Source: Candidatus Omnitrophota bacterium (GTDB taxonomy: Bacteria > Omnitrophota > Omnitrophia > Omnitrophales > Aquincolibacteriaceae). From it: DNA of 64,000 nt. The translations under genes and the position numbers were made by a program. Positions 1-64,000 of this stretch are shown here, in pieces (position 1 is the stretch's first letter; every line of letters begins with the position of its first letter). The stretch lies in assembly GCA_043803685.1 (NCBI GenBank), contig JAZDJU010000072.1, positions 1 through 64,000 on the forward strand, written 5' to 3'. The notes beneath the pieces were generated by a model. The model saw only the letters and a program-made list of their open reading frames with translations, was not told the DNA's origin and did not search any database.

Positions 1-969
1 ATCGAGGTGACGCTCCGCCCCGCCACACTCGACGAATTCATTGGGCAGTCGCAGGTGAAAGAAAATCTCAAGGTCTTTATCGAAGCCGCGCTCGGCCGCA
101 AGGAATCGCTCGACCACATCCTGCTCTTCGGGCCTCCGGGCCTCGGGAAAACCACGCTCGCCAATATCATCGCCCGGAAAATGGACGCGAAGATCCATCA
201 GGTGTCGGGGCCTGTCCTCGAGCGGGCGGGGGACCTGGCCGGGATTCTCACGAACCTCGAAAAAGGGGACGTGCTTTTTATTGATGAGATCCACCGGATC
301 CCGCACGTGGTGGAAGAATACCTTTATTCTGCGATGGAGGATTATGCGATCGAGATCATGATCGATAAAGGACCGCACGCGCGCTCGGTCAAGATGCAAT
401 TGCCGCGTTTTACGCTGATCGGCGCCACCACGCGAAGCGGTCTTCTTACAGCGCCCTTGCGGTCGCGTTTCGGTATTATTGAACGGCTGAACTATTATGA
501 GAACGAGGATCTGGCCACAATCGTGAAACGCTCGGCGAAGATCCTGGAGATCGGCGTCGATGAAAAAGGCGCGCTTGAGATCGCAAGCCGAGCGCGCGGC
601 ACTCCGCGTATCGCGAACCGTCTTCTCCGTCGTGTCCGGGACTATGCCCAGGTCAAAGCGAACGGCAAGATCACGACCGAAGTCGCGGATCAGGGACTCA
701 AGATGCTCGGGGTCGATCAGGAAGGGCTTGATCCGATGGACAAACGGATCTTGCATTACATTCTCAAGGAGTGTAAGGGGGGGCCCGTGGGCGTGAATAG
801 CCTTGCGGTCGGAGTCGGAGAAGATGCCGAAACCCTCGAAGAGATCTACGAGCCTTATCTTATCCAACGTGGCTTTCTGAAGCGCACCTCCGCCGGCCGC
901 GTCGCGACCGAACTCACCTACCAGCATTTCAACATGAAACCGCCCGCAGGATCCAAAGACCTTTTTTGA
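1..969 (+). CDS. ruvB: Holliday junction branch migration helicase RuvB; the frame is open at the window edge, so the true start may lie upstream
   Basis: LRP..LDEFIGQ, Walker [48 protein letters not shown] motifs. Confidence 0.98.
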
Positions 970-991
970 TCTATGGCGCGATCGAGGAACG

Positions 992-1861
992 ATGGCGATC
1001 ATTGAGCCTGTGATACGGCCGCCGTCCGAAGCCGACAGTTTTCTTCTCCAGGTGACTTTGGGATGCTCGGCAGACCACTGCACTTTTTGCGGGGCTTACA
1101 AGACGAAACCCTTCCGCGTCAAAGATCCTGAAGAAATCTTTTCCGACATAGATCGTTACGCTCGCCGCTATCCCGACACGCGGCGCGTTTTTTTAATGGA
1201 TGGCGACGCGCTGGTCCTCAATAATAATAAATTAATTCCCATCCTCGAAAAATTACAGCAGGCTTTACCGAAGCTTTCTCGCGTTTCGGCCTATGCGAAC
1301 GGCTCGAATATCACCCGGAAAAGCGACGCAGAACTCGCGGAGCTTTACGCGCATAAACTGAGTCTGATCTACATGGGGCTTGAAAGCGGTAGCCAGCTTG
1401 TGCTCGACCGGTGCAAAAAAATCTCGAGCGCGGAAGAAATGATCCAGGCTGTGCGCAGGGCCGAGCGGGCGGCGATCCGGTCGTCCGTGATCGTGCTCCT
1501 GGGGCTAGGCGGGAAAAGATATTCTATGGAACATGTGAAAGGCACGATCGAAGCGCTCAACCGGATGCAGCCGCGCTACCTTTCATTCCTCTCTTTAATG
1601 GTGATCCCCGGAACGCCTCTTGCCGATGAAGTGTCGCGAGGGGACTTTGAGGAGCTTGAGCAGAAGGAGCTTTTGAGGGAGGCGTACGAAATGATCCAGG
1701 GGCTTACGCTTGAACACACAGTGTTCCGGTCGAATCACGCGTCGAACTATCTCGCGCTTGAGGGGACATTTCCGAAAGACCGGTCCGCTCTTTTGAAATC
1801 CCTGAAAGCCGCACTCGACGGAAAGGTCAGGTTCCGGCCCGATCTTTCGAGAGGATTATAA
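992..1861 (+). CDS. Radical SAM protein, function unknown
   Basis: RPPSEA..LLQVTLGCSADHCTFC Cys cluster, YMGLESG, FRSNHASNY. Confidence 0.85.
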   Translation: MAIIEPVIRPPSEADSFLLQVTLGCSADHCTFCGAYKTKPFRVKDPEEIFSDIDRYARRYPDTRRVFLMDGDALVLNNNKLIPILEKLQQALPKLSRVSAYANGSNITRKSDAELAELYAHKLSLIYMGLESGSQLVLDRCKKISSAEEMIQAVRRAERAAIRSSVIVLLGLGGKRYSMEHVKGTIEALNRMQPRYLSFLSLMVIPGTPLADEVSRGDFEELEQKELLREAYEMIQGLTLEHTVFRSNHASNYLALEGTFPKDRSALLKSLKAALDGKVRFRPDLSRGL

Positions 1862-1862
1862 A

Positions 1863-2432
1863 ATGACGGGAGAGCAAAGGATGGAGGCTCTAAAAGCAGA
1901 GGCGGCGGCGTGGTGCCGCGGAAAAAATGGTTTCCTGTATCTGCCGGTGGTGCTGTGGTTCGGCTATCTTTTTGTCCGGTTTCTCATGGATTCTGGCTAC
2001 TGCTGTTTTCTCTGGCCTTTGAACCTTGGATTCCATGAAGTAGGCCACTTGCTGTTTGGCTATGGCGGGAAATACATCGGAATGCTCGGAGGAACGCTTT
2101 TAGAATTCCTGGCGCCTGTTTTTTTCGTGTTCTATTTTTACCGAAGGCGTGATTTCTTCTCGATCGCTCTGTGCTTCGGGTGGCTTTCGACCGCTCTTTA
2201 CAGCATCGCCAAGTATACCGCCGACGCGCAGCAAATGGCCCTGCCGCTGACCTCGCTCTCCTGGGGAACGGAGATCATCCATGACTGGAACTATCTCTTG
2301 GGTGAGGTCGGTCTTTTACCCTACGATCATGTCATCGCCTTTTTTATCCGGGCGCTTGCCGGCGCGTCCATGCTTGTCTGCCTCACCGCGGGGTCTTGGC
2401 TTGTTTGGCGCATGATAACAGTTCGCGATTAA
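1863..2432 (+). CDS. Integral membrane protein with HExGH motif (M50-like metallopeptidase family possible)
   Basis: Several hydrophobic segments; FHEVGH and HDWNYLL motifs. Confidence 0.6.
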   Translation: MTGEQRMEALKAEAAAWCRGKNGFLYLPVVLWFGYLFVRFLMDSGYCCFLWPLNLGFHEVGHLLFGYGGKYIGMLGGTLLEFLAPVFFVFYFYRRRDFFSIALCFGWLSTALYSIAKYTADAQQMALPLTSLSWGTEIIHDWNYLLGEVGLLPYDHVIAFFIRALAGASMLVCLTAGSWLVWRMITVRD

Positions 2433-2550
2433 TCTATCGCTTTAGGACGAAGTCGTTGCCTCTCTTTGCGGGCGCATGCTATATTAACCCATCTGAGCTG
2501 TGCGCAGGCCCGCGGGCTGCGCCGATATCGCGTCCAAGAGGGGAAATAAG

Positions 2551-2766
2551 ATGAGCGATCTTGCAAAAACCCTGATCTTTTTTGGCCTGATCCTGGTAGG
2601 CATGGGGATTTTTGCGGCTATTTTTTCAAAAGTGCCGTTGCTCGGAAAACTTCCCGGGGACATTTTCTTCCGGAAGGGTACTTTCACTTTTTACTTTCCC
2701 TTTTCCACTTGTGTTCTGCTCAGTCTGATCCTCACGCTCGCGTTCACTTTGTTCGGGAAAAAATAA
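2551..2766 (+). CDS. Small membrane protein, DUF2905-like
   Basis: GKLPGDI..F.FYFP..TC motif; start moved to ATG 2551 after GAGGGG RBS. Confidence 0.8.
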   Translation: MSDLAKTLIFFGLILVGMGIFAAIFSKVPLLGKLPGDIFFRKGTFTFYFPFSTCVLLSLILTLAFTLFGKK

Positions 2767-2767
2767 T

Positions 2768-3589
2768 ATGCTGGCACTGCTGACCTCGTTCTGGCGGCCC
2801 CTGATCGAGATCCTCTTTATCTGGGTGCTGATCTATTCGGTGATCCGTTTCTTCCAGGGGACGCGCGCCATGCAGGTCCTTTTGGGTCTTGTCATGCTGG
2901 TCGTGATCTTTCTTGCCGCGAAATTCTTTGAACTGAACAGTATCATCTGGGTCCTCTCCAAGTTATTTGCCGTGGGAGTCGTGGCTTTCCTCATCATTTT
3001 TCAGCCGGAAATGCGGCGCGTTCTGGCACGCATCGGAACTACGATGTCGAGCGGATTTTTACACGGGGGAGGCATGCTGGATGAGGTGATCCGTGCTTGT
3101 GACCAGATGGCACGGCACCGGACCGGCGCTTTGATCGCGCTGGAGCGGGACGTGGGCCTTAAGAATTACATCGAGAGTGGCATGATGATCGACGCCAAGG
3201 TCAGCGCGGAACTTCTCCTCAGCATTTTTGACCCGCACACCCCGACGCATGACGGCGCCGTGATCATCACGGGGAACCGGATCGCGTCCTGCGGCTCTCT
3301 TTTCCCTTTGACGCAAATGACGGATCTTCCGACTTCGGTGGGGACGCGTCACCGCGCCGCGATCGGTCTCACGGAAGAAAATGACGCTGTGTGCATTGTA
3401 GTTTCGGAAGAGACGGGAAATATTTCAGTTTCTGTCTTCGGGAAACTGACCAAAGCGCTTGATCTGGAGGACCTGAAGAGGATCCTGCAGGGGCTTTTTA
3501 AGCCGGCGGAGAACAAGAACGTCATCAAGGATTTTATGGACAAGAACAAGAAACTTTTTCAGTTCCACGGAAAGGCGGCCGGGAAATGA
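2768..3589 (+). CDS. cdaA: Membrane diadenylate cyclase CdaA/DacA
   Basis: Three N-terminal TM segments, IFQPE, HDGA and GTRHRAA DAC motifs, VSEETG. Confidence 0.95.
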   Translation: MLALLTSFWRPLIEILFIWVLIYSVIRFFQGTRAMQVLLGLVMLVVIFLAAKFFELNSIIWVLSKLFAVGVVAFLIIFQPEMRRVLARIGTTMSSGFLHGGGMLDEVIRACDQMARHRTGALIALERDVGLKNYIESGMMIDAKVSAELLLSIFDPHTPTHDGAVIITGNRIASCGSLFPLTQMTDLPTSVGTRHRAAIGLTEENDAVCIVVSEETGNISVSVFGKLTKALDLEDLKRILQGLFKPAENKNVIKDFMDKNKKLFQFHGKAAGK

Positions 3590-4524
3590 AACATTGGTTT
3601 TTCCGGAATTGGGGTTTGAAGCTCATCTCTCTGGTGCTCGCTGTCGGGACCTGGTATTACGCCGCGGGTGAGGAGAGCATCGAGGTCATGCGCGTGATCC
3701 CGCTTAAGACCCAGATGAGCAGCCAGGAGATGACCGTTTCCGAAATTTCCGCGAAGACCGTCCAGGTCACCTTGTCCGCGCCGAGGGCCTTGATCGTGAA
3801 CCTTGCGAGTCAGGATATCCAGGCCGTGCACAAGATCGGTCCGGAGATCAAGACGGCGGGAGAGTACTCCTTTCGTCTTGAGCCCAGTGAGATCAGTGTT
3901 CCCAGTTTCCAGATCCGTGTGATCAAGATCGTTCCTGAAGCTGTGACCGTGAAGCTGGACGAGGTGATCGTCCAGAAACTCGAGATCCAGCCGGATTTTG
4001 TGGGAGAGGTCGCGGTCGGTTACAAACTCCTCGCGGATGAATTGCGCATGGACCCGAACGCTATTCTCGCGAGGGGTCCCAAAGGAGTTTTGGAAAAAAT
4101 GAAATCAGCGAAGACCGCGCCGATCGACCTGGTCGGCCGTATCCGGTCTTTTTATCGCACGGTGGAAGTGAAACTGCCGCCGGGGGTCAAGCCCATGAGC
4201 GAATCCCTTGTGAACGTTTATATTCCCATCCGGGAAGAGTTCGGAGAAAAAGAATTCAAGGATGTCCCTGTCCGTATTTTGAGAGCGCCCGCCGCGACGG
4301 GGGTCGTGGACCTCAGTCCGGACAAAGTGACGTTCGTGTTGAAGGGATCCAAGCTTTATCTTGAGAAGCTGACTTCTGAGACCTTGTTGGCTTACGTGGA
4401 TCTTGCCGATCGTAAAAAAGGGGATTATGACCTGTTGCTCCAGGTCGTTCTGCCCGAGAACGTGAGTTTGAAAGACAAAGAGCCGATCAAGATCAAAGCC
4501 GCGATCCGCTCCCTTACCCAGTAA
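3586..4524 (+). CDS. cdaR: CdaR/YbbR-like regulator
   Basis: N-terminal anchor LKLISLVLA..TW, repeated YbbR-like beta domains, overlaps the cdaA stop. Confidence 0.85.
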   Translation: MKHWFFRNWGLKLISLVLAVGTWYYAAGEESIEVMRVIPLKTQMSSQEMTVSEISAKTVQVTLSAPRALIVNLASQDIQAVHKIGPEIKTAGEYSFRLEPSEISVPSFQIRVIKIVPEAVTVKLDEVIVQKLEIQPDFVGEVAVGYKLLADELRMDPNAILARGPKGVLEKMKSAKTAPIDLVGRIRSFYRTVEVKLPPGVKPMSESLVNVYIPIREEFGEKEFKDVPVRILRAPAATGVVDLSPDKVTFVLKGSKLYLEKLTSETLLAYVDLADRKKGDYDLLLQVVLPENVSLKDKEPIKIKAAIRSLTQ

Positions 4525-4531
4525 TTCTCCC

Positions 4532-5272
4532 ATGACCGCTCGCGCGATCTCCCAAAAACTCGGCATCAACATCGACCATGTCGCGACCCTGCGCCAGGCG
4601 CGCCTGGGGGAAGAGCCCGCGGTTCTCGAGGCAGCGCTTGAGGCGGAGCAGGGAGGCGCCGACAGCATTACGGTTCATTTGCGCGAAGACCGCCGGCACA
4701 TCCAGGATGCCGATGTTTTTGAACTGATGGAAAAGATCTACGTGCCGCTTAATCTCGAGATGTCCGTTTCGCCTGAGATCCTCAAGATCGCGCTCCAGGT
4801 CGCGCCCGAAAAGGTGTGCCTCGTTCCCGAGAAACGGAAGGAGCTGACGACCGAAGGCGGGCTGGACCTTTTTTCGAAAAAAGGTCCTTTGCTCCGGACG
4901 ATCGACGCGCTTTCGGGGAAGAAGGTTGAAGTCAGTCTTTTTATCGATCCGGTGGAGGTTCAGGTGCGCGAAGCGGCCCGGCTTGGGGCCTACGCGATCG
5001 AGATTCACACGGGCTCTTATGCCAATGCCGCCGGCAAGAAGCAGGATAAGGAACTTTTCCGGATCCGTGAGGCCGCGCGTCTGGGCCGGAGCCTTGGACT
5101 TCACGTTCATGCCGGGCATGGTTTGAATTACGAGAATATTTTTCCGCTGTTGGCGGTCCCGGAGATCACGGAATTCAATATCGGTCACTCCATCGTCAGC
5201 CGCGCCGTGTTCGTCGGTCTTGCCCGCGCCGTCCAGGAAATGAAGAAGATCATCACCAGCGGTAAGAAATAA
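4532..5272 (+). CDS. pdxJ: Pyridoxine 5'-phosphate synthase
   Basis: LGINIDHVATLRQAR, ITVHLREDRRHI, TTEGGLD, HAGHGL, NIGHSI. Confidence 0.97.
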   Translation: MTARAISQKLGINIDHVATLRQARLGEEPAVLEAALEAEQGGADSITVHLREDRRHIQDADVFELMEKIYVPLNLEMSVSPEILKIALQVAPEKVCLVPEKRKELTTEGGLDLFSKKGPLLRTIDALSGKKVEVSLFIDPVEVQVREAARLGAYAIEIHTGSYANAAGKKQDKELFRIREAARLGRSLGLHVHAGHGLNYENIFPLLAVPEITEFNIGHSIVSRAVFVGLARAVQEMKKIITSGKK

Positions 5273-5335
5273 GCGATAAGCGGTAAGGAAAAAGCCGCCT
5301 TTAGCTTACCGCTTACTGCTTAACGCTTACAACTT
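5259..5335. repeat. Heptamer array followed by its inverse complement
   Basis: gcggtaa gaaataa gcgataa gcggtaa ... ttaccgc ttactgc ttaacgc ttacaac. Confidence 0.85.
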
Positions 5336-5340
5336 GAGAA

Positions 5341-6204
5341 ATGAATATCCGATCTATTGCTAAAAAACTGAAGCGTTCCGCCATCGCGCACAAAGGTGAT
5401 TTTGGGCGCATCTTTATTCTTGCCGGGTCCCGCGGCATGACCGGCGCCGCGCATCTGGCAGGCATGGCCGCCCTCCGGTCGGGAGCAGGGCTCGTGACGA
5501 TCGGCATCCCCGATACACTTTACCTCGCGTTAGCCAAGCGTGATCCTGAACTCATGATCCGGCCTCTTCCGTCCACTCCCGTAGGAACGCTTTCATTGAA
5601 AGGGTTCCGGGAGATCGAACGTTTCTGCACGACGCAAAACGTGCTCGCGATCGGTCCCGGACTTTCCCAACACACCACGACCCAAAAACTTATCTGCAAG
5701 GTCCTTGAGGCTGTTCAGTTGCCGCTTGTGATTGACGCGGATGGGCTCAACGCCCTGAAGGGGCATCTCGATATTCTCAAGCACTGCCGCGGCCGTGCGA
5801 TCCTGACGCCGCATCCGGGAGAATTCTGCCGTGTGTTTGGCGGCAAGCTCAATGACTCCGATGTGACGAGAAAAAAACGCGCTCTCGATGCCGCCAAGCG
5901 ATGCGACCACGTGATCGTTCTCAAAGGGCACCGCACGGTCGTGGCTACGCCCGAAGGAGATTGCTACGTGAATACGACCGGGAATCCCGGTATGGCGACC
6001 GCGGGTTCAGGAGATGTATTAACCGGAACGATCGCCGCGCTTCTGGGTCAGGGGCTTTCGAATTTTGAAGCGGCGTGTCTCGGGGTCTATATTCATGGAC
6101 TTGCCGGAGACATGGCTGCCAAAAAAATCGGCCCCATAAGTCTTACGGCCGGCGATCTGGTGCGTTTTCTTCCGGAAGCCTTCAAATCCGTTGTGCCCCG
6201 CTGA
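5341..6204 (+). CDS. nnrD: ADP-dependent NAD(P)H-hydrate dehydratase (stand-alone NnrD)
   Basis: HKGDFG, GAGLV, IGPGL, DADGLN, LTPHPGE, GSGDVLTG. Confidence 0.93.
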   Translation: MNIRSIAKKLKRSAIAHKGDFGRIFILAGSRGMTGAAHLAGMAALRSGAGLVTIGIPDTLYLALAKRDPELMIRPLPSTPVGTLSLKGFREIERFCTTQNVLAIGPGLSQHTTTQKLICKVLEAVQLPLVIDADGLNALKGHLDILKHCRGRAILTPHPGEFCRVFGGKLNDSDVTRKKRALDAAKRCDHVIVLKGHRTVVATPEGDCYVNTTGNPGMATAGSGDVLTGTIAALLGQGLSNFEAACLGVYIHGLAGDMAAKKIGPISLTAGDLVRFLPEAFKSVVPR

Positions 6205-6210
6205 ATTCTT

Positions 6211-7161
6211 ATGGATAGCTTTTCTTCCTACCAACAATGCACCCTGTGTCCCCGCGACTGCAAGGTCGATCGCGCGAAGGGTCCTTTGGGGTTTTGCGGG
6301 GAAAGCTCAAGTTGTCGCGTCTCTTTCATCGGGCCTCACTTCGGAGAAGAGCCTTCTTTTACCGGGACCCGCGGCTCCGGTACGATCTTCTTTAGCGGCT
6401 GTTCCAGCCAGTGTTTTTTCTGCCAGAACTATCAGATCTCGAACCAACATGAAGGCCGCACGGTCACGTCCGCGGAACTTCTGTCGGAGGTTCGGGCACT
6501 TCTCGCCAAGGGCGTTCATAATCTCAATTTTGTGACGCCCGATCATTTCTGGCCGCATATCGAAGTCCTTTGCCAGGCCTTGCGGGAAGAAGGGGTCAAG
6601 ATCCCGAAGATCTTTAACTGTTCCGGGTATCAAAAACAGGAGCAGGTGAAAGTCTATGCCGGGGAAATGGATATTTTTCTTCCGGATTTCAAATTCGCAG
6701 AGGCTGAGCTTGCCGAGACGTGCATGAGAGACGCGCGATATCCCGAAATTGCTTTGGAGGCGCTCCGGGAGATGGTGAGGCTCAAGGGATTTCTGGAACC
6801 TTGGGATGTGACGGGAGAGCGGACCGCGGGTCGAGGAGTGCTTGTCCGGCATTTGGTGTTGCCGGGGTATATCGATAACAGCTTGAAGGTCTTAAGACTT
6901 CTCCACAAAGAATTCGGTCCGGGGCTTCCGCTTTCGGTCATGAGTCAGTTCCGGCCGGTTTCCGAGTGCTCCCGGAAGAAAAAACTGGACCGTTCGCTCC
7001 ACGCCGAAGAATACGCCCAGATCCTGGAACTTGTCGAAGAGCTTGGATTTGAGAAGGTTTATATTCAGGAGCTCAAGGAAGAGACCGCTTTTATGCCGGA
7101 TTTCAAGAACCCCCAAGATCCTTTCCCAGGAAACCATCAAAAGGATCAGACCGGAGACTGA
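6211..7161 (+). CDS. Radical SAM protein, PflX-like
   Basis: CTLCPRDC, HFGEEP, CSSQCFFCQN, VRHLVLPG. Confidence 0.88.
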   Translation: MDSFSSYQQCTLCPRDCKVDRAKGPLGFCGESSSCRVSFIGPHFGEEPSFTGTRGSGTIFFSGCSSQCFFCQNYQISNQHEGRTVTSAELLSEVRALLAKGVHNLNFVTPDHFWPHIEVLCQALREEGVKIPKIFNCSGYQKQEQVKVYAGEMDIFLPDFKFAEAELAETCMRDARYPEIALEALREMVRLKGFLEPWDVTGERTAGRGVLVRHLVLPGYIDNSLKVLRLLHKEFGPGLPLSVMSQFRPVSECSRKKKLDRSLHAEEYAQILELVEELGFEKVYIQELKEETAFMPDFKNPQDPFPGNHQKDQTGD

Positions 7162-7223
7162 AGACGGCAGACAGCGGATCGAGGAGCTTTTGTCTGCAGG
7201 CTGTTGTCTGTAGTCTCAGGTCC
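7146..7223. repeat. Heptamer array (nAGACnG) followed by inverse (nGTCTnn) units
   Basis: cagaccg gagactg aagacgg cagacag ... tgtctgc aggctgt tgtctgt agtctca. Confidence 0.75.
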
Positions 7224-7289
7224 AATATTCAGACTGGCTATCGGGCAGACCATGGATATATAATTACTTCACGTTTTTCAGAGGAGCCC

Positions 7290-7961
7290 ATGGATAAAAA
7301 GGTTACGCTGTCCCCGTCGGCATTGAGTCTTTTTAAGGACTGTCCTCGGTGTTTTTGGCTCGAGAAGGTCAAGAATATCAAGCGGCCCCGCGGCATTTTC
7401 CCATCACTGCCGGGCGGTATGGACCGAGTGATCAAGACCTACTTTGATACCTTTCGCGCCCAAGGGACGCTTCCTCCTGAGCTTCACATTGATGCATTCA
7501 AAGGTATCCGCCTTTTCGGGGATCAAGTCCAGCTTGAGGCCTGGCGCGCGTGGCGGACCGGACTTCGATATCAGGAGGACGGATCGGTCCTCTCAGGGAT
7601 GCTCGATGATCTGCTCGTCAAGGACGGCGCCTATGTCCCCTTCGACTACAAGACCAAAGGGTCGCCTACGAACGAAGTGGATGCGACCAGGTATTATCAG
7701 ACCCAATTGGATTGTTACGCGCTGATGCTCGAGGGGAACGGGCTCAAGACCGCGGGTTACGGTTTTCTTCTCTATTATTCGCCTAAAGAGGTCCGGGAGA
7801 ATGGGCAGGTGGGTTTCGAGATCCAGCCGATCCGCATCGAAACGGACGTTGAACGTGCCAAAGAGCTGTTTCATCGGGCGCTCGCGATCCTGACGGGCGC
7901 CGCGCCCAAGGCTTCGGAGAAATGTGAGTATTGCGGGTGGCTTGAAAAATTCAGAAAGTGA
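7290..7961 (+). CDS. PD-(D/E)xK nuclease family protein (RecB/Cas4-like, stand-alone)
   Basis: LSPS..CPRC, GMLDDL..DYKT, QL..Y, C-terminal CEYC. Confidence 0.85.
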   Translation: MDKKVTLSPSALSLFKDCPRCFWLEKVKNIKRPRGIFPSLPGGMDRVIKTYFDTFRAQGTLPPELHIDAFKGIRLFGDQVQLEAWRAWRTGLRYQEDGSVLSGMLDDLLVKDGAYVPFDYKTKGSPTNEVDATRYYQTQLDCYALMLEGNGLKTAGYGFLLYYSPKEVRENGQVGFEIQPIRIETDVERAKELFHRALAILTGAAPKASEKCEYCGWLEKFRK

Positions 7962-8004
7962 CCTGCTGTTCAGGTCATGACGCAAAGATGAAAGGGAGTT
8001 TCTT

Positions 8005-8292
8005 ATGCCGCAGAAGACGGAATTAAAAGTGGAAGTGAAGAAGCCCACTGAGGAACAATTGAAGTCCTTGGGAGTTTTTTCGTGGCCGATCTGGGCCAAA
8101 GAAGCCTCAAGTTTCGATTGGTATTATGACGAAAAAGAAGTCTGCTATTTTCTCGAGGGAGATGTTACTGTGAAGATACCGGGCGGCGAGGTTTCGTTCG
8201 GCCAAGGTGACCTCGTGACATTCCCGCAAGGGTTGAAATGCGTTTGGAATATCAAGAAGGCTGTTAGAAAACATTATAAATTTGGATCTTAA
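8005..8292 (+). CDS. Cupin domain protein (Cupin_3-like)
   Basis: WPIW..E..F.WYY..E.CY.LEG.V, GDLV.FP.G..C.W. Confidence 0.85.
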   Translation: MPQKTELKVEVKKPTEEQLKSLGVFSWPIWAKEASSFDWYYDEKEVCYFLEGDVTVKIPGGEVSFGQGDLVTFPQGLKCVWNIKKAVRKHYKFGS

Positions 8293-8304
8293 CGAAAGGG
8301 ACTT

Positions 8305-8730
8305 ATGACATCGCCTACGCCTAAAACGAACGCCATGCTTATTTGTGATTATGTGATCACCGAGCGCGGCACGAACAAGAAAAGTCTGATCGGGGTCTTT
8401 GAGAATATCGGAGCGGCGACGTTTCCCTGTACGCATTTCGCGATGTCGGTCTATATCAAACTCACGGACGCCCAGGGGGGATACCAATTCCGGCTAGAAT
8501 TGGTCGACCTTCAAAGTGATGTGATGATCGGCAAGAGCGAAATGCCCGAGGAAGTGCATGTGCCGAGTCCGCTTGACGCGCATGAGTTAGTGTTCAATCT
8601 TCGAGGTGTTCGTTTTATGCATGCCGGCAATTACGAATTCCGGATCTTTGCCAATGACAGGATCTTCGGTCAAAAAAAACTCGTGGTGGAACAGATCGAT
8701 CCGAACATAAAAAATCCAGGACCGCAGTAA
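8305..8730 (+). CDS. Conserved hypothetical protein (DUF6941-like)
   Basis: ICD.VI...TNKKSLIGVF motif; RBS; operon context. Confidence 0.6.
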   Translation: MTSPTPKTNAMLICDYVITERGTNKKSLIGVFENIGAATFPCTHFAMSVYIKLTDAQGGYQFRLELVDLQSDVMIGKSEMPEEVHVPSPLDAHELVFNLRGVRFMHAGNYEFRIFANDRIFGQKKLVVEQIDPNIKNPGPQ

Positions 8731-8744
8731 ACGAGGGAGCACGC

Positions 8745-9299
8745 ATGGCGAAAACAGCAGTGGTGATCCTGGCAGAAGGGTTTGAGGAGATCGAGGCTAT
8801 TGCACCGATCGATGTGTTAAGACGCGCGGGAGTGCGCGTCACGATCGCGGGAGTTTCAGGACTTCAGGTCAAGAGCTCCAGGGGGATCGGAGTTCAGGCG
8901 GATGTGCTTCTCAAAGACGTTCTCGAGCTTCCCGATGCGGTGATCCTTCATGGCGGAGTTCCTGGTACCGCGAATCTTGCCCGTTCCGAAGAAGTGGGAG
9001 CTTTCATTAGAAAAATGAATGCGGCGGGAAAACTTGTGGCGGCGATCTGCGCCGCTCCGGCGGCTGTGTTAGCGCCACTCGGTATTCTGGACGGCAAGAA
9101 AGTGACCTGTTATCCCGGGTGCGAGTCGGAATTTTCCGAAAAAACAACGCACTCTGATGAGGCTGTGGTGGTGGACGGAAACGTCATCACCAGCCGCGGG
9201 CCTGGCACAGCTCTGGAATTTGCTTTGGCGATCGCCGTCCGGCTCGCAGGACAGGAAATGGCGGATATCGTGCGCGGCAAAATGTTAGTGGGGGTGTGA
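8745..9299 (+). CDS. DJ-1/PfpI family protein (YajL/ThiJ-like)
   Basis: GFEEIEA..DVLRRAG, AICAAP, TSRGPGTA. Confidence 0.92.
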   Translation: MAKTAVVILAEGFEEIEAIAPIDVLRRAGVRVTIAGVSGLQVKSSRGIGVQADVLLKDVLELPDAVILHGGVPGTANLARSEEVGAFIRKMNAAGKLVAAICAAPAAVLAPLGILDGKKVTCYPGCESEFSEKTTHSDEAVVVDGNVITSRGPGTALEFALAIAVRLAGQEMADIVRGKMLVGV

Positions 9300-9303
9300 A
9301 CGC

Positions 9304-9813
9304 ATGAGGTTTTTTGAGGTCGAGCAGAAATACCGGTTGAGATCTCCCGCGAAGGTCCGGACAATCCTCAAAAAGATCGGGGCCAAGCGGGTCATTCAGG
9401 GCATCGAAACAAACGAGTTCTACGACCGGAACGGTTTTTTCGCGAAACAAAAGACCGCGCTCCGGCTCAGACAGTTTGGACGAGGTCTGGGCACGCTGAC
9501 GCTCAAAGGCCCCAGGATCAAAGCGCGTTTCACGAAACGGATGGAGCTCGAGACGCCTGTCGATGCCGCGGCCGCCAAGGCGATCTTGAAGTTCCTCGGC
9601 TGCCGGATGCTGAGGAGCTATTCCAAAAAACGGGAACTGTATAAGCTGGGCCGCACGAGCGTGACGGTGGATTTTCTCAGGAAATTTGGCTGGTTCCTTG
9701 AGATCGAAGGCGAGCCCCGTTCCATCAGGCGGATCGAGAAAAAGCTGGGGCTTGGGGACGAGTCCCGGGAAGAAAGATCTTACTTGCAGATGTTATTTAA
9801 GTGGAAACACTAA
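9304..9813 (+). CDS. CYTH domain protein (class IV adenylate cyclase-like)
   Basis: EVEQKY ExExK motif, LRLR, LTLKGP, KKRE, FLEIE. Confidence 0.85.
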   Translation: MRFFEVEQKYRLRSPAKVRTILKKIGAKRVIQGIETNEFYDRNGFFAKQKTALRLRQFGRGLGTLTLKGPRIKARFTKRMELETPVDAAAAKAILKFLGCRMLRSYSKKRELYKLGRTSVTVDFLRKFGWFLEIEGEPRSIRRIEKKLGLGDESREERSYLQMLFKWKH

Positions 9814-9825
9814 AAGGAGAACATT

Positions 9826-10392
9826 ATGGTCATTGCATCAGATATCCGGGTAGGGAATGTGATCCGCGTCGACGGGAAACTCTGCAAGGTTCTCACTCAG
9901 GAGATCCGTGGGACGGGGAAATTCGGCAAGAGCGCGATGCTGAAGCTCAGGAGCCTCGAAGAAGGGAATGTGATCGAAAAAAAAATGTCCGCGGATGCGA
10001 CCGCCGATGAAGTGGAAGTGAACGTCGTAAAAATGCAGTATCTCTATCGCGAGGGGGAGCAGTTCGTGTTCATGAATATGGACAATTACGAACAGTTCCA
10101 GATCTCTGCAAAGGCGGTCGGCAAGCACGAGGTGTTCCTGAGAGAAAATGAAGTGATCGAGGTGCTTTTCGGGGAAGGCAAGGCTTTGAGTGTTGCCTTC
10201 CCGAAGATCGTTGAGCTTAAAGTGGTGAGCACGCCGAAGGGGATAGGGTCCGATGCGAATTTCAAAGAGGCTGAACTTGAGAACGGTCTTAAGGTTCTCG
10301 TGCCGCAATTTGTCAGTGAGGGTGAAACGATCCGCCTCAATACGGATGACCTGAGCTATCTGGACCGGATCTCTGTCAGAAGTATGTCCTGA
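9826..10392 (+). CDS. efp: Elongation factor P family protein (divergent loop)
   Basis: MQYLY..F.FM...YEQ, ELENG..V.VP.F..EGE.I..; loop is RGTGKFG instead of KPGKG. Confidence 0.85.
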   Translation: MVIASDIRVGNVIRVDGKLCKVLTQEIRGTGKFGKSAMLKLRSLEEGNVIEKKMSADATADEVEVNVVKMQYLYREGEQFVFMNMDNYEQFQISAKAVGKHEVFLRENEVIEVLFGEGKALSVAFPKIVELKVVSTPKGIGSDANFKEAELENGLKVLVPQFVSEGETIRLNTDDLSYLDRISVRSMS

Positions 10393-10427
10393 ACATCAAG
10401 AGCGCGATCGCTGGTAAAGGAGAGACA

Positions 10428-10973
10428 ATGAAAAAGGTTCTTGGTTTATTCCTTGTGGGAGCTTTGCTGGCGGTGTTTTTGATTTCCGGAGAAGCGCAAG
10501 GCGGGAAAGCGCAGAAGCTGGAGCTTCGTAGTTCCGCGTTCAGCGAAGGGGAACGGATCCCCTCGGATTTCACCTGCGAGGGGGCCGACATGTCACCGCC
10601 GCTCGCGTGGTCCGGAGTTCCGGACAATGCTGAAAGTCTCGCGATCATTGTTGAGGATCCCGACGCTCCGGCGAAGAACTGGACCCACTGGCTGATCTAC
10701 GATCTTCCCGCGACTTTGAGCCAGCTTCCGACGGGCATTATTTCCGGGCAGGAATTCTTTGCCGGCGGTTCACAAGGGCTCAATGATTTCAAGGAACTGG
10801 GCTATGGCGGGCCGTGTCCTCCGGGCGGAGAGCATCGTTACCTGTTCAAGATCTATGCCCTTGACGCAATGCTTCAATTGAAAGCCGGAGCATCGAAGCA
10901 GGAACTGCTTCAGGCCATGCGTGGGCATATTCTTGCCGAAGGTTCATTGACCGGACAATATGACCGTTCCTGA
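10428..10973 (+). CDS. YbhB/YbcL (PEBP) family protein with signal peptide
   Basis: SPPLAW, DPDAP, HW, YGGPCPP..HRY. Confidence 0.93.
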   Translation: MKKVLGLFLVGALLAVFLISGEAQGGKAQKLELRSSAFSEGERIPSDFTCEGADMSPPLAWSGVPDNAESLAIIVEDPDAPAKNWTHWLIYDLPATLSQLPTGIISGQEFFAGGSQGLNDFKELGYGGPCPPGGEHRYLFKIYALDAMLQLKAGASKQELLQAMRGHILAEGSLTGQYDRS

Positions 10974-10991
10974 AAAACGCGGGAGGTTGCT

Positions 10992-11393
10992 ATGAATACA
11001 GCCCCTGAGGTTCATCATCGCAAAAAGCGGATCCTTGCTGTGGATGATGATGGATTGGTGAGGAGGTCGCTAGAGCTCTTGCTGCGTGGAGCCGGCTATG
11101 AGCCGGTGGTGGCAAGTAGCGGGCAGGAAGCACTCGGGTTTCTTGTTCAGAGGCACTTTGACCTTTTGATCACAGATATGCGCATGCCCGGCATGGATGG
11201 ACTCCAGGTGATCCAGGCGGTCCGGCAGTATTGTCAGGAAATGAAAAAGCATCCGATCCCCGAGATCGTGCTCACGGCCTATAACGATGAACCGACCCGG
11301 CAGTCCGCGGTTTGTTTGGGAGTGAAGGAATTCCTTCTGAAACCGTTCAAGGTCGAAGAGTTTTTGGAAGTTTTGAAGCGCAACCTGGGCTAG
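10992..11393 (+). CDS. Single-domain response regulator
   Basis: VDDD, DMRMPGMDG, KPF. Confidence 0.92.
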   Translation: MNTAPEVHHRKKRILAVDDDGLVRRSLELLLRGAGYEPVVASSGQEALGFLVQRHFDLLITDMRMPGMDGLQVIQAVRQYCQEMKKHPIPEIVLTAYNDEPTRQSAVCLGVKEFLLKPFKVEEFLEVLKRNLG

Positions 11394-11461
11394 TGAGCCC
11401 CCTCGAAAAGGGGTTTGCAACGGCCGTTTGCATTTTTTAAGAGATAAGGTATCATGCTCCC

Positions 11462-11833
11462 ATGAAACCCAATGATCTGGATTTCGAGATCTCATTTCTC
11501 GAAGGTGTTCTGAAGCATCGCCCCGATTATGTGGACGCCTTGGCCCCGCTTGCCGAAGCCTACACGCGGCGCGGTCTCTTTGAAAAGGGACTGGAGATCG
11601 ACAAGAGGCTCGCTTGCCTTTGTCAGGATGATCCGGTCGTTCATTATAATCTGGCCTGCAGCTATGTTCTTTCCGGTTATACCGCGAAGGCATTGACGGC
11701 GCTCAAGAGGGCGGTTCGTCTCGGATTCACAGACCTGGGTCATCTGGAAAAGGACCCCGACCTGAAGCCTTTGCGCGAGTATCCCCCGTTCCAGAAGTGG
11801 CTTTTGACCCTAGCGCGGAAAACAAAATCCTGA
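11462..11833 (+). CDS. TPR-repeat protein
   Basis: YNLACSY..A...L..A..GF..DPDL motif. Confidence 0.8.
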   Translation: MKPNDLDFEISFLEGVLKHRPDYVDALAPLAEAYTRRGLFEKGLEIDKRLACLCQDDPVVHYNLACSYVLSGYTAKALTALKRAVRLGFTDLGHLEKDPDLKPLREYPPFQKWLLTLARKTKS

Positions 11834-11854
11834 AAAGTTCCAACCCAGGCTCTC

Positions 11855-12958
11855 ATGACCCTTTCTCCTAAGTCGAAGCGTAAGAAATCTGAACATATTG
11901 CGGCCCTGCACGGCCGGAAGCTGCTCCGGTTCCTTGAAAAAATGAAGGACGCTCTTTCGCCTCTCTTGATCGTAACGCACGATTACCCCGATCCGGACGC
12001 GATCGCGACAGCCATGGCGCTTCAATACCTTGCGGAACGTCTTTACGGGATCAAGTCCCGGATCGTTTATAAGGGGATCATCGGACGCGTGGAGAACCGC
12101 GCCATGGTGGCCCTTCTGAAGGTTCCCATTCATAAGTTCCGTCCTTCGGACATCCGCAGCTATGAGCATGCCGCGCTGATCGATACCCAGCCGGAATTCG
12201 AGAACAACCCTTATCCGAGGAACAAGAAGGTCACCTTGGTGATCGACCAGCACCCGTATGTGAAAAGGCCGCTGGCCGAACTTGCCATTATCGATCCGGA
12301 GTGCGGTGCCACGAGCGTGATCCTCACCCAGGCGCTCCTTTTAAGCGGTTGTGAGATCCCGAAACGGATCGCGACGGCGCTCGCGTATGGGATCCTTTCG
12401 GACACGCTGAATCTCTACCGGGCTCGGCGGGCGGATATCATCCAAACCTATCTGGACATTCTGCCGCTTTGTGATATGCGGGTTCTCATTCGTATCCAGA
12501 ATCCGCCGAAGTCGAAAAAATTTTTCAGTACCTTGAACCGGGGACTTCAAGGAGCGTTCGCTTTCAGGGGTGTGATCGTATCCCATCTTGGGGAAGTGGA
12601 GCACCCGGACCTGGTTTCCGAGATCGCGGATTTTCTTCTGACCTACCGCGGCATGGAGCGGTCGCTGTGCACGGGGCGCTACAAGGGCAAACTTCACGTG
12701 TCGCTACGTAGCAACCGGCTGACGGACGAAACCCCGGAGATCCTTCGCGATATTTTCGACGACCGGAAGGAAGCCGGTGGCCACGACATGGTCGCGGGCG
12801 GTAGTTTTCATGTGCGGGGTAGAGACAAAGATGACGCGCACTGGGGGGACGTTGAAAACCAACTGGTGGGCCGTCTTCTCAAACGCTTGCGTCTTCCCGC
12901 CCGGCCCCATTTTTACAAGCCTTTCGAGCACGAAAAGCCTGCTCCGGCAGACGCGTGA
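11855..12958 (+). CDS. DHH/DHHA1 family phosphoesterase
   Basis: H..PDPDA, IDQH (DHH variant), SDT, AGGH. Confidence 0.85.
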   Translation: MTLSPKSKRKKSEHIAALHGRKLLRFLEKMKDALSPLLIVTHDYPDPDAIATAMALQYLAERLYGIKSRIVYKGIIGRVENRAMVALLKVPIHKFRPSDIRSYEHAALIDTQPEFENNPYPRNKKVTLVIDQHPYVKRPLAELAIIDPECGATSVILTQALLLSGCEIPKRIATALAYGILSDTLNLYRARRADIIQTYLDILPLCDMRVLIRIQNPPKSKKFFSTLNRGLQGAFAFRGVIVSHLGEVEHPDLVSEIADFLLTYRGMERSLCTGRYKGKLHVSLRSNRLTDETPEILRDIFDDRKEAGGHDMVAGGSFHVRGRDKDDAHWGDVENQLVGRLLKRLRLPARPHFYKPFEHEKPAPADA

Positions 12959-13065
12959 CCCTTCTTTGGGAAGGCTGTTGAGCTTTAATTGATTTACAAA
13001 AATTTTCTACACGGACTATAATGCGTCCGTTGTTTTCACCATCTCATCACCTGGAAGGAGTCTTT

Positions 13066-13662
13066 ATGAAAAAGGGATTGCTCATTGTTCTCGCTGTTAT
13101 TGTTCTCACAGTTCTTTTCGGGGCGTTGGTGTTTGGCGGTGTTTATAATAATCTCGTGACCAAGGATGAAGGCGTTAAGAGCTCCTGGGCCCAGGTGGAA
13201 AACGTCTATCAGCGGCGTGCGGATCTTGTGCCGAACCTGGTTGCGACCGTCAAAGGCTACGCCGCGCATGAAAAAGAAACCCTTCTTAATGTTGTTGAGG
13301 CGCGCAACAAGGTTTCCAGGACGAATGTTTCTCCCGAGATGCTCGGTAATCCGGATGCTCTTGCGAAATTCCAGGAGGCTCAGACCCAGCTCAGTTCAGC
13401 GTTGGGCCGTCTCATGGTGGTGGTAGAACGGTATCCCGACCTTAAGGCCAGTCAGAATTTTCTCGAGCTTCAGACCCAGCTGGAAGGCACGGAAAATCGC
13501 ATTACGGTGGAGCGCAAACGCTTCAACGAAGCCTCCCAGGATTTCAACGCTTTTCGCCGTCGTTTCCCGAATGTGATCGTCGCGAACCTCCTGGGCTTCA
13601 ACGGTAAAGTCTATTTTCAGGCCGACCAGGATGCCAAGACCGTTCCCCAGGTCAAGTTCTAG
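13066..13662 (+). CDS. lemA: LemA family protein
   Basis: YN.LV, QRRADLVPNLV.TVKGY, E.YPDLKA, TENRI; RBS GAAGGAG before ATG 13066. Confidence 0.95.
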   Translation: MKKGLLIVLAVIVLTVLFGALVFGGVYNNLVTKDEGVKSSWAQVENVYQRRADLVPNLVATVKGYAAHEKETLLNVVEARNKVSRTNVSPEMLGNPDALAKFQEAQTQLSSALGRLMVVVERYPDLKASQNFLELQTQLEGTENRITVERKRFNEASQDFNAFRRRFPNVIVANLLGFNGKVYFQADQDAKTVPQVKF

Positions 13663-13676
13663 TCTTTCGCGGAAAA

Positions 13677-14468
13677 ATGGGAAAGTCCTGCCCTCCATCC
13701 ATGAAGAGAAATCCTCCCTCGGGGAAGCGCATTTTTCTTAGAAAAGCCATCCGGCCTGTTCTTGTCTTGACGTTCCTTCTCTTTTCAGGATTGCCTGCCC
13801 TTTCTGCACTTCAGGTGCCATCGCGTCCAGAGGGTTATGTGACCGATCGCGCGGGACTGTTGTCCTCATCTTCCAAGGAAAATCTGGAAACGACCCTTCG
13901 CAGTTTCGACGAAAAAACATCAAATCAGGTCGTCGTAGCCACTTTCCCGTCCCTTGAAGGTGACTCACTCGAGGATTTTTCCTTGCGGCTTGCCGAGGCA
14001 TGGAAGGCGGGGCAGAAGAAAAAAGACAACGGCGTGATCTTTCTGATCTTCAAGAACGACCGGAAGGTTCGTATCGAGGTCGGCTATGGCCTGGAGGGTG
14101 TTCTGACGGATGCCTTGTCGGGACAGATCATTCGTCAGGTCGTGGCGCCGTACTTTCGCAAGGGAGATTACGAGGGCGGGATCCTGGCCGGTACGAATGC
14201 GATCATGCTGGCCACGCAGGGCGAGTTCAAGGGGGTTCCAGGGAAAAAGGGTCCTAAAGATCCGATGATGTTCCTGATTCTTTTCTGTGTATTTTTCACC
14301 TTTCATCTTTGGGCGCGGCACAGCTCAAGATTGGGGGGAAGGCGCGGGGGTCGTGGCTTTATTTTCACTCCCATGGGCGGAGGCTTTCGCAGTGGCGGCG
14401 GAGGGTTCGGTGGCTTTAGCGGCGGCGGGGGCGGTTTTGGCGGTGGTGGAGCGAGCGGGGGCTGGTAA
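13677..14468 (+). CDS. TPM domain protein with Gly-rich C-terminal tail (start uncertain)
   Basis: DNGV..RIEVGYGLEG.L.D, GGGFGGGGASGGW tail. Confidence 0.9.
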   Translation: MGKSCPPSMKRNPPSGKRIFLRKAIRPVLVLTFLLFSGLPALSALQVPSRPEGYVTDRAGLLSSSSKENLETTLRSFDEKTSNQVVVATFPSLEGDSLEDFSLRLAEAWKAGQKKKDNGVIFLIFKNDRKVRIEVGYGLEGVLTDALSGQIIRQVVAPYFRKGDYEGGILAGTNAIMLATQGEFKGVPGKKGPKDPMMFLILFCVFFTFHLWARHSSRLGGRRGGRGFIFTPMGGGFRSGGGGFGGFSGGGGGFGGGGASGGW

Positions 14469-14909
14469 ATGAGGATCCCTTATCCGGTGTTTTTCTTCTC
14501 AAGAAAAGAAAAAGAAAAGATCCTTGCCGCGGTCCATGAAGCTGAAAAGAATACCTCCGGGGAAGTTCGCGTGCACCTGGAGTACCGGGCCCAAGAACCT
14601 GTCTATGGGCATGCGCAAAAGGTTTTTCACCGGATCGGGATGACGAAGACGGCGCAAAGGAACGGCGTTCTGATATTTCTCGCGACGGGGAACAAGAAGT
14701 TCGCGATCCTGGGGGATGTCGGGATCGATGAGAAAGTCCCCGAGGGTTTCTGGAATGATGTCGTTCAGGGCCTGCAGGCGCGTTTTAAACGGAATGAGTT
14801 CGCCGAGGGGCTAACGGATGCGATCCTGCTTATCGGAGAAAAGTTGAAAGCCTATTTTCCTTACGAGGCTTATGATAAGAATGAACTTCCGAACCAGATT
14901 TCCTATTGA
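14469..14909 (+). CDS. TPM domain protein
   Basis: AE..TSGE.RV, RNGVLI, GD.GI, NELPN.IS. Confidence 0.88.
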   Translation: MRIPYPVFFFSRKEKEKILAAVHEAEKNTSGEVRVHLEYRAQEPVYGHAQKVFHRIGMTKTAQRNGVLIFLATGNKKFAILGDVGIDEKVPEGFWNDVVQGLQARFKRNEFAEGLTDAILLIGEKLKAYFPYEAYDKNELPNQISY

Positions 14910-14998
14910 TCGATATCGCAGGGCGTAGGTCACCACGGAACAAAAATCTTTAGCTTGGGGTTTCGACGACATACGATATGCGATATACGGCATACGGG
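14908..14998. repeat. Degenerate heptamer array (ATACGnn)
   Basis: atacgat atgcgat atacggc atacggg, with weaker inverse units upstream. Confidence 0.55.
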
Positions 14999-15004
14999 TT
15001 TTAA

Positions 15005-15544
15005 ATGGATATTCACGATTCCTGGGAGAAAGCGCTCAAAGTTACCGAGATCATCCGGCCTCGCGTCCAGCCTCTTCATACCTTTGAGGCGACGCAGATC
15101 CCGTATGTGTTCCTGGCCGAATCCTCTGTGAATCAGGGCGACACAGTCGTGCGCAAGGGAGAGGTGACGGTCGATAAACCCTCGATCATTTTGCCGCCGA
15201 ACCTGCCGCAATTCGAAGGGTTCGAATTCGACAAGAAGTTCTCGGGCGTCGAGGATTATCTGACGACCTTTCTTTTTGTGAGGGGGATCCGTTTTCCTTC
15301 CATGAAGTACGAGAACAAGATCAATTCCCTGGATATCCGCGAAGAAAAGCTTTCGAAGGCGGTGGAGTTTTTTTCTCACGCTCTTCAGCGTCAGGAAAAT
15401 GTTTCGACAGGTCTTGTGATCGGTCCGGAGGACTGCTGGCAGTTCTCGATCCTGATCTTTGTCTGCAGTCAGATCACGCGCTCTGCGGAAGGGGACATCC
15501 GGAAGCTTTTCGACCGTTTCCGGGATTTCGGAGAAGCATCGTAA
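15005..15544 (+). CDS. Hypothetical protein
   Basis: 179-aa ORF in operon orientation with host-like codon usage. Confidence 0.7.
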   Translation: MDIHDSWEKALKVTEIIRPRVQPLHTFEATQIPYVFLAESSVNQGDTVVRKGEVTVDKPSIILPPNLPQFEGFEFDKKFSGVEDYLTTFLFVRGIRFPSMKYENKINSLDIREEKLSKAVEFFSHALQRQENVSTGLVIGPEDCWQFSILIFVCSQITRSAEGDIRKLFDRFRDFGEAS

Positions 15545-15601
15545 GAAAAGGGTTTAGATCCCGGGGAGCGTCGCGATACGGGTTCTATCAAGAAAGGGAA
15601 C

Positions 15602-17440
15602 ATGACTAAAGACAGCGCATCATTCTTGAATTCCCAATGCGGGAAGATCTGGAAAAAAGTGGGCGCCAGGCGGCGCGCCGGTGTGATCACGCCGCTTTTT
15701 TCTCTTTATTCGGAACAAAGTATCGGGATCGGAGAAGTTCCGGACCTGAAACTTTTGATCGATTGGTGCGGGAAGACGGGGCTTTCGATCATCCAGTTGT
15801 TGCCCCTGAACGATGTCGGTTTTGATTTCCGTCCTTATGACGCCCAAAGCAGTATGGCGCTTGATCCCATGTATCTCTCCCTCGAAGACCTCGTCGATTG
15901 CGATCTCCAGTCTTTCTCCAATGATCTCGCGGCCCTGAGAAAGAGCTTTCCAGCCGGCAAGGGACGAGTGGATTACGGGATCAAAAAAGCCAAGCTCGAT
16001 CTCTTAGCCAGGATCTTCGCGAGTCCCGCGTCTTCCAAGAGGGGAAAGGGATTCCTGAGTTTTCTTAAAGAGCATAGGAGTTGGCTGGAAGATTACGCTA
16101 TTTTCAAGACCTTGAAAGAGGAATTCCCGATGAGTGGGTGGGCGGATTGGCCTGAAGGGCTCCGGGACAAGCAGGCTAAACCTGTCGCGGCAATTGTAAG
16201 GAAGCATAAGAACAAGATCCTTTTTTACAAATGGCTTCAATGGCAGTTATTCGCCCAGTTCAAGGACGTAAAACAATATGCCACAAAGTGCGGCGTGCTG
16301 CTCATGGGGGACATGCCTTTTTTGGTGTCACGTGACAGCGCGGATGTTTGGGCCCATCAGGAATATTTCAAGTTAGCGCTTTCCTCCGGCGCGCCTCCCG
16401 ACCTTTATTTCGCGCAGGGACAACGCTGGGGCATGCCGCCTTATGACTGGGCGCGGATCGCAGCCGATGATTTCAATTACATGCGCCAGAAAATGAAATG
16501 CGCGGAAAATCTTTTTGACCTTTACCGCATCGATCACTTTGTCGGGATGTTCCGTCTCTGGACGATCTCGCTTGCGGAGCCCGTCGAGCACGCGGGGATG
16601 TGCGGCCGTTTTGATCCTGAAGACGAGCGTCTCTGGAAGGACCATGGCGAGCGGATCCTGGAGGTGATGCTTGAGAGCGCCAAGATGCTTCCTTGCGCCG
16701 AGGATCTGGGGGTGGTTCCAAAATGTTCCTATGAGATCCTGGAGGAATACATGATCCCCGGGTCGGATGTTCAGCGGTGGGTCAGGAACTGGGGGAAGGA
16801 TTACCGGTTCAAGGCGGGCGAGGACTACCGTGTCAATTCCATGGCCATGATCTCCACGCACGACACGAGCGCTTTTTGCGCCTGGTGGGAATATGAAGCG
16901 GGTACCGTGGATGAATGGTTCTTTCAGAAGAAATGCGGAGAGTGCGGCGTCTCGTTCGATCCTATCAAAGAGCGCCTCTTCGATCTCCAGCATTCCAGGC
17001 ACGGTCGTTTGCGGTGGCGCCGGGAGATCGAGAGCGTCGGAATGCTTCTGGCGATCTTGGGAAAGAACCACGATGAAGCTTGGCATCTTGTCGATGCTTA
17101 CCGCAGTTCTCATGAAGAGCGGAAATTTTACTGGCAACACGTGGGGATGCCCGGGCCGGTGGAGCCCAAAGCTTCTCCGGAATTTGTCAGGAAAGCGCTC
17201 GAGAGCGTGAATGGCACGCGCTCGATCTTTAGCCTCCAGATCCTTCAGGACTGGCTCTCTCTTGGAGAGTTCCCGGAACGGGATTCCTGGGATTACCGGA
17301 TCAATGTCCCGGGAAGTATGGGGACGAACAACTGGTCGATCACCGCTCCTTTTTCGCTGGAGGCCATGCAGAAACTTTCATTCAACAAAGCGATCCGCAA
17401 GATGGTGGTTGATTCCGGGCGGCTTGTTCCCATAAAATAG
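15602..17440 (+). CDS. malQ: 4-alpha-glucanotransferase (GH77)
   Basis: QLLPLND, GD.PF.VS.DSADVW, GAPPD, RIDH, AEDLG, THD, NVPG..NW. Confidence 0.93.
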   Translation: MTKDSASFLNSQCGKIWKKVGARRRAGVITPLFSLYSEQSIGIGEVPDLKLLIDWCGKTGLSIIQLLPLNDVGFDFRPYDAQSSMALDPMYLSLEDLVDCDLQSFSNDLAALRKSFPAGKGRVDYGIKKAKLDLLARIFASPASSKRGKGFLSFLKEHRSWLEDYAIFKTLKEEFPMSGWADWPEGLRDKQAKPVAAIVRKHKNKILFYKWLQWQLFAQFKDVKQYATKCGVLLMGDMPFLVSRDSADVWAHQEYFKLALSSGAPPDLYFAQGQRWGMPPYDWARIAADDFNYMRQKMKCAENLFDLYRIDHFVGMFRLWTISLAEPVEHAGMCGRFDPEDERLWKDHGERILEVMLESAKMLPCAEDLGVVPKCSYEILEEYMIPGSDVQRWVRNWGKDYRFKAGEDYRVNSMAMISTHDTSAFCAWWEYEAGTVDEWFFQKKCGECGVSFDPIKERLFDLQHSRHGRLRWRREIESVGMLLAILGKNHDEAWHLVDAYRSSHEERKFYWQHVGMPGPVEPKASPEFVRKALESVNGTRSIFSLQILQDWLSLGEFPERDSWDYRINVPGSMGTNNWSITAPFSLEAMQKLSFNKAIRKMVVDSGRLVPIK

Positions 17441-17447
17441 ACCCCAT

Positions 17448-18176
17448 ATGAAAATGAACCTTCGTTCCGTTCTAACAGGTGTTTTACTGGTGGTGTTGCT
17501 TTCGGGGACTATTTTTTTTATCAAAAGAAATAGACCGGTTCCTGTGTTGGCCCCAAAACCCGCATCGGAGGCTTCACGTCTTTTGAAGGTTCACGGGCCT
17601 GAAACGGCGCCGGTGAAGATCGTTGAATACAGCGACTTCGAATGTCCCTCCTGCCGTGCCGTACAAGAGGACGTTCAAAGATTTTTCAAGAGCTATCCCG
17701 GGAAGATCCAGCTGACCTTCAAGCACTTTCCGCTTACGTCGCACAAGTGGTCTCTTTATGCCCACCAGGCCGCGGAATGTATGAACCGACAGGGGAAGTT
17801 CTGGCCGTATCATGACAAGGTCTATGATAAACAGAAAGAATGGGCGCCCTCGATCGTTCCTCCGGTGGAGATCCTGGCGCGGTATGCGCGGGAACTCAGT
17901 GCGGACATGGACCAGTTCGGGAAATGCATGGCGGATGTCAGCGTGACACGGGAGATCTACGCCGAAAAGGAAGAAGGGAATTTGTTGCAGGTTGGCGCTA
18001 CGCCGACGTTCTTTTTGGGCGGGGAACGGTGTGTCGGTCCCAAAGAGATGCAAGGCCGCGGCGAGAACGCGATCCGTAAAATTCTCGGGTTACCGCTGAA
18101 GCCATTGCCTGTGGAGAAAAAGGAGCCGCCCAAGCCTGTTTTTCCCTCGGGGATCCCGAAACAGAAGGAGGCATGA
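17448..18176 (+). CDS. DsbA/thioredoxin-fold disulfide oxidoreductase
   Basis: N-terminal anchor, EYSDFECPSC, HFPL, ATPTFF. Confidence 0.9.
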   Translation: MKMNLRSVLTGVLLVVLLSGTIFFIKRNRPVPVLAPKPASEASRLLKVHGPETAPVKIVEYSDFECPSCRAVQEDVQRFFKSYPGKIQLTFKHFPLTSHKWSLYAHQAAECMNRQGKFWPYHDKVYDKQKEWAPSIVPPVEILARYARELSADMDQFGKCMADVSVTREIYAEKEEGNLLQVGATPTFFLGGERCVGPKEMQGRGENAIRKILGLPLKPLPVEKKEPPKPVFPSGIPKQKEA

Positions 18177-18640
18177 TGTCGGAAAAAAGCTATAAGATCC
18201 TTTTCCTTGGCCGAATATTCATCGGGTTGGTTTTCGCGTATTCCGGGTTCACGAAGTTGCTCGAGCCCGTCGAAAATTTTCAGGGGGGGATGGCCGCTTA
18301 TGATGTCATTCCCTACGCTCTGATCCCGTTCCTTGCGCACGTGATCCCGTGGGTCGAATTCTTTTTTGGCGCTTTTTTGATACTGGGGTATTTGCCCCGG
18401 TTTAGCGCGCTTGTGCTGGCCGGGATGTCTGCGAGCTTTGTTCTTCTGATCCTGATCACTCGTATCAAGACAGGGGCGCTTCCTGCCGATTGCGGTTGTT
18501 TCGGGGAGGGGAGTCTTATCCACCTGAAACCCGTTCAAGTCCTTATCATGGATATCTGCAATACGTTGATTGGAATCCGTCTCGCTTTTTACAAGAACCA
18601 CCCCTTCAGCCTAGCCGCTTTTCTTAAGGCCAAGCCCTAA
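18173..18640 (+). CDS. DoxX/MauE family membrane protein
   Basis: R..G..F..SG..K, PWVE, DCGCFG. Confidence 0.85.
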   Translation: MMSEKSYKILFLGRIFIGLVFAYSGFTKLLEPVENFQGGMAAYDVIPYALIPFLAHVIPWVEFFFGAFLILGYLPRFSALVLAGMSASFVLLILITRIKTGALPADCGCFGEGSLIHLKPVQVLIMDICNTLIGIRLAFYKNHPFSLAAFLKAKP

Positions 18641-18796
18641 AAGCGAGCTCAAAGTAATTCTAGAATGAAAGAGAGTCCCAATTCTTGTCATCCTGCCGTC
18701 AAAAAGGCGGGATGAAACATTCCTCGTCAACCCTTTAAGAAGTAAAATTTATGACGAGGACAGAATCGCGGAAATTTGCTATACTCCCGCTTCTTT

Positions 18797-18980
18797 TCGG
18801 GGAGCCCTAATTTCTATTAAAGTAGATTTCAAGGAAATTAGGACTGCACCTGACGCTTGATCGATTTTTCATAATAAGGTTCATCGTGGCGTAGCGCAGC
18901 CCAGTCCCGAGAGCAACGACGAGTTGCGATACGGGCTGCACCAATTCATTTGGAATTGGTGTGGTAGCAAGCGGCTTGGG
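18797..18980 (+). pseudogene. Upstream duplicate of the tRNA-Pro leader and 5' end, with a 60-bp insert in the D-loop
   Basis: About 100 bp closely match 18995-19099 (offset 198 bp); cgtggcgtagcgcagcc [18902-18961] tggtagc..gcttggg. Confidence 0.8.
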
Positions 18981-19082
18981 ATTACAAGGGTTTCTCGGGG
19001 CGCCCTAATTTCTATTAAAAAACATTTCAAGGAAATTAGGACTGCACCCGATGTGCAATCGATTTTTCATAATAAGGTTCAT

Positions 19083-19156
19083 CGGGGCGTAGCGCAGCCT
19101 GGTAGCGCACACGCTTGGGGTGCGTGCGGTCGGAGGTTCAAATCCTCTCGCCCCGA
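19083..19156 (+). tRNA. tRNA-Pro (anticodon GGG); CCA not encoded
   Basis: Acceptor stem cggggcg/cgccccg, D-arm with tggta loop, anticodon arm cacgc-ttGGGgt-gcgtg, T-arm ggagg-ttcaaat-cctct. Confidence 0.96.
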
Positions 19157-19162
19157 AATTCA

Positions 19163-19197
19163 AAAGGCCTGGGAGCTTGTCTCCCGGGCTTTTTGTG
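19163..19197 (+). terminator. Rho-independent terminator after the tRNA
   Basis: ggcctgggag-cttgt-ctcccgggct followed by a T-run. Confidence 0.75.
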
Positions 19198-19416
19198 TTT
19201 AAGGAGGCGGACGAGAGGATGCCCGCGGAATTGAGGACATAGACAGCTTGGCCAATTTTTGACGCCCCCCATACCCGGTATGCCAACCCCCAGCCCCAGG
19301 ACATTTGATATTGAGCGGACGCTCAGAGAATTGCGCATCATTTTTGGAATGGGGTAGAATTCTGTTCAGCCGATCCGCCGGGGTGGTCGATAACCTCAAT
19401 GAAAACAGGAGGTTTT

Positions 19417-21108
19417 ATGGGAACAGTTAACGTCAGCTTTTATGGATTGAGGGCGAAAAAAGAGGATGCTCAGGTCAAGGCCCTTTTGGCTGAAGTGAAT
19501 CAGTGGACGCCAGTGCAAGTCGATGAATTTTTGGCCAAAAGCGAGATTGGATTTTTACGAAATAAAAAAAATGAAGAGGCCGTTGAGCTCATCCAAAGAT
19601 TCCATAGCGTTGGAATTGTTGGAGGCATTGATGGCTTGGATAATCCTGGCTATTACAGCAAACAGTTTACGAGGTTTTATGAAAATGAGGGGCGATTCAG
19701 AATTACATGGAACTGGGCATCGGCCATTTTCACTTGGCTGTGGCTCCTTTTTAGGAGTTTGTGGGCCAAATGGATACTTTATAGCTTGATCGCTACGGCA
19801 GGGTCCTCACTGCTGCTTTATGGGGCCACCATGCTCGGAAATATGACCATCATAATTTTTTCGAGGATTATTATCTGGGTTGGTGCACTCTGCTTTTTTG
19901 GGCTGGTCGGAAACTACGACTATTTTTTGAAAAAAACAAGAAATGAGAACCTCTGGCCACAATTCCCTTTCCAGAAATACAAACTTCAATACTGGTTAGC
20001 TGTTTTGTTTTTATTTTTTTTCACCATTTTATTTTTTGTTCTTTCGCGCCAGCAGGAAAAGAATCGCTCAGGTGAAACGTTTTCCACAGTAAGAGCCCAA
20101 GTTGTTTTGCAAAATGCCAAACCTTTAGCATGGCTCAATGACCAGCAGATGCTAGTAGGGCTAGATAGTAAAATTGTTAGATACGACATCCGTGGTCTCA
20201 AAATCGTAGATGTCATTTCCGATTCATATTTTTCAGGGGCAGACGAATGCTTTTCTCCTGAGGGAGGGGTGTTTCGAGTCAATCAGCCGATTGTTGCCGC
20301 AGAATCTGGTATTCGCGAAGCATCCAGCGAGTGGGCTACCTATCATTGGATTCAAGATTGGAACGCTCCCAAGTCCTTTGAGAAACTTAACGCCTATTAT
20401 TGGTGGAAAACAAATCTTTACGATTGCAAGCAGTTTGATTTTAACCAGGGGGACCCTAGTCGAGTGATTGGTGGTGAGGTTTGGAATTTTGATCGCGATA
20501 CACCACAATTGCTTAGAACCACAGAGGGCAAAACCCAATCATACCTTCGTTATGAAAACAGGCATTCGAGATATGAAGCGAAACATGAAAGAAAGGTGTT
20601 TGTGGCGGATAATGGGAAGGTGAGGGAAATTGATTTAGGGGAAAAGTCCGGTGATCCCTGTGGTGGGCTTCGGGCATCATTGGATCGGACGACAAACGAA
20701 TATTTTTGGTATGAAGCATGCCGCAATTTTAATAGTAGCGAAAAGCGTTGGCCGCTCGATGGATGGTGGATTGCTCCTGATGGGCAAGTAAACAAAGTTG
20801 TTATTCCTAAAGGCCCTTGGATCAAGCATTATTCTCTTCTGTCTCAGTTGAAATATTTTTCTTGTGGCCTGACGTGTTACTGCGACATGGAAATGTATGT
20901 TGGAAACAAGCAAATATATATTTATATTTCCGGAAAGGCCGTTGATAGTTCTGCGTGGGGCGTTTACAGGCTCGATGTCAAAAATCAAGCATGGCGTAAA
21001 ATGATCGCAGGTGCTACTGATAATGGGTTGTTTATATCACCCAACGGTTGCCAAATAAGTTATGCTGTGAATGGCGAGATGAAAATAATGGATGTTTGCG
21101 GAAAATAA
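19417..21108 (+). CDS. AT-rich accessory protein: DUF2628-like membrane domain plus a large Cys/Trp-rich extracytoplasmic domain
   Basis: WNWASAIFTWLWLLFRSLW motif, about 4 TM segments, visibly lower GC; AGGAGG RBS before ATG 19417. Confidence 0.7.
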   Translation: MGTVNVSFYGLRAKKEDAQVKALLAEVNQWTPVQVDEFLAKSEIGFLRNKKNEEAVELIQRFHSVGIVGGIDGLDNPGYYSKQFTRFYENEGRFRITWNWASAIFTWLWLLFRSLWAKWILYSLIATAGSSLLLYGATMLGNMTIIIFSRIIIWVGALCFFGLVGNYDYFLKKTRNENLWPQFPFQKYKLQYWLAVLFLFFFTILFFVLSRQQEKNRSGETFSTVRAQVVLQNAKPLAWLNDQQMLVGLDSKIVRYDIRGLKIVDVISDSYFSGADECFSPEGGVFRVNQPIVAAESGIREASSEWATYHWIQDWNAPKSFEKLNAYYWWKTNLYDCKQFDFNQGDPSRVIGGEVWNFDRDTPQLLRTTEGKTQSYLRYENRHSRYEAKHERKVFVADNGKVREIDLGEKSGDPCGGLRASLDRTTNEYFWYEACRNFNSSEKRWPLDGWWIAPDGQVNKVVIPKGPWIKHYSLLSQLKYFSCGLTCYCDMEMYVGNKQIYIYISGKAVDSSAWGVYRLDVKNQAWRKMIAGATDNGLFISPNGCQISYAVNGEMKIMDVCGK

Positions 21109-21181
21109 GTAAAAAGCGATACGCTCTGCAAAGCCAACTTGCGCAACTCTCCCTGAGAGATCACGGGAAGAGACATCGAAT

Positions 21182-21283
21182 GCTTGGGGTGCGTGCGGTC
21201 GGAGGTTCAAATCCTGCGACGAGCAGACCCTCAAGGTCTGCCGAGCGTGGCGGAATGATGGGCATTCCGGCCTCTCGCCCCGA
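21182..21283 (+). repeat. 3' half of tRNA-Pro (att-like direct repeat), interrupted by a 55-bp two-hairpin insert flanked by duplicated CCT
   Basis: Matches 19113-19156 exactly once the insert and one CCT are removed. Confidence 0.88.
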
Positions 21284-21310
21284 TTTTTTATTTATTAAAA
21301 GAAACGGGTC

Positions 21311-21348
21311 AATCGGGACTGCCGGCAGAAAGCGCCGGACTGCCCCGA
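21311..21348. repeat. 38-bp direct repeat, copy 1
   Basis: aatcgggactgccggcagaaagcgccggactgccccga, identical at 23302-23339. Confidence 0.9.
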
Positions 21349-21362
21349 AACTTATCTAAGTA

Positions 21363-21394
21363 AAGAGCGGATGGATTTCATCCGCTCTTTTTTA
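21363..21394 (+). terminator. Rho-independent terminator
   Basis: aaagagcggatg-gattt-catccgctcttt followed by a T-run. Confidence 0.8.
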
Positions 21395-21504
21395 TTTGCA
21401 TGGGGATCGAAAGCCGGCAAATAGCCCGGACGGGCTTTTTGGATTTTCGCGTCGGTCAATGAAAATTCATCTTTAAATATTCAATTGAATGTAAAATACC
21501 GGCC

Positions 21505-23244
21505 ATGACTTTAGTCCCAACGCGATCCCGTTCACTATTTCGTTCTTTATCCCTAGAGAACTTGAAAGTTTTTCTTCTCCTTGCGATAACGGTCTGGGCT
21601 GCTCATTTTTGGTACTGTGGAAGCTTCGGATTGTACGAAGACGATCTTTATAAGATCACCCCTGCCCTGGGGATTTCCGGGTTTGATCTTTGGAAGCTGA
21701 TCTTGGGGAGTGGTTGGGAAGGGCGTCCGCTTCAAGACAGTCTGATCTATCTGATCTCGTTTTTCGGGATCAGATTAGGCGGGTTGCATCTTGTCTACGT
21801 GTTGGGCTATCTCATAGTGACAGCGAATGCGTTTTTGTTTTTTACTTTTCTCAAGCGCCTGTCCAATGAGAACATCTTTGCTCTTACGGGTGCGTTGGCG
21901 TTTTGCCTGTTCCCCGCCGATACGACCCACGCTTTTTTAACGCATTCGCTTGGGCTTCAACCATCCCTGGCGTTCCTTTTGGGCGCGTTCCTCTGTTACT
22001 TGTCCGGTGAAAAGATGGCCTCCTATGGTGTTATTCTCGGTTCTCTCTTCTGCTATGAAACGATGATCCCCGTCTTTCTGGTCGCACCCCTTCTCACGAA
22101 GAATTGGGATCCCAAAAAGGTCCGGGAATTGGGCCGGCACGCTTTCATCTTGGGATCCATGCTAGTTTGCGCGTTCGTCATCCGGCGCTTTTTCGCCGGC
22201 GAGGGCCGTTGTGTTCAACTGAGCTTTCTCGAAGGACTTCTTTTGTCGACGGAGCATATGCTTAAAGGTCCCGTTGTTTGTCTGCTGATGTTCTTGTACC
22301 GCTCCACGGAGATCATATTCACTTTCCACGCTAACATGATAATGCCAGTATCGTTGTGTTTCGCTGGATTCGCGTGGTTATTATTTCAACAAAACCGGGA
22401 ACCGGCAGGTGCTGGAAACAAGAAGGGGGCAATCAGTTCCCCGGAGAGATGCCTGTCGCTTGGAAGGCTCGCATGGATCGGAGTTGCCATGTTGGTTCTG
22501 GCCTATCCTATCACCTTCACGACCAATGTGACGGATATCGCGTCCGGCCGGGAATCGCGAGTTCATGCCGCGGCTGTTGTGGGCGCGTCCATCCTGTGTG
22601 CTTGTTTTTGTTCTAGGTTCTTTCTTATCGCGAACGCCTACAGGAGGAAAGGTATTGCCGCACTCAGTCTAGCGGTATTCTTTGCCTCATTGGTAGGTTT
22701 TGGACTTACCGTACAGAAAGATTATGCGACAAGTTGGCAGTATCAGCGGGCGTTTTGGACCGATGTCATCGCTCTTTGCCCGGACATGACGGAGGGGACG
22801 ATCATTCTTGTTGAATCGCACCCTCTTAAGAACCCCCAACAGATCCGGGCCCATTTTGTGTGTGTTTATCCTTCTTTACTCGAGTCGATTTATCAATTTC
22901 CAAACAATTGGGAAAATGTCCCGAGGGTCTATGCATTAAAACTACGCTGGCAAGAAAAAGTTGTTTCTGGTGAGGATAGTTTCCTTTTAAGCAAAATGGT
23001 TCTTTTTTGGCAACCCTTCCCAGGACAAAGGTCTGACGGGATGATTCATAGCACGAGTGCCATTCTATTGGGGAGCCGAAACGGACGACTCACTCGCCGA
23101 ACGGAGCCTCTGATCATTAATGGCCATGAATTCAGGCTCAAAGAAAAACCGGTTATGACATCTCCGCCATTTCCCAAGGGACCGCTTTATCGCTATCTGA
23201 TCAAGGATCTTGGGGAGAAGCCCGTGGACTATCTCGTCGAGTGA
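21505..23244 (+). CDS. Polytopic membrane protein, GT-C-like glycosyltransferase candidate
   Basis: YEDD after first TM, GRPL, more than 10 TM segments, YE motif, soluble C-terminal domain. Confidence 0.55.
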   Translation: MTLVPTRSRSLFRSLSLENLKVFLLLAITVWAAHFWYCGSFGLYEDDLYKITPALGISGFDLWKLILGSGWEGRPLQDSLIYLISFFGIRLGGLHLVYVLGYLIVTANAFLFFTFLKRLSNENIFALTGALAFCLFPADTTHAFLTHSLGLQPSLAFLLGAFLCYLSGEKMASYGVILGSLFCYETMIPVFLVAPLLTKNWDPKKVRELGRHAFILGSMLVCAFVIRRFFAGEGRCVQLSFLEGLLLSTEHMLKGPVVCLLMFLYRSTEIIFTFHANMIMPVSLCFAGFAWLLFQQNREPAGAGNKKGAISSPERCLSLGRLAWIGVAMLVLAYPITFTTNVTDIASGRESRVHAAAVVGASILCACFCSRFFLIANAYRRKGIAALSLAVFFASLVGFGLTVQKDYATSWQYQRAFWTDVIALCPDMTEGTIILVESHPLKNPQQIRAHFVCVYPSLLESIYQFPNNWENVPRVYALKLRWQEKVVSGEDSFLLSKMVLFWQPFPGQRSDGMIHSTSAILLGSRNGRLTRRTEPLIINGHEFRLKEKPVMTSPPFPKGPLYRYLIKDLGEKPVDYLVE

Positions 23245-23301
23245 ACGAGGTGTCAGGCTCTTTCCACAGTTCCGTTCATTGATTTTTTAAGGAGACAGGT
23301 T

Positions 23302-23339
23302 AATCGGGACTGCCGGCAGAAAGCGCCGGACTGCCCCGA
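23302..23339. repeat. 38-bp direct repeat, copy 2
   Basis: Identical to 21311-21348. Confidence 0.9.
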
Positions 23340-23582
23340 TCCCATTCATCAAAGAGTCTCGGAGCGGAACGCTTGTTCTCCTGTCACTCAGGGCCTTTGC
23401 TGATCGCGTCCATTTCAAGCCAAAAATCATCTAATCCCTCTCTTGAAGATGGCCGATACTCAATCCGGGTACTATCATGACGGGAGGTTCTTGTCTTGGG
23501 GAATGGGTGAGTGCCGCGCTGTATTTTTTGATGGATTTTCCATTTCTTATTCTTATTTATCGTAACGATGAGGTAGGCCGGA

Positions 23583-26500
23583 ATGGATGACGAGAGCAAA
23601 ATAAAAAGGCTCGAAGACGAGAATTATCGTCTTCTGGAAGTCGCCAAATTGACGCGCGAGGGGGTCCAGGAACTCGAGAAGCAGAATCGTGAGTACAAGA
23701 TGACGCTGGAAGATGCGCGCGCGAAGATCAAGACCCTTGAGGAGAAATGCGCAAAGCACGAGAGTGAGGTCGCGCATTTGGAGAAGGCCCGGACCGAAAC
23801 CAAGAAAACCTTGTTCGAAAACGAGAAGCAGCGTTTGAATAAGGACCTTGAAGCAAAGGCTGCGGAAGAGCTGCGGTTGTTGGAAAAAATTCAGGCGCTT
23901 GAGTCGAAGTGCGCGCAAAGAGAAGCCGAGCTCAAGACGAGTGAAGCCGCTTTGGCGCAACAGGAAGGGAAGCATCGCGCAACGATCAAGGCGCTTGAAA
24001 TGACTATGGCGCAGCAAGCGGAGAAAAATCGTTCGACGGTCAAGATGATCGAAGATGCCATGGACCAGCAAGAGGCAAAACATCGCATTGCGGCTAAGGC
24101 AAGCGATGTGGCGATGGCTCAGCAGGCAGAGAAGTACCGGCTTGCCCTCAGGGCGAGTGAGGCGGCGATCGCCCAGCAGGCAGAGAAGCACCGCCTGGTA
24201 GTCAAGGAATATGAGGCGAAGCAGCGCGGTGTCGAAGAGGCGAAGCGCAATTTTGAAAGGGAGAAGAAGGAGCTAGCCGCGGAGCTTTCGGGGAAGACCG
24301 GGGAAGCGGCGCAGCTGAAGGCAAGTCTTCAAGAGGCAAGCCGGACCTCAGCGAAGTTGAACGCCCGGATCTCGGAAATGAAACTCGAGTTGCAAAGTTT
24401 TGGAAGGCAGTACAAAACCCTGCAATTGGAAAAGGAACAGCTGGAGTTGGAGAAGCAGGTCGCCTTGAAGCAGAACGATGAGAAAGCGGCCTCTTTGGCG
24501 GCGCTTGGAGAGATGAAAGAACGTCTCGAGGGCGAGCGAAAGCGTTTGGAGGAAGAGAAACGGACTTTGGGCAAGGGCCTTGAGTCGAAGGCCGGCGAAG
24601 AGGTTCGATTGCTTGCCAAGATCCAGGAACTTGAGGCGCGATACGCGCAGAAGGACGCTGAGATCAGGGCGAGTGAGGCGGCGATCGCACAGCAGGCGGA
24701 GAAGCACCGCCTGACGCTCAAGGAGTATGAGGCCAAACAACGCGCGGCGGATGAAGTGAAGCTCAATCTTGAGAATGAGAAGAAGGCGCTTGCGGTCCAG
24801 CTTTCCGGGCGGACTGTGGAAGGGGCGCAGTTAAAGGCGAATCTCGAGGAAAGCGGTAAGACTCTTGAGAAGTTGAACGCTCAGATCACGGAATTGAAGG
24901 CTGAACTTCAGAATTCAGGGAAACAGTACAAGGCGTTGCAATTGCAGAAGGAGCAGTTGGAGGCAGAAAAGCAGGCGGCCTTGAAACAGAACGAGGAGAA
25001 AGCGGCTGCTCTCATCGCTTTAGTCGAGGTCAGGGATCGTCTCGAAGTCGAGAAGAAGCGTCTGGAGGGTGAACGGCTGAGTGTTGGAAAGGGACTTGAA
25101 GCCAAGTCCTTGGAAGAAGCCCGGTTGCTCAAGAAGCTCCAGGCGCTTGAAGCGCGATACGCGCAAAAGGAAGCGGAGATCAGGGCAAGTGAGATAACGA
25201 TCGCGCAGCAGGCGGAGAAGTATCGTCTGACGCTCAAGGAGTATGAGGTCAAACAACGCGCAGCGGAAGAAGGGAAGCTCAATCTTGAGAAAGAGAAGAA
25301 GGCGCTTGCGGCCCAGCTTTCGGGGCGGACGGTGGAAGGGGCGCAGTTGAAGGCGAATCTCGAAGAAAGCGGTAAGACCCTTGAGAAGATGAACGCCCGG
25401 ATCACGGAGTTGAAGGATGAACTACTGAATTCAGGGAAACAGTACAAGGCTTTGCAGTCGGAGAAGGCGCAATTGGAGTTGGAGAAGCAGGCGGCCTTGA
25501 AACAGAACGAGGAGAAAGCGGCTTCTCTCATCGCATTAGCGGAGATCAAGGATCGTCTCGAAGTCGAGAAGAAGCGTCTGGAGGGTGAGCGGCTGAGCGT
25601 TGGAAAGGGACTTGAGGCCAAGTCGGTGGAAGAAGCCCGGTTGCTGAAGAAGCTCCAGGAGCTTGAAGCGCGATACGCGCAAAAGGAAGCTGAGATCAGG
25701 ACGAGTGAGGCCATGATCGCACAGCAGGCGGAGAAGTATCGTCTGACGCTCAAGGAGTATGAGGCAAAGCAGCGAACGGCGGAAGAAGTGAAGCTCAATC
25801 TTGAGAAAGAGAAGAAAGTGCTTGCGGCCCAGCTTTCCGGGCGGACGGTGGAAGGAGCTCAGTTGAGGGCGAATCTCGAGGAAAGTGGCAAGACCCTTGA
25901 GAAGTTGAACTCCCGGATCGCGGAGTTGAAGGACGAGCTCCAGCATTCGGGGAAACAGTACAAGGCTTTGCAGTCGGAGAAGGCGCAACTGGAGTTGGAG
26001 AAGCAGACGGCCTTGAAACAGAACGAGGAGAAAGCGGCTTCTCTCATCGCCTTAGGGGAGATCAAGGACCGTCTCGAAGTTGAGAAAAAGCGGTTGGAGG
26101 ATGAGCGGCGTAGCTTTGGAAAAGGACTTGAAGGTAAAGTTGCGGAAGAAGCCCGGTTGCTGAAGAAGCTTCAGGAACTTGAGGCGCGATACGCGCAGAA
26201 GGAAGCGGAGATCAGGGCGAGTGAGGTAACGATCGCGCAGCAGGCGGAGAAGCACCGCCTGACGCTCAAGGAGTATGAGGTTAAACAACGCGCGGCCGAG
26301 GAAGTGAGGCTCAATCTCGAGAGAGAGAAGGAGCAGTTGGAGTTGGAGAAACAGGCCGCCGTGAAGCGGAATGAAGAGAAAGCGGCCTCTCTCTTAGCCT
26401 TGGGGGAGATCCGGTTCCAGCTCGAAAGTGAGAAGAAGCGGTTGGAGGAGGAGAAACAGAGTTTGGGGAGGGAGCTTGAGTCCAAGGCCGCGGAAGAGGT

Positions 26501-28235
26501 GCGATTGTTGGGCAGGATCCAGGAGCTTGAGGCGCGATGCGCCCAGATGGAATCTGAGATCCGGGTAAGTGAGGCGGCGATCGAGCAACAGGCAGAGAAG
26601 CATCGTTTGGCGCTCAAGGAATATGAGGCGAAGCAGCGCGAGGTCGAGGAAGTGGAGCGCAACTTCCAGTGGGAGAAACAGCAGCTTGCGGCGGAACTTT
26701 CTGCGAGGACTGTGGAAGGGTCGCAGTTAAAGGCGAATCTCGAGGAAAGCGGTAAGACCCTTGAGAAGATGAACGTGGAGATCGAGGAGCTCAAAGGAGC
26801 GTTGCAGCTTGCCGGGAAGCAGCACAAGGCTTTGCAATCAGAGAAGGCTCATGTGGAAAAGGAGATGCAGGCAGCGTTGAAAATGAATGAGAAGAAGATG
26901 GCCGTCATTGAGGCTTTAGAGAACGAGAAAAAACTTTCGAAGAGCGAGGATCAACGTCTCTGGGCCGAGAGGAAGAATATCGAAGGTGAAAGGAAACGTC
27001 TCGAGAGCGAGAAGAAGCGGCTGGAGGAGGAAAAGAGGAGTTTTGGCAAAGAGCTTGAAGCCAGAGCCGAGGAAGACGCTCGAGTATTGGAGAAAATCCA
27101 GGGGATCGAAACGGCTAAGGTCGAGGAAGAAGCCCGGCTCTTGAAGATGATCCAGGAGCTTGAAACGCGATACGCGCAGAAGGAAGCTGAGATCAAGGCG
27201 GGTGAAGCAGCTTTGGCGCAACAGGCGGAGAGACACCGTCGTATGTTTAGGGATTATGAAGTGAAGCAGCGCGCTGCTGAGGAAGTGAGACGCAATCTCG
27301 AAAGAGAAAAAGAACAACTCGAGTCAGAAAAACGGATCGCTCTGACGCGGAATGAGGAGAAGGCTGCCTCCCTTATTGCTTTAGGGGAGATCAAGGAGCG
27401 TCTCGAGCTTGAGAAGGAGAGGTTGGAAGGAATCCAACGCGATCTTGAGAGGGAAAAGGAACAACTGGAGTCGGAGAAACAGACCTTGATCCAACAGAAT
27501 GAGGAGAAGGCCGCCTCTCTTATCGCTTTAGGGGAGATCAAAGATCGCCTTGAGATCGAGAAGAAGCGGTTGGAGGGAGTCCAATTTGATCTCGAGAGAG
27601 AGAAGAAGGGTCTCACGAATGAGCTTTCGGAGAGATCTGCGGAAGCGATCCGGCTTAAAAAGAATCTTGAGGAAAACGGCAGGGTCATGGAGGAATTGAA
27701 CACAAGGATCGCCGCGTTGAAGGAGGAGAAGGCGGTTCTTATCACGACGTTAGAAAGTGATAAAAAGCGTTCGAGCGATGAGGCTCAACAGCTTCTTACT
27801 CAAAAGAAAGGTCTCGAAGAAGAACGCGAACGTCTCGAAAGCGTTCTCGGGGATCGTTCCGCTCAATTGGACAAGGTGACAAAGGAGTGCGCCGAGTTGG
27901 ATGCCCTCATCGAACAAACGAGGCGCGAGCGGAACCAGGGGACCCTCCGGGCGGAGGATCTGGAGAAAACGATCGAAACTATGAAAACTCTTTTGAAGGA
28001 AAAGGAAGCTGTTCAAGGGGCTCTCGAAGAGGAGCTCAAAGCAGAAAAAGAAATGCATGCCAAGGTCGAAGCTCATGCCCAACATCTGGAGGAGGCTTTT
28101 CTTGTTCTCGAAAAGAAAGTCAACACCATCCTTCAGGCCCGCGGAAGTAAGATCCAAACCCTCAAGTGTTACATGGTTCGCTCCAAACTCTGCAAGTTAA
28201 GGAATAAAATGGGTTTTCTCATGTCTTTCTTTTAG
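23583..28235 (+). CDS. 1550-aa E/K/L/A-rich coiled-coil protein with 172-aa (516-bp) tandem repeats
   Basis: AQQAEK(H/Y)RL motif recurs at 24179, 24695, 25211, 25727 and 26243; no Pro; no TM segment or signal peptide. Confidence 0.9.
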   Translation: MDDESKIKRLEDENYRLLEVAKLTREGVQELEKQNREYKMTLEDARAKIKTLEEKCAKHESEVAHLEKARTETKKTLFENEKQRLNKDLEAKAAEELRLLEKIQALESKCAQREAELKTSEAALAQQEGKHRATIKALEMTMAQQAEKNRSTVKMIEDAMDQQEAKHRIAAKASDVAMAQQAEKYRLALRASEAAIAQQAEKHRLVVKEYEAKQRGVEEAKRNFEREKKELAAELSGKTGEAAQLKASLQEASRTSAKLNARISEMKLELQSFGRQYKTLQLEKEQLELEKQVALKQNDEKAASLAALGEMKERLEGERKRLEEEKRTLGKGLESKAGEEVRLLAKIQELEARYAQKDAEIRASEAAIAQQAEKHRLTLKEYEAKQRAADEVKLNLENEKKALAVQLSGRTVEGAQLKANLEESGKTLEKLNAQITELKAELQNSGKQYKALQLQKEQLEAEKQAALKQNEEKAAALIALVEVRDRLEVEKKRLEGERLSVGKGLEAKSLEEARLLKKLQALEARYAQKEAEIRASEITIAQQAEKYRLTLKEYEVKQRAAEEGKLNLEKEKKALAAQLSGRTVEGAQLKANLEESGKTLEKMNARITELKDELLNSGKQYKALQSEKAQLELEKQAALKQNEEKAASLIALAEIKDRLEVEKKRLEGERLSVGKGLEAKSVEEARLLKKLQELEARYAQKEAEIRTSEAMIAQQAEKYRLTLKEYEAKQRTAEEVKLNLEKEKKVLAAQLSGRTVEGAQLRANLEESGKTLEKLNSRIAELKDELQHSGKQYKALQSEKAQLELEKQTALKQNEEKAASLIALGEIKDRLEVEKKRLEDERRSFGKGLEGKVAEEARLLKKLQELEARYAQKEAEIRASEVTIAQQAEKHRLTLKEYEVKQRAAEEVRLNLEREKEQLELEKQAAVKRNEEKAASLLALGEIRFQLESEKKRLEEEKQSLGRELESKAAEEVRLLGRIQELEARCAQMESEIRVSEAAIEQQAEKHRLALKEYEAKQREVEEVERNFQWEKQQLAAELSARTVEGSQLKANLEESGKTLEKMNVEIEELKGALQLAGKQHKALQSEKAHVEKEMQAALKMNEKKMAVIEALENEKKLSKSEDQRLWAERKNIEGERKRLESEKKRLEEEKRSFGKELEARAEEDARVLEKIQGIETAKVEEEARLLKMIQELETRYAQKEAEIKAGEAALAQQAERHRRMFRDYEVKQRAAEEVRRNLEREKEQLESEKRIALTRNEEKAASLIALGEIKERLELEKERLEGIQRDLEREKEQLESEKQTLIQQNEEKAASLIALGEIKDRLEIEKKRLEGVQFDLEREKKGLTNELSERSAEAIRLKKNLEENGRVMEELNTRIAALKEEKAVLITTLESDKKRSSDEAQQLLTQKKGLEEERERLESVLGDRSAQLDKVTKECAELDALIEQTRRERNQGTLRAEDLEKTIETMKTLLKEKEAVQGALEEELKAEKEMHAKVEAHAQHLEEAFLVLEKKVNTILQARGSKIQTLKCYMVRSKLCKLRNKMGFLMSFF

Positions 28236-28410
28236 AGGCGGGGCTAAGTTGTTCGGGCTCATGGTAGTTCTGTGGCGCTGAGGGCCCATTTTGGGATTAT
28301 TGTGTTACTCTTTTGAAAACGGTCAATACTTGACGATTTTTTGCAATCCGGTACTGACGCGCTTGGGGCGTCTGTTTTTTCTGATAAAACTATGATAGGG
28401 TGAGGATCCC

Positions 28411-28788
28411 ATGATCCCTAAAAAGATATTGGTTGTGGATGATGTTCCCGCGATGGTGGATCTTTTGTGTGTGCATCTTACCAAGGCTGGATACACAGCG
28501 TGTTCGGCGGGAGACGGATTGGAAGCGCTCGAGAAAGTTGAGAGTGAGAACCCGGACCTGATCATTATGGATGTTCTCATGCCGAAGATGACGGGTTTTG
28601 AGGCCCTCCAGAGGCTCCGCGAAGATCCGAAATGGCGCGATCTTCCCGTGATCGTGATCTCTGGCCGGGATAACTTGAAAGAATTTTTCCAGGATATTTC
28701 CGGGGTGGAGTTCCTGCCCAAGCCGTACGATTCCAAGGAGCTTTTAGCCAAGATCGAACATTTGACCCGCGACAAGACCGGAACCTGA
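28411..28788 (+). CDS. Single-domain response regulator
   Basis: VVDD, DVLMPKMTG, KPY. Confidence 0.92.
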   Translation: MIPKKILVVDDVPAMVDLLCVHLTKAGYTACSAGDGLEALEKVESENPDLIIMDVLMPKMTGFEALQRLREDPKWRDLPVIVISGRDNLKEFFQDISGVEFLPKPYDSKELLAKIEHLTRDKTGT

Positions 28789-28824
28789 TCCGGCGTCACT
28801 CGAGTTTGGGGGGCGCTTGACCGA

Positions 28825-29529
28825 CTAAGCGAAGTAGGCGGAAAAAAGTTTCTCGATATTTTTCAGTCTTTCGGGTTCCAAGGTCATCTGTGTGAACTGG
28901 GCGTAGCAGTCCAGATTTCCAATGGCATTGAGACTGGCGTCCGAAAAGCCGGCGTTCTTGAGCCGTTTATGGAAGGAACGGTTCACGGCTTCCACATCCC
29001 GGTAGATCTTGTCCAATCCCTTGAACTCCCAATCGGCTTCGCCGCCTCTTTTTTTTACGAAACATTGAGCCAGAGCGTACATGGAAAGCGCGCGATAGGC
29101 TGTCTCCGCGATCGTGGCGAACGGCAAATGGATCAGCGTAAGCGGACGAAGTTTGTCCATGATCGGGCACCCGCTCGTGGCCATATAGATCCCGAAAATG
29201 GATCTCAGGGCGTCCTGGAGCGGGATGTTCCTCTGATAGTTCCTGGGTTTTGTTCGGATCGTGACGCTGACCTCTTCGTAGGAGATATCCATAGAGAATA
29301 TGTTGGTGATCCTGATCAGGCTTACCGCGACCGGACAATGAGGGTGGTTCTTGGGATCGAGAGGGCAGTCTTCACATTGGCAGAAACCCAGCTTCGTCCA
29401 TTCCGGGTAAGCGGCGGGAGGCGGAAGGATGAGGGCGAGGGAATCGGGATCCAGTTCGATCAGAAAGTTGTTCTTCCGACCATCCTTCGAAACGATCTCG
29501 TATTCTAAACGGATAGAGTTTTCTGCCAT
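28825..29529 (-). CDS. Conserved hypothetical protein (DUF6901-like, Cys motifs)
   Basis: WT.L..CQC..CPL..CP, MATSGCP, PFA..ET.YR. Confidence 0.7.
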   Translation of the reverse strand: MAENSIRLEYEIVSKDGRKNNFLIELDPDSLALILPPPAAYPEWTKLGFCQCEDCPLDPKNHPHCPVAVSLIRITNIFSMDISYEEVSVTIRTKPRNYQRNIPLQDALRSIFGIYMATSGCPIMDKLRPLTLIHLPFATIAETAYRALSMYALAQCFVKKRGGEADWEFKGLDKIYRDVEAVNRSFHKRLKNAGFSDASLNAIGNLDCYAQFTQMTLEPERLKNIEKLFSAYFA

Positions 29530-29923
29530 TGAAATGTCCCGTATTCTGGAACGGCCGCATCGTAATATACTTTAGGCGCTTCTTTCAGAAACGGCAGGTC
29601 GCGTTTTGTTTAGGCGATTATTTTATTCACAGTATAATAACGCGCAAATATGATCGAAAGAATCCTTTCTCTAACGATTCTCGGGCTCATTTTTTCTTCC
29701 GGAGCTTTTGCCTCGGAAGTTCCCGGCGACAAAGAACTGAATGCGGGCAGGATATTACACGTCCTTTGCCTCGCTTTGATGCGCGCTATCAATACCAGCT
29801 TCTTCGGAAAAAATCCTCCCAAGACACCTTCGCACTTCGCACGGACCGGCACTTTTTACTGGATGAAAAATGGGGGCGCGTATCGGCATAGGCAATGAAT
29901 GGTTCATCACTTCAGGAGGTCCT

Positions 29924-31054
29924 ATGAAAAAAACGAACAGGATTCTTTTCGCGATCATACTACTTTTCACGATGGCGCCTTACGCCGGGGCCTGTACTAG
30001 TCTACGGGTCAAGACGGCGGATGGATTAGTGTTTTACGCGCGGACGATGGAAGGCGGGGAGCTCTTTCATTCCTCGGTGTCTGTGATCCCCAAGGGGACG
30101 GAATATCTGGGGACGCTTCCGGACGGAACGCAGGCGGGGCTCGCGTGGACCACGAAATACGGCATGGTCGGCATGAACACGTACGGCCTGCCAGTCATCA
30201 GCGACGGTATGAATGAAGTGGGGTTGGCGGCCGGGAATAATGAGTTCCCAGGGTTTTCCGGATATCAAGTATTCGATCCGGCCAAGGCCGCGGAGACGAT
30301 CGCTCAATATGAAGTGATCACCTGGATCCTATCGAATTTTGCCACGGTCGCTGAAGTGAAAGAAGCGATCAAGAATATCCGTGTCTCCAAGGGACCCGAG
30401 GCGCTGGTCGGGAATCTGGAGCTCCACTATGCCGTTCATGATCCGAAGGGGGATTCGATCGTAATCGAGCATGTCGCAGGCGAGCTACGTGTCTATGACA
30501 ACCCGCTCGGCGTCATGACCAATTCCCCCGCGTTTGACTGGCATCTGACGAATCTCCGTAATTATGCCAACCTCTCACCTGCGAATCCCAAGCCTTTTAC
30601 GATTGAGGGGATCAAGGAATCGGGATTCGGTCAGGGGACCGGGATGCTCGGCCTTCCGGGGGATTACACGCCGCCGTCGCGGTTCGTCCGCATGGTTGCG
30701 CTTGTCCATTCGGCGTTGCCGGTGAGCGGGGCGGACGAAGGCCTCAATCTCGCCATGACGATCATCGGCAACATCGATATTCCGATCGGATCCGTCCGTG
30801 ATCTGAGCGGCAAGGAGCCGGTTTATGACCAAACCCAGTGGGCGACCGCGGCGGACCTCGCTGGGAAGCGGTTTTACTTTCGTACGCGAACCAACAAGGA
30901 TTGGCGGGTGGTCGATGTGACGAAAGCTCTGGCGGATGCCAAGGGAATCATGACGATCCCGGCGGAGATGCCCGCGGAATATCGTGATGTCACCGCTAAG
31001 GCCAAAGAATTCGGTCCGCTCCCGACGAAATATTATCCCGCGGGAAAACCCTGA
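29924..31054 (+). CDS. Exported Ntn hydrolase of the choloylglycine hydrolase/penicillin V acylase family
   Basis: Signal peptide then CTS nucleophile, ARTME, DGMNE.GL, TNSP, GLPGD.T..SRF; AGGAGG RBS. Confidence 0.92.
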   Translation: MKKTNRILFAIILLFTMAPYAGACTSLRVKTADGLVFYARTMEGGELFHSSVSVIPKGTEYLGTLPDGTQAGLAWTTKYGMVGMNTYGLPVISDGMNEVGLAAGNNEFPGFSGYQVFDPAKAAETIAQYEVITWILSNFATVAEVKEAIKNIRVSKGPEALVGNLELHYAVHDPKGDSIVIEHVAGELRVYDNPLGVMTNSPAFDWHLTNLRNYANLSPANPKPFTIEGIKESGFGQGTGMLGLPGDYTPPSRFVRMVALVHSALPVSGADEGLNLAMTIIGNIDIPIGSVRDLSGKEPVYDQTQWATAADLAGKRFYFRTRTNKDWRVVDVTKALADAKGIMTIPAEMPAEYRDVTAKAKEFGPLPTKYYPAGKP

Positions 31055-31101
31055 AGAAGATCCGCGGATCTTTTTGATCTTCAATGAGAGAAAGAAAACC
31101 C

Positions 31102-31188
31102 ATGAAACATCACCATAAAATATGGCTCACCGGAGCTTTGTTGTTGGCCTTGGTTGCCATGATAAGCCTCATGCTAATGCAGGCTTGA
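31102..31188 (+). other. 28-aa signal-peptide-like ORF (gene remnant or small membrane peptide)
   Basis: MKHHHKIWLTGALLLALVAMISLMLMQA*; purine-rich upstream sequence. Confidence 0.3.
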
Positions 31189-31260
31189 AGCGGCTTTCTC
31201 TGATCTTTGATGAGCTTTCGATGCCCAGGTCTTTTATTTTCAGGACAACCCTAACGAGGA

Positions 31261-32976
31261 ATGATCATGAAAAAAACAATGGTGGTTATTAGTGTTGCGG
31301 CGTTGATGTTCCTGGCCACGGTGGCGTTTGCAGCGGATCCGGATGCGATCTACTTTAATGGAAAGATATCGACCCTGGATGCCGGCGAGACCCTTGCAAG
31401 TGCAGTGGGGGTGAAGGATGGCAAGATCACGAATGTAGGAACCTCTGAAGAACTGAAAACGCTTGCGGGGCCGACCACCCAAATGATCGATCTTGCCGGG
31501 AAGACCGTGGTACCGGGGCTGATCGATGCCCACTGCCATCCCATGGAAGCGATGATGATGAAGGAGACGTGGGTGGATTGCCGCTTTCCGGAAACCCCGT
31601 CGGTCAAGGTAGCCCTCGAGCACATCGCCGCGTGGGTCAAGAAGACCCCTGCAGGGGAGTGGGTGTTCGTGGCGTGCGTTTCCGCGAGTCAGAACAAGTT
31701 CGAGGAAAAGAGAATGCCGACAAAAGCGGAGCTTGACGTGGTTGCGCCGGAAAATCCGGTGATGGTCGCCAACGGCACGCACATGGGGATCGCCAACTCG
31801 GCCGCGCTGAAGAAGATGGGGATCACCAAAGGTATGGCGAAACTTCCTCACGGAGGCTCCGTGATCCTCGATCAGGACGGCGAACCCACGGGCGTGATTA
31901 CGGATGGAATGGCAGATATCCCGACGACGCCCACCCTGGTCCAGTTGGAGCAGTATTACACGAAGGACCTCCAGGAGTTCTGGAACCAGCACGGATTTAC
32001 CTCGGTCCTGGCGATCACGCCCGCGGCGGCGCTGCCGGTCTTGCAGAAGATCGCCGGGATGAAAGTTCAGCCGACGCTCCGTTACACGACTTCCATCTGG
32101 ACCTCGGCGAACGCGGAAGATATGCCCGAAGATCTCAGCAAGTTCCGGATGCCCGCAAACTCGGATCCCTCGTGGTACCGGTTCGGCGGGATCAAGGTGT
32201 GGATGGACGGTGAGAACGATTGCCGTACGGGGTATATGTACGGACCTTATGTCGGACATTTCGACACGGACCCCGAGGGGGATCGGGGAAGTCTGGTGAC
32301 GGCACAATCCGTCGCGGATCGTTTTGCCGGTATCGCCGTGAAGAACGGTGTCATGAGCATGATGCACTGTTCGGGAGACGAGGCCATCGATATGGGGCTC
32401 ACGGCGCTTGAAGGTCAGATCAAGTCTGGGACGACGGGATCGATCATGCGCCTCGAACATTTCGGTATGTTCCAGATGAGCGATGAGCAATTGGCTCGCG
32501 CGAAGGCCATGATGGGTAAGGGTTTCAGGATATCCGTTCAGCCGACGTGGCTTCTCGATCTGGTGAAGGCGGATTATGAGAACATGGGACCCGAGCGGAC
32601 GAAGACCGGGTTCCGCTTCCGCAACATGATCGACGCGGGGCTTGAACCGGCGGCGGGTTCGGACGTGACCGGGATCTATCTCGACAACGTCAATCCGTTC
32701 CTTGCCATCTATGCGTCTGTGACACGGAATTCTGACGCGGGTATTTTTGAGCCTGCGCAGGCCATTACCGTGACCGAGGCGCTCAAGATGTGGACGATCT
32801 GGGCGGCAAGATCGATGGGGGAAGAGTCGGTCAAGGGTTCGATCGAACCGGGCAAGTATGCGGACATGACCGTGCTTTCTGACGACATCTTCACGATGCC
32901 GACGGAGAAGCTCAAGGACGTTAAAGTCCTCAAGACTATCGTCGGCGGTGACGTTGTTTATGAGGCCAAGCCGTAA
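31261..32976 (+). CDS. Exported amidohydrolase (Amidohydro_3/YtcJ-like)
   Basis: Signal peptide, PGLIDAHCH, GIK..DG, HCSGD, RLEH, GSD, GSIEPGKYAD. Confidence 0.92.
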   Translation: MIMKKTMVVISVAALMFLATVAFAADPDAIYFNGKISTLDAGETLASAVGVKDGKITNVGTSEELKTLAGPTTQMIDLAGKTVVPGLIDAHCHPMEAMMMKETWVDCRFPETPSVKVALEHIAAWVKKTPAGEWVFVACVSASQNKFEEKRMPTKAELDVVAPENPVMVANGTHMGIANSAALKKMGITKGMAKLPHGGSVILDQDGEPTGVITDGMADIPTTPTLVQLEQYYTKDLQEFWNQHGFTSVLAITPAAALPVLQKIAGMKVQPTLRYTTSIWTSANAEDMPEDLSKFRMPANSDPSWYRFGGIKVWMDGENDCRTGYMYGPYVGHFDTDPEGDRGSLVTAQSVADRFAGIAVKNGVMSMMHCSGDEAIDMGLTALEGQIKSGTTGSIMRLEHFGMFQMSDEQLARAKAMMGKGFRISVQPTWLLDLVKADYENMGPERTKTGFRFRNMIDAGLEPAAGSDVTGIYLDNVNPFLAIYASVTRNSDAGIFEPAQAITVTEALKMWTIWAARSMGEESVKGSIEPGKYADMTVLSDDIFTMPTEKLKDVKVLKTIVGGDVVYEAKP

Positions 32977-33038
32977 GAAGAAAGCGCTTACTTTGCAACA
33001 TACAGCCCGCTGACAGACCAAGGGGAGAGACCGCCAGA

Positions 33039-33710
33039 ATGAGATTGACGCCGGGGAAGGCTTTCATGATCAATAAGCACACCCATCTCCTGGCGGTGAT
33101 CGTTTTTATTTTTCTGTCCTCCCCGTACTTTAGCAGCTTTCACCCCAAGTTCCCCATCATCACGTTTATTTTTTTGCTCGCCCTGATGTTCATTTTAAGA
33201 ACGCTCAAGATCAGCCGGAAAGTGCTTTGGCTCTGCGGAGGTATTGGTGCGACGGTATTTTTGCTCCAGCTGATACTCAATTTCTCGAACGGTTCGACGT
33301 TGACAGTTCCCCTGACTCTCGTGGTGTGCGGCGTTTACATTATTTTTTTACTGCTCTGTATCTTCCTGATGGGTTCCGAACTTTTCAAATCGACCAGGGT
33401 GGATCTGGACGCCATCGTGGGCGGTATCAATATCTACCTCCTGCTCGGCTTTTTGTGGGCCCTTCTCTACTACTCGATCTATGACCTGGATCGCCAGGCA
33501 TTCCACTTTTCCTCGGCGCCGAGTACGACTTATTTTTTCTGTTTCAGTCTTTCGACTCTTTCCACGATCGGTTTCGGGGATATGTTCCCGATCAACAAGT
33601 GGGCCATGGTGCTGGCGTGTTTCGAAGGCGTTACGGGGCAATTGTTTCTGGCGATCTTTATCGCGAGGCTGGTCAGCTTGCACGCCATGGGGCGTGTCGA
33701 GAAAACCTGA
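33039..33710 (+). CDS. Potassium-channel family membrane protein (Ion_trans_2 at C terminus)
   Basis: TLSTIGFGD filter-like motif, EG..GQLFLAI.IARLV. Confidence 0.85.
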   Translation: MRLTPGKAFMINKHTHLLAVIVFIFLSSPYFSSFHPKFPIITFIFLLALMFILRTLKISRKVLWLCGGIGATVFLLQLILNFSNGSTLTVPLTLVVCGVYIIFLLLCIFLMGSELFKSTRVDLDAIVGGINIYLLLGFLWALLYYSIYDLDRQAFHFSSAPSTTYFFCFSLSTLSTIGFGDMFPINKWAMVLACFEGVTGQLFLAIFIARLVSLHAMGRVEKT

Positions 33711-33805
33711 AGGAAAGGCGTTCGTTTTTACGGGGGGGTGTTGCGAAGTAGACTGGGGTCGCGGGTTCTTGAAGCTATAAAAAGTTAAATGGTTAAGGAG
33801 GAGTT

Positions 33806-34648
33806 ATGTTGCACAGAAGATCTTTGCTGTCGGCGTTAGGCATTGCGGTTCTCATGATCGGTATGGAGCATGCCTGGGCGCAGGAAGATGTTTCGCCGAA
33901 AGTCCCGGCCACCCAACCCGCCGCGGCGTCTGTCGATCCGCGCGCGGTGAGCGCGCTCAAACTTATGAGCGATACGCTTTCTCAGGCGAAGTCGCTACAG
34001 TTTCAAGCCCGTAGTATGACGCCTCTCAAGTCGCCGAACGGGATGTGGATCAGTCTCTACGGAAGCTCACGGGTCGTGAAAGAAGGCTCCGGCAAACTCT
34101 TTGTGGAAACCCGGGGCGATCTTTTTCCGTACGATTTTTATTTTGATAGTAAGTTGGTCACGGCTTATTCGCCGACGAAGAATCTTTATGCCGAGAAGGC
34201 GGTGTCCGGTACGGTGGATGACGTGATCGAAGCAGCTTATCTGGAAGAGGGAAAGTCCTTCCCCTATGCCGACATCCTTGTGTCCCAACCCTATGAGGTC
34301 TTGACCCGGGGATTGGTCCGGGCGGCTTATGTCGGGCAATCGGATTTTCAACCTTTGTCGGGCAGCGGGAGCGTTCAGACCGATCATTTCATTTTTTCGA
34401 ATGAAGGAGTCGAGTGGCAGATATGGATCGATATGGAAGATCATCTGCCAAGGATGGTCTGCGCGACCTATCTGGACGTTGTGGGAGAACCCAGCTACAC
34501 CGTGGAGTTTGGCGACTGGAAGCTCGATGCGCCGGTCCCTCCGGAGACGTTCAAGTTCCAGAATGTTTCCCAGGCGGCGAAGGTCGAGTTTCGTAATCCG
34601 ATGCAGCAGGGCCGTGGAATTGCTTCCGGCGCTGCGGACAAACAGTAA
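33806..34648 (+). CDS. Periplasmic protein, DUF2092-like
   Basis: Signal peptide, A...LK.MSD.L, P.ADIL, WQIWI...LP. Confidence 0.8.
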   Translation: MLHRRSLLSALGIAVLMIGMEHAWAQEDVSPKVPATQPAAASVDPRAVSALKLMSDTLSQAKSLQFQARSMTPLKSPNGMWISLYGSSRVVKEGSGKLFVETRGDLFPYDFYFDSKLVTAYSPTKNLYAEKAVSGTVDDVIEAAYLEEGKSFPYADILVSQPYEVLTRGLVRAAYVGQSDFQPLSGSGSVQTDHFIFSNEGVEWQIWIDMEDHLPRMVCATYLDVVGEPSYTVEFGDWKLDAPVPPETFKFQNVSQAAKVEFRNPMQQGRGIASGAADKQ

Positions 34649-34664
34649 CGTGAGGAGCCCGGCC

Positions 34665-35306
34665 ATGAAAAATAAAAAACTGATCATCCTGATGATATTC
34701 GCTTTAGTGGCGTCGTTTTGCTCCGGACCTGTCTATGCGAGGGGCGGGGGAGGTGGAGGAGGTTTCGGAGGCGGACGTGGGGGCGGAGGCTGGAGCGGTG
34801 GGCGTGGCGGAGATTTCGGAGGCGGTCGTGGTGGTGATTTCGGCGGGGGAGGCCACATGCCGGGTTACCACGGGAGCGGAGAGTATCATGGCGGCGGGAA
34901 TTGGGATCATGGCGAACACCGGCGTAACAATAACAATAACAACAACGATAACGATAATAACACCACGAATAATTACAATGTGGACGGATGGGGCGGTGGT
35001 TGGGGTGGCGGATGGGGGTACGGAGCCGCGGACGATGCCCTTGCGGGGATGGCGATGGGCACGATGATCGGCGCAGCGGCGGCTCAGCCCTCCACGGTCG
35101 TGGTGGAACAGCCTGTGGTCCAACAGTCACCGCCTTTGAATGCCCAGGTGACGGTACTTCCCGCAGGATGTACCGCGCAAAATGTCGGCGGGACGATGGC
35201 CTATCAGTGTGGGGCGGTCTGGTACCGGCCTTTTTTTGGAGCGAGTGGCGTCTACTATCAGGCTGTGCCACCGCCGCCATCGGACAGTCACGATGCCTTG
35301 GTTTAG
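34665..35306 (+). CDS. Exported Gly/Asn-rich low-complexity protein with C-terminal Cys-pair domain
   Basis: GAGGAG RBS, signal peptide, GGGRGG repeats, poly-Asn, LPAGC..YQCG.VWY. Confidence 0.8.
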   Translation: MKNKKLIILMIFALVASFCSGPVYARGGGGGGGFGGGRGGGGWSGGRGGDFGGGRGGDFGGGGHMPGYHGSGEYHGGGNWDHGEHRRNNNNNNNDNDNNTTNNYNVDGWGGGWGGGWGYGAADDALAGMAMGTMIGAAAAQPSTVVVEQPVVQQSPPLNAQVTVLPAGCTAQNVGGTMAYQCGAVWYRPFFGASGVYYQAVPPPPSDSHDALV

Positions 35307-35339
35307 TAAAGACTTTTCCTTTTTGAAAAGGGACGAAGA

Positions 35340-36389
35340 TTGATAAAACGTAAGATCCTGTTTTTTTTTGGCGCATTTTTGATCGTTCAAAGCGCCTATG
35401 CCGGCACTTTGGGCCACTATTATCCCGGTGTTCCTGGCATGCGCGACATCGTTGTGCCGCCCAAAGGTTTTTATGCCATCTATTACAACCCGATCTACGG
35501 CAGCAATGATCTAAGGGACGCGCGCGGCAAAAAACTTTCTCATTTCTCTAAGTCTGAAAGCAGGACGGAATTCCTTAATGTCGAAGGAAAACAAATTCCC
35601 CTCACGCTTTCAGCGAATCTGTCCGCCGACATCAGCACGGCGATGAGGTTCACCACCCAGCAGCTCCTTCTCCTGTGGGTTCCGGGATGGAAATTCCTTG
35701 GCGCCGATTACGCGATGCTCGTGGCTCCTTCTCTGGGGTATGTGAGTCTTAAGGCGAAGATCAAGGCGCGCGAAGTCGGGACGCTCACGGTCGAGGGTGT
35801 CGCGCACACCGTTTCGGCGAACCAGGAGTTCAATCTCAAAAGCGATGATTACGGATTCGGCGACATGTTGGTACAGCCCCTGATGCTCGACTGGCGCGGC
35901 AAGCATTATGACCTCGGCGTGAACTACGGTTTTTGGGCGCCGACCGGATCTTATAGCTCAAAGCGCGCCGCCAATGTCGGCATGGCCTTCTGGAGCCAGC
36001 AGTTCCAGGCGTTCGGGGCCTACTATTTCGACAAGTACCACAAGACAGCCCTCATCACGACCGCGACCTACAATTTGAATAGCAAGAATTACAGCAAGGA
36101 CCTGACACCGGGGCAGAGCATGACGCTCGAGTACGCGCTGAGTCACTATATGAACAGTCGCATCGAAGTCGGCGTGTGCGGTTACGACCAGTGGCAGATC
36201 TCTCAAGACCGTGGAAAAGCGGCGAGGAATACGAATGTCTTCTATCAAATCCACGCCATCGGCGGTCAGTTCACGGGATGGATCCTCAAAGAAAAACTTA
36301 GCCTGACGGCCAAGTGTTACTACGAATATTACGGGGGCGATCGTTTTAAAGGTATTTTGGGGACGGCGAACCTGATCTACGTGTTCTAA
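35340..36389 (+). CDS. Outer-membrane beta-barrel, SphA/phenol MetA-pathway-like transporter
   Basis: HYYPG, GFGD..QP..L.W, APTGSY, GY..WQ, C-terminal Phe. Confidence 0.8.
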   Translation: MIKRKILFFFGAFLIVQSAYAGTLGHYYPGVPGMRDIVVPPKGFYAIYYNPIYGSNDLRDARGKKLSHFSKSESRTEFLNVEGKQIPLTLSANLSADISTAMRFTTQQLLLLWVPGWKFLGADYAMLVAPSLGYVSLKAKIKAREVGTLTVEGVAHTVSANQEFNLKSDDYGFGDMLVQPLMLDWRGKHYDLGVNYGFWAPTGSYSSKRAANVGMAFWSQQFQAFGAYYFDKYHKTALITTATYNLNSKNYSKDLTPGQSMTLEYALSHYMNSRIEVGVCGYDQWQISQDRGKAARNTNVFYQIHAIGGQFTGWILKEKLSLTAKCYYEYYGGDRFKGILGTANLIYVF

Positions 36390-36409
36390 ACTGCCAAGGA
36401 GGCTTCAAG

Positions 36410-37282
36410 ATGTATCAAGGAAAATGGATCTCTTGTGTTTGCATGCTGATCCTTTCTCTCAGCTTGTTCGTTCTGCCTGTGCTAGCCGGCGCCGCTGAAA
36501 AACAAGACGCTCCTGCCGCGAATCTTCAAAATGGAGAATCAAGCGCGCAAACGACGGAACAGAAAAATGAAGCGCTGATCAAGGCCGCGCAGAATCCGAT
36601 CGCAAACATGGTGAGCGTCCCGTTCCAGAATAATTTCAATCTCGGATACGGCCCGCACGGCAAGATGCAATACGTCTGCAATATTCAACCCGTTTATCCG
36701 ATAGGATTGCCCCGCAAATGGACGCTCATTACCCGGAATATTCTTCCCGTGATCGCTCAGCCATGGCCCCGGGATACAGGGGGGCTGGGGGATCTCACGA
36801 GTTCCTTTTTCTTTACGCAGCCTCCCGCCGGCAATCTCATGGTCGGTGCGGGTCCTGTGTTCCAATTCCCGACGGCGACCGATCGCACGTTGGGTCTTGA
36901 AAAATGGTCAGTTGGGCCGACCGGGGTCGCGGTCTATTCCAAAGGGAAGTGGCTCGTCGGAGCGCTCGTCAACAATCTTTGGTCTTATGCCGGAAATCGT
37001 AACCGCAAAGATGTGAACGACATGACGCTCCAGCCTTTCATCAATTATAATCTTCCGAAGAACTGGTTCGTCTTCACTTCGCCGATCCTGACCGCGAACT
37101 GGAATGCCAGGAACGGCGAAAAGTGGACGATCCCCGTGGGCGGCGGGCTCGGCAAGCTCCTCCATTTCGGCAAGGTGCCTGTTAACATGAGCGTTCAGGG
37201 GTTGTATAATCTGGAGCGTCCCAGGTATCAGGCGGATTGGACGGTCCGGTATTCGGTGCAGTTCCTTTTCCCGAAGTCCTAG
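36410..37282 (+). CDS. Outer-membrane barrel-like protein (family often mis-annotated 'neuromedin U')
   Basis: AQNPIANMVSVPFQNN, QPV.P, GLGD, PTAT, QPFINYN, W..P.GGG, FLFP. Confidence 0.8.
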   Translation: MYQGKWISCVCMLILSLSLFVLPVLAGAAEKQDAPAANLQNGESSAQTTEQKNEALIKAAQNPIANMVSVPFQNNFNLGYGPHGKMQYVCNIQPVYPIGLPRKWTLITRNILPVIAQPWPRDTGGLGDLTSSFFFTQPPAGNLMVGAGPVFQFPTATDRTLGLEKWSVGPTGVAVYSKGKWLVGALVNNLWSYAGNRNRKDVNDMTLQPFINYNLPKNWFVFTSPILTANWNARNGEKWTIPVGGGLGKLLHFGKVPVNMSVQGLYNLERPRYQADWTVRYSVQFLFPKS

Positions 37283-37416
37283 CACCGCATCACATTTGAA
37301 ATGAGGGGTATGCGGTGCAGCACTGTTAACCCTAATAATCAAATGGAGAACAGTGCTAGGCTGGGATTCGATCGTTACGAACTCAATATTTTAATGAGGA
37401 ATATCAAGGAGGCTCT

Positions 37417-37581
37417 ATGTTTGATCTCAATAAGCTCGGGGATATGGCAAAGCTAGCAGGTGAAGCCAAAAACATGCAGGAGAAACAGGAGAAAATGGCG
37501 CGGGAGCAGCTGGAAATGCTTCGCAAGATATCCACTCAAATGGACACTGTGATCGCCCTTCTCAAGGATCGTGCAAAATAA
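37417..37581 (+). CDS. 54-aa helical hypothetical protein (not in ORF track)
   Basis: AAGGAGG RBS; MFDLNKLGDMAKLAGEAKNMQEKQEKMAREQLEMLRKISTQMDTVIALLKDRAK*. Confidence 0.7.
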   Translation: MFDLNKLGDMAKLAGEAKNMQEKQEKMAREQLEMLRKISTQMDTVIALLKDRAK

Positions 37582-37601
37582 GAGGTTCGGAGGATTCTGG
37601 A

Positions 37602-38636
37602 ATGAAGATCGAAGAGAATAAGTCCCTCAAGGCGCTCAACACGTTTGGGATCGAGGTCGCGGCAAAATATTTCGTGGAGATCCACTCGGTCGGGGAGCTT
37701 CAGGAGCTTCTCCATGATCCGCGGTTCTTGGTCGGCAAGAAGCTGGTTCTTGGAGGGGGCAGTAACATTCTGTTGACGGGAAATTTTGACGGGTGGGTCA
37801 TCAAGAACGCGATCCCGGGCGTTGAGATCGTGAGCGAAACAGGGACCGAGGTGATCCTGAAAGCCGGAGCTGGGAAAGATTGGCACGACCTGGTGTCAGG
37901 GTGTATTGAACTGAATTACGGAGGACTCGAGAATCTTTCGCTGATTCCGGGGCTTGTGGGCGCAGCGCCTATCCAGAACATCGGGGCCTACGGCGCTGAG
38001 CTCAAGGATGTGTTCCATGAGCTGGAAGCGGTCGAGCTCGCTTCAGGAAATTTGGTCAAATTCAGCGCCAAAGATTGCGCCTTCGGATACCGGGACAGTA
38101 TTTTTAAACATAAACTCGCGGGGCAATTCTTTATTACGTCGGTCTCGTTCAGGCTTACGAAGCTTTCGGCTCCCGGAGTTCATTATATTTTCCTGACCGA
38201 ATACGGGGATGTTCAGGCGGCGTTGGATGCCATGGGGGTCCAGAATCTGTCCCTGCAGGCCGTGAGCGACGCGGTCTGCCAGATTCGGCGCGCCAAGCTT
38301 CCCGATCCCAAGGAGCTCGGCAACGCCGGAAGTTTTTTCAAGAATCCCTCCATTCCTCAGGAACAATACGACAAGCTTGCCGCGAAATATCTCCACATGC
38401 CGCACTACTCGCAGCAAGACGGAACGGTCAAAGTCCCGGCGGGCTGGCTCGTCGAGCAATGCGGTTGGAAAGGGCAAGTGTTCGGGAAGATGGGTTGCCA
38501 CAAAACCCAGGCGCTTGTGATCGTGAACTACGGCGGTGCGACGGGCCGGGAGATCCTCGAGCTTGCCAAGGCCGTTGCCGCGTCCGTGAAAGAAAAATTC
38601 GGGATCGAGCTTTCTTACGAAGTGAATATCGTTTGA
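37602..38636 (+). CDS. murB: UDP-N-acetylenolpyruvoylglucosamine reductase
   Basis: NTFGI, LGGGSNIL, IPG.VGAAPIQNIGAYG, FGYRDSIFK, GNAGSFFKNP. Confidence 0.97.
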   Translation: MKIEENKSLKALNTFGIEVAAKYFVEIHSVGELQELLHDPRFLVGKKLVLGGGSNILLTGNFDGWVIKNAIPGVEIVSETGTEVILKAGAGKDWHDLVSGCIELNYGGLENLSLIPGLVGAAPIQNIGAYGAELKDVFHELEAVELASGNLVKFSAKDCAFGYRDSIFKHKLAGQFFITSVSFRLTKLSAPGVHYIFLTEYGDVQAALDAMGVQNLSLQAVSDAVCQIRRAKLPDPKELGNAGSFFKNPSIPQEQYDKLAAKYLHMPHYSQQDGTVKVPAGWLVEQCGWKGQVFGKMGCHKTQALVIVNYGGATGREILELAKAVAASVKEKFGIELSYEVNIV

Positions 38637-38667
38637 ACGGCAGGATCCTAGAAGTCGAGTCACCTTC

Positions 38668-40173
38668 ATGAAATCCAAGACTATTCTGGTGACGGGTGGG
38701 ACGGGGTATGTCGGGGGTCGGTTGATCCCGCTTCTCCTCGAGAAAGGTTATCGCGTTCGCGCTGTTGCCCGCTCACTCCAAAAACTTCAAAGCCGTCCCT
38801 GGGCTAATTTCCCCAATGTCGAGCTCGTGGCCGCCGATCTTCTAGATCCTATGGCTCTTCGAAAAGCGGTGGCGGGCTGCGGGGTCGCCTATTATCTCGT
38901 TCACTCCATGTTATCCCGTCCCAAGATCTTTGAGCATGCGGACCGTCGGGCCGCGGCGAATATGGCGAGGGCTGCGGAAGAAGCGGGTCTTGAGCGGATC
39001 ATCTATCTTGGGGGGCTCGGGGACGTGAGTTCGGACCTCAGTCATCATCTGAGGTCGCGCGCGGAAGTGGCGACGATCCTCCGGGCGGGGAAAGTCCCCG
39101 TGACGGTGCTCAGGGCCGCCATGATCATTGGTTCCGGCAGTACTTCTTTTGAGATCGTCCGTTATCTGGTGGACCGCTTGCCCGTGATGGTGATCCCGAA
39201 ATGGCTCGAGACCCCGTGTCAGCCGATCGCGATCCGTAATGTTCTGAATTATCTGACAAGCTGTCTCGAACGTCCGGAAACCAAGGGTGAGACCTACGAC
39301 ATTGGCGGGCCGGATGTTGTGAGTTACCGGAAGCTGATGGAACTTTACGCTGAAGAAGCCGGGCTTCCGAAACGCCGGCTTCTCGCGATCCCGTTCCTTT
39401 CGACGCGCCTGAGCGCCTATTGGATCCACCTGGTGACGCCTATCCCGGGTCCGATGGCGCGCGCGCTGGCTGAAGGACTTCGTAATCCCGTAATCTGTCA
39501 GGATCTGCGGATCCTGAAAATTCTTCCACAGGAACTTTTAGATTGCCGTATGGCGATGAAACTTGCGTTGCAGAGAGTCGAAGAGGACAGCGTCAAGACT
39601 CACTGGAGTGACGCGGGGAAGGTTCCACCCGCGGAAATGCTGTACCCAGGCGACCCTCAATGGGCGGGAGGAACCGTTTTTGAGGATGAGCGGAGCGTGA
39701 AAGTTCAGGCTAGTCCCGGACAAGTCTGGGATACGATCAAGATGATCGGCGGCACGACCGGCTGGTATCATGCTGACGGTCTCTGGAAGCTTCGGGGTTT
39801 TCTGGACCGGATGGTGGGCGGAGTGGGACTCCGGAGGGGACGGAGGAGCATCCAGGAGATCCGTTCCGGGGATGCGCTGGATTTCTGGCGCGTGGGTCAT
39901 GTCATGGAAGGAAGCGAACTTTTCTTGATCGCGGAAATGAAACTACCAGGGGTCGCGACCTTGGAGTTCAAGATCGAGAAGGATATTGGGGATCCCGGCT
40001 GCTGTAAGCTTCAGCAGAGAGCCCGGTTCATTCCCAAGGGACTCTGGGGGATCCTTTACTGGTACGGGGTGTTGCCGTTGCATGCTTATGTTTTCGGGGG
40101 TATGCTTCAGAAGATCGCTCGTGCCGCGGAAGCGAAGAAAGGGCCTGAAGATGTCGATCGTGAACGAGGATGA
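38668..40173 (+). CDS. SDR-fold NAD(P)-binding protein with DUF2867-like C terminus (YbjT-like)
   Basis: TGGTGYVG, YYLVHSM, HL.SR, GD.LDFWRV, AEMKLPG. Confidence 0.9.
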   Translation: MKSKTILVTGGTGYVGGRLIPLLLEKGYRVRAVARSLQKLQSRPWANFPNVELVAADLLDPMALRKAVAGCGVAYYLVHSMLSRPKIFEHADRRAAANMARAAEEAGLERIIYLGGLGDVSSDLSHHLRSRAEVATILRAGKVPVTVLRAAMIIGSGSTSFEIVRYLVDRLPVMVIPKWLETPCQPIAIRNVLNYLTSCLERPETKGETYDIGGPDVVSYRKLMELYAEEAGLPKRRLLAIPFLSTRLSAYWIHLVTPIPGPMARALAEGLRNPVICQDLRILKILPQELLDCRMAMKLALQRVEEDSVKTHWSDAGKVPPAEMLYPGDPQWAGGTVFEDERSVKVQASPGQVWDTIKMIGGTTGWYHADGLWKLRGFLDRMVGGVGLRRGRRSIQEIRSGDALDFWRVGHVMEGSELFLIAEMKLPGVATLEFKIEKDIGDPGCCKLQQRARFIPKGLWGILYWYGVLPLHAYVFGGMLQKIARAAEAKKGPEDVDRERG

Positions 40174-40399
40174 GGAACTTCCTGATTGGGAAGTGAAGGA
40201 CGAGGAACCCCCTGAGCGGCTCCAAAAGAAATGGGAACAGGAAGAGACCGGAGGGCACCGGACGGTTCTTTGCCGGGCGTGTAAAAAGGAAACGTCTTCG
40301 GGGAATCTGACTTGTGTATTCTGTGGATCCGAGATCTTCGAAGAGAACGCGCTCGATCGTTTGCTGAACTCGATCAAACGTTTTTTCAGAAAGAGCTAA
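40151..40399 (+). CDS. Small zinc-ribbon protein
   Basis: CRAC and CVFC pairs. Confidence 0.6.
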   Translation: MSIVNEDEELPDWEVKDEEPPERLQKKWEQEETGGHRTVLCRACKKETSSGNLTCVFCGSEIFEENALDRLLNSIKRFFRKS

Positions 40400-40403
40400 C
40401 GTT

Positions 40404-40715
40404 ATGAAATGTCCTTTTTGCGCCGAAGAGATCCAGGAAGAAGCCGTCAAGTGCCGGTTCTGTAAAGAATTCCTTGTCATGCGCCCGGAAACAGTACAGG
40501 TCCCTTGGTACGGAAAGCCCATGTTCCTGATCGCGAGTTTTTTGACGGTCGGGCCGTTCGCCCTGCCGTTCGTATGGTTCCATCCGACGTATAGCCGGCG
40601 CACCAAGATCGTCGTGACCGTGATTGTGTTGATCCTCTCCTCCGTCCTTTTCTGGGCGGTTTTTCGCTCCGCAAAGACCGTTTACGATTATTACAAACAA
40701 GTCGGTATTCTTTAA
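40404..40715 (+). CDS. Zinc-ribbon membrane protein
   Basis: CPFCAEEI..A.KCRFC followed by two TM segments. Confidence 0.8.
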   Translation: MKCPFCAEEIQEEAVKCRFCKEFLVMRPETVQVPWYGKPMFLIASFLTVGPFALPFVWFHPTYSRRTKIVVTVIVLILSSVLFWAVFRSAKTVYDYYKQVGIL

Positions 40716-40838
40716 TTTCTCCAGGGCCCGTCGCGCCTTTTGCCCTCAGATCCCAAAGGTATTGAAGTTGCGGCCCCGTCGTTTCCGAATATAATGTCTG
40801 GCATCTTCGGGGACTTGCCAAGAAAAGGACACGGAACC

Positions 40839-41447
40839 ATGCGTAAAATCATTTTTGCATTCTTTCTGGCGTGCATTTTTTTCGGGGGGCACGTGACTCT
40901 GGCCCATGCTTCGGATTGTTCGAAAGAAACTCTGACGGACAAATGGGGGGACCGGATCCATACGATTTTGAAAAGGGGGGAAGAAAAAAAGAAGATCCTC
41001 GCGAAGCGGAAGGCGGATCGCGCGCTCGCTTGCGCGAAGAGGAAGGCCGAGAAAGCTGACGAGAGTCTGCAGGACTCCTTAGACTGTTCGAAAGAGACCC
41101 GGAAGGAAAAATGGGGGGACCGGATCCATACGATTTTGAAAAGGGGGGAAGAAAAAAAGAAGATCCTCGCGAAGCGGAAGGCGGATCGTGTGCTCGCTTG
41201 CGAGAAACGGAAGGCTGAGCAAGCCGCCGGGAATCTTTGGGACTCCTTAGACTGTTCGGAAGAAAATCTAAGGGATCAATGGCCGGATTGGGTCGTGACC
41301 CTCGGAAAAAGTGGAGCGGAAAAAGATAAAATTCTCGCGGAATGGAAAGCGGATCCTAGGCTCGCCTGCGCGAAGTTGAAGGCCGAGAAAGCTGCGGAGG
41401 AAGCGCGTAAGTCCTCGGAAAAACTACAAAAGGAGTTGGAGCTTTAA
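40839..41447 (+). CDS. Exported protein with three 56-aa DCS..C helical modules
   Basis: Signal peptide; modules start at 40914, 41082 and 41250 (168-bp period). Confidence 0.8.
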   Translation: MRKIIFAFFLACIFFGGHVTLAHASDCSKETLTDKWGDRIHTILKRGEEKKKILAKRKADRALACAKRKAEKADESLQDSLDCSKETRKEKWGDRIHTILKRGEEKKKILAKRKADRVLACEKRKAEQAAGNLWDSLDCSEENLRDQWPDWVVTLGKSGAEKDKILAEWKADPRLACAKLKAEKAAEEARKSSEKLQKELEL

Positions 41448-41649
41448 TCTTTCCTGCTTTGAGCCTGGGGTTAGACTATGCAAGAGATCGAGCGGGAAGC
41501 CGAAAAAGCCGCTAAGGAAGCGCCGAAGGGATGCGTCCTTTGTTTCGCCTTTCCAACGCAAGGGTATTCAGGTTGCGGAAGCTCTATTTCCGATTATAAT
41601 GCCCCTGTGTTTTTTAAACCTGGATCATTGGACAAAAGGAGACAAGGCC

Positions 41650-41922
41650 ATGCGTAAATTCATGACAGCGTTTTTTGTTTTAACACTCATGTTCGCAAGT
41701 ACTTCCACGGTTGTTTTCGCGGCGGATTGTTCCAAGGATACGCCGATTGACCAGGTCGGGGATTGGGTCGCGACCCTCGGGAAGAAAGACATGGAAAAAG
41801 ACCAGATCCTGGTGAGGCGCAAGGCGGATCGCGTGCTCGCCTGCACCAAGCGGGAAGCCGAAAAAGCCGCCAAGGAAGTGCAAAAGTCCGCGAATGATAT
41901 GAAAAAGAAAATGGGGTTTTGA
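41650..41922 (+). CDS. Exported single-module paralogue of the upstream protein
   Basis: Signal peptide; DCSKDTPIDQVGDWVATLGK..RKADRVLAC. Confidence 0.8.
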   Translation: MRKFMTAFFVLTLMFASTSTVVFAADCSKDTPIDQVGDWVATLGKKDMEKDQILVRRKADRVLACTKREAEKAAKEVQKSANDMKKKMGF

Positions 41923-41958
41923 TCCTGAAGCAGCGGATACTTTGCGGTCAGAATATGG

Positions 41959-41993
41959 AACGGCCCGGTCCAAAAGATCGGGCCGTTTTTTTT
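41959..41993 (+). terminator. Rho-independent terminator
   Basis: aacggcccg-gtccaaaagat-cgggccgtt followed by a T-run. Confidence 0.75.
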
Positions 41994-42022
41994 GGAACTT
42001 TTTCTCCGATAAGGCGGTCTAA
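41994..42022 (+). promoter_or_regulatory. ECF (RpoE-type) promoter upstream of the sigma gene
   Basis: GGAACTT-16 bp-GTCTAA. Confidence 0.8.
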
Positions 42023-42048
42023 GCCGTCGGAGCCTGGAGTTTGAGACT

Positions 42049-42612
42049 ATGCAAGAGATCGAGCGGGAAGTGATCGTTAGAGCGGGAGAGGGGGACATGA
42101 TGGCCTTTCGGGAGATCTATCAAAAAACTTCCGGATATGTCTACACCCTGGCGTACCGGGTCGTGAACGCGAAGCCGGACGCTGAAGAGGTGACCCAGGA
42201 CGTGTTCCTTAAGGTTCACCGCCATCTCCGTGCCTTCAAGTTCGAATCCTCGTTCAAGACCTGGCTTTACCGGATCGCTGTGAATACCGCGATCAACCAC
42301 GCGAAGAAAAGAAGCCGTGTGACGAACCGCGAAGTGGAAGAAGTATTGGACGATCCTGCGATCGCGTCCCAGCCCGAGGCGGGGAAGCGCCTCGAGGTGG
42401 AAGATGCCGGGAGACGATTGAACCTCCTGCTGGAACAGTTGAATCCGGATCAGCGGGCCTGTATTCTCTCCCGCGAGATCGAAGGCATGGATTATCAGGA
42501 GATCGCGGACAGTCTTGGGATCAATATCAATACCGTTCGTTCGAGACTTAAGAGAGCCCGTGAAACCTTGATGGCGATCGGGCGAAGGGAGGTAGCGAGC
42601 CATGGAATGTAA
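42049..42612 (+). CDS. ECF sigma-70 factor
   Basis: DAEEVTQDVFLK, F.TWLYRIAVN, Y.EIA..LG...NTVRSRLKRAR. Confidence 0.95.
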   Translation: MQEIEREVIVRAGEGDMMAFREIYQKTSGYVYTLAYRVVNAKPDAEEVTQDVFLKVHRHLRAFKFESSFKTWLYRIAVNTAINHAKKRSRVTNREVEEVLDDPAIASQPEAGKRLEVEDAGRRLNLLLEQLNPDQRACILSREIEGMDYQEIADSLGININTVRSRLKRARETLMAIGRREVASHGM

Positions 42613-43102
42613 AAAGATACAAGACCGACTGATGACCGACTATGTGGATCAGGCGCTTGATCCCGCGGAAAGCGCCGGTATCGAACGTCATTTGACCTCG
42701 TGTCCCCATTGCCGGGAATTTTTGGAAGGGGTCCGGCAGACTGCGGTGATGCCTTTTAAGGAGGCCGAGGAAATGAAGCCGGAGGATGCTGTTTGGGTGA
42801 AGATCCAGGAGAGGATCGAGGCGGAGCGCAGGCATTCCTGGGATTGGTTCGGAGGGTTGGCGGAGTCCCTGGCGCCTTTTTTCAGGATCTCAGCGCCCAT
42901 TTTCCGGGCGGCTTTCGTCACAGCCATGATCCTTGTGATCGTGATAGTCGCGAAATGGCCATCCAGTTACGCGGATCCGGTCTATGGCTATATTTCCGAA
43001 CAGATGACTTTTATGAACGGGCTCCAGACAGGGAATACGGAGCTTTTGAACGGGGATCTCAAAGACGACGAATTGGTTTTTGAAGAAATGACGGCCGGGT
43101 AA
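42602..43102 (+). CDS. Zinc-finger (ZAS) anti-sigma factor
   Basis: HLTSCPHC HxxxCxxC motif plus one TM segment. Confidence 0.88.
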   Translation: MECKKIQDRLMTDYVDQALDPAESAGIERHLTSCPHCREFLEGVRQTAVMPFKEAEEMKPEDAVWVKIQERIEAERRHSWDWFGGLAESLAPFFRISAPIFRAAFVTAMILVIVIVAKWPSSYADPVYGYISEQMTFMNGLQTGNTELLNGDLKDDELVFEEMTAG

Positions 43103-43103
43103 C

Positions 43104-43132
43104 GGAACTTTTCCGGGATGCGGTTTGTCTTA
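43104..43132 (+). promoter_or_regulatory. Second ECF promoter, upstream of the Spy/CpxP-like gene
   Basis: GGAACTT-16 bp-GTCTTA. Confidence 0.75.
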
Positions 43133-43158
43133 TGGAACAGAAAAGGGAGGGTTTCAAA

Positions 43159-43695
43159 ATGGAAAACAAAATGAAAAAGGTCGTGGCAGTTTTGATGGTG
43201 GTAGGGTTGATGGCCGTGGGGCCTGTCGCCTACGCTGCAACGGAGGCAAATAGCTCGGAAGGTGGCAAGGGGGGCAAGCAGGGGAAAGGCCCGAAGTTCG
43301 AAGAGATGATGAAAGATCTCAAGCTGACCCCGGAACAGAAGGAAAAACTCAAGGCCCAACGCGAGGCCCAGAAGGAAAGCAATAAGGCGGCGCGTGAGCA
43401 GATGAAGACAAAAATGGAGGCGCTCCATGCCGCGATCGAGAAGCCAGGCGCGACGCGCGCGGATGTGGCAGGGCTCGTGGGCGAGGTGAACGCTCTCAAG
43501 GCGCAGATGTTCGCGCAAAGGATCGATGGCGTCTTCGCGATGAAAGAGATCCTTACGCCCGAACAATTCGCCAAGATGGAAGCGAAGCGCAAGGAGCACA
43601 TGGGTAAGATGCGCAAGCATTGGGGCAACAAGGAGTCCAAGGGGTCCGAGGGATCTCAGGAATTACAGGAACCCCCGGAACCGCCGCAGGATTAA
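43159..43695 (+). CDS. Spy/CpxP-like periplasmic chaperone
   Basis: Signal peptide, two LTPEQ motifs. Confidence 0.88.
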   Translation: MENKMKKVVAVLMVVGLMAVGPVAYAATEANSSEGGKGGKQGKGPKFEEMMKDLKLTPEQKEKLKAQREAQKESNKAAREQMKTKMEALHAAIEKPGATRADVAGLVGEVNALKAQMFAQRIDGVFAMKEILTPEQFAKMEAKRKEHMGKMRKHWGNKESKGSEGSQELQEPPEPPQD

Positions 43696-43716
43696 ATCTC
43701 AGACCGGTATGGGGAT

Positions 43717-43758
43717 GAGCGCCGGGCTTTCCCTTAGGGGGAGGCCCGGCGTTCTTTT
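43717..43758 (+). terminator. Rho-independent terminator
   Basis: gagcgccgggc...gcccggcgttc followed by tttt. Confidence 0.75.
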
Positions 43759-43983
43759 ATTAAGCCATAACGCCTCCTTTTCATATGAGGCGTTTTTTGT
43801 TATCATACCCGCCCTATCCCAACTGTAAAATTCTTTACATAAATGGTAGTTGGGACAGCCCTGATTATTATTTTCTTTTCTTGAATGGTAACCAGGGCAG
43901 CCCCAATCGCAGCTTTGCTTCGATTGATCAGAATTGGGACTGCCCTAATTTCCGTTTTGCGGAAATTAATATGAATTAGGACT

Positions 43984-44766
43984 ATGGAAACCTTATCCTT
44001 AAGACAGAACAACATCCTTCGGGGTGTGATCGAGACGCATATTGAGACCACGCAACCGGTGGGTTCCCGGCTGATCGCCGAACGATATGCGATCTCCTTT
44101 TCGCCGGCGACGATCCGCCATGAGATGGGCTCTCTGGAAGAAATGGGTTATCTCACGCATCCCCATACCTCGTCAGGCCGTTTACCGACGGATCATGGTT
44201 ACCGTTATTATCTGGATCACACTTCGTTCGAAACCACGGTTTCCGAACCCTTAGTCCGTTTGGGAGAGGAGCTTGTTCCCTCCGACGGGGGCGACAAGCT
44301 TGAGGAGTTCCTGGACCATATCTCTCTTTTGCTTTCCTCGCTCTCTCAGGAGATCGGACTGGTTCTGATGCCTTCGACGGAGAGTTTGGAGATCGAAAGT
44401 CCGGGACGCATCAAGCTTTCTTTGCAGGGATTGTCCCGCATGCTTGAAAAACCGGAATTCCAGGACGTCCGGAAGGTCCGGAATCTCCTGGCCGTCATTG
44501 AGGAAAAAGTGGCGTTGATGCAATGGGTCCTGACTCACGCGGACCTGGGGCGCGTGTCCGTTTCTGTGGGCCGCGAGCATTCGCACGAAGCGCTCGAAGA
44601 TTGCGCGATCGTGACAGCCCGCTACGGCGCGGGAAAGAACCGTCAGGGCGTCATCGCGGTCCTGGGCCCCCGGCGTATGGCCTACCGGCAGGTCATTCCT
44701 TTGATCTCTCGTATGGCCGCAACCATAAGTGATATTCTTGAACAAAGGGAGTTTGAAGCATCATGA
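43984..44766 (+). CDS. hrcA: Heat-inducible repressor HrcA (shortened, 260 aa)
   Basis: PVGS, SPATIRHEM..LEE.GYL..PHTSSGR.PT..GYRYY, GP.RM.Y. Confidence 0.93.
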   Translation: METLSLRQNNILRGVIETHIETTQPVGSRLIAERYAISFSPATIRHEMGSLEEMGYLTHPHTSSGRLPTDHGYRYYLDHTSFETTVSEPLVRLGEELVPSDGGDKLEEFLDHISLLLSSLSQEIGLVLMPSTESLEIESPGRIKLSLQGLSRMLEKPEFQDVRKVRNLLAVIEEKVALMQWVLTHADLGRVSVSVGREHSHEALEDCAIVTARYGAGKNRQGVIAVLGPRRMAYRQVIPLISRMAATISDILEQREFEAS

Positions 44767-45413
44767 GCCATCATCACAAGAAGGACCATCCTAAAAAGCA
44801 GGACGACGGGCAGCCGGTCGAGGGGGGCGCAACCGCTTCCTCAGCCCAAGACGGTGAAAAGATCGAAGTTCCGGCCGCGGAGCACGAGGCCCTCAAGAAG
44901 AAGGTTGAGGAGCTCGAAGGATTGCGTCAGAAATTCCTGATGGCGGCGGCGGATTATGAAAATGCCAAGAAACGGAACGCCAAGGACAAAGAAGATTTCA
45001 TCAAGTTCAGCCAGGAGCGGATCTTGAGGGATCTTTTGCCGGTCGTGGATAATTTTGAACGCGCGGTGGGCCACGCGAACACGGCTTCCGTGAACGCTTC
45101 CGACGAAGACGCTCTGCGGCAGAACCTGAAAACGCTCATCTCCGGTGTGGAACGCGTGCAGAAACAGTTAAACGACATTCTCAAGATGCACGGGCTCAAG
45201 CGGATCGAGACGGCGGACCAGGTGTTCAATCCGCATTTCCACGAAGTCGTCGCGCACGTGCCCGAGGAAGGCAAGGAAGACCAGATCGTCGACGAACTCG
45301 AACCCGGTTTCATGCTGCATGACCGTCTTCTCAGAGCCGCGAAGGTCCGTGTCCGCGTGTCACCCCAACAAAAAACGTCCTCTTCCGAAGAGAAAGAGGA
45401 CGAAATTACTTAA
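44763..45413 (+). CDS. grpE: Nucleotide exchange factor GrpE
   Basis: AD.EN..KR, LLPV.DNFERA, FNP..HE, G..L..R.LR.AKV. Confidence 0.95.
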   Translation: MSHHHKKDHPKKQDDGQPVEGGATASSAQDGEKIEVPAAEHEALKKKVEELEGLRQKFLMAAADYENAKKRNAKDKEDFIKFSQERILRDLLPVVDNFERAVGHANTASVNASDEDALRQNLKTLISGVERVQKQLNDILKMHGLKRIETADQVFNPHFHEVVAHVPEEGKEDQIVDELEPGFMLHDRLLRAAKVRVRVSPQQKTSSSEEKEDEIT

Positions 45414-45417
45414 AAAG

Positions 45418-45500
45418 GCCGAGCCACGTTCCACGCGCGACGCTCCACGAAGAGTTTTCTACATTTACGTGGCACGTGGCCCGTTCGTTCGTGGCACGGG
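45418..45500. repeat. Heptamer array (CACG core) followed by inverse (CGTGG) units
   Basis: cacgttc cacgcgc gacgctc cacgaag ... acgtggc acgtggc ... tcgtggc. Confidence 0.75.
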
Positions 45501-45509
45501 ATTTAATTC

Positions 45510-46607
45510 ATGGCCAAACGCGATTATTATGAAGTGTTGAGTGTGACCCGGACTGCGGACGGGGAGACGATCAAGAAGAGTTACCGCAAACTCGCCCTTC
45601 AGTACCATCCCGACCGCAATCCCGGGGACAAGGCGTCGGAGGAAAAATTCAAGGAGGCCGCGGAGGCTTACGCCGTCTTGAGCGACTCGGACAAGCGGGC
45701 CCGTTACGACCAGTTCGGGCACAATATGGGTGGCGCGGGATTTTCCGGCTTCGAAGGTTTTCAGGACGCGTTCGGCGGGTTCAACGATATTTTTGGCGAT
45801 CTTTTCGAGGATTTCTTTGGCGGCAGCGGGGGCGGCGGGAGACGGCGTGGCCGGGGCCAGCGGGGATCTGACCTGGAATACACGGTGGAGCTCGAGCTCA
45901 CCGAGGTGCTCACCGGCAAGACCTTTGACCTTGAGATCCCGCGCAAGGAAACTTGCGGTGAGTGCCAGGGCACAGGCGCCGAAAAAGGTTCCCAGAAGAA
46001 AACCTGCACGGATTGCGGGGGGCGTGGAGAAGTTCGCGTCTCCCAGGGGTTTTTCACGCTTCGCAGGACTTGTCCCCGGTGCCGTGGCGCGGGAGAGGCG
46101 ATCGAGAAGCCCTGCCCGAGTTGTCACGGAGAGGGACGCGCGCGCAAGACCCGGAAACTTCAGGTGAAAATTCCAGCCGGGATCGAGCACGGTTCGCGGC
46201 TTCGCGTGACCGGAGAAGGCGAGGCCGGACAAGGCGGCGCATCACGCGGCGATCTGTACATTCAGGTGCTTGTCAAAAAGAACAAGACCTTCGAGCGGCA
46301 GGGGAACGACATTTATTGCGAAGTTCTGATCCCTTACACGGTGGCGGTGCTGGGCGGCGAAGTGGAAGTGCCGACGCTTACGGGAAAAACGGCTCTTGAG
46401 ATCGCGGCGGGCACTCCGTCGGCGAAGGTCCTCAAGATCAAGGGCGAGGGCGTTCCGGCTTTCGGGATGGAAGGACGGCGCGGGGACGAGTACGTGAAGG
46501 TCGATATCGAGGTCCCGGTGAAATTGAGCAAGCAGGAACGCGAGCTCCTGGAAAAGTTCGCGGCTGAGCGCAAAGAGAAGGTTCAGACGAAGAAGAGTTT
46601 CTTTTAA
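45510..46607 (+). CDS. dnaJ: Chaperone DnaJ
   Basis: HPD J-domain, G/F region, four CxxCxGxG repeats. Confidence 0.98.
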
Positions 46608-46608
46608 A

Positions 46609-46673
46609 GAACGGGAAACGGCAAGCGTGGAACGGTGAACGGTTTCGTTTCCCGTCGGACGTTCCACGCTCCC
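46609..46673. repeat. Heptamer array (GAACGGn) followed by inverse units
   Basis: gaacggg aaacggc aagcgtg gaacggt gaacggt ... ccgtcgg acgttcc acgctcc. Confidence 0.7.
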
Positions 46674-46684
46674 CGAGGAGAAAT

Positions 46685-47116
46685 ATGGAATATTTCGATT
46701 ACCGTTACCGGGTGCTTTACGCGGACACGGATCAGATGGGGATCACCTACTACGCGAACTATCTGAAATGGTTCGAGGCCGCGCGCACGGAGTATTTCCG
46801 GGCGCTGGGGTTTCCCTACACCGAGTGCGAAAAAAAAGGGATCTACCTGCCGGTCGCGGAGGCGCACGCGAATTATCTCGCGCCCTCGACCTACGACGAC
46901 GATATTACGGTGCGCACAAGCGTGGTCGAGGTCGGTAACAGCACGATCCGATTTGAGTACCAGGTGATGAACGCGAAAACCCACATCGTGCTCGCGACGG
47001 GGCACACCGTCCACGTGTTCGTGAATAAGGCGATGAAGCCGTGTCGTGTGCCCGAAGAGATCAAACAAGTGGTCAAGGAGCACGCGCTTCTCAAGAAACG
47101 CTGCCGCTGTAAGTAA
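46685..47116 (+). CDS. YbgC/FadM-family acyl-CoA thioesterase
   Basis: RV.YADTDQMG..YYANYL.WFE.AR. Confidence 0.92.
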   Translation: MEYFDYRYRVLYADTDQMGITYYANYLKWFEAARTEYFRALGFPYTECEKKGIYLPVAEAHANYLAPSTYDDDITVRTSVVEVGNSTIRFEYQVMNAKTHIVLATGHTVHVFVNKAMKPCRVPEEIKQVVKEHALLKKRCRCK

Positions 47117-47222
47117 GTACTGAGTTCTGGGTACGGAGTTCGGAGTGAAAAATTTTTTGGCTTTAACCTCATCCGCGTGGCCCGTGGCCCGTGGCCCGTG
47201 GCTCGTGGCGCGTGGAACGATG
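47111..47222. repeat. Bipartite heptamer array: TACGGAG-like units then CCCGTGG-like units
   Basis: tactgag ttctggg tacggag ttcggag ... cgcgtgg cccgtgg cccgtgg cccgtgg ctcgtgg cgcgtgg. Confidence 0.85.
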
Positions 47223-47237
47223 ATAGAAAGGGTTAAG

Positions 47238-48290
47238 ATGACGAAGAAGATCAAAGTGACAGTGCTCGGGGACGGTGGATGGGGAACGGCCCTTGCGCTC
47301 GTGAACCATCGTCGCGGGAATGACGTGATGATCTGGTCCGCTTTTGAGGACTACGCCGCAGTGCTCCGGAAAAAACGCGAAAATGTTAAATTTCTGCCGG
47401 GCGTGAAACTGCCCAAAGATCTTCGCGTCACCTCCGACCTCAACGAAGCGGTCGATTTCGGGGACGTGCTAGTCCTTGCCATTCCTTCGCAGTATCTGCG
47501 CAGTGTCATTTCCAGGATCAAAGGGCTTTCATTTAAGGGCAAGATCCTCGTGAGTACTGCCAAAGGGATCGAAAAGAAGACCTGCCTGAGGCCTTCTGAG
47601 ATCATCCGTTCGGTTCTGGGCAAGAAACTTCCGCTCGTGGTGTTATCAGGGCCTTCGCACGCAGAAGAAGTGGCGCGCAGGATCCCGACCCTGACCGTGG
47701 CGGCTTCAGAGAACCCGAAACATGCCCAGTACGTTCAGGAATATTTTCGCGATCCCCAGTTCCGGATCTACGTCCAGAAGGATCTGGTGGGGGTCGAGTT
47801 CGGCGGCGCGCTCAAGAACGTGATCGCGATCGCGGCCGGTGTTTGTGACGGCCTGAAGTTCGGGGACAACACCAAGTCGGGTCTCATCACGCGCGGACTT
47901 TACGAGATCGTGCGACTCGGCGTGAAACACGGCGCGAACCCCAACACCTTCTTCGGTCTTTCCGGGATCGGCGACCTCATCACGACCTGTTTTTCCAAGC
48001 ACGGCCGCAATCTTCATGTGGGCCGCGAGCTTGGCAAGGGTCGCAAGATAAAAAAGATCCTCGGGGAAATGGCCATGGTCGCCGAGGGCGTGGACACGGC
48101 TTTGAGCGTCCACCAGCTTTGTGAGCGGGAAGACCTCCAGTTGCCGATCATGGGCGAGGTCTATCAGATGCTCTTCAAGGACAAGGACCCCGGCAAGGTG
48201 GTGGAGTCGCTTCTTTCGCGCACGCCTTATGAGGAATGGAAAGCCTTCGACCTTAGCTCGTTCCGCGGGAAGATTGTGCGGAAAAAATAA
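47238..48290 (+). CDS. gpsA: NAD(P)H-dependent glycerol-3-phosphate dehydrogenase
   Basis: GDGGWGTALA, SGPSHAEEV, GGALKNVIAIAAG, GDN.K, G.GDL..TC.S..GRN; start trimmed to ATG 47238. Confidence 0.96.
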   Translation: MTKKIKVTVLGDGGWGTALALVNHRRGNDVMIWSAFEDYAAVLRKKRENVKFLPGVKLPKDLRVTSDLNEAVDFGDVLVLAIPSQYLRSVISRIKGLSFKGKILVSTAKGIEKKTCLRPSEIIRSVLGKKLPLVVLSGPSHAEEVARRIPTLTVAASENPKHAQYVQEYFRDPQFRIYVQKDLVGVEFGGALKNVIAIAAGVCDGLKFGDNTKSGLITRGLYEIVRLGVKHGANPNTFFGLSGIGDLITTCFSKHGRNLHVGRELGKGRKIKKILGEMAMVAEGVDTALSVHQLCEREDLQLPIMGEVYQMLFKDKDPGKVVESLLSRTPYEEWKAFDLSSFRGKIVRKK

Positions 48291-48306
48291 TCTCTTTTCT
48301 GGACAC

Positions 48307-48343
48307 AAAAAAAGCCACGAGGAAAAACCTCGTGGCTTTTTTT
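48307..48343. terminator. Bidirectional terminator between convergent gpsA and fadL
   Basis: aaaaaagccacgagg-aaaaa-cctcgtggctttttt. Confidence 0.9.
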
Positions 48344-48354
48344 ATTTGTTCGAC

Positions 48355-49761
48355 TTACATCCCAGGCTTCATCTCGATCGAAGGCGCTTCCGGTCCTTTG
48401 CTCCCGAAGGCCCGCGGAAAAATATCATCCCAGTGGGCGGTCAGGCTGATCGTGAATGCCTGGGAATAAGAGTAGTAGTCCCCGTCGACCGAGGAATTAA
48501 GGAGCGCCGCGTTCTCCCCGATGCTGTTATTGATGCTCCTCGTGAAATAGAACGAATTGTAATAGCAGATGTCCGCGGTCAGGTATTTATTGATCTCGTA
48601 GCCCGCGCCGAGGCTGATCGCCAGGTGATTCGAGTCAGGGACGGCGGGGATGAACGATTTGTTGGGAATGGGGGTCCAATAGAACCAGCTTCCCCCGCGT
48701 AGCGTCAGCTTCTTGGTCAGTTTATGACTGACGCCGAGCTGGATCCCGAAGCTGTCTCGATAGTCCTTGTCCGCGGAGCGGATGTTGTTCAGGATGGTGT
48801 CATCCCTCACATTTCCGGACGGGTCTGCCACGAAATACTGGCGTTTATAGAGCGACCAATGAGACCATGTGAAATCCGCCTCGTAGTGGGTCTTTTCCGT
48901 GGGCTGATACGCGTAGGCCCAGGTCATGTTCATCGGAAGCGTGACCTTGGTATGAACACCGGTTTCATAATTCCGGAGTCCCAGACCGCCGAAGGCCGCG
49001 GGGACATTGGAATTCTCCACCTTCGCCAAGCCGCTCGTTTTCACGATCACCGGGCTTCGGAAATAATAACCCAAACGGTGCTTCGGAGTGAGCTTGATCA
49101 AGGTGCCCAATTGCCATCCCCAGTGGTTTCCCGAGGTATTGATCCGGATCTGTCCGTCAGGGCTTGTGACGCCGAACGGGGCGGTAATGAGATTGTTCGG
49201 ATAGCCCTGAACCCCGCCGAAATCCGTGATCCGGTACCACACCGGTCCGGCGCCGACGGAGATCTTGTCGGTGACCTTGTAGGCGATCGTGGGCTTGATC
49301 GAGAACATCTTCAGATAATTGTTCCAACCCGCGTAATGCACCGCCGGATCATTCGAATTGTACTTGGTCATCATTCCAAAGGGCGAATCAAAGCCGACGC
49401 CGAGACCCAAGCGGTCGCAGAACATTTTCCCGGGATTGACGGTCATATAGCCGGTGGGAACCAGGTTGAGCGTTCCGGAGCTGTGGGTGTCGCCCGTCCT
49501 GTTGTTATCTTTGTATGTGATCAGGCTGATGAAATTCGCGTTTGTCTGGAACTGCACGCCCGGGAGGTCCGCGATGCCGGCCGGGTTATACGAAATGGCC
49601 GCGGGTTCGTCTGGTGAGGCCGTTCCTGCGCCGCCCAAAGCTAGCTGTTTGGCGCTGAACGAGGCGTTCTCATAACCGCCGGAACCGACGGCGAAAGCAG
49701 AAGAGGGGGCGAGAGAAATAAAGGCGATCAGGATCGCGATCGACAGGATCTTTTTCAGCAT
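48355..49761 (-). CDS. FadL/OmpP1-family outer-membrane transporter
   Basis: Signal peptide, LALGGAG.A..D..A..YNPAG, PFG, W..WS, PD. Confidence 0.88.
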   Translation of the reverse strand: MLKKILSIAILIAFISLAPSSAFAVGSGGYENASFSAKQLALGGAGTASPDEPAAISYNPAGIADLPGVQFQTNANFISLITYKDNNRTGDTHSSGTLNLVPTGYMTVNPGKMFCDRLGLGVGFDSPFGMMTKYNSNDPAVHYAGWNNYLKMFSIKPTIAYKVTDKISVGAGPVWYRITDFGGVQGYPNNLITAPFGVTSPDGQIRINTSGNHWGWQLGTLIKLTPKHRLGYYFRSPVIVKTSGLAKVENSNVPAAFGGLGLRNYETGVHTKVTLPMNMTWAYAYQPTEKTHYEADFTWSHWSLYKRQYFVADPSGNVRDDTILNNIRSADKDYRDSFGIQLGVSHKLTKKLTLRGGSWFYWTPIPNKSFIPAVPDSNHLAISLGAGYEINKYLTADICYYNSFYFTRSINNSIGENAALLNSSVDGDYYSYSQAFTISLTAHWDDIFPRAFGSKGPEAPSIEMKPGM

Positions 49762-50024
49762 GAGCGAACACTCCTTCGTTAGGGTGCAGAGTCTGCGTCT
49801 CTTTAAAAATGTTCTTGATGGATCTTTTACGGAAGAAAACAGCTCGTAACTTGTGTTGTATTATCGAGTTGGGCGCGTGTTTTCTTCAGCGTTTATTTGG
49901 TGTTTTGAAGAGATAATCTCAAAAAATGATAAACGATGCTAGTTAATGCTATATCGAAATTCTAGATGCCTTGTTCTTATCAAAATAAGGTGTTAGTTTT
50001 TTATCAGAAAAGGGAGTTTACGCG

Positions 50025-50231
50025 ATGTCTTCAGAAGAACTTGAATTTCGACTCTCGCAGATCCGGGACAAAAAAGTCGCCACCGAGATCCGTCGTTTTC
50101 TTTTGAACCTTTTCCTTCTTTTTGACGGCACACCTCCGCCGCATATTCAAACCTACATCGCCGAGATCATGGAACTCGTGGAAGCACGCCGGGTTCCCGA
50201 ACGCATACGCGTCGCTCTCAATCCGATGTAG
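50025..50231 (+). CDS. 68-aa hypothetical protein
   Basis: AAGGGAG RBS and ATG; no recognised motif. Confidence 0.5.
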   Translation: MSSEELEFRLSQIRDKKVATEIRRFLLNLFLLFDGTPPPHIQTYIAEIMELVEARRVPERIRVALNPM

Positions 50232-50249
50232 GATGCGGCGGCGGGCCGG

Positions 50250-50378
50250 CCGTCATAAATACCGCGCCACGATCCACGTTGCACGGGCCACAAATACCGC
50301 ACCACGCGCTACGTTCCACGAGCCACGTACCACGAATCCCGCATTCTTCGAAGTACTCCGTACGCCGTACACCTTCCG
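50250..50378. repeat. Bipartite heptamer array: CCACG-core units then CTCCGTA-like units
   Basis: cacgatc cacgttg cacgggc ... cacgcgc tacgttc cacgagc cacgtac cacgaat ... gtactcc gtacgcc gtacacc. Confidence 0.85.
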
Positions 50379-50609
50379 CGGTCCGCTATACACCCCTACT
50401 ATTGATAGACTCTTAACGCTTTACGAACGATTCCGCAGAAATATTCCGCTTCTTCCCGTTCTCATTTCCTTCGCGCGGAGTTAGGCTCCTGTCAGCCCAA
50501 ACTTATCATTGATTTCCAAGAGGGTAGTTTGGACGGCCCCATCCCGCTTCCGGCGGGATGATGAGTATTGGGACCGCTCGTTTTAAAAAAAGTTCTGAAG
50601 GAGGAAGCC

Positions 50610-50855
50610 ATGGAGCATGTCACGGAAACACCCAAGATCTCGCCGCAAGATCCGATGTCGAATGGTACCTGGGTCCAGATCACCTTCATCCTTGATCCTG
50701 AACTCTACCAGATCCTTTGGGAACGCGCTGAGGAGGAACATCGGACCCTTTCTTGCCTCGCCCGCGAAGCCGTTATCCATTTTTTGAAAAGAACAAACAT
50801 TCCGCATTTAGCCAGAAAAACCTCTGTCGCGAAAAATTCTGAGGACCTTCTATGA
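50610..50855 (+). CDS. Small ribbon-helix-helix-like protein; its stop overlaps the giant gene start
   Basis: QITFILDPELYQIL..RA.EEHRTLS..AREAV..FL; GAAGGAGG RBS; ATGA overlap at 50852-50855. Confidence 0.65.
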   Translation: MEHVTETPKISPQDPMSNGTWVQITFILDPELYQILWERAEEEHRTLSCLAREAVIHFLKRTNIPHLARKTSVAKNSEDLL

Positions 50856-53800
50856 ACTTTAACTGTTCTTGCCCGCACAAATTTACTGCACTATTTGTCG
50901 CTTTTGTTTTTGGTTGGAACCAGATCCTTTGGGCGGGGGAGATCCTTCCGAAGGATTATGTCGTTCCTTCGACGCAGCTTTTCGCGACAACGCCCGTGAC
51001 AGGAACGATCCAGGCGATCACAACGCCGCCGGTCAAGACTTTCACAACGACAGACTTTTTATCAAATGAACAGGGGCCTTTGTCACCTTCCACTCCCGCC
51101 GCCAACGATATCACTCACTATGATTACGAGCGTTATGATTTTCAGGATGCGCTTGATCTTCTGAGGCCGGAGTTCTCAACCGCGGTGATCGTGAAAAAGA
51201 TCACGGTTGAAGACCTGAGAAAGCTCGCGGAGCTTCCATTCGAAACCGGTGTGATCGTACTTCATGGGGAGATCGTTCTCTTTACTTCCGGGGGTAAAAG
51301 CGAACTCGGGATCCTTTCGGCCGCCAGTCAGTTGATTAAAAAAGCCACTTTTGTTTCGCATACGCATACCGGAGGATCCTTGGTGACGGGACCTTCCGAA
51401 TTCGATCTCGCTCATGCGGGGGATCAAGAGTATGTGATCACTGAGGAAGGTGTTTATGCCTACGATCGCACAGGGCTTCTTAACAATGGGGACGTCTGCT
51501 CCTATGGCACCTACATTGAAAAACTCAATTGGGCTGTTAAAAATGCCATGCCCGAAAAGGATCAGGTCGAAGCCCGGAAAGACCTGAACGCCTTTATCGC
51601 CGATCAGGATCTCTATAACGCTTCTTCCGACCGTAAAGTGTTTCGTTCGGCAGAACCCCCTGCGGTATCAGGAACGACTTATTCAGCGAGCGCGATCACG
51701 GCGTTATCATCGACTCCTTTAGCTAGCGCTAGTTTGAAGACGACATTGCCAGGGCAGAGTGCCAACGGGACGAACAATTTCGTGCAGTATGATTCGACGA
51801 AGTTCTCATTTGAATACAGTCTGCCTGTGGAGCCGGAGACGGTGATTGATGCGGACAGTGAGAATGATGATTTTGCGGTGGGACAGATCTCGTGGGGTTA
51901 TTTCAACAGTTCGAATGTCTTTGTGGGGAGCGGAGCTAATGTGGGGAGTCCGTTAGTGATGGCACTAAGGGCGGATCACGTGATGCGAGCGAAGGTAGAG
52001 GTGGTGGACACGACGGGAGCGAAGGCGCAGTTTTGGGCGGATCTTTCAACGGGTTACCAGAATTTTAGTTTTGATGTCAGCGGGTTGAACGAGTCGAGTA
52101 TCGCGTCGGTGACCGTGGTGTCGGATGTGGCACATGGTGGGACGAGCGGTAAGATTTACGTGATCACGAATGGTCTGAGTTATACGCCAGTGGTGGCGGG
52201 GACGACGTATTCGGCGAGTGCGATTACAACGCTACCTTGGGCTCCTGCAGCAACTTCCAGCCTTGGTACGACCTCTGCTGGGCAGAGTGCCAACGGGACG
52301 AACAATTTTGTGCAGTATGATTCGACGAAGTATTCCTTTCAATACAGTCTGCCTGTGGAGCCGGAGACGGTGATTGATGCGGACAGTGAGAATGATGATT
52401 TTGCGGTGGGACAGATCTCGTGGGGCTATTTCGATAGTTCGAACGTGTTTCAGGGGACGGCTGGGAATGTGGGGAGTCCATTGCTGATGGCGTTAAGGGC
52501 GGATCACGTGATGCGAGTAAAGGTGGAGGTGGTGGATACGACAGGTGCGAAATCCCAGTTTTGGGCAGATCTTTCAACGGGGTACCAGAATTACAGTTTT
52601 GATATCAGCGCGTTGAATGAATCGAGCATTGCCTCTGTGAGCGTGGTGTCAGATGTGGAGCATGGCGGAACCGCAGGGAAAATTTACGTAATAACGAATG
52701 CCCTGAGTTACACGCCTGTGGTGGCGGGGACTGTCTACAATCTTGCCAACATTTCGAGGTTTTTCGCGAGTCCGGTGGTGGGATCAAGTCACGGGACGAC
52801 AGTAGCCTCAGACACAGCGACGGTGACAGCGACGCAGACGAGTTCGACGATGTTTAATGTGAATTCCCAGGTGAATGTGGCTGGGGAATACACAACGAGT
52901 ACGATCGGATGGGGCTCATTTAATAGTTCGAACGTGTTTGTGGGGACCGGGGAGACTTTAGCGAATACCGTGATGTTTGCGTTGAACGGGACCGCCGGGA
53001 AGAAGTTGAAGGTGGAGTTTGTTAACACATCGGGGGTGAAGAAGTCGTTCTGGGTGACGCCTGCTACGACGCATCAGAATTATGCATTTGATATTACGGG
53101 GCTTGGGACGGTTGGGATGATCAATTTCGTGAGTAGCGAGGTGGGGACGACGGCGTACACGGTGGAGACGAAGGGGTTGGCTTTTACTCCGCCTGTCCAA
53201 TATTTTTACGACAGTGCCGGCAATCTTATCCAGAAGATCGTCAGTACCTATTATGACAACAAAAAACCTGCCACGGTCGATGACTACCGGTATTCCAACG
53301 GGCTTCAGACCTTTCTATATCAAACGACATACGATTCGGCTGGCCTGAAGACTTCTTATAAATCGACTACGTATCATACCGACGGGAAAACGGTCAAAAT
53401 ATTCACGGCCTATTTCTTCAGCGCAGGTGTTAAAACAGGCTATAACCAGGCCACTTTTAGTGCTGCGGGCGTGAAGACTCAGGATAGCGCTGTGACGTAT
53501 TATCCGAACGGTACGACGGTGAAGACTTCCGAAAGCCGTCCCTTTGTGAACGGTGTGCCCACGAATTATTATCAAATCCAATACGATTCTTCAGGATTAA
53601 TGATCGGAAGCAGCTCAACAGCCTATTACCCGGACGGAAGAACGGTAAAGTCATCTCAGGAAGATTATTATGAAGTAGGAGTTCGGACAAGTAAGAAAAG
53701 TTCCTCATATACGATAAGTGGAGTGAAGACCCAGGATTGGAATGTCACATATGACTCGAATGGCACCACGGTTAAGACGATCGATGACATTCGATATGGG

Positions 53801-56800
53801 AATAACCTTCGGACCTATTTGTACCAGACGGTCAACGATTTCGCCGGCGTAAAGACCCATTATATTATGACGACTTATCATCCGGATGGTCAGACGGCCA
53901 AGGTGGTTAAGGATGAGTATTACGCAGGGGCGGTCAGAGCGGGCTACAACCAGGCGACCTACAGTACCACGGGTGTGAAAACGCAAGATAGTGCGGTGAC
54001 GTATTATCCGAATGGTACGACCATGAAGACTTCCGAAAGCCGTCCTTTTGTAAATGGTGTACCCACGAATTATTATCAGATCCAATATGACCCTGCCGGA
54101 CTAAAGACCGGAAGCACTTCAACAGCTTATTATTCAGATGGAAAGACGGTCAAGTCATTTCAGGAAGATTTTTATGAGAATGGTGTCAGAACACGAAAAT
54201 ATTGTACAGATTACAATACTGCGGGTTTGCGGACGCATCTGCTGATCCAGGTCTATTACACGGATGGAAAGACAAAAACCTCAGACGATTACGATTACAC
54301 CGGATCGCGTCTTATTAAACGCATCTTAAAGGAATATAGCTCGGCCGGGATTGAAACCAGTAGCTTAACGGAAAATTATCCCCCGCAGATTCTCACGAAC
54401 ACGAGCGGATACGCTGTGCGTTACACGGCGGACGGAAATAGTTACGAAGAAACGATCTCTCTTACGGAAGGTTTGAACGCGGTCCAGAAGACAGTGAATG
54501 GTTATAACGGAACACCGGTTCTGATCGAATGGAAGATCACGCTGGACACCGTACCACCCGAGATCCTTTTCACTTCACCTTCGGTCACCAACCAAAAAAA
54601 TTACACTTTGACCTATACCGCCGACGGTATCGCCAAGACGAAAGTTTTTGCAGATCTCGAGGAAGGAGTCAACGCGCTTTCTATTGCGGAGGTTGATCCG
54701 TCTGGCAATCAAACCATTGCGAATTGGAATGTGACGGTAGATACGATCGCCCCAATCGGTGCGATCACCATCAATGGAGGAGCTTTGTACACGTCCTCAA
54801 AAGAAGTAGCGTTAGATCTTTCGGGGGCTGATACGGGGTCAGGCGTGAACCAAATGAGATTTACTATTGATAGCGGGACAACTTGGACGGCTTGGGAGTC
54901 ATTCGCTGCAACAAAGGGGCTGACGCTTGCGGGTGCGGACGGGGATAAAGTCATCCAATATCAGCTTCGGGATCAAGTTGGAAATCTTAGTCAGGTTTAT
55001 TCTGATTCCATCGCGCTGAAGACAATCCCTGTCATTCAATTTACGTCCGCGACAGCGGTTACAAATTCCGAGTATTTACTGACCTATACGGTCAACGGGA
55101 CGGCTCAATCGGAGCGTTGGCAGCTTTCTGCGGGCGTGAATCCGATTTTAGTTCGAGTCCCGGGAGATTTTTCCACTTTCGTGAGACTTGACGTCACGCT
55201 CAATCAACCCGATATGACCCTTCCTGCGATGCCTGTTCTACCGACGCTTCCGGAGGGTCTCATTAGCGTGACGGCTCAAAACGGGCTTATCATAAAATAT
55301 GACGGGAGCACGATCGTTTCCGTCGAAAATCCAGGAGAATATCAGCTATATCTTCCTCAGTTTGACGTGAACGGTACGCTCACGGATGGAGTGTTTCAGT
55401 TTTCAAATGGCGATAAACTTCTTTATCAAAACTCCAAGCCGGTTCTTAAGATAACGAGTTCGGGAGAGAAAACCCTTTATGGCAGCACGGGAATCGTAAA
55501 TTCCGTGATCGAACCAGATGGGAGTCGGATTTGGTTCAGTTACAGGGTGGACGATCAGGGCCAAGTTCTTTCGGTTCTGTCCCGAGATGCTTCTGCAACG
55601 AGCTTGTATGAAGGAGGCATCCCCTCCCGGATCCTGATGCAAGACGGTTCCGATATCCGTTATGAAGACGGTCTTTTGAGCAGTTATCGCGACGCAACCG
55701 GCAATCTCTATCAATACCAGATCGTGGAATTGCGGTCTTCCGGCACGATCACCGGTTACCGATCCATTTTGTCCGATGTCACGCCTGCGGGGAGCGCTTC
55801 CCCGATCCCGTTTTCCGCGATCTCGGCGGATCTTTCTCAATACCCGGCTATTCAAAGTACCCTGGGTAACAAGATCTCGACTGAGATCGATTATGACGCG
55901 AACTCGAAAATGACAAAGTTCATTTCGGGAAAAGGAGAGGTTCTTACGCTTCATAATCAACTGCCCGAGTATCTCACGGACTCGTCCGGTAATCTGAAAC
56001 TCTTTGAAAGCACAGTGAATTCCGCAGGAACTCTTTCTTCGGTGGCTCTGACACAAAATAGTGTTCCTTCACAGGTTTTTGATGCCAGTGGGAATATCCG
56101 TTCCATTGCTTTGAGCGACGGAACGGTGTTTCAGGTTACGGATCACAAACTCGGGGCAGTCACGCTCTCCGACGGTAGCGTTCTGACCGATCTAAGGTGG
56201 AATGCTTCGACCCAGATCATGACGGATTATGTGAGAACGTACACGGACGGGACAAAGTCCATTTACGCCAATTCCCACATGGTCCGCAAGGAAGAGCCTA
56301 ATGGAAACATTACGAGCTATATTGATCTGAACGGGGTCGATCAGCCGGATCTTATGACGACGGCCGATGGCCGGACGTATCACTTTATTACTTTCCAGAA
56401 CGCGCAAGGGCTTTGGGACCGGAAGACCGAACTTGTAAAAATGACACTTTCGGATGGCAGCCGTGTCGAGTTCGAGAATGGGAAACCTGTGCGTTATATC
56501 AAGAGCGAGCAGGTCCAACTCGACCCCCTTAGTGTTCCAATGCTTTCTTCTGATCGTTCCTATGTCGCTTCGGTAATCCTGTCGAACGCGGAATTGCGTT
56601 CTCTGACGATCGACTCCGCGGGAACGATTCTTTCAGGGGAGATTCTTTTTAATGACGGAACGCAATATTTCATCGAAAACGGCGCTCTTGTCAAACAGAT
56701 CACGGCAGATGGGAAAATCGTAGAGGTAGAGACCACGGTCCCTCTTTCTTTTGAGAAGTCCATGCCGGTCAAACCGGAACCGCTTACTCCGGCTGAGGTC

Positions 56801-59800
56801 GATTACCGGAACGAATTGATTGATGCGCAGTTCCGTTATTTCACAGATCCGTTGGGGATCGATGCCGACAGCGGGATGCCGGTCGATCATTATTTAAGTG
56901 ACACTCATCAGCAATCGAGCTACAGCCAGGCGACGCTCGTAGGCTTTTGGGCGGAGATCCTGGCGACTATTGCGAGAGGAGATTACGCGCCTTCTTCGCT
57001 CGGCAGGGCCCAGGCTTTTCAAAAACTCGAATCGCTTCTCGCCGAACTCCAGAAAGTCCAGTCCCAGGCCGGATGGAACGGGATGTTCTCATTTTTTGGG
57101 ATCTCGAAACAGACACAGCCTGTTTACGATCAAAGCGGAAATCAGACCGGGACGAAACTTGTTGTGAGCTATAGCCGGCAGTTTGACAATATTGGCATTG
57201 GCGATAACCTCAATCTTTCGGTGAGTCTCGCGAGTGTTGTGGGCGCTTTGTCGGGAATAACACTTGAGGATCCGACGCTCAGTTCCCAAAGGGACGCGAT
57301 CGTTACACGCATTCATTCGATCCTCTCTCTTCAAGATGCCGGGTACGCGAAATTTTACGATACCTCGGCCAATCAGTTTTATAGTGTCCGCAAATTTGAT
57401 TCAAATGGGGACTCTGCTTTTGATAGTGGGCATATGGATCGTGTGTTCAACGAGTTCTTACCGGGACTTGTGTGGCTCGCGGCCCGTAATCCGAGTTACA
57501 AACCTGCGCTAGATAATCTGGACGTGACGATCCGGCCCTATACAACGCGGGACGGTACGAGGATCGAAAACGCCGTGCCTTTTGACGGCGGAGCTTTTCA
57601 GATGTTTTGGCCGCTTATGCACGTCGACGAAACGAAGTATCCCGAGTTTAACGTTGCGCTTAGCAACTTTCTTTATTCTCAGGCGGAATTTGTCAGTCAG
57701 AACGGTATCCCCGGTCTTCTTTCGGCAGGTGACGATCCCGGGAATGGTTATAACGGGAAGATCGGATTAACGTCAGCTTCCGAGACGGATGACCCTCTAT
57801 CGACAAGTGTTGGCTCTCTCTATGGAACAGCGGGTGCATTTTTGCTAGCGCCCCATTACACGCTTCAATTTTTAAAGAATATCGAGGCGAAATTCCCCGG
57901 GGTCCGGACGAACTCGGGGCTTGTGGATTCCATAGCGCTGAGAAACGGACAGGCTGTTTATTCCAAGCAAGCCTTTGGCGTTGATCAAGCGTCGTTCATT
58001 CTTTCACTGCTTGGAACCAGCCAGAATTATTTCACACAATATCTCCGTCAAAAGGGCTTAGAGGATCAGTTTGATGCTCTTTATAAGGGGATGAGTTTTA
58101 ATCTCGCGCCTGCAATCGCTCAAAATCCACCGCCGCCGAATTTCGATCTTTCTACCCCGGCTCTTTACAGTGGGATCCATCAACAGCCGGATGGTCTGGC
58201 AAATGCGCTTACCAAACGTAGTTCTTTTATTCCCATGATCGTGGATCCCGAGCTTGGGGAGGGGCGCATCTATGATTATCTGGACCCAGAGGGGAATTTT
58301 CATCATACCGAGATCGAATTCGGAACAGGAAGAGATCTCAAAAAGATGCCTCTTGCTCAATATTTGCTTCTTCCGGGGCGGGGCGATATGTCGCGCTTGC
58401 TTTTTAGCGCGGTCAGTTTGGATCTGTTGAATGAAGCGACGACTCAGGGTGCTTTCTACACGCCTTCCTATGGATATGCGAACAGTTCCCTCGCAACAGA
58501 TCCCATCGGAGAGGTGCGTCATATCGATTTTAATCTTCAGAGGATCTCGTCCCCGGTCGGACTTTATGCGACCTACAATAACCGAGATCTGTCGCAGTAC
58601 GATTACATTTCGGTTCCGGTACGCCTCGGTTCTAATGCTCCGGAAGGGGTAAGCCTCAAATTTGAGTTTGCGGGGATGGGAGAAGTTTTTGTGACGGGAG
58701 CACTGACTCGGGATTGGCAGTATGTACAGATTCCGGTGAGCAAACCCGCAGGCCTTTTGCAGAAGATCGCCGTCGTCATTCAATCACCGGATGGTAAGGC
58801 CGTGAGTGGGGATGTTTATCTTGGGCCGTTGAGCGCTTTCAAAGTCCGGACTTCGAACCAGATGGACTGGCAGGCCATGCTCGGGAAAAGTGATTCTGAG
58901 ATCCGGAGTTTTCTCAAAAGTAAAATATCGCGTCAATCCACAGGCGGGGGCGTCATGGAAGCGGATGAGGTTCTCGAGGATTTCAAGCTGGATTCCGATG
59001 GGAAGCTTGTGGACGGAGTGTTAAAGCGGGCTGACGGAAGTATTCAGTATTTCCGTAATGGGCAGCTTATGAAGTGGGTTTTTCGAAATGGCAGGACCGT
59101 CCTTTTTGAAAAGGGTCTCGCGACGTTCATTCTGGATCTGGCGCAGGGCAAGCTTCAAGAGGGGCGTTTTTATTACGACAGTACCTTCCGTGGCGAGATC
59201 CAGTCCTTCGTGATGCAGGATAACGACAGCAAAAAGATCTATGGATCTGATGGAAAGCTTCAGACTGTGGTCAAGAATGGATGGATCACCCATTTCAAGG
59301 ATGGCAAGATCGATTCGATCGCGCTTTCGGAATCCACGCTGACGCGACTTGTTTTTGCGGAAGATCAAAGTTTGCTGCGGGCTCACGTCAAAATGAACGA
59401 TGGACGTGAGTTCGACATTGATCAGGGAGGGGAACAGGCTGTTGTAAGACCCAACGGAGCCAAGGTCTACTACAAGGGATCCCGGATCGTGGGAATTGAG
59501 ACTTCCCAGAACGGGAGAACGGACTTTACCTACGCGACAAATTCAAGCGGACAACTGACGGGTGTTACCGCGTCCTTTCATGAAACGGTGATGGATAGCC
59601 TGGGTCATTCAAGTATCGCGTTGCGGACGATGTCACTTTTTGAATATCTTTTGCGGCCGGAGCGTAGTTTGGAGAAGCAGGAGATCCTCAGGGAACCGCC
59701 CCAGCAGATCCTTCCGATTGCTAATATCGCAGGATTTAGCGTGGGGTATCTTCCAAGCGGTGAGATCACCAACGGTCAAAAATTTTATCAAGACGGGGTT

Positions 59801-62800
59801 CCTTACGGCTGGTATCAATTTCGTTATAACAGTTTAAGTGGACCCACCCTTGGGATGGTTGCCGGGAATTATACGCAGCCGGTCAGCCTTGGGGCCTATG
59901 ATTTTATCCAGGTGACGCTTGAGCAGGATCCGGGCATGACGTGGAACCAGGATTTTAATTTTGTTTTGAAAACTCCGACCCGGCAGACCTTGTATACATT
60001 TGAACTCAATAACGCGCCGAACCAGTATCAATCCTTTGGGTTTTCATTGGCGGGGAAGTCCGGGAGCGAAGGGGAGATCACGCTCGAAGTGGTCCGCGAA
60101 GCTGGCGGCGTCGGGAAGACCGGGCAGGTTAACATTAAGGATATTTCCTATCTCGCGATCAAGAGCCTCGATCATCCACTTTGGGAAAATGATGTTTCTA
60201 TCAATGCTACGGAGCTCCAGGGATTGAAGATCGAGGCGGATACTTATACGGATATCGGCGTGGAAATAGCGTCACACGTCCCACTCTCTTATGACAAGCT
60301 TGTTCCGCTTTTGGATATGCCCTCTTCGGTCTCTTATTCGGACAAAGATTCGACGCATCTCGGCCAGCTCACAGGCTTCAGGCGTTTTGACGGCGCCGAA
60401 GTGAGTGTGAGCGGTTCCGATGTCACGAAAGTGGTCCTTCCCGACGGGACGGTGAATGAATATTCCCAACAAGGGAACGTCTCTCAAGGAACGATCAAGG
60501 ATGGCTCCGGATCCGGCGCCGCGGTGGGCAGTCTCAATTACCACTATGGCGAGCTTCGAAAGATCACCCAATCCGACGGCAAGGTCTATGAGCTGAGTTA
60601 TGAATTCGATGCCCAGGGTGACCCGATCACGCTCATCAAAGACGATCTGACGGGGGACGTCCGCCGGTTTAAAGACGGAAAACTCATCGAATCCATATCG
60701 AGCGGCGGCGTGAGTACGACTTATGAGTACCAGAACGGAGAATTGATCGGCGCGGAGCTTTTCTATAAAAATCGGGTGCTTCAAAGTTCTAGCTATCAAT
60801 TCATAGGCGATGAAACACAGGTCACGGATGCCAAGGGTACAACGTGGTATTACGATGCGAATGGGAACCTGAAGAAGCATCTCACAAAAGACGGCTATCT
60901 TTATGCCTATTCGGATTATTCCGCGACACCTCAAGATCTTCCCGAGATGCCGCAGGATTTCAAGTCGGCGAATGTTTTTAACGCGACCGATCTTCGCGCT
61001 GTGAGTCTGATCGGTTATGAGGCCAAGGACGGTATGCAGGTCAGACAAGGGGATGAAGGTCTTGTGGAAATCCTTTCTCCTGCTGGGGACAAGGCCGTCA
61101 ACGTTGTCTTGGATGATGACCGGAAGATCAAAAGCGGGCAGATCCAATTCGCAAATGGATTGATCCTCAGGATCGAGAATTATCTTCCCGTGGGAGGTCG
61201 ATTGACGGATGGAATTCTGTTTTCGGCGAATTTTCCAACGGGGAATGGGAAGGTCACTCTTCTGCAGGACTCCACGGGTGCCTATACCGGTAGCATGTTC
61301 GAGAAGAACGGAACTTATTACAGCTATGATGCTTATGGTTTTCTGACGAAGATATCTTCCCCGAATGGCGAGTCCCAGCAATTCACCTACTTTCTGGAGG
61401 CCTCCGCAAGCGACGCCTATGGCGTGTTGAATCGTCAACAGGTCGCGTTTAACGGCGTTCCTTTTCCTGAAGAAATGACAATCCAGGCGGGGAATGATCT
61501 TGTCTTGAGCGGGGTGAGCGGTGTTTTGGCGAAGCGCGAGGGCGACACCGGTTTTATTATTAGCGCGTATGATGATTCCTTGAACCAGTGGAAAGTCCTT
61601 TCCGGAAAATTCTCTTCAGACGGTGATCGCATTCTTATGAGAAACTTTCTTAAGAACCTCAAGCCCGGACAATATGTTGCTGTTGCGGTCAAAGATCCCG
61701 ATTTTTCAAGAGCCGGAGAAGATATCCTGGCGCTTTTAGAGGGGATCGGATCCGGACAGGTTCGGACGGCCAGCGCCGGGAATCAAACCTGGTGTTTGTT
61801 CGGAAATGAATATTTGAAAAAGGGCGAAGGCCGGGAACAGGCCGGAGGAAGTTCTTTCTCAACCGTCACGGAAGAAAAAATATTTTCCGTTCTCGCTGAG
61901 GGAAGCAATCCCGTTTATAACAGAATGAATATGTTTTTGTCCGTGCCGAAAACAGCGGCGGACGCCTACGCATCATTCCTGAAGGCTTACGAGCCTAACA
62001 AACCCAAAGGGGACCTTGAGGAGATCACGGTTTACAGCAAAGAAAACCAGATCGTTTATTCTGAGAGCGTGAACGGCGTCCGTACGTTCTATGACAAAGG
62101 AAAGCCGCGCGAAACGTACACAAGTGACGGGGAGCTTCTCTATACGCACGAATACGGTTGTCCCAATGGTGGGTGCCCGGACCCGAACGATCCCTATCTG
62201 GCAAGAGTGACGCTTGTCAAAGCCCGTCTTGATTTTGAGACGGAATCCGCGAAGGCGCATCAGCAGATCGAACAGGTCAAATTTGACGCGCTTCACCAAC
62301 TTGCGGAACAAGAAGAGGTCGCTCAGGCCGGCATTAAACAGGAAGTCTCTAACAGCATTGCCGTGCTTGATGCCTATATCAGTCAGCTGCAGTCCCAGCG
62401 CTATCGGAGCGTAAAGGTCTGCAAAAGCGCCTTTTTGGGATTCGGGAAAAAGTGTCATGAAGAACAATATGATGTCCCGGGGATTGCCGGCATGATCAGC
62501 GAAGCGCAAAATCAAAAGGTGGAGCTTCTCCAGAATATCCAGCCCGGGCAGATCGCGACGATTCCCACGTTGATCGCGCAAAAAAAACTCGAGATCGAAG
62601 CCGCGACTACTCAAAAAATGACGGATCTCGCCGCGCAGGAAGCGTCCGTTCTTCACGATATTTATGAACGGGAAACAGCGCCGGTTCTTTCCGACATTTA
62701 CAGACGCTTGCTGGGCCGGGACCCTTCCAAAGAGGAGGTCTCCTCCGAGATCGCGCGATTCGGGACGATACAGGCGGTCGATCTGAACCGGACCGTTACA

Positions 62801-64000
62801 GAGATCAAGAGCTCGAATGAATTTCAATCCAAGACCAACGACAAAGCCGCGATCATCAACCAGGTTCAGACATTCCTTAACTCGTATGTCGCAACTGCCC
62901 ATGATCCGGCCGCACGTGCTGCTCTTGCGCAGTCCCTTCGGCTCGATCCCTCCGAGATCGTGGATCTCCGCCAGGAAGAGGTGACGGCGATCATCGGTTG
63001 GCTCGAGGCTCGGGATCTTCATTTCGGGCAGTCCGCATTTCTGTCACTCAAAAGCATGCTTTTCTCCCGCGGGATCGATGTGCCCATGGTGACGCTTGGG
63101 GTTGAAACCGTGCTTGTGGATATTCTCACCGGCACGATCAACAAGTTTACTGAAGGGGATCTTGTGCTTTCTGTATTTTCATTTCAACGTGCGGCAAAAA
63201 TCCACGGAGCGGACATTACCGGGGTCCGCTACGCTTTAAGCGACCTTAAGGCGCTTTATCAATCAGTCTGTGGTTTGTTGTCTGTGGACTGTGGTCTAAG
63301 AATGATCGCGCATGTAGCGGGAAACCACTTTGTGGTGATCACGGCTGTGACGGCAGAGGGCATCACCTATTTTGAGACCAATCAAGGCCATGCCGGTGAG
63401 CTTGTTAACGGGACTTATGATCAATTCATGAAAGTTTGGGATACGGGGAACGGGACAGGGCATCTTGTGGTTTTTAAGGATCAGGCCATTACGGCCAAGG
63501 TGATCCATGATCAAACAGCGATGAAACTCCGGGGAGCATTTTTCCCTTTGGTATGGCTTGCCTGGCTTGCGGTCGCTTCGTTTGTTCTGTCGGTGGCAAG
63601 CGTTGTCGTGTCTTATATTAGTCCGACTCTTGGCAAGATCCTGGGGTATGCGGCCATGGTGGTCGGGATCGTTGCGATCGCGGCGAGCGTTGTGAATTTC
63701 GCGGTCCAGGGATTTAGCATGGCGCTTAATTCCATTAATAGCGTCGGGTTCTTGCAGTCGGTCCAGAACGGATTTACGATGCTAGGGAATGCGATCTGGG
63801 AAGGAGTGGCGCATGTCGGCCAGTTCCTGAAGCAAGGGTTTACGTTCCTTGCGGATGCTTTTACGGGAAATTTCAGCGGTTTGGGTGCCGGGATCACACA
63901 GATCGGCAAATTTTCGATGGACGGCGTAAAGGTCATGTTGGATTCCTCCGGCGTGCTTGTGAAACAAAACCTGACTTTCGGGCAAATGGTGGGCCGGAGC
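50852..64000 (+). CDS. Giant exported multidomain protein, at least 4383 aa, 3'-truncated by the window end (absent from the ORF track)
   Basis: ATG 50852 after GAGGA; my translation is continuous from MNFNCSCPHKFTALFVAFVFGWNQILWA to KQNLTFGQMVGRS; the track lists no + strand ORF in this frame here, consistent with no stop. Confidence 0.93.
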   Translation, partial: MNFNCSCPHKFTALFVAFVFGWNQILWAGEILPKDYVVPSTQLFATTPVTGTIQAITTPPVKTFTTTDFLSNEQGPLSPSTPAANDITHYDYERYDFQDALDLLRPEFSTAVIVKKITVEDLRKLAELPFETGVIVLHGEIVLFTSGGKSELGILSAASQLIKKATFVSHTHTGGSLVTGPSEFDLAHAGDQEYVITEEGVYAYDRTGLLNNGDVCSYGTYIEKLNWAVKNAMPEKDQVEARKDLNAFIADQDLYNASSDRKVFRSAEPPAVSGTTYSASAITALSSTPLASASLKTTLPGQSANGTNNFVQYDSTKFSFEYSLPVEPETVIDADSENDDFAVGQISWGYFNSSNVFVGSGANVGSPLVMALRADHVMRAKVEVVDTTGAKAQFWADLSTGYQNFSFDVSGLNESSIASVTVVSDVAHGGTSGKIYVITNGLSYTPVVAGTTYSASAITTLPWAPAATSSLGTTSAGQSANGTNNFVQYDSTKYSFQYSLPVEPETVIDADSENDDFAVGQISWGYFDSSNVFQGTAGNVGSPLLMALRADHVMRVKVEVVDTTGAKSQFWADLSTGYQNYSFDISALNESSIASVSVVSDVEHGGTAGKIYVITNALSYTPVVAGTVYNLANISRFFASPVVGSSHGTTVASDTATVTATQTSSTMFNVNSQVNVAGEYTTSTIGWGSFNSSNVFVGTGETLANTVMFALNGTAGKKLKVEFVNTSGVKKSFWVTPATTHQNYAFDITGLGTVGMINFVSSEVGTTAYTVETKGLAFTPPVQYFYDSAGNLIQKIVSTYYDNKKPATVDDYRYSNGLQTFLYQTTYDSAGLKTSYKSTTYHTDGKTVKIFTAYFFSAGVKTGYNQATFSAAGVKTQDSAVTYYPNGTTVKTSESRPFVNGVPTNYYQIQYDSSGLMIGSSSTAYYPDGRTVKSSQEDYYEVGVRTSKKSSSYTISGVKTQDWNVTYDSNGTTVKTIDDIRYGNNLRTYLYQTVNDFAGVKTHYIMTTYHPDGQTAKVVKDEYYAGAVRAGYNQATYSTTGVKTQDSAVTYYPNGTTMKTSESRPFVNGVPTNYYQIQYDPAGLKTGSTSTAYYSDGKTVKSFQEDFYENGVRTRKYCTDYNTAGLRTHLLIQVYYTDGKTKTSDDYDYTGSRLIKRILKEYSSAGIETSSLTENYPPQILTNTSGYAVRYTADGNSYEETISLTEGLNAVQKTVNGYNGTPVLIEWKITLDTVPPEILFTSPSVTNQKNYTLTYTADGIAKTKVFADLEEGVNALSIAEVDPSGNQTIANWNVTVDTIAPIGAITINGGALYTSSKEVALDLSGADTGSGVNQMRFTIDSGTTWTAWESFAATKGLTLAGADGDKVIQYQLRDQVGNLSQVYSDSIALKTIPVIQFTSATAVTNSEYLLTYTVNGTAQSERWQLSAGVNPILVRVPGDFSTFVRLDVTLNQPDMTLPAMPVLPTLPEGLISVTAQNGLIIKYDGSTIVSVENPGEYQLYLPQFDVNGTLTDGVFQFSNGDKLLYQNSKPVLKITSSGEKTLYGSTGIVNSVIEPDGSRIWFSYRVDDQGQVLSVLSRDASATSLYEGGIPSRILMQDGSDIRYEDGLLSSYRDATGNLYQYQIVELRSSGTITGYRSILSDVTPAGSASPIPFSAISADLSQYPAIQSTLGNKISTEIDYDANSKMTKFISGKGEVLTLHNQLPEYLTDSSGNLKLFESTVNSAGTLSSVALTQNSVPSQVFDASGNIRSIALSDGTVFQVTDHKLGAVTLSDGSVLTDLRWNASTQIMTDYVRTYTDGTKSIYANSHMVRKEEPNGNITSYIDLNGVDQPDLMTTADGRTYHFITFQNAQGLWDRKTELVKMTLSDGSRVEFENGKPVRYIKSEQVQLDPLSVPMLSSDRSYVASVILSNAELRSLTIDSAGTILSGEILFNDGTQYFIENGALVKQITADGKIVEVETTVPLSFEKSMPVKPEPLTPAEVDYRNELIDAQFRYFTDPLGIDADSGMPVDHYLSDTHQQSSYSQATLVGFWAEILATIARGDYAPSSLGRAQAFQKLESLLAELQKVQSQAGWNGMFSFFGISKQTQPVYDQSGNQTGTKLVVSYSRQFDNIGIGDNLNLSVSLASVVGALSGITLEDPTLSSQRDAIVTRIHSILSLQDAGYAKFYDTSANQFYSVRKFDSNGDSAFDSGHMDRVFNEFLPGLVWLAARNPSYKPALDNLDVTIRPYTTRDGTRIENAVPFDGGAFQMFWPLMHVDETKYPEFNVALSNFLYSQAEFVSQNGIPGLLSAGDDPGNGYNGKIGLTSASETDDPLSTSVGSLYGTAGAFLLAPHYTLQFLKNIEAKFPGVRTNSGLVDSIALRNGQAVYSKQAFGVDQASFILSLLGTSQNYFTQYLRQKGLEDQFDALYKGMSFNLAPAIAQNPPPPNFDLSTPALYSGIHQQPDGLANALTKRSSFIPMIVDPELGEGRIYDYLDPEGNFHHTEIEFGTGRDLKKMPLAQYLLLPGRGDMSRLLFSAVSLDLLNEATTQGAFYTPSYGYANSSLATDPIGEVRHIDFNLQRISSPVGLYATYNNRDLSQYDYISVPVRLGSNAPEGVSLKFEFAGMGEVFVTGALTRDWQYVQIPVSKPAGLLQKIAVVIQSPDGKAVSGDVYLGPLSAFKVRTSNQMDWQAMLGKSDSEIRSFLKSKISRQSTGGGVMEADEVLEDFKLDSDGKLVDGVLKRADGSIQYFRNGQLMKWVFRNGRTVLFEKGLATFILDLAQGKLQEGRFYYDSTFRGEIQSFVMQDNDSKKIYGSDGKLQTVVKNGWITHFKDGKIDSIALSESTLTRLVFAEDQSLLRAHVKMNDGREFDIDQGGEQAVVRPNGAKVYYKGSRIVGIETSQNGRTDFTYATNSSGQLTGVTASFHETVMDSLGHSSIALRTMSLFEYLLRPERSLEKQEILREPPQQILPIANIAGFSVGYLPSGEITNGQKFYQDGVPYGWYQFRYNSLSGPTLGMVAGNYTQPVSLGAYDFIQVTLEQDPGMTWNQDFNFVLKTPTRQTLYTFELNNAPNQYQSFGFSLAGKSGSEGEITLEVVREAGGVGKTGQVNIKDISYLAIKSLDHPLWENDVSINATELQGLKIEADTYTDIGVEIASHVPLSYDKLVPLLDMPSSVSYSDKDSTHLGQLTGFRRFDGAEVSVSGSDVTKVVLPDGTVNEYSQQGNVSQGTIKDGSGSGAAVGSLNYHYGELRKITQSDGKVYELSYEFDAQGDPITLIKDDLTGDVRRFKDGKLIESISSGGVSTTYEYQNGELIGAELFYKNRVLQSSSYQFIGDETQVTDAKGTTWYYDANGNLKKHLTKDGYLYAYSDYSATPQDLPEMPQDFKSANVFNATDLRAVSLIGYEAKDGMQVRQGDEGLVEILSPAGDKAVNVVLDDDRKIKSGQIQFANGLILRIENYLPVGGRLTDGILFSANFPTGNGKVTLLQDSTGAYTGSMFEKNGTYYSYDAYGFLTKISSPNGESQQFTYFLEASASDAYGVLNRQQVAFNGVPFPEEMTIQAGNDLVLSGVSGVLAKREGDTGFIISAYDDSLNQWKVLSGKFSSDGDRILMRNFLKNLKPGQYVAVAVKDPDFSRAGEDILALLEGIGSGQVRTASAGNQTWCLFGNEYLKKGEGREQAGGSSFSTVTEEKIFSVLAEGSNPVYNRMNMFLSVPKTAADAYASFLKAYEPNKPKGDLEEITVYSKENQIVYSESVNGVRTFYDKGKPRETYTSDGELLYTHEYGCPNGGCPDPNDPYLARVTLVKARLDFETESAKAHQQIEQVKFDALHQLAEQEEVAQAGIKQEVSNSIAVLDAYISQLQSQRYRSVKVCKSAFLGFGKKCHEEQYDVPGIAGMISEAQNQKVELLQNIQPGQIATIPTLIAQKKLEIEAATTQKMTDLAAQEASVLHDIYERETAPVLSDIYRRLLGRDPSKEEVSSEIARFGTIQAVDLNRTVTEIKSSNEFQSKTNDKAAIINQVQTFLNSYVATAHDPAARAALAQSLRLDPSEIVDLRQEEVTAIIGWLEARDLHFGQSAFLSLKSMLFSRGIDVPMVTLGVETVLVDILTGTINKFTEGDLVLSVFSFQRAAKIHGADITGVRYALSDLKALYQSVCGLLSVDCGLRMIAHVAGNHFVVITAVTAEGITYFETNQGHAGELVNGTYDQFMKVWDTGNGTGHLVVFKDQAITAKVIHDQTAMKLRGAFFPLVWLAWLAVASFVLSVASVVVSYISPTLGKILGYAAMVVGIVAIAASVVNFAVQGFSMALNSINSVGFLQSVQNGFTMLGNAIWEGVAHVGQFLKQGFTFLADAFTGNFSGLGAGITQIGKFSMDGVKVMLDSSGVLVKQNLTFGQMVGRS
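51672..53195 (+). repeat. Internal 528-bp (176-aa) modules of the giant gene: two near-identical copies and one diverged copy
   Basis: cagagtgccaacgggacgaacaattt at 51755 and 52283. Confidence 0.9.
53200..54380 (+). repeat. Tyr/Thr/Gly-rich YD/MORN-like repeats with a 504-bp duplication
   Basis: VKTQDSAVTYYPNGTT.KTSESRPFVNGVPTNYYQIQYD encoded at 53471 and 53975. Confidence 0.85.

Follow-up and report, generated by a model that had tools for sequence, protein, structure and literature searches.

The window, the whole stretch of 64,000 nucleotides analysed here, makes up positions 1-64000 of a 92,888 bp contig (C72), whose numbering continues that of the window. The source genome, a MAG in 133 contigs, is 91% complete with 6.64% contamination. 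We focused on a hidden giant gene that a preliminary description had claimed at 50852..64000. The ORF listing of the window confirmed one open frame on the forward strand (4,383 codons, ATG start, open 3' end). This frame is bounded 5' by an in-frame stop at 50840 and its translation contains no internal stop. Extension of the contig to the stop codon had been advised. Reading the contig onwards located a TGA at 66215-66217, 2.2 kb beyond the window. Hence, the gene in full spans 50852..66217 (+), for a product of 5,121 aa. The last 738 residues, comprising a Gly-rich region, a junction and a tip, lie past the window.

A search of the protein collection returned an exact copy of the protein and 13 long relatives, with 46-74% identity over 51-75% of the query. 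Hence, this is a conserved gene rather than a chance frame. The near-full-length relatives (~13) come from Omnitrophota MAGs. Five relatives, from independent assemblies, are colinear with the giant protein from aa ~1230 through to its final residue. The others lose alignment at aa ~4530-4750 and their tails beyond this are unrelated. Across the family, the body is conserved, with hundreds of invariant alignment columns, while the front modules vary, as do the last ~430 residues. The preliminary description, of a giant modular Omnitrophota protein with a signal peptide and both glycan-related and peptidase-like modules, was correct in outline. Most of the domain order it gave could be located. 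The features up to the end of the conserved body are as follows.

50610..50855 (+): small ORF, ribbon-helix-helix-like (81 aa from the ATG at 50610, preceded by GGAGGA)
50852..50938 (+): probable Sec signal peptide, aa 1-29 (K10, hydrophobic FTALFVAFVFGW, then LWA/GE; read from the sequence)
51134..51622 (+): JAB/MPN-like head domain, aa ~95-257 (motif E131, H170, H172, S182, D185)
51659..53197 (+): three tandem beta-rich modules of ~180 aa each, aa ~270-782 (self-comparison)
53198..54391 (+): repeats with an 84/168-residue period, aa 783-1180 (self-comparison)
54539..55231 (+): Ig-like modules, aa ~1230-1460 (Big_13 17.4 bits, OmpL47-type 24.9 bits)
55232..56731 (+): conserved beta-rich, G/Y/D-rich region, aa ~1461-1960 (YD-like by eye)
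56798..58090 (+): GH192-like (alpha/alpha)6 beta-1,2-glucanase domain, aa 1983-2413 (8xuj_A match)
60329..61411 (+): RHS/YD repeat region, aa ~3160-3520 (PF05593, TIGR01643)
61613..61804 (+): ILEI/PANDER-like domain, aa 3588-3651 (PF15711, 32.1 bits, cut-off 27)
62189..62806 (+): helical region with a YRRLLGRDP motif, aa ~3780-3985 (family alignment)

The TGA of the small ORF overlaps the ATG of the giant gene (ATGA). Its match to RHH_1 has an E value of only 0.14, yet runs across the whole profile. Homologues of the small ORF sit upstream of three related heads (L036, L037 and L046). The housekeeping genes hrcA, grpE, dnaJ and gpsA flank the giant gene on one side. An upstream c-di-GMP riboswitch was rejected, with no Rfam match in 49600-51000 at E up to 1. 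At gathering score, Rfam detected one tRNA and nothing else in the whole window. Promoter and terminator scans near the start and end of the giant gene gave nothing over shuffled expectation.

A variable front and a conserved body

The head had been read as a JAMM-like domain. Each residue of its E131/H170/H172/S182/D185 motif is invariant or at least 90% conserved among 30 aligned heads. The spacer in HxH-x9-S-xx-D is 9 residues, compared with 7 in the JAMM zinc motif E...HxH-x7-S-xx-D. Matches to Prok-JAB were under cut-off, in 7 of the 30 heads (best E 0.0013), and the giant protein itself had none. A PDB profile search with the head gave no JAB match, and TFIIF, at E 0.11, alone. We then used a structure model of the head (pLDDT 80.7). 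Foldseek matches were weak (best E 0.13) and Rpn11, PfJAMM1, AF2198 and RadC ranked highest. VIA matches were also weak (best Z 4.6, for 5ld9, with rmsd 3.6 and 99 aligned); six of the top 10 rows were named JAMM, Rpn11, BRCC36 or RadC. The JAMM-like reading finds support in the conserved motif and in JAB/MPN proteins topping two weak fold searches.

The three beta modules that follow, also expected from the preliminary description, are internal repeats. Residues 301-480 and 477-656 share 80% identity, and the third copy is 33-39% identical. For the 84-residue repeats, an assignment to MORN found no Pfam support; at aa 783-1180, Pfam detected Tcp10_C alone, under cut-off. Among relatives of the giant protein, the heads include F5/8 type C, beta-helix and GH115_C types.

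Conservation of the body across the family begins at the Ig-like modules. Both the Big_13 and the OmpL47-type matches are under cut-off in the giant protein, but Big_13 and Big_3_2 are above cut-off in relatives, in agreement with the Ig-like domains first proposed here. The adjoining region, aa ~1461-1960, has dense invariant G, Y and D columns in the family alignment and 0 Pfam or NCBIfam matches. Repeats of the YD/RHS type were found further downstream, where PF05593 scored 28.6 and 47.2 bits (cut-off 22) and TIGR01643 29 bits (cut-off 15.8). The predicted ILEI domain is likewise above its Pfam cut-off and is present in relatives too. In the helical region, R3951, L3954, G3955, R3956 and D3957 are invariant in the family alignment. 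The suggestion that this is DUF4214 did not hold, with 0 matches in the giant protein and one among 15 relatives (E 0.11). The CBM-like domains of the preliminary description are unsupported.

For the glucanase domain, alignment with 8xuj_A gave E values of 1.3e-13, 2e-16 and 1.6e-16 over ~430 residues. The accessible text of PMC12102758 marks the catalytic acids of this enzyme, EeSGL1, by mutagenesis. We took the Asp at chain index 150 and Glu 222 of 8xuj_A as D149 and E221 of that paper. On this basis, D2118 and E2201 of the giant protein align with both catalytic acids and are invariant in two family alignments. We conclude that the giant protein carries a beta-1,2-glucanase domain of the GH192 type, or of a sister family, with predicted activity. 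The domain had been called glucoamylase-like, and this is refined rather than overturned. In PDB searches with the whole giant protein and the family profile, 8xuj was the sole match besides ricin-type lectin chains, which were set aside (E 0.7-0.97). Using Pfam on six overlapping pieces of the protein, we found 0 matches to SecA or dockerin at E up to 0.1. Pfam and NCBIfam matches to NolX, T3SS_needle_F, TraK_N, Tcp10_C and ribokinase were far under cut-off and were also set aside.

C-terminal module, variable tip and downstream partner

Beyond the helical region, the features are as follows.

62969..63496 (+): C39-like papain-fold domain without a catalytic Cys, aa ~4040-4215 (alignment, weak profile matches)
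63542..63706 (+): two strongly hydrophobic helices, aa 4231-4254 and 4263-4285 (Kyte-Doolittle)
63707 to ~64771 (+): Gly/Ala/Ser/Leu-rich amphipathic region, to aa ~4640 (GxxxG density)
to ~64921 (+): conserved junction motif, aa ~4640-4690 (family alignment)
64919-66217 (+): variable tip, aa 4690-5121 (short beta-hairpin stretch, then alpha/beta-hydrolase-like domain)
66214-67071: signal-peptide TPR gene, 285 aa, overlapping the giant-gene stop (candidate immunity gene)
67164-67847: IS200-type Y1 transposase gene (PF01797, 47.5 bits)

A C39-like domain had been proposed, and the fold signals for it are weak. Residues H4057, F4058, G4059, S4061, A4062, H4159 and E4175 are invariant. The C39 Pfam model has no match in the giant protein, and no canonical C39 (PF03412) was found in the source genome at E up to 0.01. 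Distant relatives P0019-P0022, which align across this domain, have PF03412 over cut-off. Comparison with 7n87 was weak (E 0.11); hhalign against canonical C39 gave E 4e-4 with a probability of 35%. Both alignments place H4159 on the C39 His and E4175 on the C39 Asp. The ESM Atlas lead scored 0.91. The proposed reading changes in one respect: the catalytic cysteine is absent from the nucleophile segment in all 15 family members aligned with one canonical C39, and invariant S4061 or L4066 are candidates for the nucleophile position. Hence, cleavage by a cysteine peptidase lacks support.

HlyB has an inactive C39-like domain (CLD), and bacteriocin ABC transporters have C39 peptidase domains. Like these, the domain described here has a papain-like fold signal, albeit a weak one, an aligned His (HFVVI) with the next acidic residue, and adjoining membrane helices. 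Unlike C39, it has an invariant Ser, or a Leu, near the position of the missing Cys, and an invariant Glu in place of the Asp. Unlike C39 and CLD proteins, the giant protein is without ABC transporter domains. Since it lies near the C-terminus of an exported protein, the C39-like domain is probably outside the cytoplasm.

The hydrophobic helices, which had also been predicted, number two. Their Kyte-Doolittle 19-residue means are 2.24 and 2.44, and by this measure aa 4231-4285 is a probable membrane hairpin. GxxxG motifs occur at 1.97 per 100 aa in the Gly-rich region, against 0.68 in the whole protein, and the region has weak hydrophobic peaks. The junction motif, GL....E.YAT..F.R.T.E.L (aa ~4650-4685), sits just before the point at which relatives diverge. 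The Rhs motif PxxxxDPxGL is absent from the giant protein. The only DPxG(L/W) is at aa 1080, remote from the tip, and Rhs-core NCBIfam models have no match in the protein. With the DPxGL motif absent and the C39-like domain lacking its Cys, a peptidase that releases the tip is not established.

The C39-like domain, the two helices and the Gly-rich region form a widespread module. Among 401 sampled Omnitrophota genomes, 118 have large proteins that end with it. Of 65 genomes from the same family, 54 have it. The same order recurs on many contigs, and the module is also found in frames of 26,028 and 45,037 codons.

In the alignment of the tip, GNGFWN (4835-4840), S4958, D4992 and H5047 are invariant. 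According to the alignment and the model, S4958 lies between a strand and a helix, while D4992 and H5047 come after later strands. The elbow reads A-H-S-G-D/N, compared with the canonical G-x-S-x-G. The tip model is of low confidence (pLDDT 61). Among the 50 VIA matches listed for it, ~44 bear the name of an esterase, lipase, thioesterase or alpha/beta hydrolase; these matches, across model residues ~140-426, have Z 6.3-7.8, which is middling (<8). Weak ESM Atlas leads were DUF687 (0.90) and DUF900 (0.86), with recognition under the tool's mark. A Foldseek match to GtfA/B (E 1e-3, TM 0.12) was discarded as meaningless. Pfam alpha/beta-hydrolase models matched neither the tip nor the 32 relatives scanned, of 76 found. 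No Pfam toxin family matched the tip, and a PDB profile search with it gave nothing. We regard the tip as an uncatalogued, putatively alpha/beta-hydrolase-like domain and a candidate serine hydrolase.

The tip family is rare, with 76 representatives among 1.84 billion. It is at the C-terminal end in all 17 matched proteins of at least 2,000 aa. Tips across the family of giant proteins comprise the hydrolase-like type of this gene, other hydrolase-like variants and Ntox10. The Ntox10 tip scores 80.2 bits in homologue P0009, and 86.1 bits at its locus L024 in genome G082 (cut-off 26.8).

Inspecting the downstream genes for immunity partners, as had been recommended, was decisive. A translationally coupled TPR gene overlaps the stop codon of the giant gene. 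Its product matches no Pfam Imm family; a match to TPR_Slam is weak, at 24.5 bits, and under the cut-off of 35.2. Eight full and two cut copies of the TPR gene lie beside 11 loci with this tip type, compared with 0 of 18 loci without it. In all nine family genomes where the contig continues, a full-length TPR gene is directly 3' of the tip; one copy has TAA. Other hydrolase-type tips are followed by other signal-peptide TPR-like ORFs. The partner of the tip type in G086 and G030 has 257 aa. The Ntox10 tip of P0009 is followed by an overlapping 85-aa ORF, which is Imm27 (52.2 bits, cut-off 27.3). In the accessible text of Zhang et al. 2012 (PMC3482391), Imm27 is the primary immunity protein of Ntox10.

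The Y1 transposase gene also comes after tip/partner pairs in genomes G082, G030 and G026. G026 has two orphan tails, each accompanied by a small signal-peptide ORF; one of the tails begins at the junction motif. The same genome has a fragment of the present tip type (63% identity) followed by a TPR gene, a second TPR gene and two Y1 transposases. An orphan TPR gene lies behind a Y1 transposase in G030. In the 91%-complete source genome, tblastn detected neither an orphan cassette nor a further copy of the module.

Proposed function and alternatives

A swappable tip, a paired downstream gene and orphan cassettes are hallmarks of a polymorphic toxin system. The giant gene probably encodes a Sec-exported protein of a polymorphic-toxin family in Omnitrophota, with a swappable tip and a cognate protector. 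Briefly, the signal peptide would direct export by Sec and the helix hairpin would act as an anchor. The body, with its Ig-like, YD/RHS, GH192-type and ILEI domains, may bind and cut glucans of the target cell. The pre-toxin module, consisting of the C39-like domain, helices, Gly-rich region and junction, could release or translocate the tip. Acting as a serine hydrolase through S4958, D4992 and H5047, the tip would attack esters, lipids among them, in neighbouring or prey cells. Placed after two strongly hydrophobic helices, the tip would sit at the producer's own membrane. The coupled TPR protein may protect the periplasm of the producer from its own tip, but it could act as a chaperone instead of an immunity protein. 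Recombination at the junction could switch tips.

We also considered a broader proposal, less likely than not. Here, the C-terminal module, with its Gly-zipper-rich stretch, would be an undescribed delivery and release device that defines a phylum-wide class of Omnitrophota toxins. Tips would enter the membranes of prey or rivals and be switched via transposase-flanked orphan cassettes.

The preliminary description saw the protein as a surface machine for adhesion to, and degradation of, another cell's envelope. The glycan modules agree with this, but the main role looks toxin-like, given the swappable tips and cognate downstream genes. In its fullest form, this alternative is a surface fibre that attaches to another cell and digests envelope glycans; the hydrolase is a further envelope-degrading enzyme and the TPR protein an export or assembly chaperone. 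Both catalytic acids are kept in the GH192-like domain, the ILEI domain is over cut-off and relatives have F5/8 type C, beta-helix or GH115_C heads, all as expected for such a fibre. The TPR_Slam match, although under cut-off, hints at an export helper. Furthermore, the accessible text of West-Roberts et al. 2023 (bioRxiv 10.1101/2023.11.21.568195) proposes that giant proteins of Omnitrophota serve in attachment and in the processing of cell walls. However, a fibre does not explain why the last ~430 residues alone are swapped between close relatives. It also leaves unexplained the Ntox10 tip followed by Imm27 in a homologue, and the orphan tip/partner cassettes beside transposases. We consider it unlikely as the main role. 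The fibre and toxin readings partly overlap, and the body may well do the attaching.

Far less probable is a housekeeping role, in which a membrane-anchored enzyme complex recycles the cell's own periplasmic beta-1,2-glucans and lipids, and the variable ends reflect drift. Two strong membrane helices, a signal peptide and adjacent hrcA, grpE, dnaJ and gpsA are consistent with this, as is the description of beta-1,2-glucans as bacterial periplasmic glucans in the accessible text of PMC12102758. However, the contrast between tips, such as Ntox10 and hydrolase-like domains, is one of kind and not of drift. Transposase-flanked orphan cassettes in relatives, the very rare tip family and the absence of the module from the remainder of the 65 same-family genomes also argue against housekeeping. 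Finally, although the MAG is fragmented into 133 contigs and has 6.64% contamination, the prospect of a chance or decaying frame, or of several misassembled genes, is negligible for 15.4 kb without a stop that has five colinear relatives in independent assemblies, hundreds of invariant columns and a module order repeated on many contigs.

Relation to known systems and significance

Alpha/beta-hydrolase toxin tips and Sec-dependent carriers with RHS repeats are known classes in the accessible text of PMC3482391. Set against the polymorphic toxins described there, the giant protein has the signal peptide and long repeat-rich carrier of the Sec-dependent RHS-repeat type. It shares the conserved body with an exchangeable C-terminal domain past a conserved junction, and a directly 3' partner gene that, by gene order, co-varies with the tip. 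Orphan cassettes, in relatives, and Ntox10/Imm27, in a homologue, are further likenesses. Unlike the toxins in that text, the protein is ~5,000 aa with an N-terminal secreted JAB-like head, embeds a GH192-like glucanase and an ILEI domain, and has a tip and TPR partner that match no Tox or Imm family catalogued there. Unlike in Rhs toxins, the C39-like, hairpin and Gly-rich pre-toxin module replaces an Rhs core with a DPxGL self-cleavage site.

T6SS lipase effectors (Tle) are paired with periplasmic immunity proteins (Tli), and Sel1/TPR-type immunity to PldB is known. Similarly, the giant gene combines a putative serine-hydrolase-type effector with an adjacent helical-repeat protein that bears a signal peptide. 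Unlike Tle/Tli pairs, it has no link to T6SS, and its candidate effector forms the end of a giant Sec-exported protein. Tle families have no sequence match in the giant gene; Tle3 alone was detected, weakly (21.3 bits, under cut-off), in distant P0020.

The glucanase domain resembles EeSGL1 of Endozoicomonas elysicola (8XUJ), an enzyme of family GH192 in clan GH-S, as presented in the accessible text of PMC12102758, in its ~430 aligned residues and two invariant catalytic acids. Unlike EeSGL1, a 447-aa enzyme, it lies within a giant protein, is distant in sequence and has predicted activity.

Giant Omnitrophota proteins of the 'Archaeovorin' and 'Dockerin-type' classes have been described (West-Roberts et al. 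2023), and long proteins have been surveyed (Nielsen & Lui 2026, bioRxiv 10.64898/2026.06.07.730766). As far as the accessible texts describe these giants, the present protein comes from the same phylum and likewise has a multidomain body, predicted to be extracellular, with domains of carbohydrate-active and peptidase-like kinds. Membrane helices at the C-terminus and C39-like domains are on record there too. Unlike those proteins, of 10,000 to >30,000 aa, it is 5,121 aa long and lacks a match to SecA_DEAD or dockerin. Classes there are defined by a length of at least 30,000 aa, SecA_DEAD, or dockerin/TSP3 repeats, and the giant protein has none of these. The accessible parts of both texts describe no toxin/immunity cassette logic. 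The word 'polymorphic' is absent from the 2023 and 2026 texts, as are 'Rhs' and 'PF05593' from that of 2026.

The function of published Omnitrophota giant genes has been largely guesswork. The gene described here gives the widespread 3,000-8,000 aa size class a concrete, testable logic of carrier, pre-toxin module, tip and protector. The catalogued Ntox10/Imm27 pair in a homologue anchors the toxin side of this logic. New objects are a putative toxin family, hydrolase-like and uncatalogued, whose partner is of the TPR type; a JAB-like head that is secreted and common within one order; and a C39-like domain that lacks the Cys and has an invariant Ser/His/Glu set. The beta-1,2-glucanase-type domain hints at the content of the target envelope. 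In groundwater communities, the variable tips and immunity genes could mark conflict at the strain level. Should the tips prove toxic, they would give direct evidence of how uncultured nanobacteria harm neighbouring or prey cells. The C-terminal module, which ends large proteins in ~30% of sampled genomes, would make toxin carriers of some enigmatic giant proteins of ultra-small epibionts or predators if it is indeed a delivery device.

The giant gene and its neighbourhood

A single frame with an ATG start runs open from position 50852 to the last base of the window (4,383 codons by ORF listing and translation). The window covers bases 1-64000 of contig C72 (92,888 bp), and the frame is closed beyond it, by a TGA at 66215-66217. 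Hence, the giant gene spans 50852..66217, for a product of 5,121 aa, with its start region delimited by an in-frame stop at 50840. The source MAG comprises 2.89 Mb in 133 contigs, with 91% completeness and 6.6% contamination. The protein collection contained the exact giant protein and 13 long relatives (46-74% identity), several of which carry NCBI names as Candidatus Omnitrophota MAG proteins. The giant gene is real, and the 13.1-kb single open frame of the preliminary description was borne out as part of a longer gene. The same genome (2.9 Mb) has 27 stop-to-stop frames of at least 1,500 codons. The two longest exceed or equal 10,126 and 8,492 codons, as both run off contig ends (C59, C57).

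Features flanking the giant gene (contig numbering)
Upstream, same strand: hrcA, grpE, dnaJ, a thioesterase gene and gpsA
48355-49761 (-): FadL/TodX-type outer-membrane channel gene, diverging from the giant-gene operon
50610-50855 (+): 81-codon ORF, preceded by a GGAGGA box, whose stop overlaps the giant gene's start codon in ATGA
Downstream, starting 4 bases before the giant gene's stop: gene for a 285-aa TPR protein with a hydrophobic N-terminus
67164-67847, after the TPR gene, outside the window: IS200-type Y1 transposase
67907-68347, after the transposase, outside the window: 146-aa MORN_2-repeat protein (locus L002:17164-18347 covers this gene and the transposase)

From its sequence, the product of the 81-codon ORF looks like a ribbon-helix-helix protein; the RHH_1 match spans the whole profile at an E of only 0.14. 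The ORF recurs ahead of three related heads (loci L036, L037 and L046). It is translationally coupled to the giant gene and may be an operon regulator. No Rfam family, including the c-di-GMP riboswitch, was found preceding the giant gene. The MORN_2 protein gene could be an orphan immunity gene of the YwqK type.

Two further regions of the contig were recorded. Positions 71083-79861, outside the window (locus L003), contain four B12-binding radical-SAM genes in a run, together with another radical-SAM gene, a methyltransferase and a GT2 glycosyltransferase. GC and AT skew are very strong (0.27-0.31) in a 1,550-aa ORF at 23583-28235 (+), within which a 348-bp tandem duplication (25977-26654) codes for E/K/Q-rich, coiled-coil-like sequence.

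Head and conserved body

By inspection, the first 29 residues resemble a Sec signal peptide. The head follows (aa ~95-257). Across 30 aligned heads, conservation of E131, H170, H172, S182 and D185 is complete or reaches at least 90%, giving the motif E...HxH-x9-S-xx-D. Prok-JAB was the commonest Pfam match of these heads (7 of 30, all below cut-off, best E 0.0013); the giant protein's own head had no Prok-JAB match. With the head model (pLDDT 80.7), Foldseek placed Rpn11, PfJAMM1, AF2198 and RadC at the top (best E 0.13). An independent structure comparison, VIA, ranked the same proteins highest (best Z 4.6, rmsd 3.6, 99 residues aligned). The head is thus a probable, very divergent JAB domain, as judged from motif and model. 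This agrees with the JAMM-like domain proposed earlier, since the zinc-type motif is conserved across the 30 heads and JAB/MPN proteins top these weak fold searches. JAB heads occur in 68 of 401 sampled genomes of the phylum, all but one from the giant gene's own order, often in several copies per genome and in frames of 300 to 62,866 codons. A second signal peptide and JAB-like head (71-76% identity, the lower value by tblastn) lies at a contig end in the same genome (C63:539-1555, minus strand), where a further large gene presumably begins and is truncated by the assembly.

Behind the head, the three beta modules described previously were recovered as ~180-aa copies (aa 270-782), with 80% identity between copies 1 and 2. 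Residues 783-1180 are repeats of 84/168-residue period, for which no family match was found. From aa ~1230 the body is conserved among relatives. It holds a G/Y/D-rich beta region and Ig-like modules, below cut-off in the giant protein and above it in relatives. The YD-like repeats and ILEI-like domain of the preliminary description correspond to Pfam matches for RHS repeats (47.2 bits; cut-off 22) and an ILEI domain (32.1 bits; cut-off 27). Its glucoamylase-like domain held as a glycan-active domain at aa 1983-2413, with the family revised; the segment matches PDB 8XUJ (E 1.3e-13 to 2e-16). 8XUJ is EeSGL1, the founding GH192 beta-1,2-glucanase, in which mutagenesis found E221 and D149 (also printed D148) to be needed (PMC12102758). 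The aligned residues, E2201 and D2118, are invariant in the giant-protein family, making the domain a GH192 relative with its catalytic acids kept. A helical region bears an invariant RLLGRD motif; its assignment as DUF4214-like was not supported, with a match in only 1 of 15 relatives (E 0.11). Paired cysteines occur at aa 4140/4147, 3857/3868 and 3770/3775; of these, C3857 and C3868 are invariant among family members. These pairs would fit disulfides of an extracytoplasmic protein.

The C-terminal module and its downstream partners

Of 401 genomes sampled from the phylum, 118 contain the C-terminal module (query aa 3701-5121), as do 54 of 65 from the giant gene's own family. The module nearly always ends frames of 2,000-8,000 codons, and also occurs in frames of 26,028 and 45,037 codons. 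Residues ~4040-4215 gave no Pfam C39 match in the giant protein. PF03412 is above cut-off in four distant relatives aligning across this region. In the family profile, HFVVI and the following acidic residue align with the solved C39 domain 7n87 (E 0.11), and hhalign against a canonical C39 of a related genome gave E 4e-4 (probability 35%). ESM Atlas neighbours, taken as a lead only, were C39 clusters throughout. The nucleophile Cys is absent from all 15 family members aligned, ruling out a C39 cysteine peptidase. Its site reads H-F-G-x-S-A-F-L-S-L, with H4057, S4061 and A4062 invariant, and the C39 Asp is an invariant Glu (E4175). Hence, the C39-like domain noted earlier stands as a fold signal without the catalytic Cys. 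The hydrophobic helices also reported were located at aa 4231-4254 and 4263-4285, both strongly hydrophobic. They precede ~350 Gly/Ala/Ser/Leu-rich residues with three times the GxxxG density of the whole protein and only weak hydrophobic peaks.

Relatives diverge beyond a conserved junction motif (aa ~4650-4685). The last 432 residues, the tip, are common to eleven extracted loci. In their alignment GNGFWN is invariant, as is a Ser in F-x-H-S-G, and there is an Asp in GDG and a His in G-A-x-H. Pfam and PDB sequence models did not match the tip, 11 close relatives or 32 more distant ones. In a poor model (pLDDT 61) the Ser is flanked by a strand and a helix, with the Asp and His following later strands. 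Foldseek found nothing with this model; in an exhaustive VIA search, ~44 of 50 rows were alpha/beta hydrolases by title, at Z 6.3-7.8 ("middling" for the tool). With 76 representatives among 1.84 billion, the tip family is rare, and it is C-terminal in all 17 matched proteins of at least 2,000 aa.

Inspection of downstream genes for immunity partners, as suggested previously, identified the stop-overlapping TPR gene, which tracks this tip class. It is full in 8 of the 11 loci and present in two more where the locus is cut; the eleventh stops 401 bases past the giant-gene stop. The TPR gene is absent from all 18 loci with other tails. In a 66-genome family sample, a full-length TPR gene directly follows the tip in 9/9 observable genomes.

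Other tips have other partners. P0009, a 5,006-codon frame of genome G082, shares the JAB head and is 48% identical over aa 1206-4531. In place of our tip it ends in Pfam Ntox10 (80-86 bits; cut-off 26.8), and its stop is overlapped by an 85-aa ORF for Imm27 (52.2 bits; cut-off 27.3). In Zhang et al. 2012 (PMC3482391), Ntox10 is a listed toxin whose primary immunity protein is Imm27. A different hydrolase-like tip occurs in two other genomes, ahead of a 257-258-aa signal-peptide ORF with weak TPR matches in one of the two. One more has a divergent tip, then a 177-aa signal-peptide TPR-like ORF.

Orphan cassettes were also found. In genome G026 an array lies 70 kb from the main gene (L073, G026:C19:30500-39500, minus strand), in this order:
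Orphan tail whose first part is the junction motif, plus a small signal-peptide ORF
Second orphan tail, likewise paired with a small ORF
Y1 transposase
156-aa fragment of our tip class (63% identity), then a TPR gene
Second Y1 transposase
Second TPR gene

The two transposase genes are nearly identical. Y1 transposases also come after tip/immunity pairs in G082, G030 and G026, and in G030 an orphan TPR gene lies behind a Y1 transposase.

Known systems and a putative toxin carrier

Published Archaeovorin and Dockerin-type giants have SecA or dockerin domains; the giant protein has neither and is only 5,121 aa long, and is therefore not one of them. Strictly, it is not an Rhs protein either, as it lacks the DPxGL self-cleavage site. 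C39 domains, C-terminal membrane helices and carbohydrate-active domains have been described in giant genes of Omnitrophota (West-Roberts et al. 2023; Nielsen & Lui 2026). The word "polymorphic" is absent from both main texts. The literature searched on Omnitrophota or Omnitrophica with polymorphic toxins, Rhs or immunity yielded only a passing remark in the Lipocone preprint and the West-Roberts preprint.

By comparison with relatives, the hallmarks of polymorphic toxins are present: the carrier is conserved, a junction precedes exchangeable C-terminal domains, cognate genes lie downstream, and orphan cassettes occur. The giant gene's own tip and TPR partner belong to no catalogued family. 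The weakest point of a toxin-carrier reading is topology; the tip comes after two stop-transfer-like helices, with no evident outer-membrane route. Overall, we consider it fairly likely that the giant gene encodes a toxin carrier, with an Omnitrophota giant protein as the base of a polymorphic toxin system. The body would bind and cut the target's envelope glucans. The pre-toxin module, comprising the C39-like domain, helices, Gly-rich stretch and junction, would release or insert the tip. The tip may then attack lipids or esters, while the TPR protein would protect the producer's periplasm.
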